Virus record (IMG/VR): IMGVR_UViG_3300042309_000903
Source of the DNA: an uncultured virus (IMG/VR IMGVR_UViG_3300042309_000903)
Taxonomy: Duplodnaviria > Heunggongvirae > Uroviricota > Caudoviricetes
Strand: one strand, 5' to 3'
DNA length: 64,000 bases
The position numbers and the translations under genes are program-made. Shown piece by piece: positions 1 through 64,000 of the stretch. Position 1 is the first letter of the stretch, and each line of letters starts with the position of its first letter. Below the pieces are notes generated by a model. The model had not been told where the DNA came from and searched no databases. It was given only the letters and a program-made list of their open reading frames with translations.

Positions 1-1143
1 AACTACAAATGACACAATACCTGTTGGTGACTCTAACCCGCTTTTATCACGGAACCAGGCACTACCGCCATCCATAGCAGGTACTTGAATCCATAAACGT
101 GGGCCAATCTGGTCAGCGCGAAAATGGTGAAAGTGACCTGTAATTAAAACATCTGCTTGACCTACTGGTGTTCGACCAGTGGCTTGACCAGCAATCCACT
201 TACCCATGTCTTTTGCTTGATGGCCGTGAGCCATACCAATAATAGTTCCACCTAAATCAATTGCTAAAGTAGCGTGGTCTGGGTTTGGGTAGTAAAACTT
301 AACGTGAGACAGCGCAGGATTCTCTGCACATGCGTCTTGAACTGCCGAAACAATGTCAATCTGCCAAGAATCTGTTGGGTCTGTCATCATAATTCTATGG
401 GTTTCATCGTGGTTACCAGGAACCACTGGGACAATTAACTCGTCACATAACGGCGCAAATGCCTTAACCCAAGCCATCAAAACACGACGTCCAATTCTTA
501 CCTGCTGGGTAACTCCTAAATCGCTACGCCCCAATACCTTTCCATTTTGGCTTGTAGAGCCCTCAATACAATCCCCTAGTTGAGGCAAAACTACAGTGCC
601 TATCTTTCGCCCAATCTTCAACAACTCCTTGTGACGAGCAACAGACTCATCTATTGCTTTCATAACTCGGGCTACAGTTGCTTCTGTTCCGCCACCAGCA
701 TCTTTTCCATATTGAGTGTCACCAATCGCATAAACAGCAAACAATGGGCCAGTTGATTTATCGACTTTTGTAGGTTTCCATTTGCTAATACTTGCTACTA
801 ATTCGTTGTAATCAAGGTCTTTGTCACCACGTGCTTGATAAGCAGGTTTTACTGATACTCGTGCTGCCTCTAGCCACTCGCCGTCATATCGTTGCCAACG
901 GCTCTTTCTTACACTTACAACTATCCAAGCTTCAGGGTCTAAATCAAAATCTTTAAACATATCTACAGCATCTGGAAGTTCTCCAGCATTGTGTGGCACT
1001 GATACAAAATAACCGCCATCAGGACCAATATCTAAACGCGCCCTATAGTCTTGTGGCACGTTAGACTTTTTAACATCAGCCTCTAAACCATTTAAATCCG
1101 CTGTTATTAAAGCTTTTTTTAATGCGTTTAGTTTTTCTGACAT
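1..1143 (-). CDS. Calcineurin-like metallophosphoesterase (3' end runs off the window; absent from the ORF track)
   Basis: Manual translation from ATG at 1143 (MSEKLNALKK...), open to position 1; motifs IGDTQYG, LGDCIEG, PGNHD, AHGHQ, TGHFH. Confidence 0.85.
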   Translation of the reverse strand, partial: MSEKLNALKKALITADLNGLEADVKKSNVPQDYRARLDIGPDGGYFVSVPHNAGELPDAVDMFKDFDLDPEAWIVVSVRKSRWQRYDGEWLEAARVSVKPAYQARGDKDLDYNELVASISKWKPTKVDKSTGPLFAVYAIGDTQYGKDAGGGTEATVARVMKAIDESVARHKELLKIGRKIGTVVLPQLGDCIEGSTSQNGKVLGRSDLGVTQQVRIGRRVLMAWVKAFAPLCDELIVPVVPGNHDETHRIMMTDPTDSWQIDIVSAVQDACAENPALSHVKFYYPNPDHATLAIDLGGTIIGMAHGHQAKDMGKWIAGQATGRTPVGQADVLITGHFHHFRADQIGPRLWIQVPAMDGGSAWFRDKSGLESPTGIVSFVV

Positions 1144-1364
1144 AAGCAATACCCCCGCAAGTGTGAACGAAACGCCGTTAAACCAAGAGGCAAATAACCA
1201 CCTGCAGTTAACTCTTTCCATAACACTGCTAATTTTATGTTTTTGCTTTTTTCTTGTATTAATTTAAAAGTTTCTTGCTCTTCTTCCGAAAGTGTTTCTA
1301 TCCAAAGAGCTGTGCCACATTTAGTTGACGGCCCTTCCAAGTGCTTGCCTAGAATATCTAACAC
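1128..1364 (-). CDS. Small hypothetical protein (C-terminal H..G.C.C motif)
   Basis: GTG start at 1364 preceded by GAGGGAG; overlaps the next gene. Confidence 0.6.
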   Translation of the reverse strand: MLDILGKHLEGPSTKCGTALWIETLSEEEQETFKLIQEKSKNIKLAVLWKELTAGGYLPLGLTAFRSHLRGYCLCQKN

Positions 1365-1424
1365 GTGTGCTCCCTCGTCTTTGATGAATCTGCAACTCGT
1401 CAAAGCCTAGCACAAAAGGGCAAC

Positions 1425-1459
1425 AAAAAACCCTCGGCAGTTGAGTGCCGAGGGTTTTT
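1425..1459. terminator. Intrinsic terminator, bidirectional-looking
   Basis: aaaaaccctcggca-gttgag-tgccgagggttttt perfect stem flanked by A/T tracts. Confidence 0.85.
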
Positions 1460-1473
1460 AGGTGGGCCTGTGA

Positions 1474-1821
1474 TTAGGCCATGGAATCGTTCATTGAGTC
1501 GTCGAAGTTGGGACGTGAACGGTTCACAGCGGATGACAATAGTCTTCCGTTGCCCTGCGTAGACGTAGCTTCTGGAGCTGTGTACGAAGGCATTTTTGCT
1601 CTAATTCCATAAGTTGCGCCATTACGTCCTTGAGCATTTGGGCTCAATACGTTTGGACGTGACGGCTTTGGTTGTGCGTAAGGGTCTCCAGCAGCGGTGT
1701 TCTTTTTCTTAATAAGCGTTCCGCGCTCTGGCATTGCTACCTTTGCGTGTGCGCTAGAAGAAACTGACGGCGCTGTAGAGTTTGGAGCGATGTTCTTTGT
1801 GCTCTTGGTTGAATCTTTCAT
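1474..1821 (-). CDS. Hypothetical low-complexity protein
   Basis: ORF on the coding strand with AAGGAA SD, followed by a terminator. Confidence 0.65.
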   Translation of the reverse strand: MKDSTKSTKNIAPNSTAPSVSSSAHAKVAMPERGTLIKKKNTAAGDPYAQPKPSRPNVLSPNAQGRNGATYGIRAKMPSYTAPEATSTQGNGRLLSSAVNRSRPNFDDSMNDSMA

Positions 1822-1883
1822 TGGGTTTCCTTTGGCCTAAAGGGTTTATCAAACAATAACTGTTTTATTATTATTTGTCTGTA

Positions 1884-2168
1884 CTAACTAGCTGTAACAA
1901 CAAACACAATGGCCGAAATTTGACCATCGTGTGACTCAATTGAAGCAAAGCCCGGAATACAGACTAGGTCTAGGCCTCTTGGGGCGGTATAGCCGCGGGC
2001 AATAGCAATAGCTTTTACAGCCTGGTTTACTGCTCCTGCGCCAACGGCACGAATCTTACAAGTGCGGGTTTCATAAATACTATGGGCAATAGCAGAAGCC
2101 AGCGACTGAGGGTTGGACCCTGCGCTTACCCTTAAAATCTGCTCGTCGTCTTGTGGTGTCTCTGTCAT
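1884..2168 (-). CDS. spoVS: SpoVS family protein
   Basis: ILRVSAGSNPQSLASAIA...IRAVGAGAVNQAVKAIAIARGY...CIPGF signature. Confidence 0.9.
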   Translation of the reverse strand: MTETPQDDEQILRVSAGSNPQSLASAIAHSIYETRTCKIRAVGAGAVNQAVKAIAIARGYTAPRGLDLVCIPGFASIESHDGQISAIVFVVTAS

Positions 2169-2255
2169 GTTTTGCTCCTTGGGTTACGAATATTGTCAGG
2201 TTCAAGGAGTAATTGTGAGGTGTATTGGCAAGTTTTGCAGGGTAAACCTGACAAT

Positions 2256-2465
2256 TTATGGTCTATCTAGCGGGGTTGGGGCTAGCGCGTAAGTGCCGCA
2301 AATGGCACATTCCATCTGTAAAAGGTAAGAAGCTATCTCGTAATCCTCAAAAGAAACTTTGACATTCCATAAGCTTGACTCGCACTTGGGGCACTCGTGG
2401 CAAATCTCGTTTTCGTAACCCATAGTCCCTGTGTAATCAGGCTTTAATTGTCTAATTGAGGGCAT
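2256..2465 (-). CDS. Small zinc-ribbon protein
   Basis: CPKC...CAIC; likely start MPSIRQ at 2465. Confidence 0.65.
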   Translation of the reverse strand: MPSIRQLKPDYTGTMGYENEICHECPKCESSLWNVKVSFEDYEIASYLLQMECAICGTYALAPTPLDRP

Positions 2466-2679
2466 CGTCTTTTCTCCAACGTAAAAAAGATTTGATGTAA
2501 ACGGCGGTATACGCAACAGCGGCGAGTATAAAACCGTATTGATTAGTAGCCACTGCGTAAATAATCCACAAGCATTCGTTGAATATGAGCCATAACCATG
2601 CCCATTTCTTTTTACGACCTACAAAGTAGATACCTGTAACGCCAATTGTTGCCAATATCCAAGACCAGTACTGCATCAT
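2452..2679 (-). CDS. Small membrane protein, PnuC-like fragment
   Basis: Three hydrophobic Trp-rich helices; ATGA overlap with the upstream stop. Confidence 0.6.
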   Translation of the reverse strand: MMQYWSWILATIGVTGIYFVGRKKKWAWLWLIFNECLWIIYAVATNQYGFILAAVAYTAVYIKSFLRWRKDDALN

Positions 2680-2846
2680 CCTTGGCCGCCCCAACCGCCA
2701 CCTTTAAACTGAACTGCTGGTGGTGTCCAAACTTTGGCCATAAAATTGCCACACTTCTCACACTGAGGTCGTGTAACAGTGTCAAATGTTAAGTGCATTT
2801 CTACCGTGCTATCGCACGGAACACACGTAAAATCATATTTAGGCAT
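2676..2846 (-). CDS. FmdB-family zinc ribbon protein
   Basis: MPKYDFTCVPC...CEKCG...FKGGGW pattern. Confidence 0.8.
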   Translation of the reverse strand: MPKYDFTCVPCDSTVEMHLTFDTVTRPQCEKCGNFMAKVWTPPAVQFKGGGWGGQG

Positions 2847-2847
2847 C

Positions 2848-3420
2848 TTATTTCTCCCTGAACTTTGGGTCTTGCAGCTTATCGTACACTTCTTTTTCAA
2901 CTTCCCTACTGTGACGCCCAGAAACTAAATGAGCTAACCCGTAAGAATCAGCAGCGTTATCGTCGTTAAACTCCACGCCCCACTTTTTGTACACGCTCAA
3001 CAACATCTGGCTTTTAGACACAGAGTTGCCCTTACCTGCAACATACTTCTTAAGGTTAGTAGGGGGAACAATAAGGGGATACTGACCTTGACGGTCATTA
3101 AAGTAAGAATAAAGGCTGAGTTTTACAATTCCGCCAAGTTCTCCAGCCATATTAGCCATCTGACTACCAAAGGCGTATCCTTCCATGCAAGTGTCTTTAA
3201 TAATATTGCCTTGTTCTTCAACAACTTTAAGCGTCTCGGTAGTTGAAACGTAAACTAAAGCTAAACGGCGAATTCCCATATCTTCAAACCTTTTTACTGT
3301 GGTTATGTATGAGCCGTCGGTACCTAAAAAAGTCATAGCAAATCCACTGTATGACTGGTCAATTCCTAAATATGTCTCTACGCCTTCAGTAAGGCCTGGA
3401 CCAAATGACTTTACTTTCAT
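2848..3420 (-). CDS. RuvC-like Holliday junction resolvase
   Basis: YLGIDQS, MEGYAFG, PTNLKKY, DDNAADSYGL. Confidence 0.8.
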   Translation of the reverse strand: MKVKSFGPGLTEGVETYLGIDQSYSGFAMTFLGTDGSYITTVKRFEDMGIRRLALVYVSTTETLKVVEEQGNIIKDTCMEGYAFGSQMANMAGELGGIVKLSLYSYFNDRQGQYPLIVPPTNLKKYVAGKGNSVSKSQMLLSVYKKWGVEFNDDNAADSYGLAHLVSGRHSREVEKEVYDKLQDPKFREK

Positions 3421-3905
3421 GGAAACATTCTATCGCTGCGGTTACGTAGGCTTGAGGTGCGTCTAGTTAACTCTCTACTTACCAAAGCAGTATCTCGTTC
3501 TACGTTGTTTACCATTACTTCAAGAAGTTTGCGGTAGTTATACCGAGCAGAATGAACTTCCTTAAGCTCAACAACCTTTGGGTTTGTAGCCACATGCGCT
3601 TTTACTAATGAAGCTAAACTTTTACTTGCGTGAGACTGTAAGAAAGCAACTCCTTCTTCGTAGTCCAAACTACGTTCTGCATCACGCTCATCAATCATGG
3701 CGCAAGCAAACTGCGTAGCTAAAAAATTGTTGTAGGCAGTTAACTTTGAAAACAATAACATTAAATCTTCATCGCCAAGTTCCGTAATATCAATTGGAAG
3801 TTCTGGCGTTTCCATCTTCATAGAGGTTCTAACTTGCAACCCCTGATGCTTAAGGGTATCTAAAACAACATCTCCGTGTCCTGGTTGAATATGCATATCA
3901 GCCAT
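3417..3905 (-). CDS. Hypothetical helical protein (possible recombination mediator)
   Basis: Translationally coupled ORF in the recombination cluster. Confidence 0.6.
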   Translation of the reverse strand: MADMHIQPGHGDVVLDTLKHQGLQVRTSMKMETPELPIDITELGDEDLMLLFSKLTAYNNFLATQFACAMIDERDAERSLDYEEGVAFLQSHASKSLASLVKAHVATNPKVVELKEVHSARYNYRKLLEVMVNNVERDTALVSRELTRRTSSLRNRSDRMFP

Positions 3906-4761
3906 TGGTTTCCTCCTTGTAAGGTGTGCACTTGTAGCAGCCTACTTCACCGTTAATATTACACTCTGGTGGAGACTGCGCGTCAATTTTTAACATTAAA
4001 TCTGCACACGCTTCTAGGATTGGTGTAATCCCAAAATCACTCTTCTTAACTACAAACTCTTTTGGTTCTTGAGATGCTTTATTCTCATAAAGAAATAACG
4101 CTTCTTGAGGCTGGTGGGGCAAGTTAATTAATTCTGCTAACTTCATATACATCTGTGCCTGCATTATGTGGCTCATAAATGGAGCTTTAAGAGCCTTCCA
4201 CATAGCTTCAATCTCACCATTATGTGCGTACATCAGGTCTGGCGCCTCAAACCTAAACGTTCCTGCGCCTACAGATTTAATCTCTAACAACAACGGCTCA
4301 CCTAAGCCTAACAAAATACCGTCTGCGTGACCCGAAATTCTAAGAGGGTCGTACATTAACGACACTTCTTTGTAAGAGTGCTCTTTACCGTCACAGACTG
4401 CACATGGGTCAACGCCCATACCCCAGTTAATTAAACCGCAAGAATCGCACTCGTATTTTCCATACAAATTCCCCATCTCGTGAAAGATAGTTTGCCATCC
4501 AGCGTGGATATCGTGGCCAAGTTGAAAAACGCGTTTTTGTCTTAAACTAGTTTTGTATTTACTTGGTGGAGGGGGAAACCCTAACAGTTGAAAATAAGAA
4601 GAACGGTGACACCAGTCTGATTTAATAATTTCAGATGGGTGTAAAACAGTTGTAGAACGACTTGTATCTTTTGGCTGCGCTATTACGTGGCGCTCAACAG
4701 ACCCCAAGACTCTGCTAGGAATTTTACTTGCATTAACAAAGTCTTTTAGTGAGCCACTCAT
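3898..4761 (-). CDS. Cas4-like PD-(D/E)XK exonuclease
   Basis: HPSE..WC, GHADG...LEIKS, QAQMY, C-terminal C..C..C. Confidence 0.8.
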   Translation of the reverse strand: MSGSLKDFVNASKIPSRVLGSVERHVIAQPKDTSRSTTVLHPSEIIKSDWCHRSSYFQLLGFPPPPSKYKTSLRQKRVFQLGHDIHAGWQTIFHEMGNLYGKYECDSCGLINWGMGVDPCAVCDGKEHSYKEVSLMYDPLRISGHADGILLGLGEPLLLEIKSVGAGTFRFEAPDLMYAHNGEIEAMWKALKAPFMSHIMQAQMYMKLAELINLPHQPQEALFLYENKASQEPKEFVVKKSDFGITPILEACADLMLKIDAQSPPECNINGEVGCYKCTPYKEETNG

Positions 4762-5078
4762 GATTTGTTTTTGTTAACCCATTCTTTTAATGTTGCTCCG
4801 TGTTTTTCAGCTTTCCTTCTTAAAGCGTTTCTTTCCCTGTGGCTAAGTCCGCCCCAAATACCGTGTTGTTCGTCGTTACTTTCTGCGTAAAGTAAACAAG
4901 CAACCCTTACTGGACATTCTGGCAGACCATCTTTACCCAAGCAAATCGACTTCGCTTCATTAGCAATTACTTTATATAAATCTTTATCCCGTGGGGGAAA
5001 CCACATTTCAGTGTCGTAGCCTTTGCATTTAGCATCGTAACGCCACTTTTCTACACCTTCGTCTTCGTACAAGAGCAC
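4758..5078 (-). CDS. whiB: WhiB family Fe-S transcription regulator
   Basis: WRYDAKC...AKSIC...CPVRVAC...GIWGGLSHRER. Confidence 0.9.
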   Translation of the reverse strand: MLLYEDEGVEKWRYDAKCKGYDTEMWFPPRDKDLYKVIANEAKSICLGKDGLPECPVRVACLLYAESNDEQHGIWGGLSHRERNALRRKAEKHGATLKEWVNKNKS

Positions 5079-5389
5079 TCCTGAAGTTTATGGCGCAGCT
5101 CTAGGAAGTCGTCCTCTAGTAACAAAACATAGTTCTCTTCATTAAGATGAAAACCAAGGACAGGCGTTCGACCGTCAAGAATTGCTTCTGTAACAATCTT
5201 TTCTAGAACCGCAGCCTTTACGGATACGGAAGCTTTGCCGGTCCACTTATGCTCTACGAGCAAATCTTTAGACCTGACATCACCTTTTCGACTCCAAAAA
5301 GCTCCGCTTGCAGCAGTACGCTGTCCGCCGATTTTCTTAGCGAGTCTATCCTCGTGCTTCCTTGATTCTTTTTGTCCTTTACTCTTCAT
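5051..5389 (-). CDS. PD-(D/E)XK endonuclease / Holliday junction resolvase-like
   Basis: E..LAK..GG..T.ASGA...KGDV...LVEHK. Confidence 0.7.
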   Translation of the reverse strand: MKSKGQKESRKHEDRLAKKIGGQRTAASGAFWSRKGDVRSKDLLVEHKWTGKASVSVKAAVLEKIVTEAILDGRTPVLGFHLNEENYVLLLEDDFLELRHKLQECSCTKTKV

Positions 5390-6452
5390 CGTCAGGTTCT
5401 ACTACGTACTTAGAACCGGCTTTGACAGTCTCAAGAACATCCTTCTCCAGTGTCTCTCGGAGGTCAATCTCCTCCTTGATAGAGCTAACCATAGCATCTG
5501 CGCCTTGCCACTGTCGTTCGGCATATCGGTAGTACGCACCTGCTCGTACGATAACTTTATTGATAATGCCAAGGGCCACAATCTCCTTAGCAAAGTCGTA
5601 CTCTCCCGGGTCTACGGTCCCGCCCTCGGCAAAGTAGAAATCAATATAGCCAACCTGTGATGGTGGGGCCGACTTGTTTTTAATGGTTCGGGCTTTAATG
5701 GTCTGCCCTACACGACGCTTAGAGTCGCCAGAGCCAACCTCAATCCAGTCATCGCGCTTAATCTCAACGCGGGTAAAGTAACTGTAGTTCTTTCCTTTAC
5801 CTCCAGGGGTGGTGCGAGGGTCGCCGTACATAACACCTACACGGTCACGCCATTGGTTAATCATAATTCCAATAAATGGACGCTCCAACTCAATAAGGCT
5901 GCGCTTTGAAGCCAACCCTACCTTGCGGAAAAACTTGTTAGTTAGGAGCGCTCCTCGTCCGACGGTGTACTCATCCATTTCTTTCTCATCTTCCGCTCCT
6001 GGAACAAGAGCAGGGAGTGAGTCAATAACAATGCAATCAGCACCCTTGCTTTCAACGACTTGAATAACCGCTTCATAAGCTTCCTCCATAATATTCGTAG
6101 ATATAACAAACACTCGGTTAATGTCTACACCGCATAGCTCTGCGTAAGAAGGAACCCACTGCTCTGCAGCAACCCACACAGTTGTAAACTCTGGGTCTTT
6201 CTTTTGATTAGCAGCAATAGTTTTAAGCGCAATAGCCGTCTTACCGTTGGACTCTTCGCCAACAATTTCATGCCATTGATTGGTTGGCCAACCCCCACCT
6301 AACGCTACATCTAACGCAAGTGAGCCTGTTGTAACACGACCGATTAGGTCGTCTCTTATGTCTGTTCCAATTACTACTGTTTCTGGCCCAAACTTTTTAT
6401 TTAACTTAGCAATTACTTTTAATAGTTCTGGATTCATTGTTGACTTGGTCAT
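5379..6452 (-). CDS. recA: RecA recombinase
   Basis: TGSLALDVALGGG, GEESNGKT (Walker A), IVIDS, INQWR, TPGGKG. Confidence 0.93.
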   Translation of the reverse strand: MTKSTMNPELLKVIAKLNKKFGPETVVIGTDIRDDLIGRVTTGSLALDVALGGGWPTNQWHEIVGEESNGKTAIALKTIAANQKKDPEFTTVWVAAEQWVPSYAELCGVDINRVFVISTNIMEEAYEAVIQVVESKGADCIVIDSLPALVPGAEDEKEMDEYTVGRGALLTNKFFRKVGLASKRSLIELERPFIGIMINQWRDRVGVMYGDPRTTPGGKGKNYSYFTRVEIKRDDWIEVGSGDSKRRVGQTIKARTIKNKSAPPSQVGYIDFYFAEGGTVDPGEYDFAKEIVALGIINKVIVRAGAYYRYAERQWQGADAMVSSIKEEIDLRETLEKDVLETVKAGSKYVVEPDDEE

Positions 6453-6802
6453 TACTCAAGCTTACCAATAATTGTTGTTGGGTTCCAACCGCCAGTCTCT
6501 ACCTGTACAGCGGCTTGAACAGGGCCTGTTGGCTGAGGACCGCTTACTATGCCCTTACCCATACCTGAACCGCTTTGCTGAATTGGGTATCCACAGTCGT
6601 AACAACGCGCTCTACCGCCACCAGCAGCAGAGTAGTTACCACTTCCACATCCAGGACAGTTGTTAGATGCAACTGGTGGTGTGTACTGAGGCTGCTGTGG
6701 CTGTTGTGGTTGATACGTAGGTTGCGGTAGTTGAGTTGCTTCTGGTCTTGGCGCTGGGGTAGTTCCTAGTTTATTAGCCCACCAATTACTACTCATCTTC
6801 AT
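6452..6802 (-). CDS. Hypothetical protein with P/Q-rich linker and zinc ribbon
   Basis: CPGCGS...RCYDCGY. Confidence 0.65.
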   Translation of the reverse strand: MKMSSNWWANKLGTTPAPRPEATQLPQPTYQPQQPQQPQYTPPVASNNCPGCGSGNYSAAGGGRARCYDCGYPIQQSGSGMGKGIVSGPQPTGPVQAAVQVETGGWNPTTIIGKLE

Positions 6803-7244
6803 CCTCCTTGTTTGCTCCGTAAATAGATAAAAAGTTATATGACTTGTTTAAAAACCCTAACTCAAGTGCTGCAGAAAAAGCTGCAACCAAAGCAGCAAAT
6901 GAAACCTGTTGATACAAGCCTTCCATTAAATCAGGTTCGATATCAGAAACGTCATCTGTCTCTATATCTTGTAATTGAATTGTACTTATAGCCTTAGCGT
7001 TAATTGCGGCAATCATCTCAAAGAAAGGAAGAAGACCCATTATTTCGTCTACGCGAGTCTCGCTTTCACCCATCTCATACTCTTCGCCTTCTTTACTTAC
7101 AGGCATTAAATCAAAAGCGCGAAATAAATCATTAGGCTCTTCAATACCTAAGTCATAGCAATACCATCTAATTAACGTACTGAGCGGAACTGTATTACTG
7201 TACACACGAGGCTCGTCGTTTTTTTTCCAAAACTTCCAACTCAC
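6789..7244 (-). CDS. Hypothetical protein
   Basis: GTGA overlap with the polA stop. Confidence 0.65.
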   Translation of the reverse strand: MSWKFWKKNDEPRVYSNTVPLSTLIRWYCYDLGIEEPNDLFRAFDLMPVSKEGEEYEMGESETRVDEIMGLLPFFEMIAAINAKAISTIQLQDIETDDVSDIEPDLMEGLYQQVSFAALVAAFSAALELGFLNKSYNFLSIYGANKEDEDE

Positions 7245-9220
7245 TTTGCTTCTCCCCAACGTTGAACTGTTTTGATATCAGCAATTAGTGGGACGTTTAA
7301 AATGTCTATGCCTTCCATTGCAGTTCTGATGGCGTCCTCGGTTTCCTTAACAAGATGGTCTGGGCACAGCGTAACTAGTTCATCGTGGACGGTCAAGATT
7401 AGCTTAGATTCTTCGGGAAGTAGCCCGTGAGCCCGAACCATAGCCAATTTAATAATATCTGCTGCTGACCCCTGGATTCTAGTGTTAAAAGCTTGACGTT
7501 CAGCTCCAGCTCTAATCATGCGGTCGTTAGAGTTAATCTCAGGAAGGTAACGCTTACGCCCTAAAATGGTATAAACATACGCTGGGTTGCTAGCACGAGT
7601 AACCGCCAAAACCTTTAATCGGTACTTGTTTACAGCAGAAAAAGTCTTAGAGAAGTCACCAAGCAGGTCCTTAGCCTCTGTTACAGAACAACCAATAGAA
7701 CGAGCAATCTTATCTGGACCAACACCATACGCCATGGAAAGAACAAGAACCTTTCCAGCCTTTCGGTCAACTCCCATGGTGTCTCCGACTGTGGTGTATA
7801 TGTCTTTACCTTCTAAATAATTAGCCATCATAATTGGGTCCTCAGACATAGAGGCAATAACTCTAGGCTCAATCTGAGAGTAGTCAGCCACAACTAACTT
7901 GTAACCCTCTGGCGCATAAAACAAGTTACGAATAGATTTGCCGTGAACCGTGTGAGGAGCAGGTACGTTTTGAAGATTAGGGTTACGGCTTGAGAACCGA
8001 CCTGTCTCAGCGCCATGCTGAATAAAATCACAATGAATTCGACCGTTTATAAGAAGGCTGTCTTTATGCTCAACCTTAGACTTTCCGCCAGTAGTTCGTG
8101 TTACGTCTCCACCTAAATAAGGAACTACATATGTAGTAAGCAACTTGTTTAAGTCTGCGTAAATAAGTAAAGCAGTAACCAGCGGGTCTTTATCTCTATA
8201 AGGCTCTAGTGCCTCTGCTGCAACAGAGTAATCTGCGTAAGTTAACTCTTTACCCTCTTTATCCCGTGTATTTCCACGCAAGGTAAGCACCTTGGGAGTT
8301 AGGCCTCTACCGCCTTCTGCCTTAGGTGCATACAATAAATACTGCTTCTCTTGGTTTGAGTTCATATTGAACTGACGCCCAGCGGCAATAAAGACATCTG
8401 CTTTAGCTTTTTCAATATCTTCTACAAGTTTTTCGTGAAGCTCCTCTAAAACAACCATATCAATTGGTGCCCCAGTAAGCTTCATAGAACATAGGACGTT
8501 TAAAACATCCATCTCTAACTTCATTACTTTTTGAAGGTTGCTCTCAGTGAGTCGTGGGTTTAAATTCTTCCACAATAAAAACGTGTACTTTGCGTCAAGG
8601 TAGGCATACTTTGCTACGTCAGTAAATGAGTGCTTTTCTACCTCTTTACCGACACCCTTAACCATGTGATAACCAAACTCACGTGCTAAAGAATCTGCTA
8701 GGCCTACTTTATTTTTGTTCTTGTTATCTAAAATAAAAGAACCAATCATCGTGTCAAAGTACGGACCTACTGGGTACTTGTTCCCGTAATACTTTGCTAC
8801 GGAGGTTAAATCAAAGAGTAAGTTGTGCCCTATCTTTAAAATATCAGGGTCAAACATAAGTGGCTCTAAAGCCTTAAACACATCGGCAGGAAATAACTGT
8901 TGTGGCGCATCGCCAAAAACATACGTTGCTTTTTTAGCGTCTCTAGAATAATCACTAGGTCTGGCAGGGAGCCCCTTTTCTACGCGTTTTTCTCCCTGAC
9001 CAGTTAGTGGGTAAACCACATCTAGTAACTCTCCGTGAGGATGTCCCATTGGGATAACGTCTGCTCGCCCGTGTGTGGCTAACGTAATCCACAAAACCTC
9101 ATTTATTGGAGTATCACCACGACGGTCACCTACAGTTTCAACGTCGTACGCAAAAGCATCAACCTTTGAGTAGTGGTCGACTAGTTCTTGTAGTTGTTTT
9201 TGAGTCGTAATGATATTCAT
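7241..9220 (-). CDS. polA: Family A DNA polymerase with 3'-5' exonuclease (no 5'-3' exonuclease)
   Basis: YDVET, GHNLLFD, YAYLDA; ADYSQIEPR, RKAGKVLVLSMAYG, VHDEL. Confidence 0.95.
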   Translation of the reverse strand: MNIITTQKQLQELVDHYSKVDAFAYDVETVGDRRGDTPINEVLWITLATHGRADVIPMGHPHGELLDVVYPLTGQGEKRVEKGLPARPSDYSRDAKKATYVFGDAPQQLFPADVFKALEPLMFDPDILKIGHNLLFDLTSVAKYYGNKYPVGPYFDTMIGSFILDNKNKNKVGLADSLAREFGYHMVKGVGKEVEKHSFTDVAKYAYLDAKYTFLLWKNLNPRLTESNLQKVMKLEMDVLNVLCSMKLTGAPIDMVVLEELHEKLVEDIEKAKADVFIAAGRQFNMNSNQEKQYLLYAPKAEGGRGLTPKVLTLRGNTRDKEGKELTYADYSVAAEALEPYRDKDPLVTALLIYADLNKLLTTYVVPYLGGDVTRTTGGKSKVEHKDSLLINGRIHCDFIQHGAETGRFSSRNPNLQNVPAPHTVHGKSIRNLFYAPEGYKLVVADYSQIEPRVIASMSEDPIMMANYLEGKDIYTTVGDTMGVDRKAGKVLVLSMAYGVGPDKIARSIGCSVTEAKDLLGDFSKTFSAVNKYRLKVLAVTRASNPAYVYTILGRKRYLPEINSNDRMIRAGAERQAFNTRIQGSAADIIKLAMVRAHGLLPEESKLILTVHDELVTLCPDHLVKETEDAIRTAMEGIDILNVPLIADIKTVQRWGEAK

Positions 9221-9233
9221 GTAAATCCCCTTT

Positions 9234-9294
9234 AAAAAGCCTAAGGACTGGGAACTCCAGAAAGGGGGTGAAAGAAAGCCCCCAGCCCTTAGAC
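9234..9294 (-). terminator. Long hairpin with CU-rich loop plus U-tract, between ssb and polA
   Basis: gtctaagggctggg...cccagtccttaggc-ttttt on the minus strand. Confidence 0.65.
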
Positions 9295-9305
9295 AGCTAG
9301 TTTGC

Positions 9306-9971
9306 TTAAGCTAACAATGAGTTGGCAATTTCATCCAACTCTGCCCATGAATGAGTTTTGATGTCATCCTTGGTAAAGCACGTCATTTGTGCGATTGCTG
9401 CTTCGGCTGCTGCTTCATCAATGCCCCAATCCTCTTGGAGGTCACGGCCCTTGATAGCGTTTAGGTGATAAACAGTTTGCTGCATCTTACCTGTGCGAGA
9501 AATCGCCCAGAAGTTCTTGTTCAAAGGACCCTGTGGTGAGAAGTGTGCAGCGTGTAGTGTCTTATAAAGACGCGGTGTAGCAATCATCATCTGACGCTGT
9601 GGACCGCCTGGAGCGCTAAGGTTAACGACGGTAAACGCACGCTTGTCCTCAGGCTTAGAGTTAAGTTTGGTGCAGAGTGGGTCGTTAGCACCAAGAGAAA
9701 TGTATGAACGACGACCTACAGTCTTCTGCTGTAGGAAGTGCTGCTTGTATGTTGCAAATGGACCGTCTGGGTCAAGGAACTTAATAACTTGGAAGTCTTC
9801 GCCAAGCTTTAGTTCTACTGGGAAATCTCCCATTGAGCTGGTTAGCTTTTCTGCTGCATCCCAACCTGATTGAACTGCTGTTGTTGCTGCACCCATTGGG
9901 CGGTCTTCAATTACGAACGCTTCTGTTTCTGAAACGTATTCGTCTGCGTTTGGAACTCGATTAACTGACAT
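9306..9971 (-). CDS. Single-stranded DNA-binding protein (gp32-like), putative
   Basis: IKFLD..PFA.Y.QH...DPLC pattern; adjacent to polA. Confidence 0.6.
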   Translation of the reverse strand: MSVNRVPNADEYVSETEAFVIEDRPMGAATTAVQSGWDAAEKLTSSMGDFPVELKLGEDFQVIKFLDPDGPFATYKQHFLQQKTVGRRSYISLGANDPLCTKLNSKPEDKRAFTVVNLSAPGGPQRQMMIATPRLYKTLHAAHFSPQGPLNKNFWAISRTGKMQQTVYHLNAIKGRDLQEDWGIDEAAAEAAIAQMTCFTKDDIKTHSWAELDEIANSLLA

Positions 9972-9986
9972 TTATTTTCCTTTGTT

Positions 9987-10451
9987 TTAGTTGTTTTTTG
10001 TTTCCGTTGCTCGGATGTTATCCCAAGCCTCGGCTATCTCAGTTATGAGGTGCCGGTTAGTAGACCATTCTATACGCTTTGCCGTAAGTACGCCAGCCTT
10101 ATTAAACAGTTCTACCGTTACCTCAATCATTGGTCTTGTGTACAAGCGCTTACCTTGTACCTCCTTACCGTTTTTGTCAACTGTTGACGGCAAACGGTAA
10201 GGAGATGTAGGTAGGTAACCCTCGCCCATCCACGCACGTAGTGTAATGATAGGGCGACCTAAAGCATTTGCCAACGCACCGAGAGTAAACATCTCCACGC
10301 TAGTTCCGTTGGGCAGTGTTTTAACGACTGGTTTAGAGTCCCACTCAACTTCTACCTTTTGTGGTTTTACATCTTCTCGGCGTTTGCGTTTACTGCCTGG
10401 ATAAAAACTATCCAAGTCAGCAAAAGTAGATTCAATAAAGTCTTCGGTCAT
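9987..10451 (-). CDS. MerR-like helix-turn-helix DNA-binding protein
   Basis: FTLGALANALGRPIITLRAWMGEGYLP...KRLYT. Confidence 0.7.
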   Translation of the reverse strand: MTEDFIESTFADLDSFYPGSKRKRREDVKPQKVEVEWDSKPVVKTLPNGTSVEMFTLGALANALGRPIITLRAWMGEGYLPTSPYRLPSTVDKNGKEVQGKRLYTRPMIEVTVELFNKAGVLTAKRIEWSTNRHLITEIAEAWDNIRATETKNN

Positions 10452-10452
10452 A

Positions 10453-10863
10453 TTAAACTATAAAAGCGTAGCTAACCTTAGACGGAAACATTGCGTCAAT
10501 GTCTTCTTCTGTAAGTTCACCGCGGTAAAACGAAGCCATAATTTCTGCTTCATCCAACGTAGGAACCATTTTGATGCAAGTCTCTGTTAAACCTTTTTCT
10601 TGAATAATTTTTTCTGCTATATCCATGTCAAGGTTTTTACTGACTTTTCGTTGATGAGTAATTTTATCAACACCAGTGACTTTGTCATCTACTTCAAGAA
10701 CAATGTGACCTTTTGAGTCAACCTCGCCGTATTCTTTAAGTAGGTCAACAAGACGAGTCTTGATATCTTTTTGACGGTTTGTAAGGAGATTAATCTCATC
10801 CTTAAGTGACACGTACTGTTGGACGTTACGTGTTAAATCTTCTTTGTTTATAGACATATCCAA
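10453..10863 (-). CDS. Hypothetical protein with coiled-coil N-terminus
   Basis: ORF with AAAGGGG SD and its own promoter-like site. Confidence 0.65.
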   Translation of the reverse strand: MDMSINKEDLTRNVQQYVSLKDEINLLTNRQKDIKTRLVDLLKEYGEVDSKGHIVLEVDDKVTGVDKITHQRKVSKNLDMDIAEKIIQEKGLTETCIKMVPTLDEAEIMASFYRGELTEEDIDAMFPSKVSYAFIV

Positions 10864-10878
10864 CCCCTTTCGAGGTCA

Positions 10879-10908
10879 AAGATAGTCGAAGACTTATTTA
10901 GCTGTCAA
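10879..10908 (-). promoter_or_regulatory. SigA/sigma70-like promoter
   Basis: TTGACA-N18-TATCTT upstream of 10453..10863. Confidence 0.6.
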
Positions 10909-11050
10909 GCGGGGTTAGGTAATCCTCAAGGGCTTTAATTATGATGCTGGTCACAGTGACCTTCTCAAGGGCAGCCTTCTTCTGAACCGCGGTCCAGAGG
11001 TCATCTGGGACGCGGATAGTACGCGTAGGGGTCTTAGGTGCGTTAGGCAT
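10898..11050 (-). CDS. Ribbon-helix-helix DNA-binding protein (50 aa; not in the ORF track)
   Basis: MPNAPKTPTRTIRVPDDLWTAVQKKAALEKVTVTSIIIKALEDYL. Confidence 0.8.
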   Translation of the reverse strand: MPNAPKTPTRTIRVPDDLWTAVQKKAALEKVTVTSIIIKALEDYLTPLDS

Positions 11051-11057
11051 CCTAAAA

Positions 11058-12647
11058 TTATACCGAAGATAGGCGAAGGAACCCGCTTAAACTGCCGACG
11101 CTCATATCTACCCCGCCGTCTTCATTTATGCCTTTTCCGTCAATAACGGCGCTGGCTACGGCGTTTTTATGCTGCAACATCTCATGCTGCCTAACCTCAA
11201 TAGAACCAGCCACTAAAAGGTCTTGTACAACAATGGTTGCCCATTTTGATGAGGCTCTCATAATACGCCCGTTTCGTTGAGTTGCAGAACCTGCAGACCA
11301 AGGTAAATCATAATTGATAAGGAGATTGGCAGCGGGCAAATCAACACCGTAGCCACCAGCGTCAGAAGATATAAAGACGCGGATATTAGATAAAGTGTTA
11401 AAGGCAATTTTGTTCTCCTCTTTAGTTTTAGCGTCAATACGCCCTGAGTAAGTAACGCATATATCTGAGCCTAGCGCGTTAGAAATCTTTTCAAGCATAT
11501 CTACATAAGTAGCAAAGATAACTACCTTGTTTTCTTCATTCTCGTCAAGAAAATCTTTAACGTAACTAATCAACAGGTCAAACTTTTGACTGTTGGTTAC
11601 GCCGTCTAAAGCTCCATCCTTAACTATCTCGTAGGCGTATTTTGACCCTGTACCTGTCATCATGTCGTAGTTAGACGCGCTAGTGAGAATCAGGTCTGGG
11701 TGAGAACAAAGCATTTTTAAACACCCCACTTTGGCCATAATCTTTCCTCTAATCTCGTCCATTTCTCCGCCACGTTGAGATTCAAGGCCGTAATGAGCAA
11801 AGATATTAAAGTTAGAGCCAAATAAAGTTTGAGCCTCATCTAAATCGTCTAACAAATCTTGCAAAATCTTGTTGTATAACTTGGCTGAACTTCTATCTAA
11901 AGTAATAGTAATTGGTTCTTTATGGATGGCGTCTGGTAGGTGGGGAGCAACGTCAGGGTCTTTTTGTGATTTACGGACGCAAGCTTCTTTTAACTTTTCG
12001 TGAAGAGTAGGCAAGTTTCTATACCGGTCTACTCCACCCCAGTTATTGCGGACAATAAAAGCTTTATCAAATATATCAAAACGCCCAAGCAACTGGTCGT
12101 CTACAAATTGCATAATACTAAACAGCTCTTCTGGTTTTCCGTTTTCAATTGGTGTTCCTGTGAGGGCAAACTTAAACGGGGCGTTGGCTAGGCGCTTTGT
12201 ATGTTTAGACCGTTTAGACTTAAAAGATTTAATCGCAGTTGCTTCGTCAAGGACAACAAAACCTCTAGGTAGTTTTTTAACTAAATCCCAGTCGTTAACA
12301 ACCTGTTCGTAGTTCATAATGACGTAGTCAACCCCTGAGTTAACCCAATCCATAGCTTCTGCGTACTGTTTTTCACGCTTTGCTTTAGTCCCATCAATAA
12401 CTAAAGACTTTGAGGTGCCCTCTGTAAACTTTTCAATCTGGTTTTGCCATTGGTATTTAATACTACTTAAGCAAATGACAAGGCCTGGTTCTTTAATCTT
12501 GTTTTTATCCATCAACCGCTCAATAGCAGCAATAGTAAGCACGGTCTTACCTAGACCTAAGTCATAGGCCACCAAAACCTTTTGACGTTTACACATAAGG
12601 TTAACAGCATCAGGTTGATACGGAAGAAGCTTACCTTTAAAGGTCAT
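11058..12647 (-). CDS. SNF2-family helicase/ATPase
   Basis: DLGLGKT, LDEAT, ALTGTPIEN, SDAGGYGVDL, QRNGRIMR. Confidence 0.9.
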   Translation of the reverse strand: MTFKGKLLPYQPDAVNLMCKRQKVLVAYDLGLGKTVLTIAAIERLMDKNKIKEPGLVICLSSIKYQWQNQIEKFTEGTSKSLVIDGTKAKREKQYAEAMDWVNSGVDYVIMNYEQVVNDWDLVKKLPRGFVVLDEATAIKSFKSKRSKHTKRLANAPFKFALTGTPIENGKPEELFSIMQFVDDQLLGRFDIFDKAFIVRNNWGGVDRYRNLPTLHEKLKEACVRKSQKDPDVAPHLPDAIHKEPITITLDRSSAKLYNKILQDLLDDLDEAQTLFGSNFNIFAHYGLESQRGGEMDEIRGKIMAKVGCLKMLCSHPDLILTSASNYDMMTGTGSKYAYEIVKDGALDGVTNSQKFDLLISYVKDFLDENEENKVVIFATYVDMLEKISNALGSDICVTYSGRIDAKTKEENKIAFNTLSNIRVFISSDAGGYGVDLPAANLLINYDLPWSAGSATQRNGRIMRASSKWATIVVQDLLVAGSIEVRQHEMLQHKNAVASAVIDGKGINEDGGVDMSVGSLSGFLRLSSV

Positions 12648-13180
12648 ACATACCCTTGCATTCTTGTGCTAATTAAAAGTTTAAGGTCATTAATAGTTCC
12701 ACTATTAACAAAAATTTGGTCAACTTTTTCTCCGTCCATAGCAGACTCGGATACATGAGCATTTACTGCGTTAATACCAATACGTTTAATACGCCATATT
12801 TGAGCGCCCTCATTTAAACGAATAGCCTCAGCTTCGTTTGGAAATCTAACATCAGTAATAACATAATTATCAGAAGCGTCTACATCTTTAAGCGCTTGTT
12901 GTACCCAAAACATATCGCCAAAAAGCTTTCTAGCGCCAAGACCTAAATCTTGAAGAAGGCGCCTAGCCTCAGGGTAATCTACTTTTACTTTATCCCACCC
13001 GTACACATCAACCAGCCCTTGAACGCGGTAACCTTCTTTTAACATTGGGTTAGTTTCGTATAACAGGGTACGTATGGGGTCGGCAAAAGCAATCCGTTGG
13101 TAGCCATACTTTTCTACAAGTATGTTTGCAACGGTATCTTTACCTGACTGGGCATAGCCAGTTAAGCCAATAATCACCAC
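12644..13180 (-). CDS. Deoxynucleoside monophosphate kinase
   Basis: GYAQSGKDT, FADP, RRLLQDLG, ITDVRFPNE, HVSE. Confidence 0.88.
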   Translation of the reverse strand: MVIIGLTGYAQSGKDTVANILVEKYGYQRIAFADPIRTLLYETNPMLKEGYRVQGLVDVYGWDKVKVDYPEARRLLQDLGLGARKLFGDMFWVQQALKDVDASDNYVITDVRFPNEAEAIRLNEGAQIWRIKRIGINAVNAHVSESAMDGEKVDQIFVNSGTINDLKLLISTRMQGYV

Positions 13181-13311
13181 TCAACCCCAACCCAGAAAAA
13201 CACAAGGTCTATATCCATGTGGTATTTGTCAATATTAAACCCAATACCAAACCGCTTAAATGAGTACCCGAAGCTAAGCCAAAACTTTCCAACGCTAATT
13301 TCTTTATGCAT
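13174..13311 (-). CDS. Small aromatic-rich hypothetical protein (45 aa)
   Basis: Manual translation MHKEISVGKFWLSFG...VGVEW; fills the gap with overlaps on both sides. Confidence 0.55.
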   Translation of the reverse strand: MHKEISVGKFWLSFGYSFKRFGIGFNIDKYHMDIDLVFFWVGVEW

Positions 13312-14233
13312 ATCCCAAAGCCTTCTCTCCGTGTAGTGAGTGACGAGCAGTTTCTATTCCTAAAAATATCTCATCTTTACTCATACCGCCAATGTCTTTG
13401 ACATCTACGTGGTCATAGTTAAAGAACCTAGCCTCAAAGCCAAGGCGCAAACTCCAGCCTAGGAGAGCCTTGGACGACTCCCTACCAGCCTTGTCGTTGT
13501 CCATAGCGAATATGACGCTCTTAGCGCCTCTAAGCAGGTTTACCTGACTCTTGGACACAGCTGAACCGAAGGTAGAAACACCCCCTAGAAGCCCTACAGA
13601 GCCCATACGAGCCACGTCCAGAGGAGATTCGACCACTACCATGGGACCAGAGGTGTATTGGCCGTATCCAAATAAAGACAGGCTTTTGTTGACACCCGTA
13701 GGGTAATTGCGGAAATAGCGGTTATCGCCCTTTTCCTGCCATCCCCAAAGCTTGTTGTTCATAGGATTTCGTATGGGAGTCACCCAACAATTTTTGTTGG
13801 GGTCCCAAAGAATCCCATAGTAACGCGCCGCGTTACTAGTTATGCCGCGAGAACGTAAGGCATCTTCTGGTGGCTCAACAAATGCTGCAAGGTTTGCCTC
13901 AGATATGTCGTGGACCTCTTTAAACACTGGCTCTTTCTTAATAGCCCTATCTAACGCTTTGCCCAAATCAACTCCTGTATCAATCCAAGCCTTGGCTGAT
14001 TCATAATCAATTCCTTGAACGTATTCAATTAAAGAAGTAACGCTTCCCTTAAACCCGCAAGAAAAACAAATGTGTGCGCCAGTATCAGAGTTAATCCACC
14101 AAGACGGATTATGGTCTTCGTTACCTGTGCGCTTTAAATGCGCGGGGCAGTGCCCGTTAATCTCAGAGCCACGAATGTTGTAGTACTCGATACCTAACCG
14201 GTCGAGCAGGTCTTCCATATCTTCAACGGTCAT
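13304..14233 (-). CDS. DNA primase (zinc finger + TOPRIM)
   Basis: CPAH...CFSC, VVESPLD, MDNDKAG, KDIG. Confidence 0.9.
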   Translation of the reverse strand: MTVEDMEDLLDRLGIEYYNIRGSEINGHCPAHLKRTGNEDHNPSWWINSDTGAHICFSCGFKGSVTSLIEYVQGIDYESAKAWIDTGVDLGKALDRAIKKEPVFKEVHDISEANLAAFVEPPEDALRSRGITSNAARYYGILWDPNKNCWVTPIRNPMNNKLWGWQEKGDNRYFRNYPTGVNKSLSLFGYGQYTSGPMVVVESPLDVARMGSVGLLGGVSTFGSAVSKSQVNLLRGAKSVIFAMDNDKAGRESSKALLGWSLRLGFEARFFNYDHVDVKDIGGMSKDEIFLGIETARHSLHGEKALGYA

Positions 14234-14354
14234 AGTCCACCTTCTTGTGTTTAACCTTGCGTGTGTAAGCCTTTTTGCTTTTCATAGGCTGAGCAGCATT
14301 TGAACGGCGAAGTTCAAGTACGCGTTTAATACGAGCTAAGTTTGGAAGTTTCAT
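14223..14354 (-). CDS. Small basic protein (43 aa)
   Basis: MKLPNLARIKRVLELRRSNAAQPMKSKKAYTRKVKHKKVDYDR; ATGA overlap with the dnaB stop. Confidence 0.6.
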   Translation of the reverse strand: MKLPNLARIKRVLELRRSNAAQPMKSKKAYTRKVKHKKVDYDR

Positions 14355-15583
14355 AGGTCGGTAGCATCCATTTCACGGAATCGTCCCTCCGACCACTGCC
14401 ACTCAAGAGTTACTTCGGCAGGTCCAGAGTTACGGCTTGCTACAACCTTTAACAAACGGGTGTCTTCAACGGCTTCATCCTCACGTTGTAGACCAAGAAT
14501 AATATCGGCGTCCTGAAAGAAAGAAGATGAGTAACCGATTGAATCTGCAGTCACATTACCCTTCTTCATTTTCCAAGTAAGCACCTGAGTAGAGATAACA
14601 ATTGGCTTATTAAACCGCTGCGCCAACTTCTTTAAGCCGCGGGTAATATTAGTCAAAGCCTGTGGGGTATTAGCCTCACCAGACTGCTCGTCAATCATAA
14701 GGTAGACGCCGTCAATAAAAACAATGTCTGGTTGCAATGTCTGAATTTTTGCAGCAATACCTGAAACAGTTGAACCAGCAGCAGAGTCCACTAGCCAAAA
14801 CTTATGGTCAACGTTCTCAAGGTTTTCCAAAATCTTTTTGTATCTAGCCTCTTCTTCAGATGTAAGAGTTCCAGTCATCAAACGCTGGTGAGAAATGAGG
14901 GCACGCATTGAGTCATAGCGAGTCTCTTGCTCCATGTTGCTCATCTCAAACGATTGGAACATAGGAACTTTCTTTTGCTCTCGGTGGATGTTCAAAGCAA
15001 TCTGCAAAGCAAGAGTTGACTTACCAGTCTTTGGTGGAGCAATAACAACAACCAGCTGACCGTTTTGTAGACCACTAGTTGCTTTGTCAATAGTAGGGAA
15101 CCCAGTTGGGTATCCGCGTAAACCGTTAGGCAAGTTCTTTCGCTCTTGATAATCTTCCCAACGACGCATAGGCTCGTTAGTTAAATCAAGGTCGCTAGTT
15201 CCACTTAAACCATCGTCATCAATCTTAATAAGACCGCGCTGTAAACGTAGTAACGCCTCTTCATGGTCAGAGCGCTTATCAATAGACTCAATAGCGTCAC
15301 GAAGCATATTTACAGTTGCAAACTTACGTCGTGCTTCAACAACTGCGTCTAGTAAATAATCAAGGCTGTCCTCTGTTTGAACAAATTCATACGTTGGGTA
15401 GTTGTCCTTAAGAATCTCAAGGCTTGGGCACTCACCGTACTTTGAGAAGTGGTCGCGTACTTTGGTCCAGACGCGCTTGTCGTCTTCGTCTGCAAACCAA
15501 TTAGCGTTTACATTACGCATAAACAAAGGAGTTAAGTTCTTTTCAAGAACCGCTTTACTAAGAAGCTTCTTTTCATTGTTCAT
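14351..15583 (-). CDS. dnaB: DnaB-like replicative helicase
   Basis: GYPTGFPTID, APPKTGKS, SFEMS, FIDG, STQ, QDAD. Confidence 0.92.
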   Translation of the reverse strand: MNNEKKLLSKAVLEKNLTPLFMRNVNANWFADEDDKRVWTKVRDHFSKYGECPSLEILKDNYPTYEFVQTEDSLDYLLDAVVEARRKFATVNMLRDAIESIDKRSDHEEALLRLQRGLIKIDDDGLSGTSDLDLTNEPMRRWEDYQERKNLPNGLRGYPTGFPTIDKATSGLQNGQLVVVIAPPKTGKSTLALQIALNIHREQKKVPMFQSFEMSNMEQETRYDSMRALISHQRLMTGTLTSEEEARYKKILENLENVDHKFWLVDSAAGSTVSGIAAKIQTLQPDIVFIDGVYLMIDEQSGEANTPQALTNITRGLKKLAQRFNKPIVISTQVLTWKMKKGNVTADSIGYSSSFFQDADIILGLQREDEAVEDTRLLKVVASRNSGPAEVTLEWQWSEGRFREMDATDL

Positions 15584-15984
15584 TGAAGTAAGTCCATTCC
15601 CCAGCTTCCGTAGCGCAACAATCTATCAGGCCTATCCATAACACCAACAACATCTGGTCTGTATGGTAACTCTGCTATTAAGTGGTCGATAGAAGAGTAG
15701 ACCGTAGCATAGCGAAAGGGGTTCGTGCCAATTTTCTCTAGGTGTTCGATTAAATCATTTAGCTCATCCTCGGTCATATCAAAGGACACAAGCTCGTAGG
15801 TGTATTCGCTTCTCGTAGCCCATAAATAAATACGGCTTAATATTTGAGAATTAAAAGTATATTTTTTTTCAATCTTAGGGATTATTTTAAAAACTTTTTT
15901 GACAGAGGTTTCCCAATTAAGTATGCCGTCTGTTGTAACAAGCACCCGCCTAGTAAATGCGTTGCTTATATCCCCCTTGTACAT
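15580..15984 (-). CDS. Hypothetical protein (HAD-like fold possible)
   Basis: Coupled ORF in the replication operon. Confidence 0.6.
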   Translation of the reverse strand: MYKGDISNAFTRRVLVTTDGILNWETSVKKVFKIIPKIEKKYTFNSQILSRIYLWATRSEYTYELVSFDMTEDELNDLIEHLEKIGTNPFRYATVYSSIDHLIAELPYRPDVVGVMDRPDRLLRYGSWGMDLLQ

Positions 15985-15986
15985 GT

Positions 15987-16304
15987 TTAATAAACCTCTA
16001 TTTTTCCAAATCTAATAATGAATTCTCTAAAAGCATCTGTAGATTCTTGAGCCTTGTCGGCTTCTTCTTTAGTTGCTTTTTTAGAAATCTCTAACGGATA
16101 CGCACCGCCATTAGTATTAATGCGGGCGTTTACAAATCGAGAGTGCTTGCAACTACTCCGTCCGTTAAATCCTGGGCAAGAGCAGATTAGGTCCCCATCT
16201 ACAGTACTGCTTACTTCATAGATTGCGGGGCTCGGACTCATAGACTGGCTCAAGAAAACTTGTATAAGTTTTGTTTCTTGGGCTTGCATGTTCTTCTTCC
16301 TCAT
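15987..16304 (-). CDS. SWIM zinc-finger protein
   Basis: YEV...CSCPGF...CKH. Confidence 0.75.
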   Translation of the reverse strand: MRKKNMQAQETKLIQVFLSQSMSPSPAIYEVSSTVDGDLICSCPGFNGRSSCKHSRFVNARINTNGGAYPLEISKKATKEEADKAQESTDAFREFIIRFGKIEVY

Positions 16305-16990
16305 TTCCGTAAATCCCCTTTTGGAGATTTTAGTGCAATAGGTACGAAAGCTTCTCGGGCAAAGCTCTCTGTAGCAGAGCCATAAACGGCCCCCCAAGCC
16401 TCTAAAGGTATGTTTGAGGTAACAATAGTCGGTAGTCCGTTATTAAACCGAGTTCTAAGGACGTGGTGAAGCATTGTTTTCTGCCAACCAGACCCAGACA
16501 TATGCTCCTTGCCTACATCGTCAATAACCAGCACTCGGATGTTGTACGCATCATCCACGGACTCCCCAAGGAGTCCAGCAAATAAAGACTGCTCTTCATC
16601 TGTGGGGTCTTCCATAAGAGCCCCCCTCAAATCAAGTAAGGCGCTAAAAGTTAAAAAGTAGCAAGGTCGAACAAGTGTCTTGTTTGCTTCAGGGGAGAAA
16701 GCCTCGTAGGGAAACCGTCGCAGAATGTCCTGCAAAATTACCAAAGCCAAAGTTGTCTTGCCGTGCCCCGGTTCTCCGTAGAGCATGAGTCCCTGACCAC
16801 AACTTGTATGGCCTTTAGATTTAATCACCTTGCCAGATTCAACTGTGGCAACCCACTCTTTAATTACCTCAACATCAGATGAGATAACGCCAGTGCAATC
16901 TTTAAACTCCCAACCTTGACGGTTGTAGGGAATGGCTGCAATCTTCACCCAAGAACGGCGCCGAAGTTTTAACTCGTCTACGTTAAACAT
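16301..16990 (-). CDS. DnaC/IstB-like helicase loader ATPase
   Basis: GEPGHGKT, LVIDDVGKE, R.N..LPTIVTSN. Confidence 0.88.
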   Translation of the reverse strand: MFNVDELKLRRRSWVKIAAIPYNRQGWEFKDCTGVISSDVEVIKEWVATVESGKVIKSKGHTSCGQGLMLYGEPGHGKTTLALVILQDILRRFPYEAFSPEANKTLVRPCYFLTFSALLDLRGALMEDPTDEEQSLFAGLLGESVDDAYNIRVLVIDDVGKEHMSGSGWQKTMLHHVLRTRFNNGLPTIVTSNIPLEAWGAVYGSATESFAREAFVPIALKSPKGDLRK

Positions 16991-17843
16991 TTCCCCTCAA
17001 TCTAGCAAGCGCCTTTTCTTTAAGACGAAGCTCTTCATCGCTTTCTTCTGTAGAAATCATAGAACTCTTTGCCTGCAAAACGTAACTTGGAAATCTAGTT
17101 ACAAACAACTTCCAAAGATGTTCTGCGTCGTCGTACTTTTCAAAATCAATACTACCGAAGAACAAATCTAAGATAGCAAGTTCTATAGCGCCATCAGTAT
17201 CGTGCTTTTTTCTAAGTGACGCAAGCGCTGGGATAAAACGGCTGTTAGTAACCGACCACGGCTTGATGCTCCAAACGCGGTAGATGCGGTCAGCAAACTC
17301 GTACCCAACGTCTGTGCAAGTCCACTTGCTGGCAGGAACGGAATGACGGCTCAAACGCTTTTTATGGGTCTTGGCCTTAGCCTCCTCGTACTCAGCCTTC
17401 TTGGCGTCTTGAGCTTTTTTTCGTGCGTTAAGAGATTCGTCATCGTCGATAGACGATTGCTTTTCAAAAAATTCATAGCCCATGCTATCCACCTCAATGT
17501 TAATCGTTTGGAACTCTTCCACCGACTCCGTCGGTGTATCTGGTTTACTTATAAGCGAATTAGCAAATACAGAGTTATTGCTATTCTGCACTACAAGGGG
17601 TAACGATAGTTCGGCTGTCAGACGGTCTGAACCTAAGACAGTCAGGTAGTTCTTCTTTACAATACTAGCCCCAATTTTCTGGGTCTTCAGCTCAATGTAA
17701 CCAAACTCTCGCAACTCTTTTAGCGCTTTAAGTGCGGAATGTCTCCCAATTTGCCAATGACTCATTACGGACTCTGCTGAGATGTTTAACCCAGCGTTGG
17801 CCTTAACAAGGATTGCTAGTGCAAGAGGGGAGAGGTCGTTCAC
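16983..17843 (-). CDS. Replication initiator-like protein (N-terminal winged HTH)
   Basis: IGRHSALKALKELREFGYI; directly upstream of the DnaC-like gene. Confidence 0.65.
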   Translation of the reverse strand: MNDLSPLALAILVKANAGLNISAESVMSHWQIGRHSALKALKELREFGYIELKTQKIGASIVKKNYLTVLGSDRLTAELSLPLVVQNSNNSVFANSLISKPDTPTESVEEFQTINIEVDSMGYEFFEKQSSIDDDESLNARKKAQDAKKAEYEEAKAKTHKKRLSRHSVPASKWTCTDVGYEFADRIYRVWSIKPWSVTNSRFIPALASLRKKHDTDGAIELAILDLFFGSIDFEKYDDAEHLWKLFVTRFPSYVLQAKSSMISTEESDEELRLKEKALARLRGNV

Positions 17844-18481
17844 TTATCCTCTTTTAGCTTCTTGGCTAGTCGGTCAACAATTAAATCAATAAAGGCGTCT
17901 ACTGCTGCGTAGATGTCATCAATCTTTTCGTCGTACTCTTCGCCTTCTTCCTCGTCTTCTTCCTCGTCTTCAATATCATCTTCGTCTTCGTCTTCGTCCT
18001 CTTCTAGCGCGTTATCCGTAGATGCCTCAGATTCAGGCATTACAGGTGTAGCAGAGCGCTTAATCTCATCCGCTGGGGTTATCTTGGACAACCCGTCGCA
18101 AAGGTCGTAAGAAGCCAAGCCATAGGTTTTACAGACAGCAAGGGCGTCCGCACAATCTGGGTCTTCATCGCTCCAAAGGATAAAAACCTCTGACTCTTTA
18201 AAGGCTTTAATAGAATCATCTATAGGGGTTGTAGTCTCAACCATAGTTGCGTGAGAGATGCTGTCTAAAAAAGCACCAGCGTTTGCGTAAACAATTACAT
18301 CAATCTGTTGTTGTTTAGCCTGCTGCGCGGCCCATACCTGACCTTGACTTGGTTTTGAAGTAAAGGAAAGAACTAGGGCTTTTGGTTCTCCGTTTGCGTA
18401 GTAATGGTCGGACATCAGGGCTTCAACGTTTGCTCTGCTCGTCGCGCCACTACCTGCCAGTAATACTGTGTAATCTGCCAT
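17840..18481 (-). CDS. Hypothetical protein with long Asp/Glu tract
   Basis: EEDEDEDEDDIEDEEEDEEEGEE near the C-terminus; AAGGAG SD. Confidence 0.7.
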   Translation of the reverse strand: MADYTVLLAGSGATSRANVEALMSDHYYANGEPKALVLSFTSKPSQGQVWAAQQAKQQQIDVIVYANAGAFLDSISHATMVETTTPIDDSIKAFKESEVFILWSDEDPDCADALAVCKTYGLASYDLCDGLSKITPADEIKRSATPVMPESEASTDNALEEDEDEDEDDIEDEEEDEEEGEEYDEKIDDIYAAVDAFIDLIVDRLAKKLKEDK

Positions 18482-18525
18482 GTGGACTCCTTAAGACGGT
18501 GGAGTCGCAGACTATACCCGAAGTT

Positions 18526-18786
18526 CTACTCTGGTCTAGTTGGGCGAATTACGGCTGGTTTAAAGGTTGTCATTCGGTCTGCAGCAACGGTAATAAAAAG
18601 AGACAAAAACGCAGAAGCTACCGTTAATGCTACAAAAAGCCCTATTTCGGACACGCCAAGTAACGCAAGCCCACCAGCCGAAAATATTAAAGACGCCAAA
18701 GCTTTAAACATCTTTAACTCTATTACCTGGTCAATTACAGCTAAGAAAAAAGCAGAAAAACAAGCGGCAACAATAAGTTCAAACAT
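18526..18786 (-). CDS. Small membrane protein (holin-like)
   Basis: Three hydrophobic segments and a basic C-terminus. Confidence 0.55.
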   Translation of the reverse strand: MFELIVAACFSAFFLAVIDQVIELKMFKALASLIFSAGGLALLGVSEIGLFVALTVASAFLSLFITVAADRMTTFKPAVIRPTRPE

Positions 18787-18798
18787 GTTTATATCCTA

Positions 18799-21111
18799 CT
18801 ACGGTTTTGCAAATAGCAGCTGGAACTGGCTTCCTAAGGTTAAATAGTTAGGTAAATCGCTGATTAGACGGCCTTGAATCGTTCCGCGGTTTTTATAGTA
18901 ATGGCTTCTAGCAGCGTCGGCGTTAATGTCCCCGCCTTCCCAAAGTAGGTTTGTTAGAGAAGTAACGCCTGTATCACCATCAAAGTAAGAGTTGACGTAG
19001 GCACTTGCCTCAAACAAGGCTTCGTCTAAAACAAGCCATACATCGGTGTTTGTTGTTGAGTAGTTAACACTAACAACTGCGTATATTGCATCTGAAGGGC
19101 TTGTTGCAGTCACGCTTGGACGAGCAAACCCTGTTGAAAGGTCTGTAATACCTGGAGTTCCGGTTTGCACTGTACCGGTAGAAAAACCACCAGCTTTAAA
19201 CCAAGAAATAGATACTGTTGGATTTGCTCCAGTTGGTGTGGTGTTAAAGTACTTTGTGTAAACACTAAATGTGTAAGTTGTGTTTGGAAGAACAGTTGTA
19301 ACGTTTTCTGAGTTTATAATTACATTTCCAGAAGCTGTTGGTTTTGCAACTAGGGTTTCACCAGACAACGCTAATGGTGCTGGGCTAAGAGAAGACCCTA
19401 ATACCAAAGTACCGTTAGTTACACCCCATTGAGTGTTTGTAGTAAAGTTTGGGTTTTTAAGCTCATTGATTCTAGAGGCTTTAAATGTAATTTTAATTAA
19501 ACGAGAGTCTTCAAACGTGGTAGCCGCATTAGCGTTTTCAAACATAGCCGCATCAAAGTAAAAGATTTGACCAAGAGTTGCACTAGCAATACTTATGAAA
19601 GGTGTAGCAAACGCGGCATTTACCGGAGCAACTGCGCTTACCGTTAATCGTTCTGCAGTGTCATTCGCCATTCCAGCAACCGGCAAAGATTCTTCTGTTC
19701 CAAAGTCACTGGTAGACAAATAATTTCCACCTAAATCGTGCCACTTGATGGCAACTTTAGCGTTCCTTGCAGTTGCCGCAGAAACCCCAAAAATACTAAA
19801 AGTATAGTTTCCGCCAGCAACTCCAATTGATGTAGGAATACCTGGAGGTGGAGGTGTGGCTGTAACTCCTTGAGAAGAACCTGCAACGGTACTTGCAACT
19901 TTAAACTCGTAACCAGTTGATGAGTAAACTGTTGCGTTTGATAGATTAAACGCTGATGTGGAAAGCCCGGTAACTGTTATTTTATCTCCGGTTACAAAAT
20001 TGTTTCCAGTTGTGTAATAGGTTACATAAGTACCATCTCTAGACACACCAATAATGTTTGCAGATTTTACGGGGATGCCATTTGTTGCCTTAGGTGACGG
20101 GTAATACCCACAATCTAATGTGACAGTTCCTGCAGTTGTTGTAGTTACTTTTAACAAATACTCTTGTAAGTTAGGGAAACTTGCAGGCAAATCCGCGTCA
20201 CCCCTGTAGGCAATGAGAATTCCAGTCCCACCAGGAGCAGCTATTACCCCAGACTGTTGCTGAGTTAATGACGCGGCGCTAGATACCCAAGCCCCTACGC
20301 TTTGTTCAAACGAAGAATCGTTTATGTCTAACATTAGGTTTTTTCCAAGTACAGCCTCTAAGTCCCAACCTGTGTAGGACTTTAAATAGGTTATTAGACC
20401 CGCGTATGAGCCTTTATTTTTATAAATTTTTATGGCATTTCTTAAAAGAACTCTAGACTGCTGTAGCCCAATTTCAGGTTCAAATTTTAAACCAAATTGC
20501 TGCATCATAGGTGCGATATACCTACCGTCAACGTAGGTAGTATCTCCTGAGTACATTAAATTTGTTGCAAGAGTCTTTTCTAAATCATACTCAAAGGCAA
20601 AAATACGTAAAAGACTTCTGAGGTCTTCGTTCTCTCGACTGCTGGTGTAGTCGTAAATAGTTGTGCCACTTGCAGGGTTTGAAATTACTAGGTCTGTATT
20701 ACGGTAAATGATGGGGAGGTAGTTCCACATTCTGTCAAGGGTGTTAAAGTCTTTTACAGAGACCCCATAAGCATTTCCTGCTCTAACCCAATCAGTTTGA
20801 TTTGCAGGCAAAAGAAAAATAGAATAGTAGTAGGTTCTACCCTGTTCTAAGTTAGAGTCTTCAAAATATTCTTCAAAACTTTCATTATCCCTTTCAACAA
20901 GAAGAACACCGTCGTCAGGGTCTACAGGAAATCCGTATTTATTTCTTACTAATCTAAAGTTAGTCCAGGCACCCGTAGGGGTATTCCATATTACGTTAAT
21001 GGTCCCGTATGCTTTTGGAACAGTGTAAAACGGGGCAGCACTGAACTGCACAAGAGCGGCGTTACCGTAACGTACTCCTGTACCGTAAAAATCAATGCCA
21101 TAACGAGCCAT
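18799..21111 (-). CDS. Baseplate wedge/tail protein (P2 gpI-like domain plus carbohydrate-binding-like modules)
   Basis: YLP.IY...IKIYKNKGSYAGL; two N.SFE/NPNF...FDAAMFE beta-sandwich repeats. Confidence 0.7.
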   Translation of the reverse strand: MARYGIDFYGTGVRYGNAALVQFSAAPFYTVPKAYGTINVIWNTPTGAWTNFRLVRNKYGFPVDPDDGVLLVERDNESFEEYFEDSNLEQGRTYYYSIFLLPANQTDWVRAGNAYGVSVKDFNTLDRMWNYLPIIYRNTDLVISNPASGTTIYDYTSSRENEDLRSLLRIFAFEYDLEKTLATNLMYSGDTTYVDGRYIAPMMQQFGLKFEPEIGLQQSRVLLRNAIKIYKNKGSYAGLITYLKSYTGWDLEAVLGKNLMLDINDSSFEQSVGAWVSSAASLTQQQSGVIAAPGGTGILIAYRGDADLPASFPNLQEYLLKVTTTTAGTVTLDCGYYPSPKATNGIPVKSANIIGVSRDGTYVTYYTTGNNFVTGDKITVTGLSTSAFNLSNATVYSSTGYEFKVASTVAGSSQGVTATPPPPGIPTSIGVAGGNYTFSIFGVSAATARNAKVAIKWHDLGGNYLSTSDFGTEESLPVAGMANDTAERLTVSAVAPVNAAFATPFISIASATLGQIFYFDAAMFENANAATTFEDSRLIKITFKASRINELKNPNFTTNTQWGVTNGTLVLGSSLSPAPLALSGETLVAKPTASGNVIINSENVTTVLPNTTYTFSVYTKYFNTTPTGANPTVSISWFKAGGFSTGTVQTGTPGITDLSTGFARPSVTATSPSDAIYAVVSVNYSTTNTDVWLVLDEALFEASAYVNSYFDGDTGVTSLTNLLWEGGDINADAARSHYYKNRGTIQGRLISDLPNYLTLGSQFQLLFAKP

Positions 21112-21117
21112 TTTAAA

Positions 21118-21345
21118 CTACCATTTCTCTAACGGACAAGCAGCAAACTTTAATTTTGTTTTTACAGACATAATACAGCCGCACTCTTTGCATTGCTTTG
21201 TTAACTTAATTAACTTAGGGCAGCTGTTACATATTGTCATACGTGCAGCAGAGGCTTCTTCGTCAACGTATTCAGTTTTTGGGTTCAATAAGTCCCAAGG
21301 ACGGGTGTCACCAAGCTTGGCTTTGTATTCATCCCATTTACTCAT
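21118..21345 (-). CDS. Small Cys-rich protein (R..IC..C...C..CGC....K......CP..KW, DUF6171-like); paralogue of 45800..46045
   Basis: Motif seen directly; same MSKW...LGD.RPW N-terminus as the paralogue. Confidence 0.8.
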   Translation of the reverse strand: MSKWDEYKAKLGDTRPWDLLNPKTEYVDEEASAARMTICNSCPKLIKLTKQCKECGCIMSVKTKLKFAACPLEKW

Positions 21346-21734
21346 TACTCCATCTCCCCAGGGATAATGAAGTCTCCATCAACATAGTGCCAACCTTCTC
21401 CAAGTATCTGGTAATGCTTATGAATAGAGGGGTCAATTTTAATAATAAGAGGGTCTGACAATAAAACCGCGTAAAGCATTTCATTGCAAGTTAGTTCAGT
21501 GGTTTTATTGTCTTTTGAGGTAATTTTTACGCAAAATGACCCGTCTGTTGTAACAACCTCTTTAAAAGAAGTTGCAGTTAACAACGTTTCAGAAAAGAAA
21601 GAGTCAAAAACTAGACTCTTTACAACTTCTCCGTCTATTACACAGACAAGCCAGTCTGAAGTACCCCCATTTGGAATACGTTGTGCTTTTACTCCTGGCA
21701 TTTTCCAGTCAATATCGGCGTAATTTAACTTCAT
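21345..21734 (-). CDS. Fibre accessory/chaperone-like protein
   Basis: Ends in GW.Y.DG.F..P; same cassette position as 46049..46480. Confidence 0.6.
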   Translation of the reverse strand: MKLNYADIDWKMPGVKAQRIPNGGTSDWLVCVIDGEVVKSLVFDSFFSETLLTATSFKEVVTTDGSFCVKITSKDNKTTELTCNEMLYAVLLSDPLIIKIDPSIHKHYQILGEGWHYVDGDFIIPGEME

Positions 21735-21743
21735 ATATTTATC

Positions 21744-23501
21744 CTAGCACTCTGTTGGACAGCATCTAGTTCTGACACCAGCTGGGTCAGAGTTAGCGTC
21801 GCAGTCCCCAACGCTGTAGCACTGAAAATAGTTAACACTTGCTGAGTTATTTACATCATAATCAGAGCAACGATATTTTAACCCTTGACTACAGCACCCA
21901 AGGTTTCCAGTACATGTAGCGCCCGCGGTGGACTGGCAAGATGGGTATGTCCCAGTGTTGTTGTACGAACAAGCAATACTGTAACCAGAGCCTGATTGTG
22001 TTTGATTGCTACTGTATGCCTGTTGAGTACAGTTTCCAACACCAGCACATTGCACACTTGTGGTGCAGTACCAGTAATACGGTTCAGGAGCAGGTGGCGA
22101 CACAGTTGCGCCCCCGCTTCCTCCAGTGCCAGCGCTGTTTGAGGCAAAAACTGTAATTGTTGCGCCTCCGGAAGTATTTGCTGTAGTACCTGTTGTACTA
22201 AACGTTGTTCCCCCAAAACTATAGTAATAAGTAAACGGGGCGGTTCCAGTAGGAGCGGACCAACTAAAATTAGACTGTAATGTTGACCCGTTATAATAGC
22301 CAGAAACAAGTCCTGCCATACTTCCTGGGGCAGTTACAATAGGCGGCCTTGTCACAGAAGCGCTTCCAGATTCTCCCGTGCCAGCGCTATTTACCGCTCT
22401 AACTGTTATTGTCTGTGAATCTGCGTATACGGAATAAGACGTGCTGTTTGTTGATGTAAATCCATATCCAAGACTGTATTCGTAACTAAAAGGCGCAGTA
22501 CCAGTAGTTGGTGGTGACCAGCTAAAAGTTATTAACCCGTTGTTCCAAGAACCAGAAACACGTCCTGCCATACTTCCTGGCGCAACTACTGGTGCAGGTT
22601 CAGCTCCAGTAGTGACGGTGTTAGACGTCATGGTTCCGTTACCGTTGCTGTTACTCGCTGTAACAGTCACATAGTAAGAGGTTGAATAACTAGCAGTAAA
22701 AGAAATTGAAGTTGTAGAGGTAGACACAGAACCACTTGTAGCTATGTAAGTTCCGTCAGACCTGTATAAATTATATTGGTAAGAAGTTGGAGTAGTTCCA
22801 GCTCCCCATGCACCCGAGGTTGAACTTACTGTGTTTCCGCTGGCACTAGCTACTGGGGTAGAACTTCCAATAGGTCCTGGTGTAGGTGGTGGTGGTGGTG
22901 TAGTAAACGGAGTAGCAGAGTTAGATGCCCCGCTTGCTGCGGCAGAGCCGTTTGCGTTAGAGGCAACAACTGTAAATGTATAAGCAGTTCCATTAGTCAG
23001 ACCAGTAACAGTAATAGGTGAACCAGAGCTTGAGCCAGTAAACCCTCCAGGGCTAGACGTAGCTGTATAGGTAACAGTTTTTCCGCCAGTACCGTTTGCA
23101 GTAAAGGCAACAGTAACTGTTCCAGCAGCACCTGTTGCAGTTGCTGTTCCAATAGTTACGGGTTGCGGAATAGTGGTGGCAAAAACAGAGCCGCTAGTAA
23201 TAGCGGGCCCTGTTCCAATAGAGTTTGTTGCGGTTACGTTATACGTGTAACTAGTACTAGAAGATAACCCTGTTATTGTTAACGGCGAAGAAGACCCAGA
23301 AGCAGTAAACCCGCCTGGACTAGATGTAACCGCGTAGCCTGTTACTGGAAGTCCTCCATCGTGCACGGGCGCTGTGAAGGAAACAATTGCACTGGCGTTG
23401 TTGTACGCACGGGCAGTTCCTACATCAGAACCAGATACAGAAGCAGGGGCGTAAGGAACTTCCCTGCTTGAAGAAGAAACAACTCCAGAAATTGCCGCCA
23501 T
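21744..23501 (-). CDS. FN3-repeat fibre/receptor-binding protein with Pro linkers and a 14-Cys C-terminal domain
   Basis: Repeated TITGL...YT..V.A.N..G modules; TTPPPPPTP; Cys-rich tail. Confidence 0.75.
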   Translation of the reverse strand: MAAISGVVSSSSREVPYAPASVSGSDVGTARAYNNASAIVSFTAPVHDGGLPVTGYAVTSSPGGFTASGSSSPLTITGLSSSTSYTYNVTATNSIGTGPAITSGSVFATTIPQPVTIGTATATGAAGTVTVAFTANGTGGKTVTYTATSSPGGFTGSSSGSPITVTGLTNGTAYTFTVVASNANGSAAASGASNSATPFTTPPPPPTPGPIGSSTPVASASGNTVSSTSGAWGAGTTPTSYQYNLYRSDGTYIATSGSVSTSTTSISFTASYSTSYYVTVTASNSNGNGTMTSNTVTTGAEPAPVVAPGSMAGRVSGSWNNGLITFSWSPPTTGTAPFSYEYSLGYGFTSTNSTSYSVYADSQTITVRAVNSAGTGESGSASVTRPPIVTAPGSMAGLVSGYYNGSTLQSNFSWSAPTGTAPFTYYYSFGGTTFSTTGTTANTSGGATITVFASNSAGTGGSGGATVSPPAPEPYYWYCTTSVQCAGVGNCTQQAYSSNQTQSGSGYSIACSYNNTGTYPSCQSTAGATCTGNLGCCSQGLKYRCSDYDVNNSASVNYFQCYSVGDCDANSDPAGVRTRCCPTEC

Positions 23502-24250
23502 TAGCTAGTGCTCAAATCTCCAACTAGTACAAATGACTGTGAGTTGTTTAATTTAATAAGTGTTGCAGCTGAGTTTGTAGCTCGTAGGAATAGTCCAGGC
23601 GCACCTACTACAGAGGCAGAACCAGCGGCTACAACTTGAACCGTTCCAGCCCCTTTACGAAGAATATGCAATTGCGCTCCTTGCGGAAACGCTACCGAAG
23701 AATTATCTGGAACAGTAATAGTTACCGCTGATGCACTATCTACAACAATCATTGCATTTTTATCAGTAAGCGCAAGAGTGTAGTTTGCTGTCTTGTTTAA
23801 AATAGTTAAATCTTGTAGAGTAACCCCACCAGAGAAGTTACCTAAACTGTCAATAAAAGAAAGTACAGTTCCTGAGGAGTTCTGCCATTCGGTTAAATTA
23901 GCTGATTGAGAAGCTGCACCTTTTAAGATAAGAGGCTTAGTAGTTGCTGCCCCAGCAGTAATAATATTACCCGTATCACCAGCTTTTTTAATATATTGAG
24001 TGTGAGTATCAGAGACAATACCAGTTTCAATATTTGCCAAGCGGGCAGATACAGTTAAAAATGGATTAGAAGTGGCATTAAACGTACCACCAGAAGAAGG
24101 TGTAGTAGAAACATTTGGGGTTATGCCCAAAATAGTTTCAATAGCAATAACCTCATCTTGCAAAAGGTTTGGGTGAGACGCATCAATAACGTCTACAACG
24201 TTTACCTTTGTAGAGTACGAGGCGATACTGGCTGGGTAGGTTGCTGTCAT
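23501..24250 (-). CDS. Tail fibre/adaptor protein
   Basis: N-terminal A.HPN.LQDEV.AIE..LG; C-terminal KTANYTL...LVGDL domain. Confidence 0.7.
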   Translation of the reverse strand: MTATYPASIASYSTKVNVVDVIDASHPNLLQDEVIAIETILGITPNVSTTPSSGGTFNATSNPFLTVSARLANIETGIVSDTHTQYIKKAGDTGNIITAGAATTKPLILKGAASQSANLTEWQNSSGTVLSFIDSLGNFSGGVTLQDLTILNKTANYTLALTDKNAMIVVDSASAVTITVPDNSSVAFPQGAQLHILRKGAGTVQVVAAGSASVVGAPGLFLRATNSAATLIKLNNSQSFVLVGDLSTS

Positions 24251-24259
24251 GTTTTTTCC

Positions 24260-26428
24260 TTAGCTCGTGATTCCGCCGGAAGCGTTGATAGTAATTGTTC
24301 CTTCTTCTGGTATTTCATTTACACCGCATACAACGTCTGCAACATAAAAAACCTGCATTCCAACTAGGCGTGCAGTACCTGTAGCCGCTACTTCTGCCAC
24401 CACAGTATTTCCAGGGCGTGCGTACGTAAAGGTGGTTGGGGTAGTGTCTAGTACGTAGTAAGTTCCGTTAAAAGTAGCGTCTAACCCAGAAATAGTTACA
24501 TAGTCTTCAGCTTGAATCGTGTGATTAGTAGAGGTAGTAATTGTTGCAACCTCACCGCCTAATGCCTTTTTTGTAATAGTCCATGAAGAGGTGACTGCAG
24601 CAGAAGTAACATCAGTAAATGTTTTAGCGTATGTAAATGTAGTTGTAGTTGGAACGCTTAAAACTACAAAAGTGCCGTTAAACGTATCATCAACATTTGT
24701 AATACTTACTGTTTGACCAACCGATAGCCCGTGGGCTGCAGCAGTTGTAAGAGTAGCAACATTTGAAGTTAAAGCTTTGTTTGTAATGCTTGCAAATTGC
24801 TGTGCATCACGACGGCAAAGGACGTTAAACTGAGAGTAATCAACTCCTGGAACGTTTGCGATAATTCTCATTAAATATTGCAAAGTGATACGGTCTGAAA
24901 ACAACACATTGTCAAAAGTTAAGATTTCCGCTAAAGCTGCCAAAGCCGCGCTCTTAACGTTAAGCTGACGATATTGAGGAAGGACTGTTAGGTCTAAGGT
25001 GATATCAACAGGAACATAAGAAGGTGGGGCAATAGTTAGCGAGGTGTTTGCTGGCGCTTTACCTTGCAGATAAGACGCAACAATTTTTTTAATAACGTTA
25101 AAAGTATACGTAGGGGTTACGTTGTCTGCTTCAACGCCTCGATTTCCAAACAGGGCCATGTATAAAACAACGCTGCTATAAGTCTCAGCTTTTGAGTTTG
25201 CCTTTGCAACTCCAGAAACTTGCAAGGCTAAAGAAGAGTAGTCGTTTAGAGAAACCGCCCTGTTTAATGACTTAAGGCTGATAGGAGCGTTAACTTTTAT
25301 AGAGTCTGTTGTCTCAGCGCTTGCTCCACCGCCCGCAGCTGCTGGGTTTGTAACGCTAAGGCCAGATTCGTTTATGTTTAGTAACTCTGTGAGGGCACCG
25401 GCGGTAACGTTACCTTCTTCGCCACCACCTACTCTATACGTAGCTCTAATAACTTTTCCTAAAGGAGGTATTTTTCCACCGATGTTATCGCCAAATTGAA
25501 TAAAAGATATGTCATCGGCGTCAGTAAATACTGTAAACGCTGGAGTGCTACCTGGAAAATCAATCAGGTATTGAGTTCTTTCATACGCAACGTAATCAAC
25601 TGTTACTTCAACTGTCGATTCAATTACTGGATAGTTTTTTAGTTGGTAAACTTGATTAGGTTCTCCCGTAGAGCTGTAAGTAACAACCTCTTCGGTGATT
25701 GTCACTCCTTGAGTTGCCGTTACATCAGCTTGGCCAGGCGTAGCTCCGCCAAGACCTGTAATAGTTCCTGTAGTTGTTGCACTAGCTACGGTTGATGAAC
25801 CAATTAGAACTGTTAAAGTAGTTGCGCTTGGTACTGTCAAAACGGTTGCAGTTCCGGTTACGGCCGCAAATGGTGCAACAGTACCTGTAAAGGTAACAGT
25901 TTGCCCTACGTAAAAAATATGAGCGGCTGAAGTAGTTACAGTTACAGTTCCGCTAGAAATAGCTAAGTTTGAAATTGCGGAGCTTGTTGTAGAGGCTGGC
26001 ACTGTAATTGGGCTGTCCGTTTCAAAAACAACTTGAGTTGAGACGCCGTTAACAGAGGCTGTAGCGCTAACTTCTGTTCGTGCTGGTACTTCAATAGGTG
26101 CGGCAGAAGTATTACTAAAGGTAAGTGTTACGTACGAAGGGCTACTTTGAGTAGGTTGGTAGTCCAAAAGAGCGGCCTGACGCAAAATACTAGAGCGTTT
26201 TGTAGCCGTTGAGATAAACGCTTCATTTGCGCTTCGGTCAATATAGTATGACTGCAAGTCTCCAAGGTACGCTTGAAGTTGGATTAAGGCGTTACCAAAA
26301 TCGGTAGAGTCTCTAAAGCTCTTCCATTGAGGGGCATAGGTAGGTACCAGTAGGTATAGGTCATCGCGGATAGACAAGAAGTCTCGTGAGGTGTAATCCA
26401 CTTGCGGTACATAGTTTTGGTCAGCCAC
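24260..26428 (-). CDS. Baseplate J-like wedge protein
   Basis: DYTSRDF, YYIDRSANEAFISTA, YRVGGG..GNV, RAVSLNDY. Confidence 0.9.
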   Translation of the reverse strand: MADQNYVPQVDYTSRDFLSIRDDLYLLVPTYAPQWKSFRDSTDFGNALIQLQAYLGDLQSYYIDRSANEAFISTATKRSSILRQAALLDYQPTQSSPSYVTLTFSNTSAAPIEVPARTEVSATASVNGVSTQVVFETDSPITVPASTTSSAISNLAISSGTVTVTTSAAHIFYVGQTVTFTGTVAPFAAVTGTATVLTVPSATTLTVLIGSSTVASATTTGTITGLGGATPGQADVTATQGVTITEEVVTYSSTGEPNQVYQLKNYPVIESTVEVTVDYVAYERTQYLIDFPGSTPAFTVFTDADDISFIQFGDNIGGKIPPLGKVIRATYRVGGGEEGNVTAGALTELLNINESGLSVTNPAAAGGGASAETTDSIKVNAPISLKSLNRAVSLNDYSSLALQVSGVAKANSKAETYSSVVLYMALFGNRGVEADNVTPTYTFNVIKKIVASYLQGKAPANTSLTIAPPSYVPVDITLDLTVLPQYRQLNVKSAALAALAEILTFDNVLFSDRITLQYLMRIIANVPGVDYSQFNVLCRRDAQQFASITNKALTSNVATLTTAAAHGLSVGQTVSITNVDDTFNGTFVVLSVPTTTTFTYAKTFTDVTSAAVTSSWTITKKALGGEVATITTSTNHTIQAEDYVTISGLDATFNGTYYVLDTTPTTFTYARPGNTVVAEVAATGTARLVGMQVFYVADVVCGVNEIPEEGTITINASGGITS

Positions 26429-26828
26429 TGGTTACCTCGTTAATAATATCGCCAAATCGGGTGAAAGTTGCAGTTCTTATTCTAACGGAATCTTGGACCC
26501 CAGTAACGTCAGCGTAGTAGATTTCTAGGTCAAAATAGCCGGTGTTGTTGTCTAAAATGCCTGTCAAGTCATTAAACATCAACGTAGGGAACCATTTTGA
26601 AAACGCCTCAGATATAGTCGTTCGGCACATTTCTAGTGCGGCTTGTTCGTTTTCAAAAACTGCTTTTGGGACGAGGGTTCCGTAATTAGGAAGCATTACC
26701 CGTTCCCCTAAGCTGGTGAGAACTACCAAAATAATTCGGTCTCTCCACATTTTTCTTTGGTCGTAGGTATGCTCAATAAACCCCGTAGCGTTAAATTTAA
26801 ACGGCCAAACTATTGCTGATTCTGCCAT
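26421..26828 (-). CDS. Baseplate wedge subunit (gp25/GpW-like)
   Basis: LT.LGERVMLPNYGT. Confidence 0.85.
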   Translation of the reverse strand: MAESAIVWPFKFNATGFIEHTYDQRKMWRDRIILVVLTSLGERVMLPNYGTLVPKAVFENEQAALEMCRTTISEAFSKWFPTLMFNDLTGILDNNTGYFDLEIYYADVTGVQDSVRIRTATFTRFGDIINEVTSG

Positions 26829-27103
26829 TACAACACTCCCATCCAGACTGGAAAATTAGGGTCTCCGCCTACAAACATTACCCAAACAACGGCGTTTCTA
26901 GCGGGTACGCTTTCATTTGCGGCTACAGGAGTTCCGTTTGAAACCCCAGGTGCTCGGCATGGTAAAGCCCAATTAGATACAGCTTCCCCAGTTATTTGCG
27001 GAACAGTTAATTTAATGCGGCTTCTGCGCTCTGGGTCGTCAATATCTACGCATTTTCCAGGGTAAATGCCATAAAAACGTCGGTCGTAATCTTCAGAGGA
27101 CAC
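26828..27103 (-). CDS. Baseplate spike gp5/GpV OB-fold protein
   Basis: FYGIYPG..VD..DPE..SRIK..VP...WA.PC...VWVMF.GGDPNFPVW.G. Confidence 0.85.
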   Translation of the reverse strand: MSSEDYDRRFYGIYPGKCVDIDDPERRSRIKLTVPQITGEAVSNWALPCRAPGVSNGTPVAANESVPARNAVVWVMFVGGDPNFPVWMGVL

Positions 27104-28427
27104 CCAAAGCACCTAACCTTTCGCTTGCCGCCTGCGTTCTATACCGTTCTTCGTTCCGCTCTTTACGCCGTAAATCTCTGTTACCTCTAGCCACCCACTT
27201 TACAATAGTAGTTTCTTCAGAGGTTAACGGAGCCCGGTTTACTGTTTTTGAAATAGAGCGAGGAGATGAGGACAGTTTACCTACGTTAGAGACGGATAAC
27301 CCCGTAAACCCTTTTAACTTGTCTTGGCTTTGGCCAATAATAATCTTACGAACTTCTGGGGTTGGGCGTGCTAGTAAAGTGGTTCCGTCTTTCCATCGGT
27401 TTCCTTTACCTAAAGAATCAAGGCCAAGTATAAGTTTAGTTGTGTATCGTAAACTTTCAATTACGTGTTCGGTTTCTAAAATTATCCAATACCCTTCGTA
27501 AGACTCTCCAATACCAGACAAATAAATCGGCATTCCTGGGCGTAAAGAGGCGTTTCCTAGCACTTCAGCGGTTGCTCTGTAAGGAAACATAGTCAAAATG
27601 TCTGCAGACTCAGCCTCATAGCTAGCTGAGGCGTAGTCTAGAGCTACAACACTAGTATTAAACCGGTCAAAAAATTCTTCTGTTCTGTTTTGTCGAACAG
27701 TTACATCTCTAATTTGTTTAGTTATTGCAAAGTTTGTGTTGGCGTTTGTAGTTAAATCAACTCCAGAAATAGCTGTTGCGGATTTAGAGCCGTCTTCCCA
27801 ATGTAAAGTTTCTCCAATAAGTGGGTTAAAAGAGTAAAGTGTACTTCCTTCTGGGTCGTTAGCATTACGCATTTCAAAAATATTTGCTTGAGCTTTATAG
27901 GTTGTAAAGTCTTCATCTAATGGCTCAAAATAAATTGAAGTGTTTTCAGTACGTAAAGAATAACCGCACTGTTTAGCTAAACGAACCATCAATAACCAGT
28001 CACTAATTCCTGTTTGAGCAATTTGTGGGTACACTCTTGGGTGGTCAACAACTGAGTAAGAAAACTCGTTTCTTTCAGCAATCTCTCTAACTACAGCAGA
28101 AGCAGTCATATTTTTGTATATTCTTTGAGAAGACTGTTTTAAAACGTAAGACGCCCCAATTAAAACTACTTTTACGTGGTCAGCTCCAGGAGTTTTTACA
28201 GGCTCAAGGTGGTGAACATACCCATAAAATGTTCTTTCACTATTTGGTTCTTGGTACAAAACATCTACAGGAATTCCTGGCTTTACTAAATCAAAAACAG
28301 GTTCCCACTCGTTAAAGGTAAGATAAGCAATCTCATGTTTATACTTTTCTTGAACAAGACGAAAAGAACTGAGTCTAGAAGGCGCCTCGTCAATCCCGTT
28401 AAATTTAATACTAATAAATTTAAGCAC
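27093..28427 (-). CDS. Baseplate hub (gp27/GpD-like)
   Basis: Q.G.SDW.LM.RLA...GY; GNASLRPG.....G......GYWII....H. Confidence 0.8.
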   Translation of the reverse strand: MLKFISIKFNGIDEAPSRLSSFRLVQEKYKHEIAYLTFNEWEPVFDLVKPGIPVDVLYQEPNSERTFYGYVHHLEPVKTPGADHVKVVLIGASYVLKQSSQRIYKNMTASAVVREIAERNEFSYSVVDHPRVYPQIAQTGISDWLLMVRLAKQCGYSLRTENTSIYFEPLDEDFTTYKAQANIFEMRNANDPEGSTLYSFNPLIGETLHWEDGSKSATAISGVDLTTNANTNFAITKQIRDVTVRQNRTEEFFDRFNTSVVALDYASASYEAESADILTMFPYRATAEVLGNASLRPGMPIYLSGIGESYEGYWIILETEHVIESLRYTTKLILGLDSLGKGNRWKDGTTLLARPTPEVRKIIIGQSQDKLKGFTGLSVSNVGKLSSSPRSISKTVNRAPLTSEETTIVKWVARGNRDLRRKERNEERYRTQAASERLGALGVL

Positions 28428-28704
28428 GGCGAGGTACCCTAATAACTGTTCCAGGAGTAATGTTTAAAATGTCTTCAATTTCTGGGTTTGCTTCAGCTAT
28501 AACCCACCAAGAGTAAGGACTTCTATAGTTACTTTGAGCAATATTATCTAGCCTATCCCCGTCTTGCCAAACGTAGTCTGACCAGTTTAAGGTACCAAGT
28601 TCGCCAAAATCATAGGTCACTACAGAAGTTATGTTGCCGTCTTCTACAACAGAAATGTAGTAAATGTATGAGTCGTTGTATCTTGAGTTTCTTAGAATAG
28701 TCAT
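28420..28704 (-). CDS. LysM-domain baseplate protein
   Basis: GDRLDNIA...Y....WWVIAEANP...PGTVIRVP. Confidence 0.85.
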   Translation of the reverse strand: MTILRNSRYNDSYIYYISVVEDGNITSVVTYDFGELGTLNWSDYVWQDGDRLDNIAQSNYRSPYSWWVIAEANPEIEDILNITPGTVIRVPRRA

Positions 28705-30104
28705 TATGAACCTTCTGCCAATCCAACGGAAGCCATAAGGTTTGCTGTAATTTGAACTTGGCTTCTAATCGGTTTCATATCAGTAGTAAATTGTAGATGG
28801 TTTACAGAAATGCCGTTAATGTACCCAAGGTAGTTTAACGGGCCAATTTCAATTTTTACTAGGGTTGCAGACAAAAATCCAATATCCGAAGTAACACGGC
28901 CAAGAGAGTTTTTCCATCCGCCGGACATGTAATTAGCGTTTGGACCATTGATAGTCTGATATAAAAATTCAATATCGTGCAGGGTACCTAATTCGTATAG
29001 CTCTCTAAGTTGCTTTGTCATTATCTCTGGGGTTGCTTTACCTAACTTGTGCGGAGTGTAAAACTTAGAAAAGTTTTCTCTCCATTGTTTTTCTCTATCT
29101 TTTCTTTGGTTAGGGTCCCATTGTTTTGGCCCTTTATGGGCAAAACATGCAAAATCGTTAATTCGATTAATCTCAAGATTAAGCATGATTGTTTCTTGAC
29201 CAGGAAACGCGCCAGCAACTCCAACAAATCGGTCTTGCATAGAGGGGGTTACATCTGGGTTTAGGCTAACTGATGTTCCAAAAGAATCCGGGTTCCATAG
29301 GAATTGAAATCCCATTTGACGGGCAGCAGCACTTGGCGTAGACCCGTTTCCAGTATATTTAGTGTCAGATGCAGTGGCGTACCAAACAATTCTTCCGCGA
29401 CGCATTGCATTCTTTGGACTAGTATTTGGGTTAGTTCCAACTACGTTTGCTTTTGTAGAAGAATTTCCTTTGTCTTGAGCGCTGCCAGGAGAGACAATGT
29501 GCCTTTTAAAATCCCTGTGGTCTACAGTAGAAGGCGCGATAGGCAAGCTCCATTCATGTGGCGATAAATTAAACGTGTAGTTAGCTAAATCAATAGGAGG
29601 AGAAAATTGGTCTTTACTTGACCGGGCTAGCTTTTCAGTAATATTAAAAGGCGTATTTTTATCAAAAAATTTTCCAACGCTGTCTATTAAAGAAACGCCA
29701 ACACCACCACCGACTGCCCCAGCTGCAGCTTTTGGATTAAAAGTTACTGCTGAAGCAACAGCTCCTCCAATTCTGGAGGTAAAATAGTTAGAAGCAAATA
29801 AAGCGCCACCTGCTGTAGAAAGAACAGCTCCCGAAGCTAATGTAGAGGCTCCTCCAGCAGCTACTGCCGCAGGAACTTGTACTACAGCGGCTCCCATACC
29901 AAGAACAGGGTCAACTACCGCCGGTCTTGGCTTTAAACTTCCTGTACTAGCTGCGTTTAGTGAGGACCCTAGTCCTTGAAGCGGCTTAGTACTTGGTGGT
30001 ACAGAAACAACCTGTTGAACGTCTACTCTGCGAACAGCTCTGGTTGTTGTTGTAATTGGGTAAGAAAGGTTATAGGTCGTCCCGTTTGTTGGTAAGTCGC
30101 TCAT
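28704..30104 (-). CDS. Tail tube initiator/baseplate protein
   Basis: GFQFLWNP; G.I....V.H..FT.DM.PIR; lies after the tape measure gene. Confidence 0.65.
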   Translation of the reverse strand: MSDLPTNGTTYNLSYPITTTTRAVRRVDVQQVVSVPPSTKPLQGLGSSLNAASTGSLKPRPAVVDPVLGMGAAVVQVPAAVAAGGASTLASGAVLSTAGGALFASNYFTSRIGGAVASAVTFNPKAAAGAVGGGVGVSLIDSVGKFFDKNTPFNITEKLARSSKDQFSPPIDLANYTFNLSPHEWSLPIAPSTVDHRDFKRHIVSPGSAQDKGNSSTKANVVGTNPNTSPKNAMRRGRIVWYATASDTKYTGNGSTPSAAARQMGFQFLWNPDSFGTSVSLNPDVTPSMQDRFVGVAGAFPGQETIMLNLEINRINDFACFAHKGPKQWDPNQRKDREKQWRENFSKFYTPHKLGKATPEIMTKQLRELYELGTLHDIEFLYQTINGPNANYMSGGWKNSLGRVTSDIGFLSATLVKIEIGPLNYLGYINGISVNHLQFTTDMKPIRSQVQITANLMASVGLAEGS

Positions 30105-32578
30105 TAGTGTGAGACCGCCTTTCTAATTAAGTTGTCGTAATCAAGAGCCTTTTTAATTTCTGAAGCAAGCTTGTTTTCATCCCAGTTTGCAGAGCCCTCA
30201 ACCTTGATAGTTATGCCACCATAGTTGATGTTATAGCCGCCGTTTCCTGAAGCACCTGACGCTGATACAGGTCCACCTTCAGCACGAGCCCCTAGAACGT
30301 CGTTCTTAAGTCCTTTACCCAGCTCAGCAACTAGCCTTGCAAAGTCAGCTGCGCCTCCCGCGCCACCTTTAAGCGCATTAATAATTCCTTTAAGTCCACC
30401 TAATGGGCCAACGTCTGTAACAGCGTTAAAGACATCACCTGCAATGTCTGCAGCTTTATTTACTACCGTTCCAGCAGCTCTAGAAATCCCTTGCCCTGCC
30501 GCCCAAAGTTTTCCTCGCACACTGTCGTACCATGGGTCATCAGTTCTAGGATGCCCGTAGTGTTTACCAGCAAGACCAGCAGCTGATGCAGTAGACCATG
30601 CTTTATAAAATGTACGGCCTTGACTTGATATGTCCCAAGCAATTCTTGCGTTAATTTCTGGGTCATATAAATCCCAGTCATTTTTAAGCCCGTATTTAGC
30701 ATAGTTGGCTCTACGACGGTCGCCTTGCCCTGGGTTTCCAGGAATGTCATTTTTCATATTAATTTGGAATAGGCCGTAAGACATGTCTGCGCCCAAGAGG
30801 TTTTCACGAACGGGTTGACGACCTGACTCTTTAGCAATAATTCGTATTCCATTTTCAACATCTTCTGGAGTTTTCCAACCCGCTCTTTTAAGAATATTCC
30901 TTAGCTCATCGTGAGGAATCTGGTCCCCAGCTCTGTACTTTCCTTTGTAATCTTTTTCGTGCATGTGGCGAGTTGGTTTGCCCTTATTATTATCAACGTT
31001 TTCGTGTGTCTCTGACCCGTCAGAAAATTTCTTAGTTACAGTGCCGCCTTCATGCATAAAGCCTGCAAAATTAAGTTTATGATTTGGGATAACTTGGCCG
31101 TCTTGCTCAGGAGCAAAAAATTCAGGTCCGTTTACGCCAATCATTCTTTGTGCGCCACCACCATGAGGAACAAAGAGCTCTGGTCCCTTTTCACCAACAA
31201 TGTATGTATTTCTAGCTTCTGTTGGCCCACCCTCTGCCAAGAACGGGATACCAGTAAGCATGTCAAGCAGTTCTGCGCCTACGCCATTGCCAACTCCCAC
31301 GGCTGTGTCAGCAAACCCTTTGCCTCCAGCAAAAAGATACGATAATTGTTTAACCGCAGGTAGCCCAGCTATTTTTACCATTAAATCGCTAAAGCTTCCA
31401 GCCATTTTATTTGCTGTTTCAAACCCCTGCACAATTGAGTCAGTAAACTGACCAATCATATTGCTTGAAGACCTGTCTCTTTTGGCTTTAGACTTAATAG
31501 CATCAGGAATAACTCCGGCTGCAGATAACTGCTCTTGATTTCCTAAGTCAACTACTCCAGAAGCTTTTGCTAAAAGACCATCTTCAATAATTTTTCTGGT
31601 CATTGGGTCGTTGCCAAAATACTGCTCTAACAAAGAGTCTAGGGCGTTTCCTGGTTGCAATGACATATGTAAATCGTGCTTAGTGATAGCTGAGCCACCA
31701 CGCTTTTGTTTATTTAATGTTGACCATAGGTCTTCAATAATTAACTTTAATTCACGCATTGTGCCTGTAGAAGCGTCTCTAATATTTACGCCAATAACCT
31801 TAAGATAGTTGACGTTACGTGCGGCGTTTAAACCAGTAAGAGCACTAGCTGCGCCAGTAAATCCAATACCAGGAGTTAAGTTAGATGCTGTAGCTAAACT
31901 GTTTCCAATTCCTGGAATGTCTGTTCCTAAAGCACGGGAGCTGTTTAAAGCCTCAATTACATCGGTAGCAGAAGTTTGAACGCCCTTGTTTCCAAGATTA
32001 GTTCCCATTTGACGAATAGCATTTTGCTGGTCCTTAAGAGCGCCACCTCCGCCCATGCCTGCAAATGCTGCACGGTTACGGTTGTATTCGTAGTCAAAGC
32101 TTTGTTGAACAGTAGGAAGCCCCATGTACGCCATTTTTAAAGGCTTAACTGCCTTTTCAAACAAGTTTCCAAGAACAGGTATTTGCCCTACATCTGCAAA
32201 CGGACCTCGTTCCCAACCTTTGTTGGGGTCTGTCTCAACAACGCCAGGGTTGATTTTAGGTTGGCTAGGCATCCCATTTGCGCCCTTAGCGCCTGGGTTA
32301 ACTACTTGCGGGGCTGCAGCAGGCCCACCAGCATGTGGCTGAGTAGGCATTCCATTTGCGCCAATAACAGGAGGAATGCCTGGGCTAGACATAACAGAGC
32401 TACCAGCTCCGTCAGTTGACCCCTCTTTTCCTATGATAGCCGCAGCATGCTTGGCCTGCCCCTGCATAAATTTTTCAGTGGCTTTTGCGGAGGCCTCAAT
32501 ACCGTCACCGTGTTTATCAAGCTTGGCGTAGATATCTACAACAGACTGTAGGTTTTTTAACTTGTCTGTAAATGCCAC
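30104..32578 (-). CDS. Tape measure protein with a lysozyme-like (lytic transglycosylase) domain
   Basis: Position; AEGGP...YIVGEKGPELFVP; AKESG...YGLFQIN...LYDPEINA. Confidence 0.8.
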   Translation of the reverse strand: MAFTDKLKNLQSVVDIYAKLDKHGDGIEASAKATEKFMQGQAKHAAAIIGKEGSTDGAGSSVMSSPGIPPVIGANGMPTQPHAGGPAAAPQVVNPGAKGANGMPSQPKINPGVVETDPNKGWERGPFADVGQIPVLGNLFEKAVKPLKMAYMGLPTVQQSFDYEYNRNRAAFAGMGGGGALKDQQNAIRQMGTNLGNKGVQTSATDVIEALNSSRALGTDIPGIGNSLATASNLTPGIGFTGAASALTGLNAARNVNYLKVIGVNIRDASTGTMRELKLIIEDLWSTLNKQKRGGSAITKHDLHMSLQPGNALDSLLEQYFGNDPMTRKIIEDGLLAKASGVVDLGNQEQLSAAGVIPDAIKSKAKRDRSSSNMIGQFTDSIVQGFETANKMAGSFSDLMVKIAGLPAVKQLSYLFAGGKGFADTAVGVGNGVGAELLDMLTGIPFLAEGGPTEARNTYIVGEKGPELFVPHGGGAQRMIGVNGPEFFAPEQDGQVIPNHKLNFAGFMHEGGTVTKKFSDGSETHENVDNNKGKPTRHMHEKDYKGKYRAGDQIPHDELRNILKRAGWKTPEDVENGIRIIAKESGRQPVRENLLGADMSYGLFQINMKNDIPGNPGQGDRRRANYAKYGLKNDWDLYDPEINARIAWDISSQGRTFYKAWSTASAAGLAGKHYGHPRTDDPWYDSVRGKLWAAGQGISRAAGTVVNKAADIAGDVFNAVTDVGPLGGLKGIINALKGGAGGAADFARLVAELGKGLKNDVLGARAEGGPVSASGASGNGGYNINYGGITIKVEGSANWDENKLASEIKKALDYDNLIRKAVSH

Positions 32579-32590
32579 GTTGATGCCTCC

Positions 32591-32707
32591 TTACCTTCTA
32601 TTTATGGCTCGTGAAAGCCAGTTGTTTCGCTCTCTAAATGAAAGCGCACGAATATCAGACAATGTCCACCCAGTAAATACTCGAGATAGTAGTTCGTATT
32701 GGTCCAT
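32591..32707 (-). CDS. Downstream (GT-type) portion of the tail assembly chaperone
   Basis: MDQYELLSRVFTGWTLSDIRALSFRERNNWL; frame stays open upstream across the chaperone stop in the +1 frame. Confidence 0.7.
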   Translation of the reverse strand: MDQYELLSRVFTGWTLSDIRALSFRERNNWLSRAINRR

Positions 32708-32720
32708 TAAATCTGTGTAG

Positions 32721-33521
32721 TTAGAAACGAAACAAAGCGCCAATGCTTAGTGGGGTTGGTACAGATTCCCCACATGCCTGACAAGCCTTGCTCACCTCCG
32801 AAAGGCGAGGACCCGGGTTGCGGGTACTGATATCGGAGACAAGTTTTTCTCTATCTGAAATGCTTAGTTTTAACGCAGTATTTGGCTTAGCGGGAACTCC
32901 GTTAATAGCGTTAATTGCTGCAGATAACAACATGGTTGTTAGCTCTGAAGAAGTAGTTGACTCAGGGGCCTCTGTAATACGACGTTGAGTTTTACCTGTA
33001 GGTAAAGAAACATTTGCAACATCGCCATTTTTTAGCGTAACGTTCCAAGTTCTGTCTCTAATAGGGTCTTCAAGCGTTACGTATCGAACGTCTTCTTTTA
33101 AATTAATTGGAAGTATTTGGTCCCGAGAACAGCTTGGACAAGTAGCAGCGTACTCGATGTCCTCGCCAAAAGTTAAACATCTAATTCCAATTAAAATACT
33201 GTCTCGGTCTCCCGATAGTAGCTTGTCAAAATCTTCGGTTTCTGGCTCATAGTCACCAATGCTGACAGTTCCTCTAACTAACAACGCAGTTAAAGCCTTT
33301 GACCCAGTAGATGATTTAGCAATAATTTCCTCATCCTCCCCTGTCAATTCTCGGACTTCTGCGGTTGTCAATAACTCACCATCTGCAGTGATAAACCCAC
33401 CAGGTAGTTCTACAAGGGGGTTTGACGGAACCACAGTTTCTACTGTTTTCTGTGGCTCCGCCATCGCCGCTTGTGCAATACGGTTGAGTTCGTCTTGGTT
33501 TACGATTTGTTCTGTTGTCAC
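32721..33521 (-). CDS. Tail assembly chaperone / hub assembly protein
   Basis: VRELTGEDEE, L..GDRD..L..IR, two CxxC pairs; between tube and tape measure. Confidence 0.75.
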   Translation of the reverse strand: MTTEQIVNQDELNRIAQAAMAEPQKTVETVVPSNPLVELPGGFITADGELLTTAEVRELTGEDEEIIAKSSTGSKALTALLVRGTVSIGDYEPETEDFDKLLSGDRDSILIGIRCLTFGEDIEYAATCPSCSRDQILPINLKEDVRYVTLEDPIRDRTWNVTLKNGDVANVSLPTGKTQRRITEAPESTTSSELTTMLLSAAINAINGVPAKPNTALKLSISDREKLVSDISTRNPGPRLSEVSKACQACGESVPTPLSIGALFRF

Positions 33522-33545
33522 GATAAATGCTCCTTTAGTTAAGTG

Positions 33546-34151
33546 TTATCCCTTTGGACCTGTTGATACAGGCTTGCGGGTTGTGGTTGCTGTAGTTGGG
33601 TCAATGTGGAACACAGTCAAACCTTCGTGGACAAGTGTCATTGTTTCAAAAAGCAATGAGTTATCTCCAGCGTTAAGGTCTGTAAATGAAAGCTGGTTAA
33701 TCCACGCGTTGTGAATCTTGAAGCCCATTTTAGCAGTTGCAATATCTGATGGGTTTGTGTCGGGATGGTCCATCACATAGATGATTACATCGCAACGGAA
33801 ATCCTTACCAGTTGTTGAAAGGCCGTCTCCAGCCGCCGCTGCAAAAAGACCACGCATCCACTCAATAGCGTTATCGCTACCGAATAATGCGCCGTGCTGC
33901 ATTGCAATTGGCTGGAAGTTAGTCATACCAGGAATCTGGTGCGTGGTGGTGTTGTAGCCACCCTCACGATATTGAATGTTTTGGGTCGTAATTGACAAGC
34001 CAGAGATTGTATTAAAACCTCCGCTAAACCCAAGGATTTTGTCCGTGAATACGGAACCATTGTTTGATGACGTCAGGAACTCTGCTTGGAACCGAAATCC
34101 GCGTAACGGGTCGGTAGCATGGGTTGACCAACGCTCTATTTTTTTAGGCAT
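33546..34151 (-). CDS. Tail tube protein (T4 gp19-like)
   Basis: DPLRGFRF, GFNTISGL, YREGG, PG...F, DLNAG, LVHEG. Confidence 0.9.
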   Translation of the reverse strand: MPKKIERWSTHATDPLRGFRFQAEFLTSSNNGSVFTDKILGFSGGFNTISGLSITTQNIQYREGGYNTTTHQIPGMTNFQPIAMQHGALFGSDNAIEWMRGLFAAAAGDGLSTTGKDFRCDVIIYVMDHPDTNPSDIATAKMGFKIHNAWINQLSFTDLNAGDNSLLFETMTLVHEGLTVFHIDPTTATTTRKPVSTGPKG

Positions 34152-34165
34152 TTTTATTTATCTCC

Positions 34166-35929
34166 TTAGGCTGTCACAGTAACGGTGGCTCCACCGTCAA
34201 ACTGACCGATTTTGATTACAACGAATTCAGCTGGACGCTGTAGAGCCACGCCAACTTCGATGATTACTTTACCCTCGTCAATTACGGACAGAGTGTTTAG
34301 CTCCCCGTCGCACTTAACGAAGTATGCGCTTCCTGGAGTATCTCCACGAAGTCCGCCTTGTGTCCAGAAATCTGATAGGAAAGCTGAGACAGTTGCGTTA
34401 AGGCTACGCCATAGAACAGCGTCGTTAGGCTCAAAGATTGCATACTGAGTAAGGTCGGTAAGAGCCTTACGAAGGTAAATAAGAGTACGACGAACTGGTA
34501 CGTAACGGTCTACATAACCAGCCTTAGTTGTGCGAGCACCCATAACAACAAAACCAGAACCCGGAATATAACGAATAGGGTTAACAGGAACTGCTGCAGA
34601 GTTTAGCGAATCAAGCTCTGCGTTTGTAAGGGGCTCTACTGCAACTACATCTGCTAAACGAGCAGATAGTCCTGCAGGTGCCTTAAAGACTCCTCGAGAA
34701 GAGTCTGTTGTAGCAAACAGGCCAGCAATTGCTCCACCAGGATGCGCTAGTACTCTAGCTCCTGAAGTTGAAACCGTTGGGTCACCGATAGTAACGTGTG
34801 GGTAGTACACAGCACCAAGAGAGGTTGGTGAGTAGGTTAATGAAAGCGCTAACTGTTCAGTAGCGGTTAAAGGGGTTCGTGTAGCTCCACCAGTAGTAAC
34901 GTAACCTGGGTCAATAATAACAAACACATCATCACGCGATTCTGCATAACTAAGCAGAGTTGCAACATCTGTGTTTGTAAAAACTCCAGGAGCGTTTAGA
35001 ACAAGTGAGTTTAGTACCGTGTCAAATGAAGAAACGGCCGAAACAATGTTTGTTGAAGTTGGTGATGTTCCGATTGAACCGCTAACTAGCTGTTGAATTG
35101 ATACGTTAGATGGTTCGGCGGCTGTCGATACTGAGGTTGCAACAACATAGTTTGAGCGAGAGTTGATGAAGTTAATTGCGTATCTAGCATCAGTTGGGTT
35201 TGTAAAAGTAACATCTGTAAATGTTTCTACAACAGTTTCAATATCTGGGTACGCAATAACAACGTCTTTACGAGACGTAATAGCAGAGGAAACAATTGTT
35301 ACATACATGCTATTTCCCCATTGACCTGGATTTTTAGCTGTAATAGTAGCAATTGGAGCTTGACGAGTCCAAGTTGCTGTTGAGGTTGTTCCAGTAGATG
35401 TGCTTGAAACCGAAAAGCTAACTCCTGCAGAAATTGCAGTAATTACAGCAGAGACTAGGTTGTAGCCTACTGATGTAGCCCCTGTAATTGTGACGACGTC
35501 ACCAACTGCAAGACCAGTTGTGCTTGACGTAGTGTAGGTCACAGTTCCTGATGAGGCAGCAATTGCTGTAATACTTCCTGTTGTAGTACTTGGTGCTGTG
35601 AAAGTACGAGTAGCAGAAACTGGTGTTCCAGCAGTTACTCGCTTGATATAGCAGTTTGCGCCACCGTTATCAAAGAACAATCGAACAGCAGTTGGAAGCA
35701 GGTTGTTGTTAGTTGTTGTGTCAACACCGTCATTTAACTTAGTTGTTGTATTCCAAGTTCCGTACTTAGATGCGTAATCGCTCCAAGAGGTAACAAGGGT
35801 TGGGGTAAGAGGGCCACGGTCAGATGCGCCAATAAACGCAGCGACAGTTGTTGAGTTTGGCCCTACGGATGGAGCTAATGCATTGAGGGATTCCTCAACA
35901 TACACTCCAGGACGAAGGTAAGTTGCCAT
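34166..35929 (-). CDS. Tail sheath protein
   Basis: RPGVYVEE, FFDNGG, RGVFKAPAG, VMGART, YVPVRR, FEPND, PAEFVVI. Confidence 0.95.
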   Translation of the reverse strand: MATYLRPGVYVEESLNALAPSVGPNSTTVAAFIGASDRGPLTPTLVTSWSDYASKYGTWNTTTKLNDGVDTTTNNNLLPTAVRLFFDNGGANCYIKRVTAGTPVSATRTFTAPSTTTGSITAIAASSGTVTYTTSSTTGLAVGDVVTITGATSVGYNLVSAVITAISAGVSFSVSSTSTGTTSTATWTRQAPIATITAKNPGQWGNSMYVTIVSSAITSRKDVVIAYPDIETVVETFTDVTFTNPTDARYAINFINSRSNYVVATSVSTAAEPSNVSIQQLVSGSIGTSPTSTNIVSAVSSFDTVLNSLVLNAPGVFTNTDVATLLSYAESRDDVFVIIDPGYVTTGGATRTPLTATEQLALSLTYSPTSLGAVYYPHVTIGDPTVSTSGARVLAHPGGAIAGLFATTDSSRGVFKAPAGLSARLADVVAVEPLTNAELDSLNSAAVPVNPIRYIPGSGFVVMGARTTKAGYVDRYVPVRRTLIYLRKALTDLTQYAIFEPNDAVLWRSLNATVSAFLSDFWTQGGLRGDTPGSAYFVKCDGELNTLSVIDEGKVIIEVGVALQRPAEFVVIKIGQFDGGATVTVTA

Positions 35930-35968
35930 TTGTATATCTCCTTAGGTTGTTTGGGTGTGGGCCGAATA

Positions 35969-36595
35969 TTAGATAGGTCGTAGGTCAGATGGGATGTGGG
36001 TTGTTGTTGGGTTTATATTTACTTGCTGTACAAGCTTGGTTGCTTGTGTAGCGTCATAATGGGTTAGTTCACTCACAACACGCACAATAAAGATATTGTG
36101 AAGTAGGCGCCTTCCCTCCTCAACGGAGTCTCTTTTTAGAAACTCGTCAAGAAACATATGGCGATAGGTTGTTTCAACACCTGAATCGCTAACAATGCCA
36201 AGCTTTCCGTACTTGCTTGGTAAACGTCGTTGAATTAACTGAGTCATAAGCGCCCTGTCATGACGTGGGTGACGGGCAAAAGTACTAATTTGATAAACTA
36301 AATCGTAAGTCATTGGGTACTCGTAGCTGTACACAGTAGTGTTATTACCCACTACTGTACCTGCGTTGTCCCTGTCGTATATAACTCCTGACATTTGACG
36401 TTCTGGAGCAAGGCGAATATCCATCAAGTCAATAGTTATAAACGGAAACTTCTGGTCTCTTAACTCTACGTCAGGAGTTCCAAACCACACCTGTACTGGG
36501 CGAGGGGTAGAAGGGCCACCCGCTTTTTCGTCGGTGACTGTAAGCCCGCTTAGTAGGGCCTTAAGTGCAGCGTCTTCAGCAAGAATAAAGCTCAT
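35969..36595 (-). CDS. Tail terminator/completion protein
   Basis: Upstream of the sheath; P..YDL.YQI....R..RHD. Confidence 0.65.
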   Translation of the reverse strand: MSFILAEDAALKALLSGLTVTDEKAGGPSTPRPVQVWFGTPDVELRDQKFPFITIDLMDIRLAPERQMSGVIYDRDNAGTVVGNNTTVYSYEYPMTYDLVYQISTFARHPRHDRALMTQLIQRRLPSKYGKLGIVSDSGVETTYRHMFLDEFLKRDSVEEGRRLLHNIFIVRVVSELTHYDATQATKLVQQVNINPTTTHIPSDLRPI

Positions 36596-36912
36596 CCTGG
36601 TAACCCCCTAGTTAGCATAAAGTCAACTGTAATGTCAGACAAGGCTCCAGAGATTTCATTGTCAATCATTGCTTCTACTTTTTTAATAAAATGAGACGGA
36701 GACTTGCCTAGGGTTCCGTACTCTAGGTCTTGTACTGCTTTTTCAAGGTCTGTAGGCCATACAACTTCAATGTACTCAGGGGTTACGTTAAGGGTGACTT
36801 TGTCACGAACATTGGAAGGCCACCCAGAAAGAGGCAGCATTGCGTCAAACTTTTTACGCACAATAGGTTCTGCTTTAGTTACAGCAGCTTTAAAATCTAA
36901 CGGGTGCGCCAT
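36592..36912 (-). CDS. Hypothetical neck/tail completion protein
   Basis: DLEYGT....P motif; position. Confidence 0.55.
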   Translation of the reverse strand: MAHPLDFKAAVTKAEPIVRKKFDAMLPLSGWPSNVRDKVTLNVTPEYIEVVWPTDLEKAVQDLEYGTLGKSPSHFIKKVEAMIDNEISGALSDITVDFMLTRGLPG

Positions 36913-36913
36913 A

Positions 36914-37090
36914 TTAGCGGCCCCGGATAAAACGCGACGCAAGAATTGCGTTAGCGGCGTCTAAAAACCCCTTAATATTGCTATCTACTTTATTGGATGC
37001 CCCAGGGATGTTTTGCACAATAACAGTATAAAACTGATTGGCCTGGGCCTTATCAACCTTTTGAGGGCTGAGAGGTTGGAAATTAGACAT
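36914..37090 (-). CDS. Hypothetical protein (58 aa; not in the ORF track)
   Basis: MSNFQPLSPQ...RGR with AAGGAG SD. Confidence 0.6.
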   Translation of the reverse strand: MSNFQPLSPQKVDKAQANQFYTVIVQNIPGASNKVDSNIKGFLDAANAILASRFIRGR

Positions 37091-37173
37091 ACTAATTCTC
37101 CTTAAAATAAACGCAGAACTACTAGCAAGGGTGGAGCTTTAATTCCCGCATGGAATTCCTTCAATGATAAAGC

Positions 37174-37196
37174 AAAAGGCCCCCTTTCGGGGGCCT
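37174..37196 (-). terminator. Intrinsic terminator
   Basis: aggccccc-gaaa-gggggcct-ttt on the minus strand. Confidence 0.8.
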
Positions 37197-37201
37197 AAGC
37201 T

Positions 37202-37375
37202 CTACTTCTTTTTAATCTTTTTTACAATCTTCTTGTCTAAAGCTGTGTCTTCTTCTTGGGATTTAGGCTTCTTGTGCTTCTTATCCATAGCCTCAAACTT
37301 CTTCTTTTGGTCCTTATCTAGGCCCTTAGTAGTTTTGGCATCTTGCTTTTTATCGGACTTTGCTGTGTATTTCAT
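37202..37375 (-). CDS. Small Lys-rich protein (57 aa)
   Basis: MKYTAKSDKKQDAK...KKIKKK; TAATG coupling. Confidence 0.7.
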   Translation of the reverse strand: MKYTAKSDKKQDAKTTKGLDKDQKKKFEAMDKKHKKPKSQEEDTALDKKIVKKIKKK

Positions 37376-37509
37376 TACTTCTTTTTTCCCATCTTCTTAG
37401 GGGCAGATTTGCTTTTTGCGGTTTTCTTGCCAAACTTCTTATTAGCAGCAGCCAAGGTCTTCTCACCATGCTTGTTTTTTGGGGCCCCACATCCACAGGT
37501 AGCACACAT
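37375..37509 (-). CDS. Small Lys-rich protein with MCATCGC N-terminus (44 aa)
   Basis: Manual translation; TAATG coupling on both sides. Confidence 0.7.
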   Translation of the reverse strand: MCATCGCGAPKNKHGEKTLAAANKKFGKKTAKSKSAPKKMGKKK

Positions 37510-37658
37510 TATTTTTTACCAGCTTTCTTTGTAGTAGGTTTTGCGACTTTCTTCTTGCCGGAGCCTGCAGGAACGCAGTTTGGAACTTTTTTGCCGCCCT
37601 TCATCTTCATGCCTACTTGAACGTAGCCATCCCAACAAGGGTTTGCATCTTTAGCCAT
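37509..37658 (-). CDS. Small Lys-rich protein with CWDGY...VPNCVP motif (49 aa)
   Basis: Manual translation; AGGAG SD. Confidence 0.7.
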   Translation of the reverse strand: MAKDANPCWDGYVQVGMKMKGGKKVPNCVPAGSGKKKVAKPTTKKAGKK

Positions 37659-37666
37659 TATTACTC

Positions 37667-38200
37667 CTAAGCTTGTGCGTACGCCAAGAACTGAACATCA
37701 TTGACAAGCTCGTCTGGCATTAATTGTATCAAGTCTAGCGAAATAATTGTATGGCGTTCGGCTATCTGCCCGTGTTGTTGGGTGCGAACTGGGCGGTATA
37801 CCTGGCCTTGCCAAACAAGGCGGTACTTGTTGGCTATGTCTAGGCTGGTCTTAACCTCTCCTCTGGCATTAAAAAGGGTTGGGCTAGCTATCCTTAGGTC
37901 ATCAATATTGAGGGTAATGTGCAAAGAGTCGGCGTTGTAGAAACCGCGGTCATTTATGGCTGAAGTTCCCTGGGTTATCTTTGCGCTAATAATATTAAGG
38001 ATAGCTGGGCCAGTCCACACACGACCAACACCTAGAGGCTCTACATCGTAAATAGGGTCTTTAACAGAAGCCGCAGCGTTATACGCCCACCATTGTCCGG
38101 TAGTACCCTTAGGATTAGTTGAGTCGGCGGTTATGCCATCGGCAATTTCATTTAGCTCAAAATCTGTGCTAAATCTTCCGCCCGGGGTATATGCTCTCAT
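37667..38200 (-). CDS. Head closure/head-tail joining protein, putative
   Basis: DPIYD....G.GR.W..P, RGFYN.D.L, R.VW...VY.P; position in the neck module. Confidence 0.55.
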   Translation of the reverse strand: MRAYTPGGRFSTDFELNEIADGITADSTNPKGTTGQWWAYNAAASVKDPIYDVEPLGVGRVWTGPAILNIISAKITQGTSAINDRGFYNADSLHITLNIDDLRIASPTLFNARGEVKTSLDIANKYRLVWQGQVYRPVRTQQHGQIAERHTIISLDLIQLMPDELVNDVQFLAYAQA

Positions 38201-38202
38201 TT

Positions 38203-38718
38203 TTATATTATAGGGCTAAATTTAGTAGATTCATCGCCAAAAACAAAGGTAGTTATTGAGTACCGTTCTCCCCCTAAAACTGGAAACACTTGATGCTTAA
38301 GGTGAGCACTATGGATAACCATGCTTCCTGGCCTTGGGGTAACGCTTAGTCCAAGGTCTGGATATATCAGCTCTCCCCCAGTAAAGGTGTCATTTAAATA
38401 AATAGCAATACCAAAAACTATTGTTCTTGGGTCATCGGGGTTTCCGCCGTCTGTGTGCGGCCACATAAACTCTGAATCTTTTAGTTTTCGTAAATCACGA
38501 GAATAGACTATTGACTCTATATTAGTAAAAAATGTTTCAATATTTTTATACAGATTGTTCATTTTAACAAGTGACTCATCACTCATAGCTTTAACTGTAT
38601 TTCCTACGTGCGTAGTATCCCAATCAATATCTAGTTGAGCCTCAGATACAAGGGTACTTCTCAGCTCTTCATCTAAAAACCCCTCAATTTCGTACACACC
38701 TTCTCCGTGCTTTATCAT
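38203..38718 (-). CDS. 2OG-Fe(II) oxygenase, P4Hc-like (#7)
   Basis: HTD...YLNDTFTGGEL...HQV...RYS. Confidence 0.9.
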   Translation of the reverse strand: MIKHGEGVYEIEGFLDEELRSTLVSEAQLDIDWDTTHVGNTVKAMSDESLVKMNNLYKNIETFFTNIESIVYSRDLRKLKDSEFMWPHTDGGNPDDPRTIVFGIAIYLNDTFTGGELIYPDLGLSVTPRPGSMVIHSAHLKHQVFPVLGGERYSITTFVFGDESTKFSPII

Positions 38719-38720
38719 GA

Positions 38721-39389
38721 TTAGTTATACTTGCTACTGTTGATGTGGCAAATTTCAATTTCATTTATATTAACATGGCTTGGTAACGACCCTACCCAGT
38801 AGATAGCTTCTGCTAAATCCTCTGCAGTTAAGGCGTAGTCTCGTTTTTGCTCTTGGGTATCAATGGTTGCTGGACAAATTTCTGTAATTTTAATGCCAAA
38901 TTGAGGAAACTCAAGCCTCATTGTGTCAATTAGACCGCGCTCACCCCGCTTGGCATTTGTGTAATTCCCCCCACCGCGATACGGCACCTTACCGCCAAAA
39001 GAGGTAATAAAGACAATTGTTGGGGAGTCTGACCTCTCCATGCAGGGAACAAAAAGTTGAGAAAGATACATAGGGCCAGACACGTTTATATCGTAGGCTC
39101 GTCTAAAGTTATCCATGGTTTCATTGATAATGTTAGTTGGGCTAGAGCCGCCACCAGCATTATTAACCAAAAGGTCTAGTGTTATATCTTTGTACTGCTC
39201 ATAAAATCTCTCTATTGCTTTAGCGTCTGTTACGTCTAGGCTATATACCTCAACGTTGTCAGATACAAGCTCAGATACTTTGGAAAGGTTTCTTGAAACA
39301 GCAATAACTTTGTAACCATTTTCAGACAGGCGTTTTACTGTAGCTAACCCTACGCCTTTACTTGCTCCAGTAACAATTGCTGTTTTCAA
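38721..39389 (-). CDS. Short-chain dehydrogenase/reductase
   Basis: TGASKGVG, LVNNAG, S, YTNAK, ICP. Confidence 0.92.
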   Translation of the reverse strand: MKTAIVTGASKGVGLATVKRLSENGYKVIAVSRNLSKVSELVSDNVEVYSLDVTDAKAIERFYEQYKDITLDLLVNNAGGGSSPTNIINETMDNFRRAYDINVSGPMYLSQLFVPCMERSDSPTIVFITSFGGKVPYRGGGNYTNAKRGERGLIDTMRLEFPQFGIKITEICPATIDTQEQKRDYALTAEDLAEAIYWVGSLPSHVNINEIEICHINSSKYN

Positions 39390-39391
39390 CG

Positions 39392-40018
39392 TTAATGAAT
39401 CCAGTGCTGAGGCACCATTATCTTTTCGCCACTCTTCACTAAGTGTGCTGTGTGATGGTATGGCGGAGATGGTGGGAAAACAATAATGCTTCCAGCTTTT
39501 GGTTTGATAGCAAAAGTGTAGCTTCCTTCTTGTTTTGCGATTTCAAAATCTGGGTTTGGACTAGCGTTTTGTAATACGCCATCTGGAGAAGCAATCGTAA
39601 AAGATAGCTCTCCGCCCTCATAATCATCGTTTAAGTACATAACAAAAGATACTTTAAGACGGCCATCGCCCTCTTGTTGGTCAAAGTGAGCACCCATATA
39701 TGTGCCTGCCTTATACTTTTTAATTGGATACATTGGAAACAGTTTAGGCTCATCTGTGATGCCGTGGGCTACCGCGTAATCTCTTGCTACATCATCAAAA
39801 GCCTTTTGTAATGTAGAGTAGATATAGGTCTTCTGAATGTCTGACGGGTCCGCAAAGATACTCTTATCTGTTCCATAGACATACGCCTCACCACTACACG
39901 CCATCCATTCGCCCCAAGGGTTTTCATTGTCCTGGTCAATTGCAGCAACAAGTTTCTTTGGGTCGTCAATTACGTTTGTGTAGTAGTAAACTTTTTCTTC
40001 AAGTATCTCTCTGTCCAT
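39392..40018 (-). CDS. 2OG-Fe(II) oxygenase, P4Hc-like (#6)
   Basis: HFD...YLNDDYEGGEL...HTA...KIM. Confidence 0.9.
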   Translation of the reverse strand: MDREILEEKVYYYTNVIDDPKKLVAAIDQDNENPWGEWMACSGEAYVYGTDKSIFADPSDIQKTYIYSTLQKAFDDVARDYAVAHGITDEPKLFPMYPIKKYKAGTYMGAHFDQQEGDGRLKVSFVMYLNDDYEGGELSFTIASPDGVLQNASPNPDFEIAKQEGSYTFAIKPKAGSIIVFPPSPPYHHTAHLVKSGEKIMVPQHWIH

Positions 40019-40029
40019 TTTGTGTCTCC

Positions 40030-40689
40030 TTAGTACTTATTTTTTTTATAGTGGTCTTTTTCTTTAATGAACCCAACAAGAACATACCTTATTGGTCCAT
40101 CCCCTACGTGCTTGACCCCGTGCTCATACTCTTCGTTCCCTGGAAAAAATAACATAGTTCCTGGCTTGGGCTTTAGCTGGATGTCAAGGTTTGGAAAAAA
40201 TAATTCGCCATCTGCGTAGTCATCATTAATATACACAATCGTAGCGTATTTTATAGACGGGTCTGTTCTTTGGTCAGTATGCGCTTTTAACTCTACTCCT
40301 GGTTGCATTCTTTGAATTGTTGCAAAACCACTTAAAATTAATTCTGGGTCGGCTTTTACCACCATTGAGTTTAAACCATCGTATAGTGGTCTATATATCT
40401 CATGATGTAATATGTTAAAGTTTTTATCTTTCCAATTTTGAGTGATTTCAAACTTGCCTTCAGCAACTAAATTATCAACGTCGTCTCTGCCAAATTTTTC
40501 CATGCAAAAACTTGCTAAGTTTGAGTAGTACTCTACTTCCCAATCTTTTTGAGATGTACCATTTATAATGTCCCAAAAGGTAGTTATTTGGTCTTCTGAT
40601 AAAAAGTTTTCAACAGAGAACAGCTCTGGAGTAATATCCTTAACTACATACCCGCTATCTATTAACTGTTGTTTAAATGGCTCAATCAT
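40030..40689 (-). CDS. 2OG-Fe(II) oxygenase, P4Hc-like (#5)
   Basis: HTD...YINDDYADGEL...HGV...RYV. Confidence 0.9.
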   Translation of the reverse strand: MIEPFKQQLIDSGYVVKDITPELFSVENFLSEDQITTFWDIINGTSQKDWEVEYYSNLASFCMEKFGRDDVDNLVAEGKFEITQNWKDKNFNILHHEIYRPLYDGLNSMVVKADPELILSGFATIQRMQPGVELKAHTDQRTDPSIKYATIVYINDDYADGELFFPNLDIQLKPKPGTMLFFPGNEEYEHGVKHVGDGPIRYVLVGFIKEKDHYKKNKY

Positions 40690-41436
40690 TTACAGCTCGT
40701 CTGCTTTGTACTTATTTCCAGCCGCGTCCAGCTTCCAACCCTGCTTAAGCAGCTCTTGCCACTCTGCTCTTTCAATTTCTTGTTGCGCTCTAGTGGCCTT
40801 CATCTCTTCAGCCCACGCATCTCTTAATTCCTGTGGGTAATCCGACTCTTCTCTATCATCCCAGAAAGACCCAATGGTGTATCTGACCCCGCCTGTTATA
40901 AGAGATACTTCGTGCATATTGTTAAACCCGCCGTCAAATACAGCAAGCATTCCAACTTCTGGTTTAATCTCTATGTTTTGTGCTGGGAACCGTAAAAGTC
41001 CCCCATCAAAATCATCGTTAAGGTATAGAAAGCCTGCGTAGCGGCTTCTTGTAAAAGCGCCTGAGTTACCTTCAGCGTCTGTATTGTCAGAGTGAACTCT
41101 TGCGTACGCTCCTGGCTCCCACTTTTGTGTGTGGTATCCAATTTTACAAATTGTTTTTGGGTCAAGGTCATGTACGGAAGCAATTGCTTCAGGCATTGCC
41201 TTTTCAATATCTGAAAATATGGTTGGAGATAGGCCAGCGTCAATGACCTCTTGGTCGTTGTCTTGTGGCAAAACTGAAGAATAGGACTCGTAAAATGAGA
41301 TTGGCATCCAAGAAATTGCTCCACTGGCTGCTTGAGCATCTAATGCTTGAATCATCTTTGTGCAGTCGTCTTTGTTTATAAAGTTTTCATAAACAACTAT
41401 GTCTTTTGTTATTCGTCGTTTGTTTGCTAGGTTCAT
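40690..41436 (-). CDS. 2OG-Fe(II) oxygenase, P4Hc-like (#4)
   Basis: HSD...YLNDDFDGGLL...HEV...RYT. Confidence 0.9.
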   Translation of the reverse strand: MNLANKRRITKDIVVYENFINKDDCTKMIQALDAQAASGAISWMPISFYESYSSVLPQDNDQEVIDAGLSPTIFSDIEKAMPEAIASVHDLDPKTICKIGYHTQKWEPGAYARVHSDNTDAEGNSGAFTRSRYAGFLYLNDDFDGGLLRFPAQNIEIKPEVGMLAVFDGGFNNMHEVSLITGGVRYTIGSFWDDREESDYPQELRDAWAEEMKATRAQQEIERAEWQELLKQGWKLDAAGNKYKADEL

Positions 41437-41451
41437 TGTGCTTTACTCCGT

Positions 41452-42225
41452 CTAGTTATTTATAAGGGATTTATCTCCAGCAATAAGCTTTTCTATTTCC
41501 TGTTGAACAAGGGCGTACTCTTCATCAAACACTTCTGGAGTTCTGCCCTCTCCCATAGCGGCAGGAGTTCCTTTAGCTATTAAATCTTCTTTTAGTGTCT
41601 TTTCAATATCGTAGTTTAATACTGTGCATTGAAACCAGTTGGCAACATACCCATCTCTATCAATAAGGTACTTTTCAAAGTTTCCGCCCTGCATTGCTCC
41701 ATTAGCTACAGGTTGGTTTAGCCAAGGTGACAAGTACCCATCTCTATCTGGAATACCAAGCTCTTTTTGCTTTGCAGCGTACGCAAGCATTTGGTTTGAT
41801 ATCTCATTATATAGTTCGTGAGTTTCTTTTCGTGGTTGACCTAGGCCGTTTACAGAGCTATCTCCCTTGTGTGGACTTAGCTCAGTGGCACTCTTATTTG
41901 GGTTTGACGACACCATCTCTGAGAACTTAAATGTGGTTCCATAAACTTCTTGGCCATATTCTTGTGAGTCTAGGCCACAGGTAATGCCTTCAGACCACTT
42001 ACCCTTAGTGACTCCAGGGCCACAGAAGTCATTGGTAGGGATAGCAATAACTTGGAAATCATCTCCACCGTATTTATCTTGAAGCCATTGGAGAACTTCC
42101 ATTTGATTAGCGTTACCACAGCCTACGGTTGTATTAGCCAATAGGGTGACTTTACCCTTAAATTGACTTAAGAAATCAGGGGTGCCCTCAGCCGAGTTAA
42201 GCGGGATATCGTAAATTGATTTCAT
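41452..42225 (-). CDS. Glutathione peroxidase-like protein (divergent, Cys type)
   Basis: SIYDIPL...FKGKV.L.AN...GCG, IPTNDF, NFEKYLIDRDG. Confidence 0.85.
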   Translation of the reverse strand: MKSIYDIPLNSAEGTPDFLSQFKGKVTLLANTTVGCGNANQMEVLQWLQDKYGGDDFQVIAIPTNDFCGPGVTKGKWSEGITCGLDSQEYGQEVYGTTFKFSEMVSSNPNKSATELSPHKGDSSVNGLGQPRKETHELYNEISNQMLAYAAKQKELGIPDRDGYLSPWLNQPVANGAMQGGNFEKYLIDRDGYVANWFQCTVLNYDIEKTLKEDLIAKGTPAAMGEGRTPEVFDEEYALVQQEIEKLIAGDKSLINN

Positions 42226-42246
42226 ATGTTTTATTGTACCCCGTCA

Positions 42247-42921
42247 TTACGGCTTTCTATCCCCTGTATGCGCTGTAATTTCCCAAAAGAAAGGGCACGT
42301 AAATCTTAAGCCGCTTTTGATTTCAGTAACCCCATGGATATAGTTTTTATCCCCAGGGAAGAAGTAAGCGGCACCTTTTTTAGGTTTAAACTGCACGCCT
42401 TGTAGGGGGAAGTAGAGTTCTCCGCCCTCATAATCATCGTTTAAGTAAAACAAACTTGATAGGTCATAGTTTGGGAAGTCGTTGGGTGTTCCAGCGTCAG
42501 GGCCTTCATGAAGCTCTTTATCAGCATGGGGGTTTTGAAATTGTCCAGGAAGCCATTTAACAATGGTCGTACCCGTTGGGATAACCTCTACCTTATAAAA
42601 CTCTTCAATAATTGGCCTTAGTCTTTGAAATAGGCCTGCAATTATTGGGGATATCTTTGGGTCATTTTTATCCAGGGTGGGCTGAGTAGCAACTCTATCT
42701 TTCCAATAGTCTGAGTCATATGTAACGGTACCGTTCTCATTCGTATGGCTTTCGGTAACATCCCAAATGGTTAAAGATTTGGCGGCTTTTTCTAAAAACT
42801 CTATTTCCTCTTGAGTCATAAAGTTTTCAAGCTCAACAATCATGTCCTTGCTATCCCCAAACCAGCCTGATGGGGTTATAGATGGTGTTCTTTGAACTAC
42901 CTTGTATGAGCTTTTATCCAT
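42247..42921 (-). CDS. 2OG-Fe(II) oxygenase, P4Hc-like (#3)
   Basis: HAD...YLNDDYEGGEL...HGV...RFT. Confidence 0.9.
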   Translation of the reverse strand: MDKSSYKVVQRTPSITPSGWFGDSKDMIVELENFMTQEEIEFLEKAAKSLTIWDVTESHTNENGTVTYDSDYWKDRVATQPTLDKNDPKISPIIAGLFQRLRPIIEEFYKVEVIPTGTTIVKWLPGQFQNPHADKELHEGPDAGTPNDFPNYDLSSLFYLNDDYEGGELYFPLQGVQFKPKKGAAYFFPGDKNYIHGVTEIKSGLRFTCPFFWEITAHTGDRKP

Positions 42922-42923
42922 TT

Positions 42924-43640
42924 TTATATTGTATCCCTTTTCGTCTTATCTATGACCCCTAATTTTAGTGCCTTTACCTCATGAGAACCTAAGGGCTCTT
43001 CTTTTTCATTTACAGCGTCTCTGTACCAGTCTGTCCATTTTCCAGCAGAGTTTATCTTTTGTGCAGCCTCCCCATAGGACATATTTGCGTTTAATCTTTT
43101 GCTGCCTGGGTCTTGGTACTCAACAATTTCAATATTTGTTCCGTTTAAACTTGACAAAGATATAGGGATAATTGTGGCAACGGGAGTTCCTGCTTTAATT
43201 ACGACTCGTTTATTTGCAACCTTGGCTTTAATAGCTAAAGGCAAGGGGTTGTCATAAAAAGAAGTACTAATTAAAGACGACATTGTCTCAAACTCATCGC
43301 TAAAATAATTTACGGGATTAATGGTAAAAATACTGACCGCTTCATCTGTTCTAAAGACTAGCCCGGTGTTTAAACTTATAGAGGATTGACCCCTACCAGA
43401 ATAAGCACCTTCTGGACTAAACACTTGAACACGGTCTGGTGTTTGGTCGTTTACCCCATCCCAAATAAACTCAATATCTTCTACACAAGACAAACTCCAG
43501 CCAATTACATTTGACTGGGTTACTGGAAAGCATCTATAGGCATGATTCTCTGATGTTGCGTCCATCCAGTCTCTTTTAATTGACATAGGCTGAACATCAA
43601 ATAAAGCCCCATGTGTTTTTTCAACTGATATATTAAACAT
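42924..43640 (-). CDS. DUF6065-like protein
   Basis: KRDWMD...HAYRCFPV...N..GW; IKAGTPVATIIP. Confidence 0.7.
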   Translation of the reverse strand: MFNISVEKTHGALFDVQPMSIKRDWMDATSENHAYRCFPVTQSNVIGWSLSCVEDIEFIWDGVNDQTPDRVQVFSPEGAYSGRGQSSISLNTGLVFRTDEAVSIFTINPVNYFSDEFETMSSLISTSFYDNPLPLAIKAKVANKRVVIKAGTPVATIIPISLSSLNGTNIEIVEYQDPGSKRLNANMSYGEAAQKINSAGKWTDWYRDAVNEKEEPLGSHEVKALKLGVIDKTKRDTI

Positions 43641-44296
43641 TAATCTGCGTCTGCACTATACATTTCTGGCGTGTGAAACTTTTTGCTGTAATCAAGCATT
43701 GTAACAATAGAGTACTTAGTTCCAGAAGTTACTGGCATTGCTTGATGCGGGTACATAAAGTTTGATGGAAAAATAAACAGGTCTCCAGCCTCTGGCTTAA
43801 CCTTTAAGCCTTGTAATCTAAAATAAAGCTCTCCACCCTCGTAGTCATCATTGACGTATGAAACTAAAGACACAGTACAGTTGTAGGAAAACCCGTGGTC
43901 GTGGTGCTCCATAAAGTGTTGGCCAGGGCCGTATTTAATAAAGTTAAACGCTTCCCAGTACTTTAAGTTATTAATGTTATACATTCTTGAATAATCTTGA
44001 ACTGCAGGCAGCTTAACATCGTATAGGTCTTGCCACAAAGCCTGTAGGTTTAAACTAACCTGACTCTTGTCATGTTCAATGTCTGTTTTTTTAAACTTAA
44101 AGTCGTTGCAGTCTCTATACTCTGGCATAAGTTGTTTATAGCCAACATACGCAGGTTGCCACGCGTACCCAGTCGTATCTCCCTCTGGCTTAAGGTTTGC
44201 CTCAATTCTATTTACAACATCAATCTCTTTATTAATTACGCCCTTATAACGGAATATCCCATTACCTAGGTCTTCTTTACCCGTCCATGTAGACAT
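43640..44296 (-). CDS. 2OG-Fe(II) oxygenase, P4Hc-like (#2)
   Basis: HHD...YVNDDYEGGEL...FPSN..YPH...KYS; start at MSTWTG (GGGAG SD). Confidence 0.9.
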   Translation of the reverse strand: MSTWTGKEDLGNGIFRYKGVINKEIDVVNRIEANLKPEGDTTGYAWQPAYVGYKQLMPEYRDCNDFKFKKTDIEHDKSQVSLNLQALWQDLYDVKLPAVQDYSRMYNINNLKYWEAFNFIKYGPGQHFMEHHDHGFSYNCTVSLVSYVNDDYEGGELYFRLQGLKVKPEAGDLFIFPSNFMYPHQAMPVTSGTKYSIVTMLDYSKKFHTPEMYSADAD

Positions 44297-44306
44297 TATA
44301 TTCTCC

Positions 44307-45074
44307 CTATTTGTACTCTCGTCTGGACCAAACTTTATTTTGATATACCCCGCCATCAGGCTGTCGGTAAAACTGCATGTTATTAACCATTTTATCATAC
44401 ATCGTGGATTGGTCTAAAATTTCTACCTTGTGTTCCCAGTTTTCTCGTTTAAAAGGAAGAACCTGCATGCAGGGAGTTCCCGCCGGTAATGTGCCTTCCC
44501 AACCTTCCGAAATAAAAAATGGAAAGGTTCCAAGTAAGTGCACCTTATCAGCGTCTACAACCCCAGTGGTATTTAAAAATGGTAAATCAAATCTATTCAT
44601 TGGAGTCATAAACAACGCGCTGTACCCATCTGGAAGTTCTAACCCCCAGGGAATACTCCAAGCAAAATGATTTTGATAGTACCCGTTCGGATGCTCAAAT
44701 TGAGGCATAGGAGGGCGCGGAGTACAAAAATCTTTATAATTAGGGTCATCAATCTTTACATCTATGATTCCCTGGCTATTTTTATAAAAAACTAAATCGC
44801 ACGGTGTTTTAAATACGTATCCAGTTGTAAAAGCGTCCATAATTGCGGGACACGCTTTCCATGTAGGAATCTTTCCGTAGTCATCTGTTGTGCCTTCTTT
44901 AGGGAACGGGCAAACCTCTTTTGGCGCTTTGTAGTACTCCCCGTTTGGCATTTTTGCAAATCTATCTGCGTTTTTATACCAGTCTGGGATTTCTGTTTGT
45001 GTTGGGGCAGGAGAAGAAATGTCTCCTTTTTTTATCCAAGGTCTAAAGGGTCTAAATATGGCAGTCAAAGGCAT
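44307..45074 (-). CDS. DUF6065-related / dUTPase-like-fold protein
   Basis: P.WYK, TWKACPAIMD...GY, PMNRFDLPF...GVVD.D, GTP..QV.PFKRE.W. Confidence 0.65.
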   Translation of the reverse strand: MPLTAIFRPFRPWIKKGDISSPAPTQTEIPDWYKNADRFAKMPNGEYYKAPKEVCPFPKEGTTDDYGKIPTWKACPAIMDAFTTGYVFKTPCDLVFYKNSQGIIDVKIDDPNYKDFCTPRPPMPQFEHPNGYYQNHFAWSIPWGLELPDGYSALFMTPMNRFDLPFLNTTGVVDADKVHLLGTFPFFISEGWEGTLPAGTPCMQVLPFKRENWEHKVEILDQSTMYDKMVNNMQFYRQPDGGVYQNKVWSRREYK

Positions 45075-45781
45075 TATTTGTGCCCTAACTCGTTAATATC
45101 TGTCATAACAACGACGCAATACTTTGTCCCTGACACCATTGGAAGGGAGGCATGCTCGTAGATGTAATTTGAGGGGAAGACCGCAATGTCTCCTACTTTT
45201 GGCTTATAAACTAAGTTATCAAGCCTTGGGAACTTTATATCCCCGCCCTCGTAGTCGTCGTTAATGTAAATAACAGCAGACACTGTGCAGTTATACGCTG
45301 GGCCGTGGTCTGCATGAATATTAAAGTGGGTGCCGCTTCCCTCGTACTTTACAAAGTTAAAGGCCTCGTAATATACAACATTAATACCCCAGTATCTAGC
45401 GTAGTCGTCTATGCAGTATTTAAGCTTTTGGTATATCTCCTCATGCAGGTCTATAAGTTCAGCGTTTGATTCATCTTTAGGGCCAAGGTTTTCCTGCTTA
45501 TACTTAAAATCTACGCAGTCTCTTGCCCGCTTAACTGGGACATCAGACTGCGTAACTTGCGCCTCTGACCACTTGTATTTGTTGCCTGGTGATAGGTTGG
45601 ATTCAAGAGTGTTAATGTATCTTGCAGCATCTTCACTGGAAAAAGTGTTTTGGTAAACGTGTAGTCCCAAACCTAAATTTTTAACACTTACCTTATCGTT
45701 TAGAGCTCTCTCAGGAACTCTATTTGACGCGGTCTCTGACCTATCTTTTGTAAACCAATGGTTTTCGTTTTCGTTATGCAT
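45074..45781 (-). CDS. 2OG-Fe(II) oxygenase, P4Hc-like (#1)
   Basis: HAD...YINDDYEGGDI...FPSN.IYEH...KYC. Confidence 0.9.
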   Translation of the reverse strand: MHNENENHWFTKDRSETASNRVPERALNDKVSVKNLGLGLHVYQNTFSSEDAARYINTLESNLSPGNKYKWSEAQVTQSDVPVKRARDCVDFKYKQENLGPKDESNAELIDLHEEIYQKLKYCIDDYARYWGINVVYYEAFNFVKYEGSGTHFNIHADHGPAYNCTVSAVIYINDDYEGGDIKFPRLDNLVYKPKVGDIAVFPSNYIYEHASLPMVSGTKYCVVVMTDINELGHK

Positions 45782-45799
45782 TTTTTACCGTCCTATAAA

Positions 45800-46045
45800 C
45801 TAATTAAGTGGCTGTCTTTTCCATTTTCCAATAGGGCATTCTGCATCTGCAAGCGTTGTTTTTAACGGCATAATGCACCCGCATAGTTTACAGCTTTTTG
45901 TAATTTTAATGAGGTTTTCACAAGACATGCATTCATCAAGTCTTTTTTTAATAATCTCCTGGTCATCAAGCTTTTTACCAGAATCAATCAAGTGCCACGG
46001 CCTTGAGTCTCCAAGAGAGGCCTTCCAGTCATTCCATTTAGACAT
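45800..46045 (-). CDS. Small Cys-rich protein (DUF6171-like); paralogue of 21118..21345
   Basis: RLDECMSC...CKLCGCIMPLKT......CPIGKW. Confidence 0.8.
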   Translation of the reverse strand: MSKWNDWKASLGDSRPWHLIDSGKKLDDQEIIKKRLDECMSCENLIKITKSCKLCGCIMPLKTTLADAECPIGKWKRQPLN

Positions 46046-46048
46046 GGG

Positions 46049-46480
46049 CTACTCTGGGGCAGTAAACGTTGTGCCATCCCAAATAGAGCCACGAACAACG
46101 GTTTGACCCTCGGGCACTCTAAGAATAATAACTTCTTCTTCAAAAGCCGCAGCGTTCATCAAATCTGTGTGACTATTTTTTGGAGATACCGTCGTTAAGA
46201 AAATTGCGTTGTCTACTAGGAAAGAGTACCTACCCCAATCAGGAGTATCGTTGTGTCTTTCAGGTACTTCTCCTCCAGTAAACGACTCGCCGTCCCAAAC
46301 TGCTCCAGGGTATACGTTTGCAATGTCTGTAGTAACCATTGTTGTTATTGGAAGCCCGCTATCTAGCGCACTTTCAATACGCTGAATTAAAAGGTCTGCT
46401 TTAGGGCTCTCAAGGTGTAGCATATTAAAAACTTCGTAAGAGTCTTCAGATATTTTTGTTGCATACGCATACGTACTCAT
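46049..46480 (-). CDS. Fibre accessory/chaperone-like protein with duplicated G..WDG..FT motif
   Basis: PGAVWDGESFT and RGSIWDGTTFT. Confidence 0.65.
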   Translation of the reverse strand: MSTYAYATKISEDSYEVFNMLHLESPKADLLIQRIESALDSGLPITTMVTTDIANVYPGAVWDGESFTGGEVPERHNDTPDWGRYSFLVDNAIFLTTVSPKNSHTDLMNAAAFEEEVIILRVPEGQTVVRGSIWDGTTFTAPE

Positions 46481-46521
46481 TAAGTTCTCCTTTTGTAGTT
46501 ACTTAATAAATATACCATATC

Positions 46522-47415
46522 TTAGAAAGCGCACGAACAACCGCACCCTGCACCGAAGTCATACAAACAGAAATAGCAATCTGACCCACATCCACCAAAG
46601 GACGGGAAAGATGGCGGGAAGAACGGCGGGAAGAACGGCGGGAAGAATGGGAAGAATGGTGGGAAGAAAGGAGGAAAGAAAGGAAAGAACGGGAAGAACG
46701 GCGGGAAGAATGGCGGAAAGAATGGGAAGAATGGGAAGAACGGTGGGAAAAACGGCGGGAAGAATGGGAAAAACGGAGGAAAGAATGGTGGGAAGAACGG
46801 AGCAGTAGTATTAACGGTGCCTGTCACGGCTGCATCTGAGGTACCTACCGAAGTAATAGCCACAATAGTGTAGGTCTGTGAGCCTGGGGAGGTAGCGGAA
46901 GGGGTGTTATCTGTAGCGTCATAGGATACCGCTGAGCCCGAAATACCAGAGTAAGTCGTTCCGTCAGAACCAGTAATTGTATAAGAGGTAATTGCGCTAC
47001 CGCCGTTGGCTCCAGCAGTCCAACTAATTCTGTTAACGTTTGCAGAAAGTGCAGCGCCAGAAACTGATTGTGGTGCTTGTGGCCTTGTTGTAATAGCAAT
47101 TGCAGAAGAGGCAGTAGAGGCCGCAGAAGTTCCTGCAGCATTTGTAGCCGTTACTGTAAATGTTACAGATGCGCTAACAGGAATGCCAGTAACTGTAATT
47201 GGAGATGATGACCCGCTTGCTGTTTGGCCTGAACTTGCTGTTACTGTAAAAGAGGTGGCTGCAGGAGAAAGTGCTGGTAAAGAAAATGAAACAACCGCTG
47301 CTCCATTGTTATAGGCTCTGCCTGTTCCAACGTTTGAAGCGGATACGCCTGTAGGAGCTAATGGCTCTAAAAAGTCGTTTGAAGCCTGTGACTTTTTTCC
47401 AACTCTTTTACCCAT
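46522..47415 (-). CDS. FN3-domain fibre protein with C-terminal (P/PP)FF repeat and 6-Cys tip
   Basis: Two FN3-like modules, then a 68-aa Pro/Phe repeat, then GGCGSDCYFCLYDFGAGCGCSCAF. Confidence 0.8.
   Translation of the reverse strand: MGKRVGKKSQASNDFLEPLAPTGVSASNVGTGRAYNNGAAVVSFSLPALSPAATSFTVTASSGQTASGSSSPITVTGIPVSASVTFTVTATNAAGTSAASTASSAIAITTRPQAPQSVSGAALSANVNRISWTAGANGGSAITSYTITGSDGTTYSGISGSAVSYDATDNTPSATSPGSQTYTIVAITSVGTSDAAVTGTVNTTAPFFPPFFPPFFPFFPPFFPPFFPFFPFFPPFFPPFFPFFPFFPPFFPPFFPFFPPFFPPFFPPSFPSFGGCGSDCYFCLYDFGAGCGCSCAF
46597..46800 (-). repeat. Coding tandem repeat of PFF / PPFF units (19 units, the last two with Ser)
   Basis: ggaagaa(c/t)gg-type 9/12-nt units with synonymous codon variation. 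Confidence 0.95.
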
Positions 47416-47436
47416 TTTATTTTCCTATATATTTTC

Positions 47437-49569
47437 TTAAGCCGTCAAGTCGCCAAAGACAACCCAGGTATTTTCTGCTCTTTTGAAAAGGGTGCACGAA
47501 GACCATTGGGTTCTCAGTTTTAATCCTGGTGTTGCGTTTACTGTTACTCCAGCAGCTCCAGCAATTGTTACCTGTCCTGTAGAAGTTTGAAGGATATCAA
47601 TTGATGTTCCTACTGGGAAAGCTACTGCTGAGTTTAATGGGATAGTAATTGTTGTAGCACTTGCATTGGCAACTTCAATTAAGTCATCTCTCTCAGTTAG
47701 AGAAGAAAGTGTGTATGAAGCTGTCTTTTGAATAATAGGGGTACGTGATGGAACACCTTCAAGGGCCTGTGTTCCATCTGAAAACACAATTCCTGCGGCA
47801 GGAAGCGTTACAGTTCCTGTAAATGTTGGTGAGGCTAGAGGCGCCTTATCTCCTAGAGCAGCGGTAAGGCCTGAAATCTTAGACTGGGCAATTTCTGCTG
47901 ATGCATTAATATCCCCGTCAACAATTGTTCCATCTGCAATCTTTGCTGATGTAATTGCCCCATCTGCAATAGAGAATGTATTACCAGTTAGTGTAAGTGC
48001 GCTACCTGCTAAGTATGTTCCAGCACCTGAGAACTGAACGAACTCTATAGCATCGGTTCCAATAGTTGCAGGGGTATTAATTTGTACCCACCCACTATTA
48101 GCCTGAGTGGTACCTTGGTCTACGAATACGAAGTCACCAGAATCAACTTCTGCTGCTGTATCAAAATCTGTAGCACGAGTTGGTGCTCCATTTGGCTGAA
48201 CAATGTAAATACCATTTTGAGATGCTGTACTTTGATTCTTTACAAGAATTCTGTCGTTATGTGCAAGAGTTACTCCATCAAGAATATCGCCTGCCTCAAC
48301 TTGACTGCTAAGGTTTACATTTTCAGTTGTTGCTGCTTTTACAGATGGATGAACATGAAGCCCTTCTACTGCAGAATCTACATATGCCTTAGTTGCTGCA
48401 TGAAGAGATTCTGTTGGTGCACCTGATAGTGTAATTGCCCCTGTCATTGTTCCGCCAGCTAAAGCAAGTTTTGCTGCAAGGTCGGTAGTAAGGTCTGCAA
48501 CCTTGGACTGGGCAATCGCGGCTGAGGCGTTAATGTCAGCATTTACAATTGTTCCATCTGCAATCTTTGCAGAAGTTACAGCGCTATCTGCAATTTTTCC
48601 TTCGGTGACTGCTAAATCTGCAATTTTCCCAGTAGTAACTGCAAGTCCACCAATTTCGTTAGTTCCAACTGAGTCATCACCCATCATTGACTGTGAAATT
48701 GTGTTTGCAGGAAGGACAACTGTTCCTGTGAAAGTCGGGCTAGCCAATGGTGCGTAAGTTGTAGCAGCAGTTGCAGAGGCAAGTTTGTTGTCTAAAGCTG
48801 TTTGTGTTGCTGTAGAGATGGGCTTGTTTGCATCTGAGGTGTTATCTACGTTTCCTAGTCCTACATCTGATTTAACTAGTCCAGCGGGGGTAGTAATTGT
48901 TTTATTTGTAAGAGTTTGAGTTCCAGTTGTTGTTACAAGAAGACTGGTATCTACTATCCCGTGTACATCTAAAGTGTCTGTACTGTGTGTACCAAGTGAT
49001 GTAGAGACTGCGTTAGCGGCTGCTGTATCAGCATATGATTTAGTTGCAAGGTCTGCTGTATCTGCAATTCCATGCACAGAAGTTGTGTCTGAGTTATGTG
49101 TTGAAACTGAGGTATCTGCATATGTCTTTGTAGCAAGTGTTGAAGTGTCTTCAATTCCATGCACTGAGGTTGTGTCTGAGTTATGCGTTCCTATTTCAGT
49201 TGTTACGTGCCCTTGTGTAGCTAGTGTTCCTGTTGCATCTGGAAGAGTCAGTGTTCTATCTGCTGTAGGGTCTGCTACTACAAGAGTAGTTTCAAAATCA
49301 TTTGCGGTTGCGCCTTCAAATATAAGGTTGACACCAGTACCCAAAGACACTGTGCCAGTAAAACTAGGGTTAGCAATCGTAGCGTAGAGGCTTGCTGCAG
49401 CTGTTGGAGTTAGGGTGATATAAGGTAGAGAAGCCCAAGCTGTAAGACTGTCTCCAACTTTAAGCTTCTTACTGTCAGTTTCTACACCAACTTCACCTTC
49501 AAGAAGAATTGGGTTTGAAGCAGTCCACTCAGCCGCAGTTCCTCTGCGTAGTAGGATATTAACTGCCAT
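47437..49569 (-). CDS. Long fibre protein (neck/whisker or tail) with internal repeats
   Basis: N-terminal RRGTAAEW...GEVGVETD..KLKVGDS..W..LPY (Mtd/hyaluronidase-N-like); KIAD repeats; C-terminal GDL domain. Confidence 0.8.
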   Translation of the reverse strand: MAVNILLRRGTAAEWTASNPILLEGEVGVETDSKKLKVGDSLTAWASLPYITLTPTAAASLYATIANPSFTGTVSLGTGVNLIFEGATANDFETTLVVADPTADRTLTLPDATGTLATQGHVTTEIGTHNSDTTSVHGIEDTSTLATKTYADTSVSTHNSDTTSVHGIADTADLATKSYADTAAANAVSTSLGTHSTDTLDVHGIVDTSLLVTTTGTQTLTNKTITTPAGLVKSDVGLGNVDNTSDANKPISTATQTALDNKLASATAATTYAPLASPTFTGTVVLPANTISQSMMGDDSVGTNEIGGLAVTTGKIADLAVTEGKIADSAVTSAKIADGTIVNADINASAAIAQSKVADLTTDLAAKLALAGGTMTGAITLSGAPTESLHAATKAYVDSAVEGLHVHPSVKAATTENVNLSSQVEAGDILDGVTLAHNDRILVKNQSTASQNGIYIVQPNGAPTRATDFDTAAEVDSGDFVFVDQGTTQANSGWVQINTPATIGTDAIEFVQFSGAGTYLAGSALTLTGNTFSIADGAITSAKIADGTIVDGDINASAEIAQSKISGLTAALGDKAPLASPTFTGTVTLPAAGIVFSDGTQALEGVPSRTPIIQKTASYTLSSLTERDDLIEVANASATTITIPLNSAVAFPVGTSIDILQTSTGQVTIAGAAGVTVNATPGLKLRTQWSSCTLFKRAENTWVVFGDLTA
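48945..49190 (-). repeat. Three imperfect H.SDTTSVHGI.DT..L repeats in the fibre
   Basis: HNSDTTSVHGIEDT / HNSDTTSVHGIADT / HSTDTLDVHGIVDT. Confidence 0.8.
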
Positions 49570-49853
49570 TATGAAACCCCTCCGTCATAAGAACCTGTGT
49601 ACTCCCCTGTAAATGTAGAATCTGGAGACCCACCAAATACATTCGGCGTTCCTCCGTAGAACGACGCTGGTCTTCCACCATCTACTTGAAGCTGAGATGA
49701 CCCACCAGTACCGACAATATCAATCCAAAGTGTACCATCATAGATTCTTAGTTTTAATGTGGTTGTATCAAAGTATAGGTCACCCGCTCGTTGGCCAACA
49801 GGCTCGCTGCCTTTAGCCAGTACGTTTAGAGGTACTAATGCCTTTGTACTCAT
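49569..49853 (-). CDS. Small fibre-associated structural protein
   Basis: GDLYFDTT..KLRIYDG..W; terminal DGG motifs. Confidence 0.7.
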   Translation of the reverse strand: MSTKALVPLNVLAKGSEPVGQRAGDLYFDTTTLKLRIYDGTLWIDIVGTGGSSQLQVDGGRPASFYGGTPNVFGGSPDSTFTGEYTGSYDGGVS

Positions 49854-49858
49854 TTATA

Positions 49859-51223
49859 TTACCCGATTACAACTACTCTGTAGGCGTTAGATGTTGGTGC
49901 AGATGCAAAGCCAAGTGTTACAGTGGATGTTGTTGCTCGCACGTTATCTACAATAACTTCTTCTCCAGTAGCCACTTCATAAACTTGAACGTGAACATCT
50001 AGTGTTCCTAGGTTGTGAGTGACTGTGTATGAAGTAGCTGAAGTTGAAAGTGTGGTTGAGTACTTTCGGGCTACTACGGTTGCATCAACAGAGATGGTGT
50101 TGGTTCCAACGACGATACCGTTACCAGCACCAATTGCAAAACCGTTAGCGTCTGTAGCAGCACCTGAGTTGGCAGCAAGCTTGATAGAACCGCCACCAGC
50201 AGCTGTTTGAAGACCACCTGTAGAAAGTGGGGCAAACGTGAAGTTAGTTCCTGTAAGAAGAACGCCGTTAGAGGCTGTGTAAGTTCCAGCTCCTGAGAAC
50301 TGTGCAAAAGTAAGAGCAGTAGTTCCTAGCGTAATAGCGTCGTCAGTAGTTAATACCCATCCGCTATTTCCGTTTACTGTACCTTCGCTAACAAAAGCGA
50401 ACATTCCAGCAGTTACGTCTGCGCTTACGTTGGCGTCTAGCGCACGGTCTGGAGCTCCAGAGGCTTTAACTACATAGATACCGTTTTCAGAGCCAGTAGA
50501 CTGGTTCTTAACAAGAATTCGGTCACCAGTAGCAAGAGTTACCCCATCAAGAGTATCTCCATTTTCAAGGTCTGTAGATAAAGTTACTGCTGCAGTTGTA
50601 GCTGCACGAACAGAGGCCTTAACATCAAGGCCCTGGGCAACAGAATCAACGTAGTTCTTAGTTGCAGCATCTTGTGCGCTTACTGGGTCTGCTACGTTGG
50701 TGATTAGCTGGCTGTTCATTGAGAACGAGCTGGTTGGAGCTGTTAAATCTGTAACCTTGTTGGTTGTAAGGATTACTGTTCCGCTAGCGTCAGGAAGAGT
50801 GATTGTGCGGTCAGCGGTTGGGTCAGTTGCAGTAAGTGTGGTTTCGTTACCGTCTGCTGTAGAACCTTCAAATACAATTGAAGAGTCTAGAGAGACAACA
50901 CCTGTGAAGACAGGGTTAGCAAGAGGAGCCTTTAGGTCAAGTTGACCTTGAATACCTGAGGTAACACCATCTACATAGTTAAGCTCTGTAGTGGTAAGGG
51001 TTGCGCCATCAAGGATGTTGATTTCTGCAGCATCTGCGGTTACGCCGTTAAGTCCAACAGCTTCCCAGATAGTGCCGTTATAAACACGCATTTCATTAGA
51101 AGCGGTGTTGTAGTAAACCTGGCCTGTTACAGGACTTGCTGGGTCTGTTGCTAGATTTTGAATACGAGCATTTTGAAGCTCGTTCTTCGTCAAATCAAGT
51201 GACGTTAAAAATTTACGTGCCAT
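49859..51223 (-). CDS. Fibre/structural protein sharing domains with 47437..49569
   Basis: NELQNARIQNL, GQVYYNT, DPTADRTITLPDA, DAATKNYVD, HNLGT.DV. Confidence 0.8.
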   Translation of the reverse strand: MARKFLTSLDLTKNELQNARIQNLATDPASPVTGQVYYNTASNEMRVYNGTIWEAVGLNGVTADAAEINILDGATLTTTELNYVDGVTSGIQGQLDLKAPLANPVFTGVVSLDSSIVFEGSTADGNETTLTATDPTADRTITLPDASGTVILTTNKVTDLTAPTSSFSMNSQLITNVADPVSAQDAATKNYVDSVAQGLDVKASVRAATTAAVTLSTDLENGDTLDGVTLATGDRILVKNQSTGSENGIYVVKASGAPDRALDANVSADVTAGMFAFVSEGTVNGNSGWVLTTDDAITLGTTALTFAQFSGAGTYTASNGVLLTGTNFTFAPLSTGGLQTAAGGGSIKLAANSGAATDANGFAIGAGNGIVVGTNTISVDATVVARKYSTTLSTSATSYTVTHNLGTLDVHVQVYEVATGEEVIVDNVRATTSTVTLGFASAPTSNAYRVVVIG

Positions 51224-51236
51224 TTATCTTTTCTCC

Positions 51237-51539
51237 TTAGGAAAGGTACGCTCTGCCGCTGAATGCCCCGGTGAAAGTTATCGTAAGGGACATGGTGCTC
51301 GTGTAGGCTATTTCACCTTCAACGATTGACCCGCCCGAGTCCTGAACAGTTACGTTTGGATACCAACCAAGGTTGTGAGTTATAACCCACACAGCCGAAG
51401 ATGTTCCCTGAGTATGATGATACGCCACCGAGGGTTGATTTATGCCCCCAACTGTAATTTGGTTTAAGGTGACCGCAGGCGATGCTGGTGGGGTTACCTG
51501 CACAACTACTTGGCCGTTTACTGGGATAAGTCCGCTCAT
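51237..51539 (-). CDS. Small structural protein
   Basis: Y.H.Q..SS..W.ITHNLG..P.VTV.D...FSGRAYL. Confidence 0.7.
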   Translation of the reverse strand: MSGLIPVNGQVVVQVTPPASPAVTLNQITVGGINQPSVAYHHTQGTSSAVWVITHNLGWYPNVTVQDSGGSIVEGEIAYTSTMSLTITFTGAFSGRAYLS

Positions 51540-51540
51540 A

Positions 51541-52599
51541 TTAATCCAATGTCACTTGTTGGGTTACAAATACTTGCCCGCGAATATAGGTCTGTTCGAA
51601 GGTTGCATCTGTTGTACTTGTGGCCTGAAGGTCCCAGAAGGCTCGTGCTGGTAAATACTTAGTAGCCGACGGAGGCATCGTCAAACGAATACGGCCGTTA
51701 GCCGCGTCAACTTTATCAATCGTAAATGTGGCGTAAAGTGCAGGGGCGTTTGGATAAGTTCTAACTTGAGCTTTAAAAGTAAGCGCTGTGACATCAAAGG
51801 GGAAGTCAAATTCGCCAGACCATGAGTCGCCCTGATAAAGCGCAATATCGTAAACACCCGCGTAAGTAGGCATTGGCTTACGTCCCTTGAGGTCGTTCTG
51901 AATAAAGACGCGCTCTGGTCTACGGGAGTCATCAATCTCTTGAGCCAAGTACATAGGTACGAGCTTGTTAGTAAGGCGAGAAACACGGCGAAGTGTTCCC
52001 ATCTCAATACGCCAAATTCCAATGTTAAGCGCAGAGGAAAGCTGCTTGTACTGGTCAGTTCTAGATTGAATCATCTGAGTAAGCTGTCGGTATCTATCGG
52101 AGCGAGGAATCATAACCCCGTCTGGTGAAGATATATTAATATCAAATGCAGAGTCTGTAGCAAGCGCCCATAGAGCTTCAATTGTTGACAGAATTGCAAG
52201 TGGGTACTCTTCAACTGGCGGAAGCATGGCAATCGTCATCTGGCTTCCGTAGCCGTCTGTTCTTTCAAAGGTATGCTGTTCAACCGCAGTATTAACGAAC
52301 CGTGTGATATCTGAGTCTGTAAAGTATCGGTAATGGGTTCCAACTACCGAGATTGCAGCGTTAAGGGCTGGGGCAGTTACAAAAGTAATAATGCCTAAAT
52401 CTTGCTGAACTGTGTACCCGGCAGGGGTAGCTACTGGGCTACCAGCTACTGTAACTAAAAGAGTTGTGTTTTCAACAGGCTTCTTTTTTAAGTCAAAAAC
52501 TTTAGTAGTTCCGTCGCCTGTTGCGGTGTAGGTAAACTGAGTTGGCAGGTCGCCTAGCTCAAGCCTTACTCTAGACACTAGGTCTGCTAATACAGCCAC
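51541..52599 (-). CDS. Head-tail adaptor (neck) protein with BppU-like C-terminal domain
   Basis: VRLELGD N-terminus; YQGD.W...F...AQVR...G.I.L...WDLQ. Confidence 0.65.
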   Translation of the reverse strand: MAVLADLVSRVRLELGDLPTQFTYTATGDGTTKVFDLKKKPVENTTLLVTVAGSPVATPAGYTVQQDLGIITFVTAPALNAAISVVGTHYRYFTDSDITRFVNTAVEQHTFERTDGYGSQMTIAMLPPVEEYPLAILSTIEALWALATDSAFDINISSPDGVMIPRSDRYRQLTQMIQSRTDQYKQLSSALNIGIWRIEMGTLRRVSRLTNKLVPMYLAQEIDDSRRPERVFIQNDLKGRKPMPTYAGVYDIALYQGDSWSGEFDFPFDVTALTFKAQVRTYPNAPALYATFTIDKVDAANGRIRLTMPPSATKYLPARAFWDLQATSTTDATFEQTYIRGQVFVTQQVTLD

Positions 52600-52657
52600 T
52601 AACCACTCCTAACGTAACTAATCTAATGGTAGCGGTTACGGCCAAAAAAACTTGATA

Positions 52658-52692
52658 AACGAAACAGCGGGGGGAAGACCGCTGCTTCGTTA
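52658..52692 (-). terminator. Hairpin/terminator with pyrimidine-rich loop
   Basis: aacgaagcagcgg-tcttcccc-ccgctgtttcgtt on the minus strand. Confidence 0.6.
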
Positions 52693-52697
52693 ACCAA

Positions 52698-53063
52698 TTA
52701 AATATTGGCTGCTAAGTAGCCTTTTTCTTTTAAATGTTCAGCTACTGAACGTGTAACTTCGTACTTCTGACCTGGCTTAAAGCTAAAGTTGTTTCCAGCT
52801 CCAAGAGTCATGTTTTCAATGTTTTCTACAACACGGATAATTACTGTGTCGTCTTGCTTACCTACCCGGTCTACTGTGTCAACGATAACTGTTTGACGGT
52901 CAGGCTTGGTAGCGTCAATAACTTGTGTTTCTGCTTGAATAGCAGCAGTTGCTGTTGCTAGTGACATTTCTTCGGCTCTCTTAGCTGTTTCATCTGAGAA
53001 CTGGTCTGCTAGCTCATCACGGCTACGGCCTGTGACGTCTGTTGGTGATTTCTTTGTTGCCAT
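52698..53063 (-). CDS. Hypothetical virion protein downstream of the capsid gene
   Basis: Start MATKKSPT with GGAGG SD; G.KY.V...VA.HL..KGY. Confidence 0.7.
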   Translation of the reverse strand: MATKKSPTDVTGRSRDELADQFSDETAKRAEEMSLATATAAIQAETQVIDATKPDRQTVIVDTVDRVGKQDDTVIIRVVENIENMTLGAGNNFSFKPGQKYEVTRSVAEHLKEKGYLAANI

Positions 53064-53094
53064 TTGTATCCTCCGGTTTAGTAAATGAGTTTGT

Positions 53095-53130
53095 GTTGGA
53101 GCGGGGAGTTTTAAGGCTCCCCGCCCAACC
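53095..53130 (-). terminator. Hairpin after the major capsid gene
   Basis: gcggggag-ttttaagg-ctccccgc core stem with gttgg/ccaac extension. Confidence 0.65.
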
Positions 53131-53150
53131 TTCAAGATATTAAGTTGTGA

Positions 53151-54221
53151 TTAGTTGGTTTCTGCAATAACTACAGCCTGGTCAGTGATTAGACCAAGTC
53201 CGAAGATTGAGTACCAAGCAAGTGCATGCTCACGACCGAAGTCAAGAATACCGCCATCGCGGAGTTCGACTGGAAGAGAGATTGCGTGACCGAATGCGTT
53301 ATCTCCAATGAAGATAGATGCATAGCGGTCTGAACCACCGTTACCTGTCTTTGTAGCAGGTGTGATGTATCCACCACCAGCAGCAACTGTTGGGTTAGCA
53401 ACTGTTGTGTCTGTTGTGTAAGAAGTACCAGCACCACCAGCGACCTTTAGGACCTGTGTGGTTTCGATGAATACGCAGTCGTACAAACGACCGATTTCAC
53501 CGAGCATGAAGTTACCAGGTGCTGCGTACTTGGTTACTTCGATGAACTCTGGATTGTCGCGTAGCTTACGTGACTGGTGTGGGTGAACGAATGCAACATA
53601 TGTCTCACCAAGGCGAGGAATATTCTTTGTTGCAAGGCTCTCTACTGCGTCCTTCACAGTGTGAGGTGTCATGAAGTATGAACCTGTCATTGCAGCACGG
53701 TTTGCTGCGGTTGTTCCGTCTGCGTACCAGCTGTTAACAGCTGTTAGTGCTGAGCGGTCTTCACCGTAGATTACTGATGTTGCTGCATAGAGTGTGTCGC
53801 GTGACAACTGGTCAAGATAGATTGCCATGTTACGACCAAGAAGGCGTGAGGCTGAAGCCATTACGTCATCGAATGAAGCATTGAGCAATAGCTCAGATAC
53901 AGCAAGAGCATAACCATGCTCAGTTACTGTGATTGAGAACTGCTGTGCTGTAAGTGCGTTTGTCTGCATACGTACACCTTCGACAAGTGCTGAAGCAAAG
54001 CCGAGGTTGTTGTAACGCATGAAGTTGATTTGAAGACCTGGTGCAACACCAAGTTCTGTCTTCTTTACTGCAAACTGCTCAAAGCGCAAGATTGGCATGG
54101 CCTGGAAAAGAATTTCCTTTGACCAAATAGTCTGAATTGCTTGAGTCAGCTGTGTATTAGTACCTGAATAGGCGGTTGGGGACGCAGCGAGATTGCCGGT
54201 ACCCGTAATACCAGATGCCAT
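53151..54221 (-). CDS. Major capsid protein (N4 gp56-like HK97 fold)
   Basis: LRFEQFA..KTEL, EHG, FVHPHQ..LR..P.F, GEIGR, DFGR...LAWY. Confidence 0.9.
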   Translation of the reverse strand: MASGITGTGNLAASPTAYSGTNTQLTQAIQTIWSKEILFQAMPILRFEQFAVKKTELGVAPGLQINFMRYNNLGFASALVEGVRMQTNALTAQQFSITVTEHGYALAVSELLLNASFDDVMASASRLLGRNMAIYLDQLSRDTLYAATSVIYGEDRSALTAVNSWYADGTTAANRAAMTGSYFMTPHTVKDAVESLATKNIPRLGETYVAFVHPHQSRKLRDNPEFIEVTKYAAPGNFMLGEIGRLYDCVFIETTQVLKVAGGAGTSYTTDTTVANPTVAAGGGYITPATKTGNGGSDRYASIFIGDNAFGHAISLPVELRDGGILDFGREHALAWYSIFGLGLITDQAVVIAETN

Positions 54222-54255
54222 TTATTTAACTCCTTAGTTGGATTTGGATTTGGGG

Positions 54256-55047
54256 TTACCCGAACAGTCCCTTTGTCTTCCCTTGTGCACTTGGGCTCAA
54301 GAGTCGACCACGATATTTAGCGTATTCATCCATTGACATTGACGCAATATCTTGCGCCGTTAAGTTTTTTTGCTCCGAATTGGTGTCCAAAGGTCCGGCT
54401 CCAGGAGGCAAGGTTGCCCTTGTTCCTGTCATTTCCCGGCGTGCATTCTGCATTGCAGACTGCGCCGACTCGAGAATTCTAGTTGAGCGCTCTTTCAAGC
54501 TCTCTATGCTTGCATCAACTTCTTCAATAGTGTTTCCACTAATCAAGTCAACAAGCTCTGGCATGATGTTGTCACGCTCAGCTTCGAGCTTCTGTGCTCG
54601 GTAGTTCTGAAGTTCTGCGTATGTGCGTTCACGTTCTAGAAGTGCAAAAGCAGTTTCGCGTTCTTGACGCTCATGCTCTAGCTGTTCTTGCCATTCTTTT
54701 TCTTTCTTAGCTAGTAGGTCACGAACTTCTAGTTCGGACTCTTCCTTAGCTTTTTGCTCCTGAGCAATACGAGCTTGACGCTCTGCTTCTTCATTTGCAA
54801 TTCGATTGGCTTCTTCTTCTCGACTGCGCTTCAATACATCAACTTCTTCCTTAAGCTTTTCAATCTGAGGATAAAGTTTTTCTTTTTCCTGAGAGCGAAC
54901 CTTAGCAAGGTCGTCTTCTGTATAAAATTTTGTAGTTTGCGTGTTAACAACTGATGCGTCAGCATCAGAGATATTCATAACTGGGGTTACTCCTGCTTCG
55001 GCCGCGAAAGCCTCTGCGTTTACTTCTGCAGTATCCATTCCATACAT
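54256..55047 (-). CDS. Capsid scaffolding protein
   Basis: Coiled coil, E/K/R-rich; MSMDEYAKYR C-terminus; lies between portal and capsid. Confidence 0.8.
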   Translation of the reverse strand: MYGMDTAEVNAEAFAAEAGVTPVMNISDADASVVNTQTTKFYTEDDLAKVRSQEKEKLYPQIEKLKEEVDVLKRSREEEANRIANEEAERQARIAQEQKAKEESELEVRDLLAKKEKEWQEQLEHERQERETAFALLERERTYAELQNYRAQKLEAERDNIMPELVDLISGNTIEEVDASIESLKERSTRILESAQSAMQNARREMTGTRATLPPGAGPLDTNSEQKNLTAQDIASMSMDEYAKYRGRLLSPSAQGKTKGLFG

Positions 55048-55153
55048 CCTTTTATCCTAGGGGTCGTTGTCCGATTTAAATCACATATGACCAAACGTTG
55101 TCTTTCAGTAAACAATTTTTGCTTGTTTAGCCAGACTTGTCAGCCTAAACTGT

Positions 55154-56875
55154 TTACTTTTCATACTCTTCCGGCACTCTCCGTTGTGGAATTTTTGTAC
55201 CGTAAGCTTCTGTTACAAGGCGCTGTCTTATTCCTTGCTCACCCATTTGTGCAAACATTTGAGCTTCATCAAGGATAGGGCTAGCCGCTCCAGGATTTCC
55301 TGGCATAGGTTGACCTTCTGGACCCTGCATTGGTTGAGGCGGCGCTCCGTCTGGGCCTGGAAGCATTCCAGTTAACTGAGCAATTTCTTGTTGAATCTGA
55401 CCCTTAACAAGGTTAAGAGCACCGTCGGCCTTAGCGTCATCAATAAGCTCTTGACGAATTTCCATAAGTTTTTCATCAGGGAATTCTTCGCCTAGTGAAC
55501 GAAGTGCGCCTTCCTTAGACTCTAGGCCAAGAGAAAGCATTGTTTGAACTTCGTTAAGAGCGATTAGCTTGTCAAGGGGTAGCGGAGGCGGGAAGTGTAC
55601 GTATGAACGGAAGCTGATTGGGTCGTTCAAATCTAAAACTTCAACTTGCCCTTCTTTAAGGGGAGCAAAACGTGTGCCTGGGTTAGCCCGCATACTGTCA
55701 GGCTCTTTAACCGCAAGGCTGATAAGGATAAGCTCGTTGACGCGCTCTAGCCCGTGTGCGTATTGAATGATTTTTTGATGGTAACGATTCATCAAAGGCT
55801 GGAACATAATTGCTAGTGCTACACCTGAGGTATTAGATACAGGCATTGCTTGACCAAGCGCAGTCTCAGGAACACCAACCATTTCGTGCATTGACTTCTT
55901 CATCATTGCAAGGAAATCCATAGCGCCCTTAAGTCCCTGTGCTCCACCTTCAAGGTTTTCTACACGAGCATCTTTAGGTAATCCACCCCATACTTTATTA
56001 GCGCCTTTTTCTAACTGCGACGCTTTAGCACCGATAATAACCGTAACTGGCGCTGCGTGGTAGTTAACGATGTCGGCAATATCTGTAGCCGTTTCATTAT
56101 ACGTACGGTTAATTGGAATGATGTCGTTGCAATCAGATAAGCCCCAAGGGCTACCAGAAATACGAACATTAGGAATATGAATAATGGGAATGACGCCAAG
56201 CGGGTTAGGGCGAGAGTCAATGAGTTCATCGTTAATGTACTCCTCAATAGAGTCATCAGTTAAAATTTCTGTGTAGGTAAACACTTGACGTGTTCCTTCA
56301 AGCGATGTGCCCCAGAAACGATACTTAAGCTTAAAACGAATTAAACGTTCACGGTCGTGAGGGTGAAATTCTGGAAACGCAAATGATGAGTTAAGAGGCA
56401 AGATACGAACACGGCCTGGGTGAACTCGACCAGCTGGGTCTTGATAAGCCTCTTCGTAAGCAACTTTAATAAAACAATCGCCTGAGACTCCGCCTTGCTG
56501 TCCCATTTCCCAAAGTACTGTTGCTTTGTTGTTATCTACTTCCCAAACTCTTTCTAGCAAGTCGGGAACAATAGCTTCTGTCTGCTTAGGGCTACGGAAC
56601 TGAACGCCCTTACCAAATGTAAAGTTAAGAATAAAATCTGTAAACGCACGGTAGTAGTTAAGAACCATCTGTGATTCGCCTACTTGACGACGGTATGAAT
56701 AGTGATGGCCAAGATACATGGCCCAGTTAAGGGAATAACGGTTTAGTCGTGGACCGTGTACTTCAAACTCTTCGTCCGCTAGTTCTACAAGACCTAGTGG
56801 AGAAATAGAGATAGTTAAATCAGAAGACGCAGCTCTATACGATGGAGGTGAGAAATCTAGACCGCTACCACTCAC
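55154..56875 (-). CDS. Portal protein (SPP1 gp6-like)
   Basis: NPLG.IPIIH.PN, WG.SD, SGVAL; position. Confidence 0.88.
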   Translation of the reverse strand: MSGSGLDFSPPSYRAASSDLTISISPLGLVELADEEFEVHGPRLNRYSLNWAMYLGHHYSYRRQVGESQMVLNYYRAFTDFILNFTFGKGVQFRSPKQTEAIVPDLLERVWEVDNNKATVLWEMGQQGGVSGDCFIKVAYEEAYQDPAGRVHPGRVRILPLNSSFAFPEFHPHDRERLIRFKLKYRFWGTSLEGTRQVFTYTEILTDDSIEEYINDELIDSRPNPLGVIPIIHIPNVRISGSPWGLSDCNDIIPINRTYNETATDIADIVNYHAAPVTVIIGAKASQLEKGANKVWGGLPKDARVENLEGGAQGLKGAMDFLAMMKKSMHEMVGVPETALGQAMPVSNTSGVALAIMFQPLMNRYHQKIIQYAHGLERVNELILISLAVKEPDSMRANPGTRFAPLKEGQVEVLDLNDPISFRSYVHFPPPLPLDKLIALNEVQTMLSLGLESKEGALRSLGEEFPDEKLMEIRQELIDDAKADGALNLVKGQIQQEIAQLTGMLPGPDGAPPQPMQGPEGQPMPGNPGAASPILDEAQMFAQMGEQGIRQRLVTEAYGTKIPQRRVPEEYEK

Positions 56876-56909
56876 CGATAAATCCTTTCGTTAAACTCAC
56901 AACTAAATA

Positions 56910-56936
56910 CTAGCACTAATATCGACATGTCGCTTT
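56910..56936 (-). promoter_or_regulatory. Promoter/operator with CGACATGTCG palindrome upstream of the portal gene
   Basis: aaagCGACATGTCGatattagtgcTAGTAT; second copy at 59457-59486. Confidence 0.6.
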
Positions 56937-57246
56937 AACGCTTAAAAGATTCGCCCTTAATAACGCCATGACCAACAGGTTTTGTAACCTTCTTCTTTTG
57001 GTCTTTTTCTTCTTTGTCTCTTTTTTCTTGTACGTAATCTCGGTTACGTGGGTCAATATCTTTTTTAGAATCTACAAATTTTCCGCCCATTTGCACATAT
57101 TTAGTGTGCACCCAGTGAGCGGCTGCTGGTGAAGGATACTTAGGAAAACGTGACTTAGCCTGAACAGTAACTGTATTCCAGAGGCGTGGATTAGCAGGTA
57201 ACTGCTTTGGAGCATTAGTTACGGAACGACCAGAAATGAGTGCCAT
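56935..57246 (-). CDS. Hypothetical basic protein
   Basis: P.NP.LW......AK.RF..YPS..A..WV...Y...GG.F. Confidence 0.7.
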   Translation of the reverse strand: MALISGRSVTNAPKQLPANPRLWNTVTVQAKSRFPKYPSPAAAHWVHTKYVQMGGKFVDSKKDIDPRNRDYVQEKRDKEEKDQKKKVTKPVGHGVIKGESFKR

Positions 57247-57258
57247 AGTTAATCCTTA

Positions 57259-57299
57259 GAAAAGCCCCACCAGTCCCGTTGCCAGGACGGTGGGGAGCT
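57259..57299 (-). terminator. Probable terminator
   Basis: ccccacc.gtcc...ggacggtgggg stem followed by tttt on the minus strand. Confidence 0.55.
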
Positions 57300-57309
57300 A
57301 CTTCTTCTA

Positions 57310-57708
57310 TTAGTCCTGCACTACTGCAGGGTTAAGGCGCTGTTGGTGTGAGCCATTGCGGAATGTTTCTTCAATGACGTTTGAACCATAATCGCCAAAG
57401 CCAGCAGAAGCAAACTCTTGAAGAGTGTTTGGTGCTTCTACCCATGCTGCAGAACCTACGTGAGCACGCTCACGCATTGTTTCTTCAGCTGGCTTAGTGT
57501 GAACTGCTGCATTTCGGTTTGTACGGCCTGCTGCAGGGATATAGCCCTGTGCAGCTCCGTTTGAAAATTCTTGCGGAACATCTGTATCAGTTGCAATTCC
57601 CTCTTCAAAGCGAAGTGGTCCGCGCTGTCCTGGCACTGCGCCAGCCATCTTGCGGTCGTAAACTGAACCCGGACGTTCTGGGAAACTTGGTGCTGGTGAG
57701 ATTGTCAT
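57310..57708 (-). CDS. Hypothetical virion-associated protein
   Basis: GPLRFEEG.ATDTDVP; AAGGAG SD. Confidence 0.7.
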   Translation of the reverse strand: MTISPAPSFPERPGSVYDRKMAGAVPGQRGPLRFEEGIATDTDVPQEFSNGAAQGYIPAAGRTNRNAAVHTKPAEETMRERAHVGSAAWVEAPNTLQEFASAGFGDYGSNVIEETFRNGSHQQRLNPAVVQD

Positions 57709-57788
57709 AGTTATAACTCCTTGTAAAGGTTGAGGCCTCAGGTAAAAGTGTGCTACTTATTTAAGGTAAATACTGCCTAAAGTAATAA

Positions 57789-59363
57789 TTATCTATAAAA
57801 AGGTGAAGAAGATACTTCTACCGAAGGCATAGTTAAATCCATAGTTAAACAGACAGCGATGGCCAAGCTATCCGCGTAGTCGTCGTGGGCGTGAGCTTCA
57901 GCGGGGGCGTGGGCTAAGAAATTTGGGCCTTGAAACTTTGTCTCAAGGTCGGTCATTTGTTGGTAAAAACGCTTCCAAGTTCTAAGGCGTCTGGTCTTAG
58001 CGTGTGCAGGCCAACCAACCATCCGTCGGTCAATCAAAGCCTTAAGGTGCTTCCAGCGCTTTGACTGCTCTTGTTGGCTACTGCCAATTGAGTGAACTTC
58101 TGCCCCTGGAAGTAGAAGTTTAAGGCGCTGGGCTACTGCATCACCAACTCCGTTAGCATCTACACCTACCGCTAAAACATCGTAAGAGCCAAGAAAGTTT
58201 ACAATTTGAAAATATTGGTCTTCCCAATCGTCGCCTTGAATTTCTAACCAATTAAGTACTCGGTGGTCGTAATAGCCAAACTCATCTGGTCTATCCCAGT
58301 CAACCCAAACTACAGTGACGACAGTTGAGTCCATTTTACGTGCAGGGTCAATTCCAACTACAACTGGAGTACGGTGCCAAGCCTTGACAACCTCTTGAGA
58401 TGTATCTCCAAGCTCATCCATAATTGTGGACGTAACGAACATCCCGCGTTCTAGTAGCCACTTACAGTTGTACGACATTTGGAACTCATCAGAGTCCTCG
58501 CCAACACGAAGCATTTCTTTTTTGATGAACTTGCCGTAATTAAGGTTTACTTTTGATACGTCTTTATAATCCCATTGAAAGTGGTTCTGCCTAGATGCTC
58601 TACCTGTTTGTCTACGCTTGTTTAATTGAATAGAGCGATAAAAGTTATTCTTGTGGGTAGTCGGAGTGCCGGTCTTAACCATAGTCCCTGAGTAGTACGC
58701 AAGCATCGGAGAAATTGATTTAGATACTACGAAGTCATCTGCCTCTTGACACTCGTCAATAACAATAAGATGAAACGACTTAGATTCAATCTTTGCGCGA
58801 GGGTTAGCTGTCATCATCATTAGGCTACTGCCTGAGTTTTTAAGTTTAATTTGTCGTGTTACTCCTGGCACTTTACCGAGAGAGTCATCAATCTCTGGGT
58901 CACCTAAAATTTCTAATGCACGCTCAGAAGTTAGACGATTTACTGTGCGACCAAAGAGCGTTTCAACCTGCCCCTCTACTGGAGCAAACATTCCAATCCA
59001 GATGCCGTCTTTAAACTGACCAAGTAAATCTGGGTACATTTTTGCAAGTCTAGGCAACAACACCATTAACGTAGCTACTGTATTAGCAATTGTTTCTGAC
59101 TTACCAGACTGGCGTGCAGCAAGTGCAGTGATTTCTTCGCCGTCGTTAATGACCACAGACTCAATGATGCGACGAGCAAGGGGTAGTTGATACGCGTGTA
59201 ACTCGTGCCCAACTAGCGCGTTCATAAACTGAATTGTTTTGTCTACAATTTTACGAACAAATTCTTTAGAGAGCTCGTCTAGCTCTTCTTCCTCTTCTTC
59301 AATGAGTTCTTCTTCATCGTCTAAGAGTTCTTCGTCTTCTTCTAAAAATTCTAACTCGCTCAT
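57789..59363 (-). CDS. terL: Terminase large subunit
   Basis: ARQSGKSE, IVIDECQ, GTP, VGIDPA, VDANGVG, HDDYADS. Confidence 0.93.
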   Translation of the reverse strand: MSELEFLEEDEELLDDEEELIEEEEEELDELSKEFVRKIVDKTIQFMNALVGHELHAYQLPLARRIIESVVINDGEEITALAARQSGKSETIANTVATLMVLLPRLAKMYPDLLGQFKDGIWIGMFAPVEGQVETLFGRTVNRLTSERALEILGDPEIDDSLGKVPGVTRQIKLKNSGSSLMMMTANPRAKIESKSFHLIVIDECQEADDFVVSKSISPMLAYYSGTMVKTGTPTTHKNNFYRSIQLNKRRQTGRASRQNHFQWDYKDVSKVNLNYGKFIKKEMLRVGEDSDEFQMSYNCKWLLERGMFVTSTIMDELGDTSQEVVKAWHRTPVVVGIDPARKMDSTVVTVVWVDWDRPDEFGYYDHRVLNWLEIQGDDWEDQYFQIVNFLGSYDVLAVGVDANGVGDAVAQRLKLLLPGAEVHSIGSSQQEQSKRWKHLKALIDRRMVGWPAHAKTRRLRTWKRFYQQMTDLETKFQGPNFLAHAPAEAHAHDDYADSLAIAVCLTMDLTMPSVEVSSSPFYR

Positions 59364-59380
59364 ATGTTCCTTAGTCTAGT

Positions 59381-59455
59381 AAAAAACATGAAACCCTGGT
59401 AGGTATACCAGGGTTCACGCTGCCACACACGGGAGAGAAGGAAGAGAGGCAAGAT
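59381..59455 (-). ncRNA. Candidate small RNA or leader: CU-rich-loop hairpin plus intrinsic terminator
   Basis: After TACAAT: ttgcc-tctcttccttctctcccgtgtgt-ggcag, then aaccctggta-tacc-taccagggtt and tttttt. Confidence 0.45.
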
Positions 59456-59456
59456 A

Positions 59457-59486
59457 ATTGTAGCGCAAATGTCGACATGTCGTTTT
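59457..59486 (-). promoter_or_regulatory. Promoter/operator with CGACATGTCG palindrome
   Basis: aaaaCGACATGTCGacatttgcgcTACAAT. Confidence 0.6.
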
Positions 59487-59730
59487 ATCCGAGTTTTGCG
59501 GTAGTTCTGGTGTGCAACTCGTGCACAACAGCATGAAGGGCCTCTGCCCCGGTTAAAGCCTCTTCTAGAACTGCGACATCACGGGTCCTAGAGTAAACGC
59601 TCATACAGCGACCTATTTCGTACGTAGCCTGTTCAATCCACATTTCAAGTTCTGTTGTGTGGATTCTTCTTACGCGTTTTAAAACTTTTTCTGAGAAAGG
59701 CTTATCCCAAGGACTTTTCTTTTTAAACAC
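59485..59730 (-). CDS. Hypothetical protein
   Basis: Coupled ORF upstream of terL. Confidence 0.6.
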   Translation of the reverse strand: MFKKKSPWDKPFSEKVLKRVRRIHTTELEMWIEQATYEIGRCMSVYSRTRDVAVLEEALTGAEALHAVVHELHTRTTAKLG

Positions 59731-60010
59731 GCCAGTCACCAATTTCTTCCGTATTAAGTTCCATATCTCTGAGGCCTAACGCCTTAGCAATCATATCATC
59801 GGCATCTTCATCAAAAACAAAGCCTTCAGAACGCTTCCATAGCCCCAACACAAACCCAGGCTTAGTAAAGGGAAAACGAAATACTAGGCATATTTTGCTT
59901 TGTCTAAAAGGGTGCTCTGTCTCTTGAGTCCAGCCTTTTTCTACCACAGGTAACAAATTACGGTGGTAGTACTGAAGTACGTCTACGTATAGTGGTCCAA
60001 TTGATTTCAT
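59723..60010 (-). CDS. Hypothetical protein
   Basis: Likely start MKSIGP at 60010. Confidence 0.6.
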   Translation of the reverse strand: MKSIGPLYVDVLQYYHRNLLPVVEKGWTQETEHPFRQSKICLVFRFPFTKPGFVLGLWKRSEGFVFDEDADDMIAKALGLRDMELNTEEIGDWRV

Positions 60011-60011
60011 A

Positions 60012-60512
60012 TCAGTTTGCTGCGAAGCCTCCGCCATCTCCGTACATATAACTAGCAAATGTTTTAATGTCGTTAAGCTGAACTCTCTGGTCTCTTGGCA
60101 TTCCAGCTGGGTCAGCTAATCCCATTTTAGGCCATCTATTGAGGCCAGAACTTTCTAAGTATTGACCCTTTGACTCTGAAAGAACAAAACCATCCCACAG
60201 GTACTGTGGAACATCGTAGTAGTTCCACCAAGTGCCATCCCTAAAAACTACAGTTAAAGTTTGAGTATTTGCGTCGTATCCAGCTTTTAGTGTTCTTGGT
60301 TTTTTAGGGTTCGAGGTTGTTGTTGCCCTTAAGTTATACGCAGATATAACTTGATACTTTGAAGTTATTTCTGCTTTTTTTACTTTTGATGACGGGTTAA
60401 ATAGATACTCATCAAGGGTTGGAAGGTTAGAGGCTCCAGAAGGTTGACCTATTTGATATCCGCCAAGTAGCACGTCAATACTAGGTACTTGGGCTCTTTT
60501 TCTTGGGGTCAT
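60012..60512 (-). CDS. KTSC-domain protein
   Basis: GYD..TQTLTVVFRDG..WNYYDVP..LW..F....SKG.Y. Confidence 0.8.
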   Translation of the reverse strand: MTPRKRAQVPSIDVLLGGYQIGQPSGASNLPTLDEYLFNPSSKVKKAEITSKYQVISAYNLRATTTSNPKKPRTLKAGYDANTQTLTVVFRDGTWWNYYDVPQYLWDGFVLSESKGQYLESSGLNRWPKMGLADPAGMPRDQRVQLNDIKTFASYMYGDGGGFAAN

Positions 60513-60778
60513 TAATCTTCCTTACAGGTATGGTCGCCTGTCTTATGCTCTAGAACTCGCTCGTTACACTCTGAGCATGTTAGAACGCGGGCGCCCTTGA
60601 AGTTATTTTGAGCCGTTGACCCAATAGGAAAGTTACTTCCGTCTTCAGGTATCTCTGACTCATACTCAGTATTAATTTTAGACTCTCTAAATAACTCTTG
60701 TGGAAACGGTCCAGAAGGGCTTGTAACCCTAGAAGGTATTGGGTGAGCCTGGGCCGCTTTCACGCGGGTTACTTTCAT
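60512..60778 (-). CDS. Hypothetical protein with C-terminal C2HC zinc finger
   Basis: CSEC.........H.C. Confidence 0.6.
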   Translation of the reverse strand: MKVTRVKAAQAHPIPSRVTSPSGPFPQELFRESKINTEYESEIPEDGSNFPIGSTAQNNFKGARVLTCSECNERVLEHKTGDHTCKED

Positions 60779-61005
60779 TCTGTTGGTTCTTCAGTAACTT
60801 CTTCTACAACTGGGTCTTCAGTTTTTTTCTTAGAAGACTTCTTAGGTGTTGTCTCTTCTGCTGAAACAAAAGCTAATGGAAAGTGACCAGCAGTCGCACG
60901 TTCACGAAGGTGCTTTGGTAGGCACTGGGTGCAATAGTCGACAGGGTTTACCCCAGCATCGGCTACTGTATAGATTGCATGGTTGTCGCAGTTAACGCAT
61001 TTCAT
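60775..61005 (-). CDS. Small zinc-finger protein
   Basis: MKCVNC...YCTQCLP; GGAGG SD. Confidence 0.6.
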   Translation of the reverse strand: MKCVNCDNHAIYTVADAGVNPVDYCTQCLPKHLRERATAGHFPLAFVSAEETTPKKSSKKKTEDPVVEEVTEEPTE

Positions 61006-61077
61006 AGTAATTCCTCCTTCTTTAAGTGTACAACAAAAAAGGGAGCAGCACATAGCTGCTCCCTTAGTTGTAGGTAT

Positions 61078-61368
61078 TTATTTCTTTTTTGGAGCCTTTT
61101 TAGCCACAGAGGCTTCTACTGCAAGTTTCTTAGTAATTTCCGCAAGGCCAATTGCTGCTACTCGGCCAAACGCTGGGTCCTTCTTATTGATATAGCGAAG
61201 GGCTGTTGGGACCAAAGATGCCCACAGAGCGTTAGCTACTAGTAGCCACTCACCTGAACCGAAATCCAAAGGTGTTGCTGCTCCGCTTGTTTGCATGACA
61301 ATCATTACTGCGCCAATAACCTGACCAAGCAAGTTACGTGCGTAGGATTCAATCATTGCTTTATTCAT
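61078..61368 (-). CDS. Holin-like membrane protein
   Basis: ESYAR, two TM segments, LRY.N.KD.AFG, basic tail. Confidence 0.65.
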   Translation of the reverse strand: MNKAMIESYARNLLGQVIGAVMIVMQTSGAATPLDFGSGEWLLVANALWASLVPTALRYINKKDPAFGRVAAIGLAEITKKLAVEASVAKKAPKKK

Positions 61369-61613
61369 TTTTCTCCTTCTTCTACGTGCTGGTCGAAACG
61401 ACCCTCAAGTCTTGCTAATGATACACGAACCTCTGTCATGTCCGTAGCAATTCGATTAATCGCATCTTTTAGCGATGAGCCCCCATTAGGCTTAAGCTCT
61501 GACAGGTAGTGTTTAATTGTCCAACGGATACCTACAATTACCGCGGCGCCTACGCCTAATACAGTAGAAGATAAAGCCGCCCAGTCTTGTACGCTCAAGG
61601 TGTATCCGTTCAA
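61365..61613 (-). CDS. Membrane protein with ELKPNGGSSLKD motif (actinophage lysis-cassette type)
   Basis: TM helix, PNGGSS..D motif and coiled coil. Confidence 0.7.
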   Translation of the reverse strand: MNGYTLSVQDWAALSSTVLGVGAAVIVGIRWTIKHYLSELKPNGGSSLKDAINRIATDMTEVRVSLARLEGRFDQHVEEGEK

Positions 61614-61820
61614 TAGGTGTGACGTATATCATAGAACGGTAACAATAATAATACCGCTTTTAATTAAAATATTATTAAATATTTGTGCTTAAACTTGCAT
61701 TTAAATGTATTTATGAATAAAAATTATTGGTTCAACTTGACACAGCATGTAACTCTGGTGTTTCCTAGAACATGACAGGGCCACTCACAAGGTGGCCTTT
61801 GCCTACTGAGAGGAGCAGAA

Positions 61821-62363
61821 ATGCTTAATATCAGAAAAGATAAGCTAGACAAGATAGCGGTACTTGCAATTTACGGATTGCTGATTGGAGGGTTTCCCTA
61901 CGCGATTGCTAAAGCAAACGCTGAGGAGCCAGTCCAGCCGGTAGTTCAGCAAGTTCCTGTGGACCCGCTAGAGAAGTACAAAGGAGTAACAAAGTTGTCG
62001 GACACTGATTTAGTAGGACTGCTTAGCGCGGTTGGTTTTGAGGGAAAAGCTCTCAAGGTCGCCTATGCAGTAGCTAAAAAAGAGTCTAACGGCCGCCCCT
62101 TAGCCCACAATGGAAACCAAAATACAGGTGACAATTCTTACGGCATATTCCAAATCAACATGATTGCTGACCTTGGAGTGGCTCGTCGAGATAAGTTTAA
62201 CCTCAAATCAAACACTCAACTCTTCGACCCAGTTGTTAACGCAAAAATTGCGTTCTTTATGACTGGAGGAGGCGAAGACTGGTCCTCTTGGAAAATCGTT
62301 CCAGGCCAGAACAACGGAGAAAGATACCAGCAGTACCTAAAGGAGTTTGCTGGACTACACTAA
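61821..62363 (+). CDS. Secreted/anchored lysozyme-like lytic transglycosylase; the only confident plus-strand gene
   Basis: Signal-like N-terminus; AKKESNG...YGIFQIN...LFDPVVNA...WSSW; AGGAG SD. Confidence 0.88.
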   Translation: MLNIRKDKLDKIAVLAIYGLLIGGFPYAIAKANAEEPVQPVVQQVPVDPLEKYKGVTKLSDTDLVGLLSAVGFEGKALKVAYAVAKKESNGRPLAHNGNQNTGDNSYGIFQINMIADLGVARRDKFNLKSNTQLFDPVVNAKIAFFMTGGGEDWSSWKIVPGQNNGERYQQYLKEFAGLH

Positions 62364-62374
62364 CCATTTAAACT

Positions 62375-62407
62375 AAAAAGCCCCCAGCCAATGGCTGGGG
62401 GCTTTTT
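62375..62407. terminator. Bidirectional terminator between convergent genes
   Basis: aaaaagcccccagcc-aat-ggctgggggcttttt. Confidence 0.9.
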
Positions 62408-62417
62408 GCTTGGGTGC

Positions 62418-63479
62418 TTATGAAGCTGTTGCCCAAGGTGTGATTGTAATTGTTGCTGTTGTTGAGATTGATGAAGCGTTTGCAGCTGTTGACTGAGACT
62501 TGATTGTTCCAGCAACGCCCACGACTGTTCCAGCAGACAAGCCTGTGAGGGCAAGTACGGTTGAAGCAGAAGATACGAATGAAACTGTGTTAGTTGCATT
62601 AGCTGTAACTGTGTATGTTCCGTTAAGAGCCGCTCCATCACCGGTTAGTGATGCAACTGTAATCTTTGTACCCACTGGGAAGGCAGCGCCTGCTCCGGTT
62701 GCTGTAAGAGTTGCAGTTGTTGAACCAGCTGTGCGAGCTGCTGCAGTTACTGAAATAGCTGCGTTAGTTGCTGCTGTAGCTGTAGTGATGTTAGCTGTCT
62801 CGTAACCAGCATCCTTAAGAGCGTCAAGCGCAAGAGCTGTTGTCTTACCAAGTACTGAAGGTACTACGATGTAAGCAATTCCAGCGCCATCAGCTGCTGA
62901 AGCAGCAGTTGTTGATTCAACCTTGCCGTACCACTGACCTGTAATTTCCCCAGCGTTTGCTGAGTTTGTTACTGTAAATGAAAGCGCATTTGCTGAAGCA
63001 ACTGTTGCTGAGCTTAGGTTATACGCTGAAGCTGTTAGGCCTGTGATGTTTACGACATCTCCAGCCTGAAGATTGTTCTGCGCTGTGTATGTAACAGTTG
63101 TACCGTTACCTGTAGCAGCTGTAACCATGTACTTGCCAGCAGCTGGGTAGAACGATGGGTAATTAGCCCACTCTGCTTCTGCCACTGCGTGGTTTGAAAG
63201 TGCTGGGTCTAAGCGGTCTGCTGCAACACGTGTGGTTGCTCCCCAAGCGTAGTCTCCTGAGGAGTTAGCTGAGAAGTTTGCAGGAGTTACTGCTGCAGCA
63301 CGCTCATCGTTTGGCTGCATTGGAAAGTTGCCCCATACAAAATCAGGAGCTACGTTGCCTGCAGAATCAGTACGGTTACCATTGTTAGTGTCTACTCCGA
63401 CGTTGTTACCAACAGCAATGGCGTAAGCGCCCGTTGCTTGGTCTGAACCCACCGGTAGTGGTGAATTGTAACTTGACAT
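62418..63479 (-). CDS. Virion-associated protein with PASTA-like domain and two inserted beta modules
   Basis: DFVWGNFPMQPND; VPSVLG.....A...L..AG ... GTIKSQS..A. Confidence 0.65.
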   Translation of the reverse strand: MSSYNSPLPVGSDQATGAYAIAVGNNVGVDTNNGNRTDSAGNVAPDFVWGNFPMQPNDERAAAVTPANFSANSSGDYAWGATTRVAADRLDPALSNHAVAEAEWANYPSFYPAAGKYMVTAATGNGTTVTYTAQNNLQAGDVVNITGLTASAYNLSSATVASANALSFTVTNSANAGEITGQWYGKVESTTAASAADGAGIAYIVVPSVLGKTTALALDALKDAGYETANITTATAATNAAISVTAAARTAGSTTATLTATGAGAAFPVGTKITVASLTGDGAALNGTYTVTANATNTVSFVSSASTVLALTGLSAGTVVGVAGTIKSQSTAANASSISTTATITITPWATAS

Positions 63480-63569
63480 TATTTACCTTTTTTTCTCTAG
63501 AGTGGTATTAACGCCTGATATCAGAGGCGCAAAGGCTATTGTCTAATGGAAATACAGAGGTTGTCAGGC

Positions 63570-63749
63570 TTAATTCGAAGACTCTCCATTAGGGCCTTTA
63601 CCAGGACGACTGTAGGTTCCAATACTAGGTGTTTCGTTTTTAGTTAAATATATTTTGCGTATGCCAAATCTACTGTCTCTAATTGTGGCAGGTTTAAACT
63701 TTGCATCATTTTCAAATGTTTTTTTTCTCAAGGCGACCACCGATTCCAT
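63570..63749 (-). CDS. Small hypothetical protein (59 aa)
   Basis: Manual translation MESVVALRKKTFEND... Confidence 0.4.
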   Translation of the reverse strand: MESVVALRKKTFENDAKFKPATIRDSRFGIRKIYLTKNETPSIGTYSRPGKGPNGESSN

Positions 63750-64000
63750 TGAAGGGCCTCTGTGTCTTTACCTTTAATAGCGCCATCAGCTCTGGTAAGC
63801 GCGTCCCGAAAATCTCGGTCGCTAGGCTTGTCTAGTAAAGGTTTTTCTTTGTCAGTAGACTGGCTTAGGCGCGGCATCATAATTAGGTGCAGGTGAACCC
63901 GCTGGAGTTCCGCCCTTAACTGGGCCTTGGAATTGTCGACCTCTAGCTGTTTTATCTGGAGATGACGAAGCAGCTCTTGCGTAAGACCTTGTATAAGCAG

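Follow-up and report, generated by a model that had tools for sequence, protein, structure and literature searches.

A prolyl 4-hydroxylase (P4H) of the chlorovirus PBCV-1, accompanied by virus-encoded Pro-rich repeat proteins, was reportedly described by Eriksson et al. in 1999. Plant extensins and mussel foot proteins are rich in hydroxyproline and consist of repetitive Pro/aromatic sequence, with properties that depend on hydroxylation. Among isolated phages, the closest relatives of the oxygenases considered here are those of T4-like cyanophages (Kyanoviridae, 206 records). In the excerpts of the literature cited here, the function of the cyanophage 2OG oxygenases is stated to be unknown (PMC9602691), and DNA repair or 2OG balance is proposed for phage 2OG oxygenases (PMC9146016, PMC9602691).

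We analyzed a 64,000-nt stretch of DNA (the window) from an uncultured myovirus whose host is probably an actinobacterium, given that the phage encodes WhiB. Positions 38203-47415 of the minus strand hold a gene for a Pro/Phe (P/F) repeat protein followed by WDG-motif, Cys-rich and enzyme genes (the island), with intergenic gaps of 0-41 nt (Table 1). Every gene of the co-oriented, tightly packed run in the original prediction was present on that strand at its predicted position. As in PBCV-1, P4H-type 2OG oxygenases are found together with virus-encoded Pro-rich repeat protein as the presumed substrate, and the module would extend this known viral theme. However, PBCV-1 is a eukaryotic virus with one P4H, whereas here a bacteriophage encodes seven paralogues, the PFF/PPFF repeat lacks a Gly, Ala or Lys context, and the enzyme genes directly follow the putative substrate gene, in the company of DUF6065, SDR and GPx-like genes. 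The likeness to extensins and mussel foot proteins is by analogy only, the phage repeat being dominated by Phe rather than Tyr.

Table 1. Features of the island and its flanks (positions in the window)
Feature	Position	Strand	Length	Basis
Upstream fibre-like genes, the first with Mtd_N N-terminus	47437..51223	-	710 aa; 94 aa; 454 aa	PF18454 E 1e-13; many tail-fibre PHROGs
FN3-domain protein, proposed substrate	46522..47415	-	297 aa	ORF translation; repeat DNA; weak fn3 match
WDG-motif protein	46049..46480	-	143 aa	Without Pfam or PHROG match
Small Cys-rich protein, DUF6171-like	45800..46045	-	81 aa	PF19668 23.8 bits (cut-off 27); phrog_13558 E 2e-15
2OG-Fe(II) oxygenase 1	45074..45781	-	235 aa	PF13640 40.2 bits; H156-x-D, H210, K at +10, YIND
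DUF6065-like protein b	44307..45074	-	255 aa	phrog_7084 E 2e-35, sole family match
2OG-Fe(II) oxygenase 2	43640..44296	-	218 aa (corrected start)	PF13640 55.1 bits
DUF6065 protein a	42924..43640	-	238 aa	PF19541 E 1.7e-25
2OG-Fe(II) oxygenase 3	42247..42921	-	224 aa	PF13640 36.4 bits; motifs
GPx-like thioredoxin-fold protein	41452..42225	-	257 aa	PF00255 35.8 bits, residues 4-110 only
2OG-Fe(II) oxygenase 4	40690..41436	-	248 aa	PF13640 34.7 bits; motifs
2OG-Fe(II) oxygenase 5	40030..40689	-	219 aa	PF13640 42.8 bits; motifs
2OG-Fe(II) oxygenase 6	39392..40018	-	208 aa	PF13640 46.7 bits; motifs
SDR	38721..39389	-	222 aa	PF00106 E 1e-40
2OG-Fe(II) oxygenase 7	38203..38718	-	171 aa	PF13640 34.7 bits; motifs
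Terminator-like hairpin, strong	37177..37196	-		8 pairs, 7 G-C, T-run; predicted from sequence

The island had been placed between head-tail adaptor and head-closure genes, but the flanking genes identified are fibre-like genes and small genes without a family, and the region is the end of the fibre module of the phage. Upstream lie the gene carrying Mtd_N (47437-49569) and a second fibre-like gene (49859-51223); synteny of the loci showed that the upstream fibre-like genes travel with the repeat gene among relatives. The three small genes downstream lacked a family match in Pfam and PHROG profile searches, and sheath and tube genes follow beyond them. The hairpin is predicted to end a transcription unit of the fibres, the island and the gene at 37667-38200, in a region where terminator-like sites overall are not above expectation (14, versus 12.9 after shuffling).

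The product of the first island gene starts with a conserved N-terminus, continues with two FN3-like domains and a PFF/PPFF repeat, and ends in a C-terminal tip with 6 Cys. The P/F run of ~65 residues begins at residue 205/206, stops near 268-272 and is followed by the tip GGCGSDCYFCLYDFGAGCGCSCAF, in agreement with the FN3-like protein with a Pro/Phe end and 6-Cys tip that had been proposed. At the DNA level the repeat is imperfect, with periods of 9/12/21/33 nt, and its codons vary synonymously (CCG/CCA/CCT, TTC/TTT), which fits a translated repeat. The FN3 match of the window protein fell below threshold in the profile search (22.6 bits, cut-off 25) and those of homologues above it (27-40 bits); more than 371 relatives were found in viral contigs. 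The earlier label of fibre is an assumption; the protein consists of two FN3 domains and a tail, and we consider it a putative FN3 appendage protein with a C-terminal Pro/Phe-repeat stalk and a Cys-rich tip.

All seven oxygenases exceeded the PF13640 gathering score (34.7-55.1 bits, versus 27) and carry HxD, a distal His, K/R at +10/+11 and Y[LIV]ND; the claim of seven enzymes with an intact HxD...H triad and a Y(L/I/V)ND motif thus held for 7/7 by both motif inspection and PF13640. The start of oxygenase 2 most likely lies at 44296 rather than at 44398, which the ORF call had reached, since most of 45 orthologues measure 218-227 aa; this start also abolishes a 92-nt overlap of the ORF (43640-44398). 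Residues H131, D133, H184 and K194 of oxygenase 2 are invariant, and this enzyme and DUF6065b are the pair retained in the smallest islands. The nearest solved relatives in the PDB, all weak matches (E 1e-3 to 4e-5), were B. anthracis P4H (the best match of oxygenase 2, E 3.7e-5), LH3, human C-P4H alpha-2, P3H1 and 6ax6, a 235-residue chain titled 'procollagen lysyl hydroxylase and glycosyltransferase' that we take to be mimivirus L230. Oxygenase 3 weakly matched P4H, human C-P4H alpha-2 and P3H1. Chain 5c5t, named 'Prolyl 4-hydroxylase' and presumably the PBCV-1 enzyme, was among the weak PDB matches. That these relatives are protein prolyl and lysyl hydroxylases partly supports the idea of peptide hydroxylation. 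The phage enzymes share the H-x-D...H...K geometry of the collagen hydroxylases, but their similarity is confined to the above E values, their activity is predicted, they lack a peptide-substrate-binding domain and a PDI-like subunit, and the phage repeat lacks Gly-X-Y.

We then compared loci across uncultured viral contigs. A homologue was present in 79/80 fetched loci, 68 of them non-duplicate, and 62 of these extended at least 1.5 kb downstream; in 62/62, an oxygenase was the first to fifth gene downstream of the repeat gene. A wider FN3 tree provided 59 rows, comprising 38 Pro-rich and 21 Pro-poor tails. Pro-rich tails were accompanied by at least two PF13640 oxygenases (36/38) or by one (2/38), and always by DUF6065 (38/38). 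The Pro-poor SPFGVFGF tails had at least two PF13640 oxygenases in 0/21 cases and instead a different family, F5, in 21/21, which was additionally present with one of the 38 Pro-rich tails. F5 has the motif WHDHG...GHPH...R-I-T and a 2OG oxygenase fold (111 Foldseek matches at E≤1e-3, including ThoJ, PHD2 and P. putida P4H). Overall, oxygenase family matched repeat chemistry in 59/59 rows. The family switch amounts to three changes on the FN3 tree, two of them on well-supported branches (sign test p 0.5); with only two to three independent switches the association is not significant, and shared ancestry could be the source of the pattern.

The number of enzymes also followed the repeat. Pro count correlated with the count of PF13640 oxygenase paralogues overall (Spearman 0.83, n=47) and among the 34 Pro-rich loci alone (Spearman 0.63), both uncorrected for phylogeny. 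DUF6065 stood beside the oxygenases in 34/34 complete Pro-rich loci. The shortest tails (L067 and L076; 38 residues, 13 Pro) come with one oxygenase and one DUF6065, the short-repeat islands consisting of an oxygenase gene, a DUF6065 gene and one gene without a name, and the capsid protein of L067 is 85% identical to that of the window despite the shrunken island. In L067 and the window, the fibre, repeat and enzyme genes form a block ahead of the sheath genes; in L076, L070 and L039 this block comes before the portal gene and the gene of a 1,200-aa protein, so that it moves between two genome backbones. At the genome level, four of the five records that contain other P/F proteins also carry PF13640 genes (1-13), which speaks for the repeat as substrate. 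The co-occurrence foreseen in the original prediction was seen for oxygenases and DUF6065 with Pro-rich tails but not for the GPx-like gene, found in 1/47 complete islands (SDR, 12/47).

These comparisons provide circumstantial support for the repeat as substrate. Because relatives keep the pairing and the enzyme type changes with repeat chemistry, we put the probability that the P/F repeat is the target of the island oxygenases at about 0.5; conserved pairing, chemistry match and dose relation speak for this proposed modification, and the few switches and the DUF6065 fold (see below) speak against it. We infer the following substrate, chemistry and virion location for the module: late in infection, the oxygenases would hydroxylate prolines, and possibly beta-carbons of Phe, in the polyproline-like repeat of the FN3 protein and in further virion proteins that carry P/F sequence, converting an extremely hydrophobic segment to a stiff, more polar stalk that might be adhesive or glycosylation-ready. 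The paralogues may differ in the sequence context or position attacked, the SDR could oxidize or reduce the hydroxylated product, the GPx-like protein could clear peroxides or aid oxidation of the Cys tip, and DUF6065 may be a substrate-holding partner. The RiPP-like layout suggested earlier applies insofar as a substrate gene precedes tailoring oxygenases and the thioholgamide hydroxylase ThoJ is among the best F5 fold matches. The analogy is loose, as the putative phage substrate is a 297-aa folded protein rather than a leader-core peptide and the product presumably a virion part rather than a secreted peptide; no RiPP-type recognition-element protein or protease was seen.

Fibre regions are hot spots for accessory genes, and adjacency by itself is therefore weak evidence. 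The island might be such an accessory-gene set in a recombination-prone region. Its substrates would then be host proteins, such as ribosomal proteins or translation factors, or else small molecules or free amino acids, and the repeat protein would be unrelated. Large unrelated proteins encoded 29-34 kb away from the oxygenase cluster likewise contain P/F segments, as internal linkers (L170 and L243; L178 is a further case). Adjacency, though kept in all assessable loci, is thus not required, and the P/F element may be a lineage-typical linker. These distant P/F proteins, the few family switches, the SDR and GPx-like genes as typical metabolic cargo at the above frequencies, and a solved P. 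putida P4H-EF-Tu complex among the F5 fold matches all fit an accessory role. Multi-copy 2OG oxygenases are moreover common in aquatic phages, and the excerpts cited class them as auxiliary genes whose function is unknown (PMC9146016, PMC9602691). We nevertheless regard this explanation as rather unlikely, given the constant oxygenase adjacency, the match of family to chemistry, the rise of oxygenase number with Pro count, which is also seen when Pro-rich tails are taken alone, the shrinking of the island with a short repeat on a near-identical backbone, and the movement of one block between backbones.

Alternatively, the enzymes could tailor the neighboring long fibres, the Cys-rich tip or their glycan, with the P/F repeat a passive linker. 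L022, L026, L029, L070 and L075 have additional gene pairs, each for a Cys-rich protein and an oxygenase, between their upstream fibre genes, and some islands of relatives include a Sulfotransfer_2 protein (E 1e-6) or a weak match to a GlcNAc-transferase. Cyanophage oxygenases, like those of the window, often adjoin fibre genes, including fibres without extreme repeats (S-H9-1, S-MbCM7). In four cyanomyoviruses, an independent lineage that speaks for the repeat as target, oxygenase genes adjoin fibre genes, one fibre having an Arg/Pro 'RQPRNFR' repeat. The cyanophage enzymes are only 27-38% identical to those of the window, over part of the protein, and their copies are scattered, some among replication and repair genes, whereas those of the window are clustered; neither a P/F-repeat protein nor DUF6065 was found in the phage isolate records searched. 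Against other virion targets, which we deem improbable, enzyme family and number follow repeat chemistry rather than tip type (Cys-tipped, Hint-ended and tip-less tails all have the PF13640 set when Pro-rich), and upstream fibres are only 38-87% identical among loci that keep similar enzyme sets.

The DUF6065 proteins hint at nucleotides. DUF6065b, linked to the DUF6065a group by profile comparison (hhalign 95%), was modeled with AF2 (pLDDT 91), and the model indicates a dUTPase/dCTP-deaminase-like fold (VIA Z 8.0-9.5, top 10 rows all dUTPases; Foldseek E ~3e-3 to dUTPases/dCTP deaminases). A 'G-I-I-D-x-D'-like motif, presumably comparable to dUTPase motif 3, is conserved in the DUF6065b group, DUF6065 homologues of haloarchaeal viruses adjoin ribonucleotide reductase, the same enzyme follows many islands, and two oxygenases had sub-threshold Tet_JBP matches (20.6-23 bits, cut-off 34.9). 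That DUF6065 and the oxygenases alter a pyrimidine nucleotide or phage DNA is nonetheless very improbable, as all seven oxygenases belong to PF13640, space their Lys/Arg as P4H does and are related to protein hydroxylases (AlkB and TET chains being absent from their PDB match lists), the DUF6065a group, judged by eye, lacks the Asp motif, further nucleotide-metabolism genes were not found within the island of the window, and nucleotide modification would not account for the correspondence between enzymes and repeat chemistry.

The two DUF6065-like proteins, GPx-like protein and SDR of the original prediction each had profile matches (DUF6065b through phrog_7084 and hhalign). The GPx-like protein, with a long insertion and a C-terminal extension, is encoded in only 6 related loci, and the SDR shows TGxxxGxG and YxxxK, which we take to be SDR motifs. 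Islands of relatives also add an Asp_Arg_Hydrox (Asp/Asn beta-hydroxylase-like) protein (E 5e-11), which, with the above sulfotransferase and GlcNAc-transferase matches, also counts in favor of the proposed repeat modification. The WDG protein, which follows 20/31 Cys-tipped tails and 0/31 other tails, probably serves the tip specifically, as an accessory or assembly factor; its Atlas similarity to tail-fibre assembly proteins was weak (0.76-0.78).

We propose that the prolyl-hydroxylase-like enzymes encoded between 38203 and 47415 tailor the Pro/Phe (P/F) stalk of the neighbouring FN3-repeat protein, as well as other appendage proteins, a putative function to which we assign a probability of about one half. 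The genes named in the original prediction are present as described (ORFs, Pfam and PHROG): 15 closely packed genes with intergenic gaps of 0-41 nt, on the minus strand that carries nearly all window genes. The PFF/PPFF units of the repeat protein run from residue 205/206 to ~272, about 65 residues, and are followed by the C-terminal end GGCGSDCYFCLYDFGAGCGCSCAF, with 6 Cys. The FN3 match of this protein scores 22.6 bits, under the cut-off of 25, with homologues at 27-40 bits. The DNA of the P/F repeat is an imperfect repeat varying at synonymous positions, as expected of a repeat translated in this frame. Among the other island genes (see table), the glutathione-peroxidase-like (GPx) protein has a Cys within VGCGNA, and its remaining catalytic positions seem substituted, as judged by eye. 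The longest-ORF call for oxygenase 2 (43640-44398) overlaps the preceding gene by 92 nt; since most of 45 orthologues have 218-227 residues, the true start is almost certainly 44296. A strong terminator-like hairpin closes the unit, and no terminator-like site stands out inside the island; the total count equals the shuffled expectation. A 57-codon ORF that would encode a very Lys-rich peptide lies between the gene at 37667-38200 and this hairpin.

The island had been placed between head-tail adaptor and head-closure genes, labels that our annotation did not confirm. The genes upstream encode two fibre-like proteins, one of 710 aa (Mtd_N N-terminus) and one of 454 aa, and the capsid protein, portal and terminase; downstream, three small genes without a family match precede those for the sheath, tube, tape measure and baseplate of the tail. 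Behind its Mtd_N-type N-terminus, the 710-aa protein has three ~25-residue units of the form HNSDTTSVHGI.DT..LATK.YADT. The window also encodes RecA, a family A polymerase, a DnaB-type helicase, SpoVS and WhiB, a family that marks actinobacterial hosts, and the presence of WhiB suggests that the host is an actinobacterium. The tail sheath is 37% identical to the sheath of Streptomyces phages. Bacterial genomes scanned with the repeat protein gave generic FN3 matches alone, with a P/F repeat in 0 of 77 loci, so a host or prophage was not found there. Likewise, near-identical DNA search and tblastn found neither similar DNA nor a repeat-protein homologue in 50,697 phage isolate records.

Locations of features in the window and in comparison loci (L-numbers; related viral contigs or phage records)
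Feature	Location	Strand	Details
Repeat protein	46522-47415	-	297 aa; conserved N-terminus, two FN3-like domains, P/F repeat, Cys-rich end
WDG protein	46049-46480	-	143 aa; two WDG motifs; no family matches
Cys-rich protein	45800-46045	-	81 aa; phrog_13558; DUF6171 under threshold
DUF6065b	44307-45074	-	no Pfam match; phrog_7084, E 2e-35
Oxygenase 2	43640-44296	-	PF13640
DUF6065a	42924-43640	-	PF19541, E 1.7e-25
Oxygenase 3	42247-42921	-	PF13640
SDR		-	PF00106, E 1.1e-40; TGASKGVG (Gly-rich cofactor motif) and YTNAK (YxxxK) in translation
GPx-like protein		-	257 aa; PF00255, 35.8 bits vs cut-off 27, residues 4-110 alone
710-aa fibre protein	47437-49569	-	
Terminator-like hairpin	37196-37177		
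57-codon ORF	37202-37375	-	
WhiB-family regulator	4758-5078		
SpoVS homologue	1884-2168		
Large multi-domain P/F proteins	L170:6661-9540; L178:5245-9396; L243:8679-13364; L239:3566-6481; L230:530-3595	L243 -	959, 1383, 1561, 971 and 1021 aa
Hint-ended repeat genes	L026, L046, L053, L058, L062, L068, L071, L072, L075, L079		~10001-11300 of full-flank locus
F5 genes	L039:2278-4264; L053:11298-12589; L061:5756-8587		also in 13 other loci
Sulfotransferase, Asp/Asn beta-hydroxylase-like, PF11397-like proteins	L034:5893-6672; L058:11996-12601; L061:7059-7928		
DUF6065b homologue	L083:6872-7705		Halorubrum virus VOLN27B
Short tail fiber	L084:8081-9346		Synechococcus phage S-SCSM1; 422 aa

All seven island oxygenases pass the PF13640 gathering score of 27 bits (34.7-55.1 bits), and each has H-x-D, a distal His, K/R at +10/+11 and Y[LIV]ND. 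H-x-D...H is the Fe(II) facial triad, and a basic residue ~10 positions past the distal His binds 2OG; in oxygenase 2, H131, D133, H184 and K194 are invariant in 38 orthologues. The PDB relatives of oxygenases 2 and 3, matched weakly (E 4e-5 to 4e-2), are B. anthracis P4H, LH3, human C-P4H alpha-2, P3H1 and chain 6ax6, which we take to be mimivirus L230; nucleic-acid oxygenase chains are absent from the match lists. The best of these relatives are P4H and lysyl hydroxylases, at E 4e-5 to 1e-3, and on this sequence similarity peptidyl-prolyl hydroxylation is a putative activity of the island oxygenases. A complex prediction for oxygenase 2 with tail residues 201-262 and Fe (score 0.01, mark 0.32) counts neither way.

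Scanning uncultured viral contigs with the repeat protein gave more than 371 relatives. We fetched 80 loci and called a homologue in 79 of these (68 non-duplicate), and the comparative test drew on 80 + 32 of the total. A 37-kb record, G001, is near-identical to the window DNA. The recurrent gene order is fibre genes, FN3-repeat gene, (WDG), (Cys-rich), oxygenase, DUF6065b, oxygenase, DUF6065a, more oxygenases and (SDR). The pairing of FN3-repeat proteins with oxygenases is conserved in these contigs: in 62/62 non-duplicate loci whose downstream sequence extends to 1.5 kb or more, an oxygenase gene is the first to fifth gene after the repeat gene. Of 47 complete islands, one has the GPx gene and 12 have the SDR gene, so neither is core to the module, which is widespread in uncultured relatives and undescribed in the literature searched.

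The enzyme set tracks the chemistry of the repeat, which among relatives is PFF/PPFF, PPYF, P[SAN]FC, FAPPGF or the Pro-poor SPFGVFGF. In a set of 59 rows, 36 of the 38 Pro-rich tails have at least two PF13640 genes and the other two have one; a ~220-aa family without a Pfam match, here F5, is additionally present behind one of the 38. Directly behind the Pro-poor repeat genes the PF13640/DUF6065 set is absent, with one to three tandem F5 copies instead (F5 in 21/21, at least two PF13640 genes in 0/21). The number of oxygenases also correlates with Pro count (0.83, n=47; 0.63 among 34 Pro-rich loci). The shortest tails (38 residues, 13 Pro; loci L067 and L076) are accompanied by an oxygenase 2 orthologue, DUF6065b and one further gene alone, and the L067 capsid protein is 85% identical to that of the window despite the reduced enzyme set. 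Relatives' islands additionally encode a sulfotransferase (Sulfotransfer_2, E 1e-6) and a protein resembling Asp/Asn beta-hydroxylases (E 5e-11). A third protein weakly matches, at its N-terminus, PF11397, a GlcNAc-transferase family that acts on hydroxyproline of Skp1. The gene block is mobile between genome positions: it precedes the sheath genes in the window and L067, and a 1,200-aa protein and the portal gene in L076, L070 and L039.

On the basis of its motifs and modelled fold only, F5 itself seems to be a family of phage oxygenases that had gone unrecognised. WHDHG...GHPH...R-I-T is near-invariant, and the F5 model (pLDDT 90) gave 111 Foldseek matches to 2OG oxygenases at E<=1e-3, including the peptide hydroxylase ThoJ, PHD2 and P. 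putida P4H. By hhalign, F5 is related neither to the PF13640 group nor to DUF6065 (probability <1%).

A possible, less probable explanation is that the genes form an accessory island whose enzymes have other substrates. Several observations weaken the assignment of the P/F repeat as substrate. A tree built from the FN3 part shows only three changes of repeat chemistry, two of them on branches with good support. The enzyme set changes along with each, with a sign-test p of 0.5, and a second locus set added 11 rows and no new changes. The association between enzymes and repeat may be inherited. Furthermore, P/F segments occur in unrelated proteins as well. A scan for the pattern PFFPPFFPFFP gave at least 123 stretches and covered 79 new loci; 71 of 98 repeat-bearing ORFs belong to the FN3-tail family. 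Among the remaining 27 are contig-end fragments as well as unrelated proteins in which P/F segments form internal linkers, five of them large (see table) and small ones of 254 and 322 aa. The L230 linker consists of PTF repeats, the large proteins sometimes have adjacent Pro-Thr linkers, and a Hint-like domain apparently terminates those of 971 and 1021 aa (L239 and L230). In some cases 29-34 kb separate the P/F protein from the oxygenase cluster on its contig, so the enzymes, if they act on P/F, do so in trans and need not be encoded next to it. PF13640 genes (1-13) were found in four of five records with such proteins, the fifth being a fragment estimated to be 26% complete. The P/F element is a predicted general linker or stalk in this phage group.

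The nearest oxygenases among isolates are in cyanomyoviruses (206 records). In Synechococcus phage S-SCSM1, four oxygenases, a tail-fibre gene, the short tail fibre, two other genes and three oxygenases lie in a row; the short tail fibre carries a ~250-residue Arg/Pro/Gln/Phe insert (RQPRNFR), and this layout may be the cyanophage counterpart of the repeat-plus-oxygenase layout. Fibres without an extreme repeat also have oxygenase neighbours: S-H9-1 and S-MbCM7 have a short-tail-fibre gene, an oxygenase, another gene and an oxygenase. Sf-FS3 has two oxygenases after an S74-domain fibre, and in ACG-2014b the oxygenases are found among replication genes. A prolyl-dihydroxylase-like protein has been reported in a virion proteome (PMC12801897). 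That the island enzymes tailor a virion target other than the P/F stalk is improbable in our estimation.

DUF6065 accompanies the oxygenases in 34/34 complete Pro-rich loci. DUF6065b aligns with the DUF6065a group by hhalign (95%), and its AF2 model (pLDDT 91) gave VIA Z of 8.0-9.5 to ten dUTPases and 5.4-6.5 to dCTP deaminases, with Foldseek E of about 3e-3. DUF6065 is thus predicted from the model to share the dUTPase/dCTP deaminase fold, and such a fold in the constant companion of the oxygenases also weakens the case for the P/F substrate. Active dUTPases have five catalytic motifs. By eye, a G-I-I-D-x-D-K stretch and a later Gln are kept in the DUF6065b group and absent from the DUF6065a group, no C-terminal Gly-rich motif is visible, and W32, C75, G85, D93 and P207 are invariant across both. 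The only phage isolate records matched by DUF6065b are those of haloarchaeal tailed viruses (49 records, 27-32% identity); in Halorubrum virus VOLN27B the homologue, on its own, adjoins ribonucleotide reductase, a neighbourhood that tells little of function. No longer or fused DUF6065 forms were found at E<=1e-5 (weak evidence by the tool's own account), an Atlas look-up of DUF6065b returned unnamed viral clusters alone, and a literature search for DUF6065 found no paper. Nucleotide chemistry, in line with this fold, is very unlikely in our estimation.

PMC9602691 calls the function of phage 2OG-Fe(II) oxygenases uninvestigated, and PMC9301287 terms it 'cryptic'. Between them, PMC9146016 and PMC9602691 suggest DNA repair (PMC9146016) or 2OG balance as roles. 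Our literature search, covering titles and abstract starts, returned neither a P/F-repeat protein nor a proposed virion substrate for these enzymes. Aquatic phage genomes carry very many such genes, up to 24 in one cyanophage, and the module gives these long-unexplained oxygenases a concrete, synthesisable candidate substrate. It also offers natural controls, with short repeats accompanied by few enzymes and Pro-poor repeats by a different oxygenase family, so that the question is directly testable. If the stalk is tailored, phage surface chemistry would include enzymatic hydroxylation of repeat stalks, and host recognition and virion stability would gain a further level. As a protein material, the P/F repeat is itself unusual.

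As in the known theme of a viral P4H with a Pro-rich protein, the window encodes a Pro-rich repeat protein and hydroxylase-like enzymes in one genome. The proposed resemblance to RiPP clusters did not hold up: these have a short leader-core precursor, a recognition element and a protease, whereas here the putative substrate is a 297-aa protein with FN3 domains, and neither a protease nor a recognition-element family was found in the island (Pfam, PHROG). More speculatively, and doubtful at present, the multi-copy 2OG-Fe(II) oxygenases of aquatic phages might generally tailor virion appendages. Low-complexity aromatic stalks (PFF/PPFF, PPYF, PxFC, SPFGVFGF and perhaps the cyanophage RQPRNFR) would each be matched by an oxygenase family of their own, to which sulfo- and glycosyl-transferases may be added. 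This would yield hydroxylated fibres resembling extensin or mussel glue, with adsorption set by their chemistry and not by sequence alone, and DUF6065 would be a dUTPase-fold protein recruited to hold the substrate for the hydroxylases.

The tail endings also vary, with a 4-8-Cys tip in 31 of 68 loci, none in 21, a Hint/intein-like domain in 11 and another long domain in 5. The WDG gene lies behind 20/31 Cys-tipped tails vs 0/31 others (Fisher 2e-8, uncorrected), the behaviour expected of a putative tip-specific assembly factor or adhesin, and an Atlas look-up gave a weak lead to tail-fibre assembly. Behind non-Cys tips, other unrelated small genes replace it. The Hint/intein-like domain, which the window's own repeat protein lacks, is ~150 aa, directly follows the repeat, starts with C[IV][DE]..T and ends with HNK/HNL at the stop; Pfam gave sub-threshold Hint_2, Hint or Intein_splicing matches in 4/7 long variants tested (E 3e-5 to 0.011). 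Such an end suggests that the protein may cleave itself, or undergo thioester-mediated transfer, where the repeat stops, and the variants may represent self-processing appendages. Between the upstream fibre genes of L022, L026, L029, L070 and L075 lie additional oxygenase genes, each paired with a Cys-rich gene of the DUF6171-like type.
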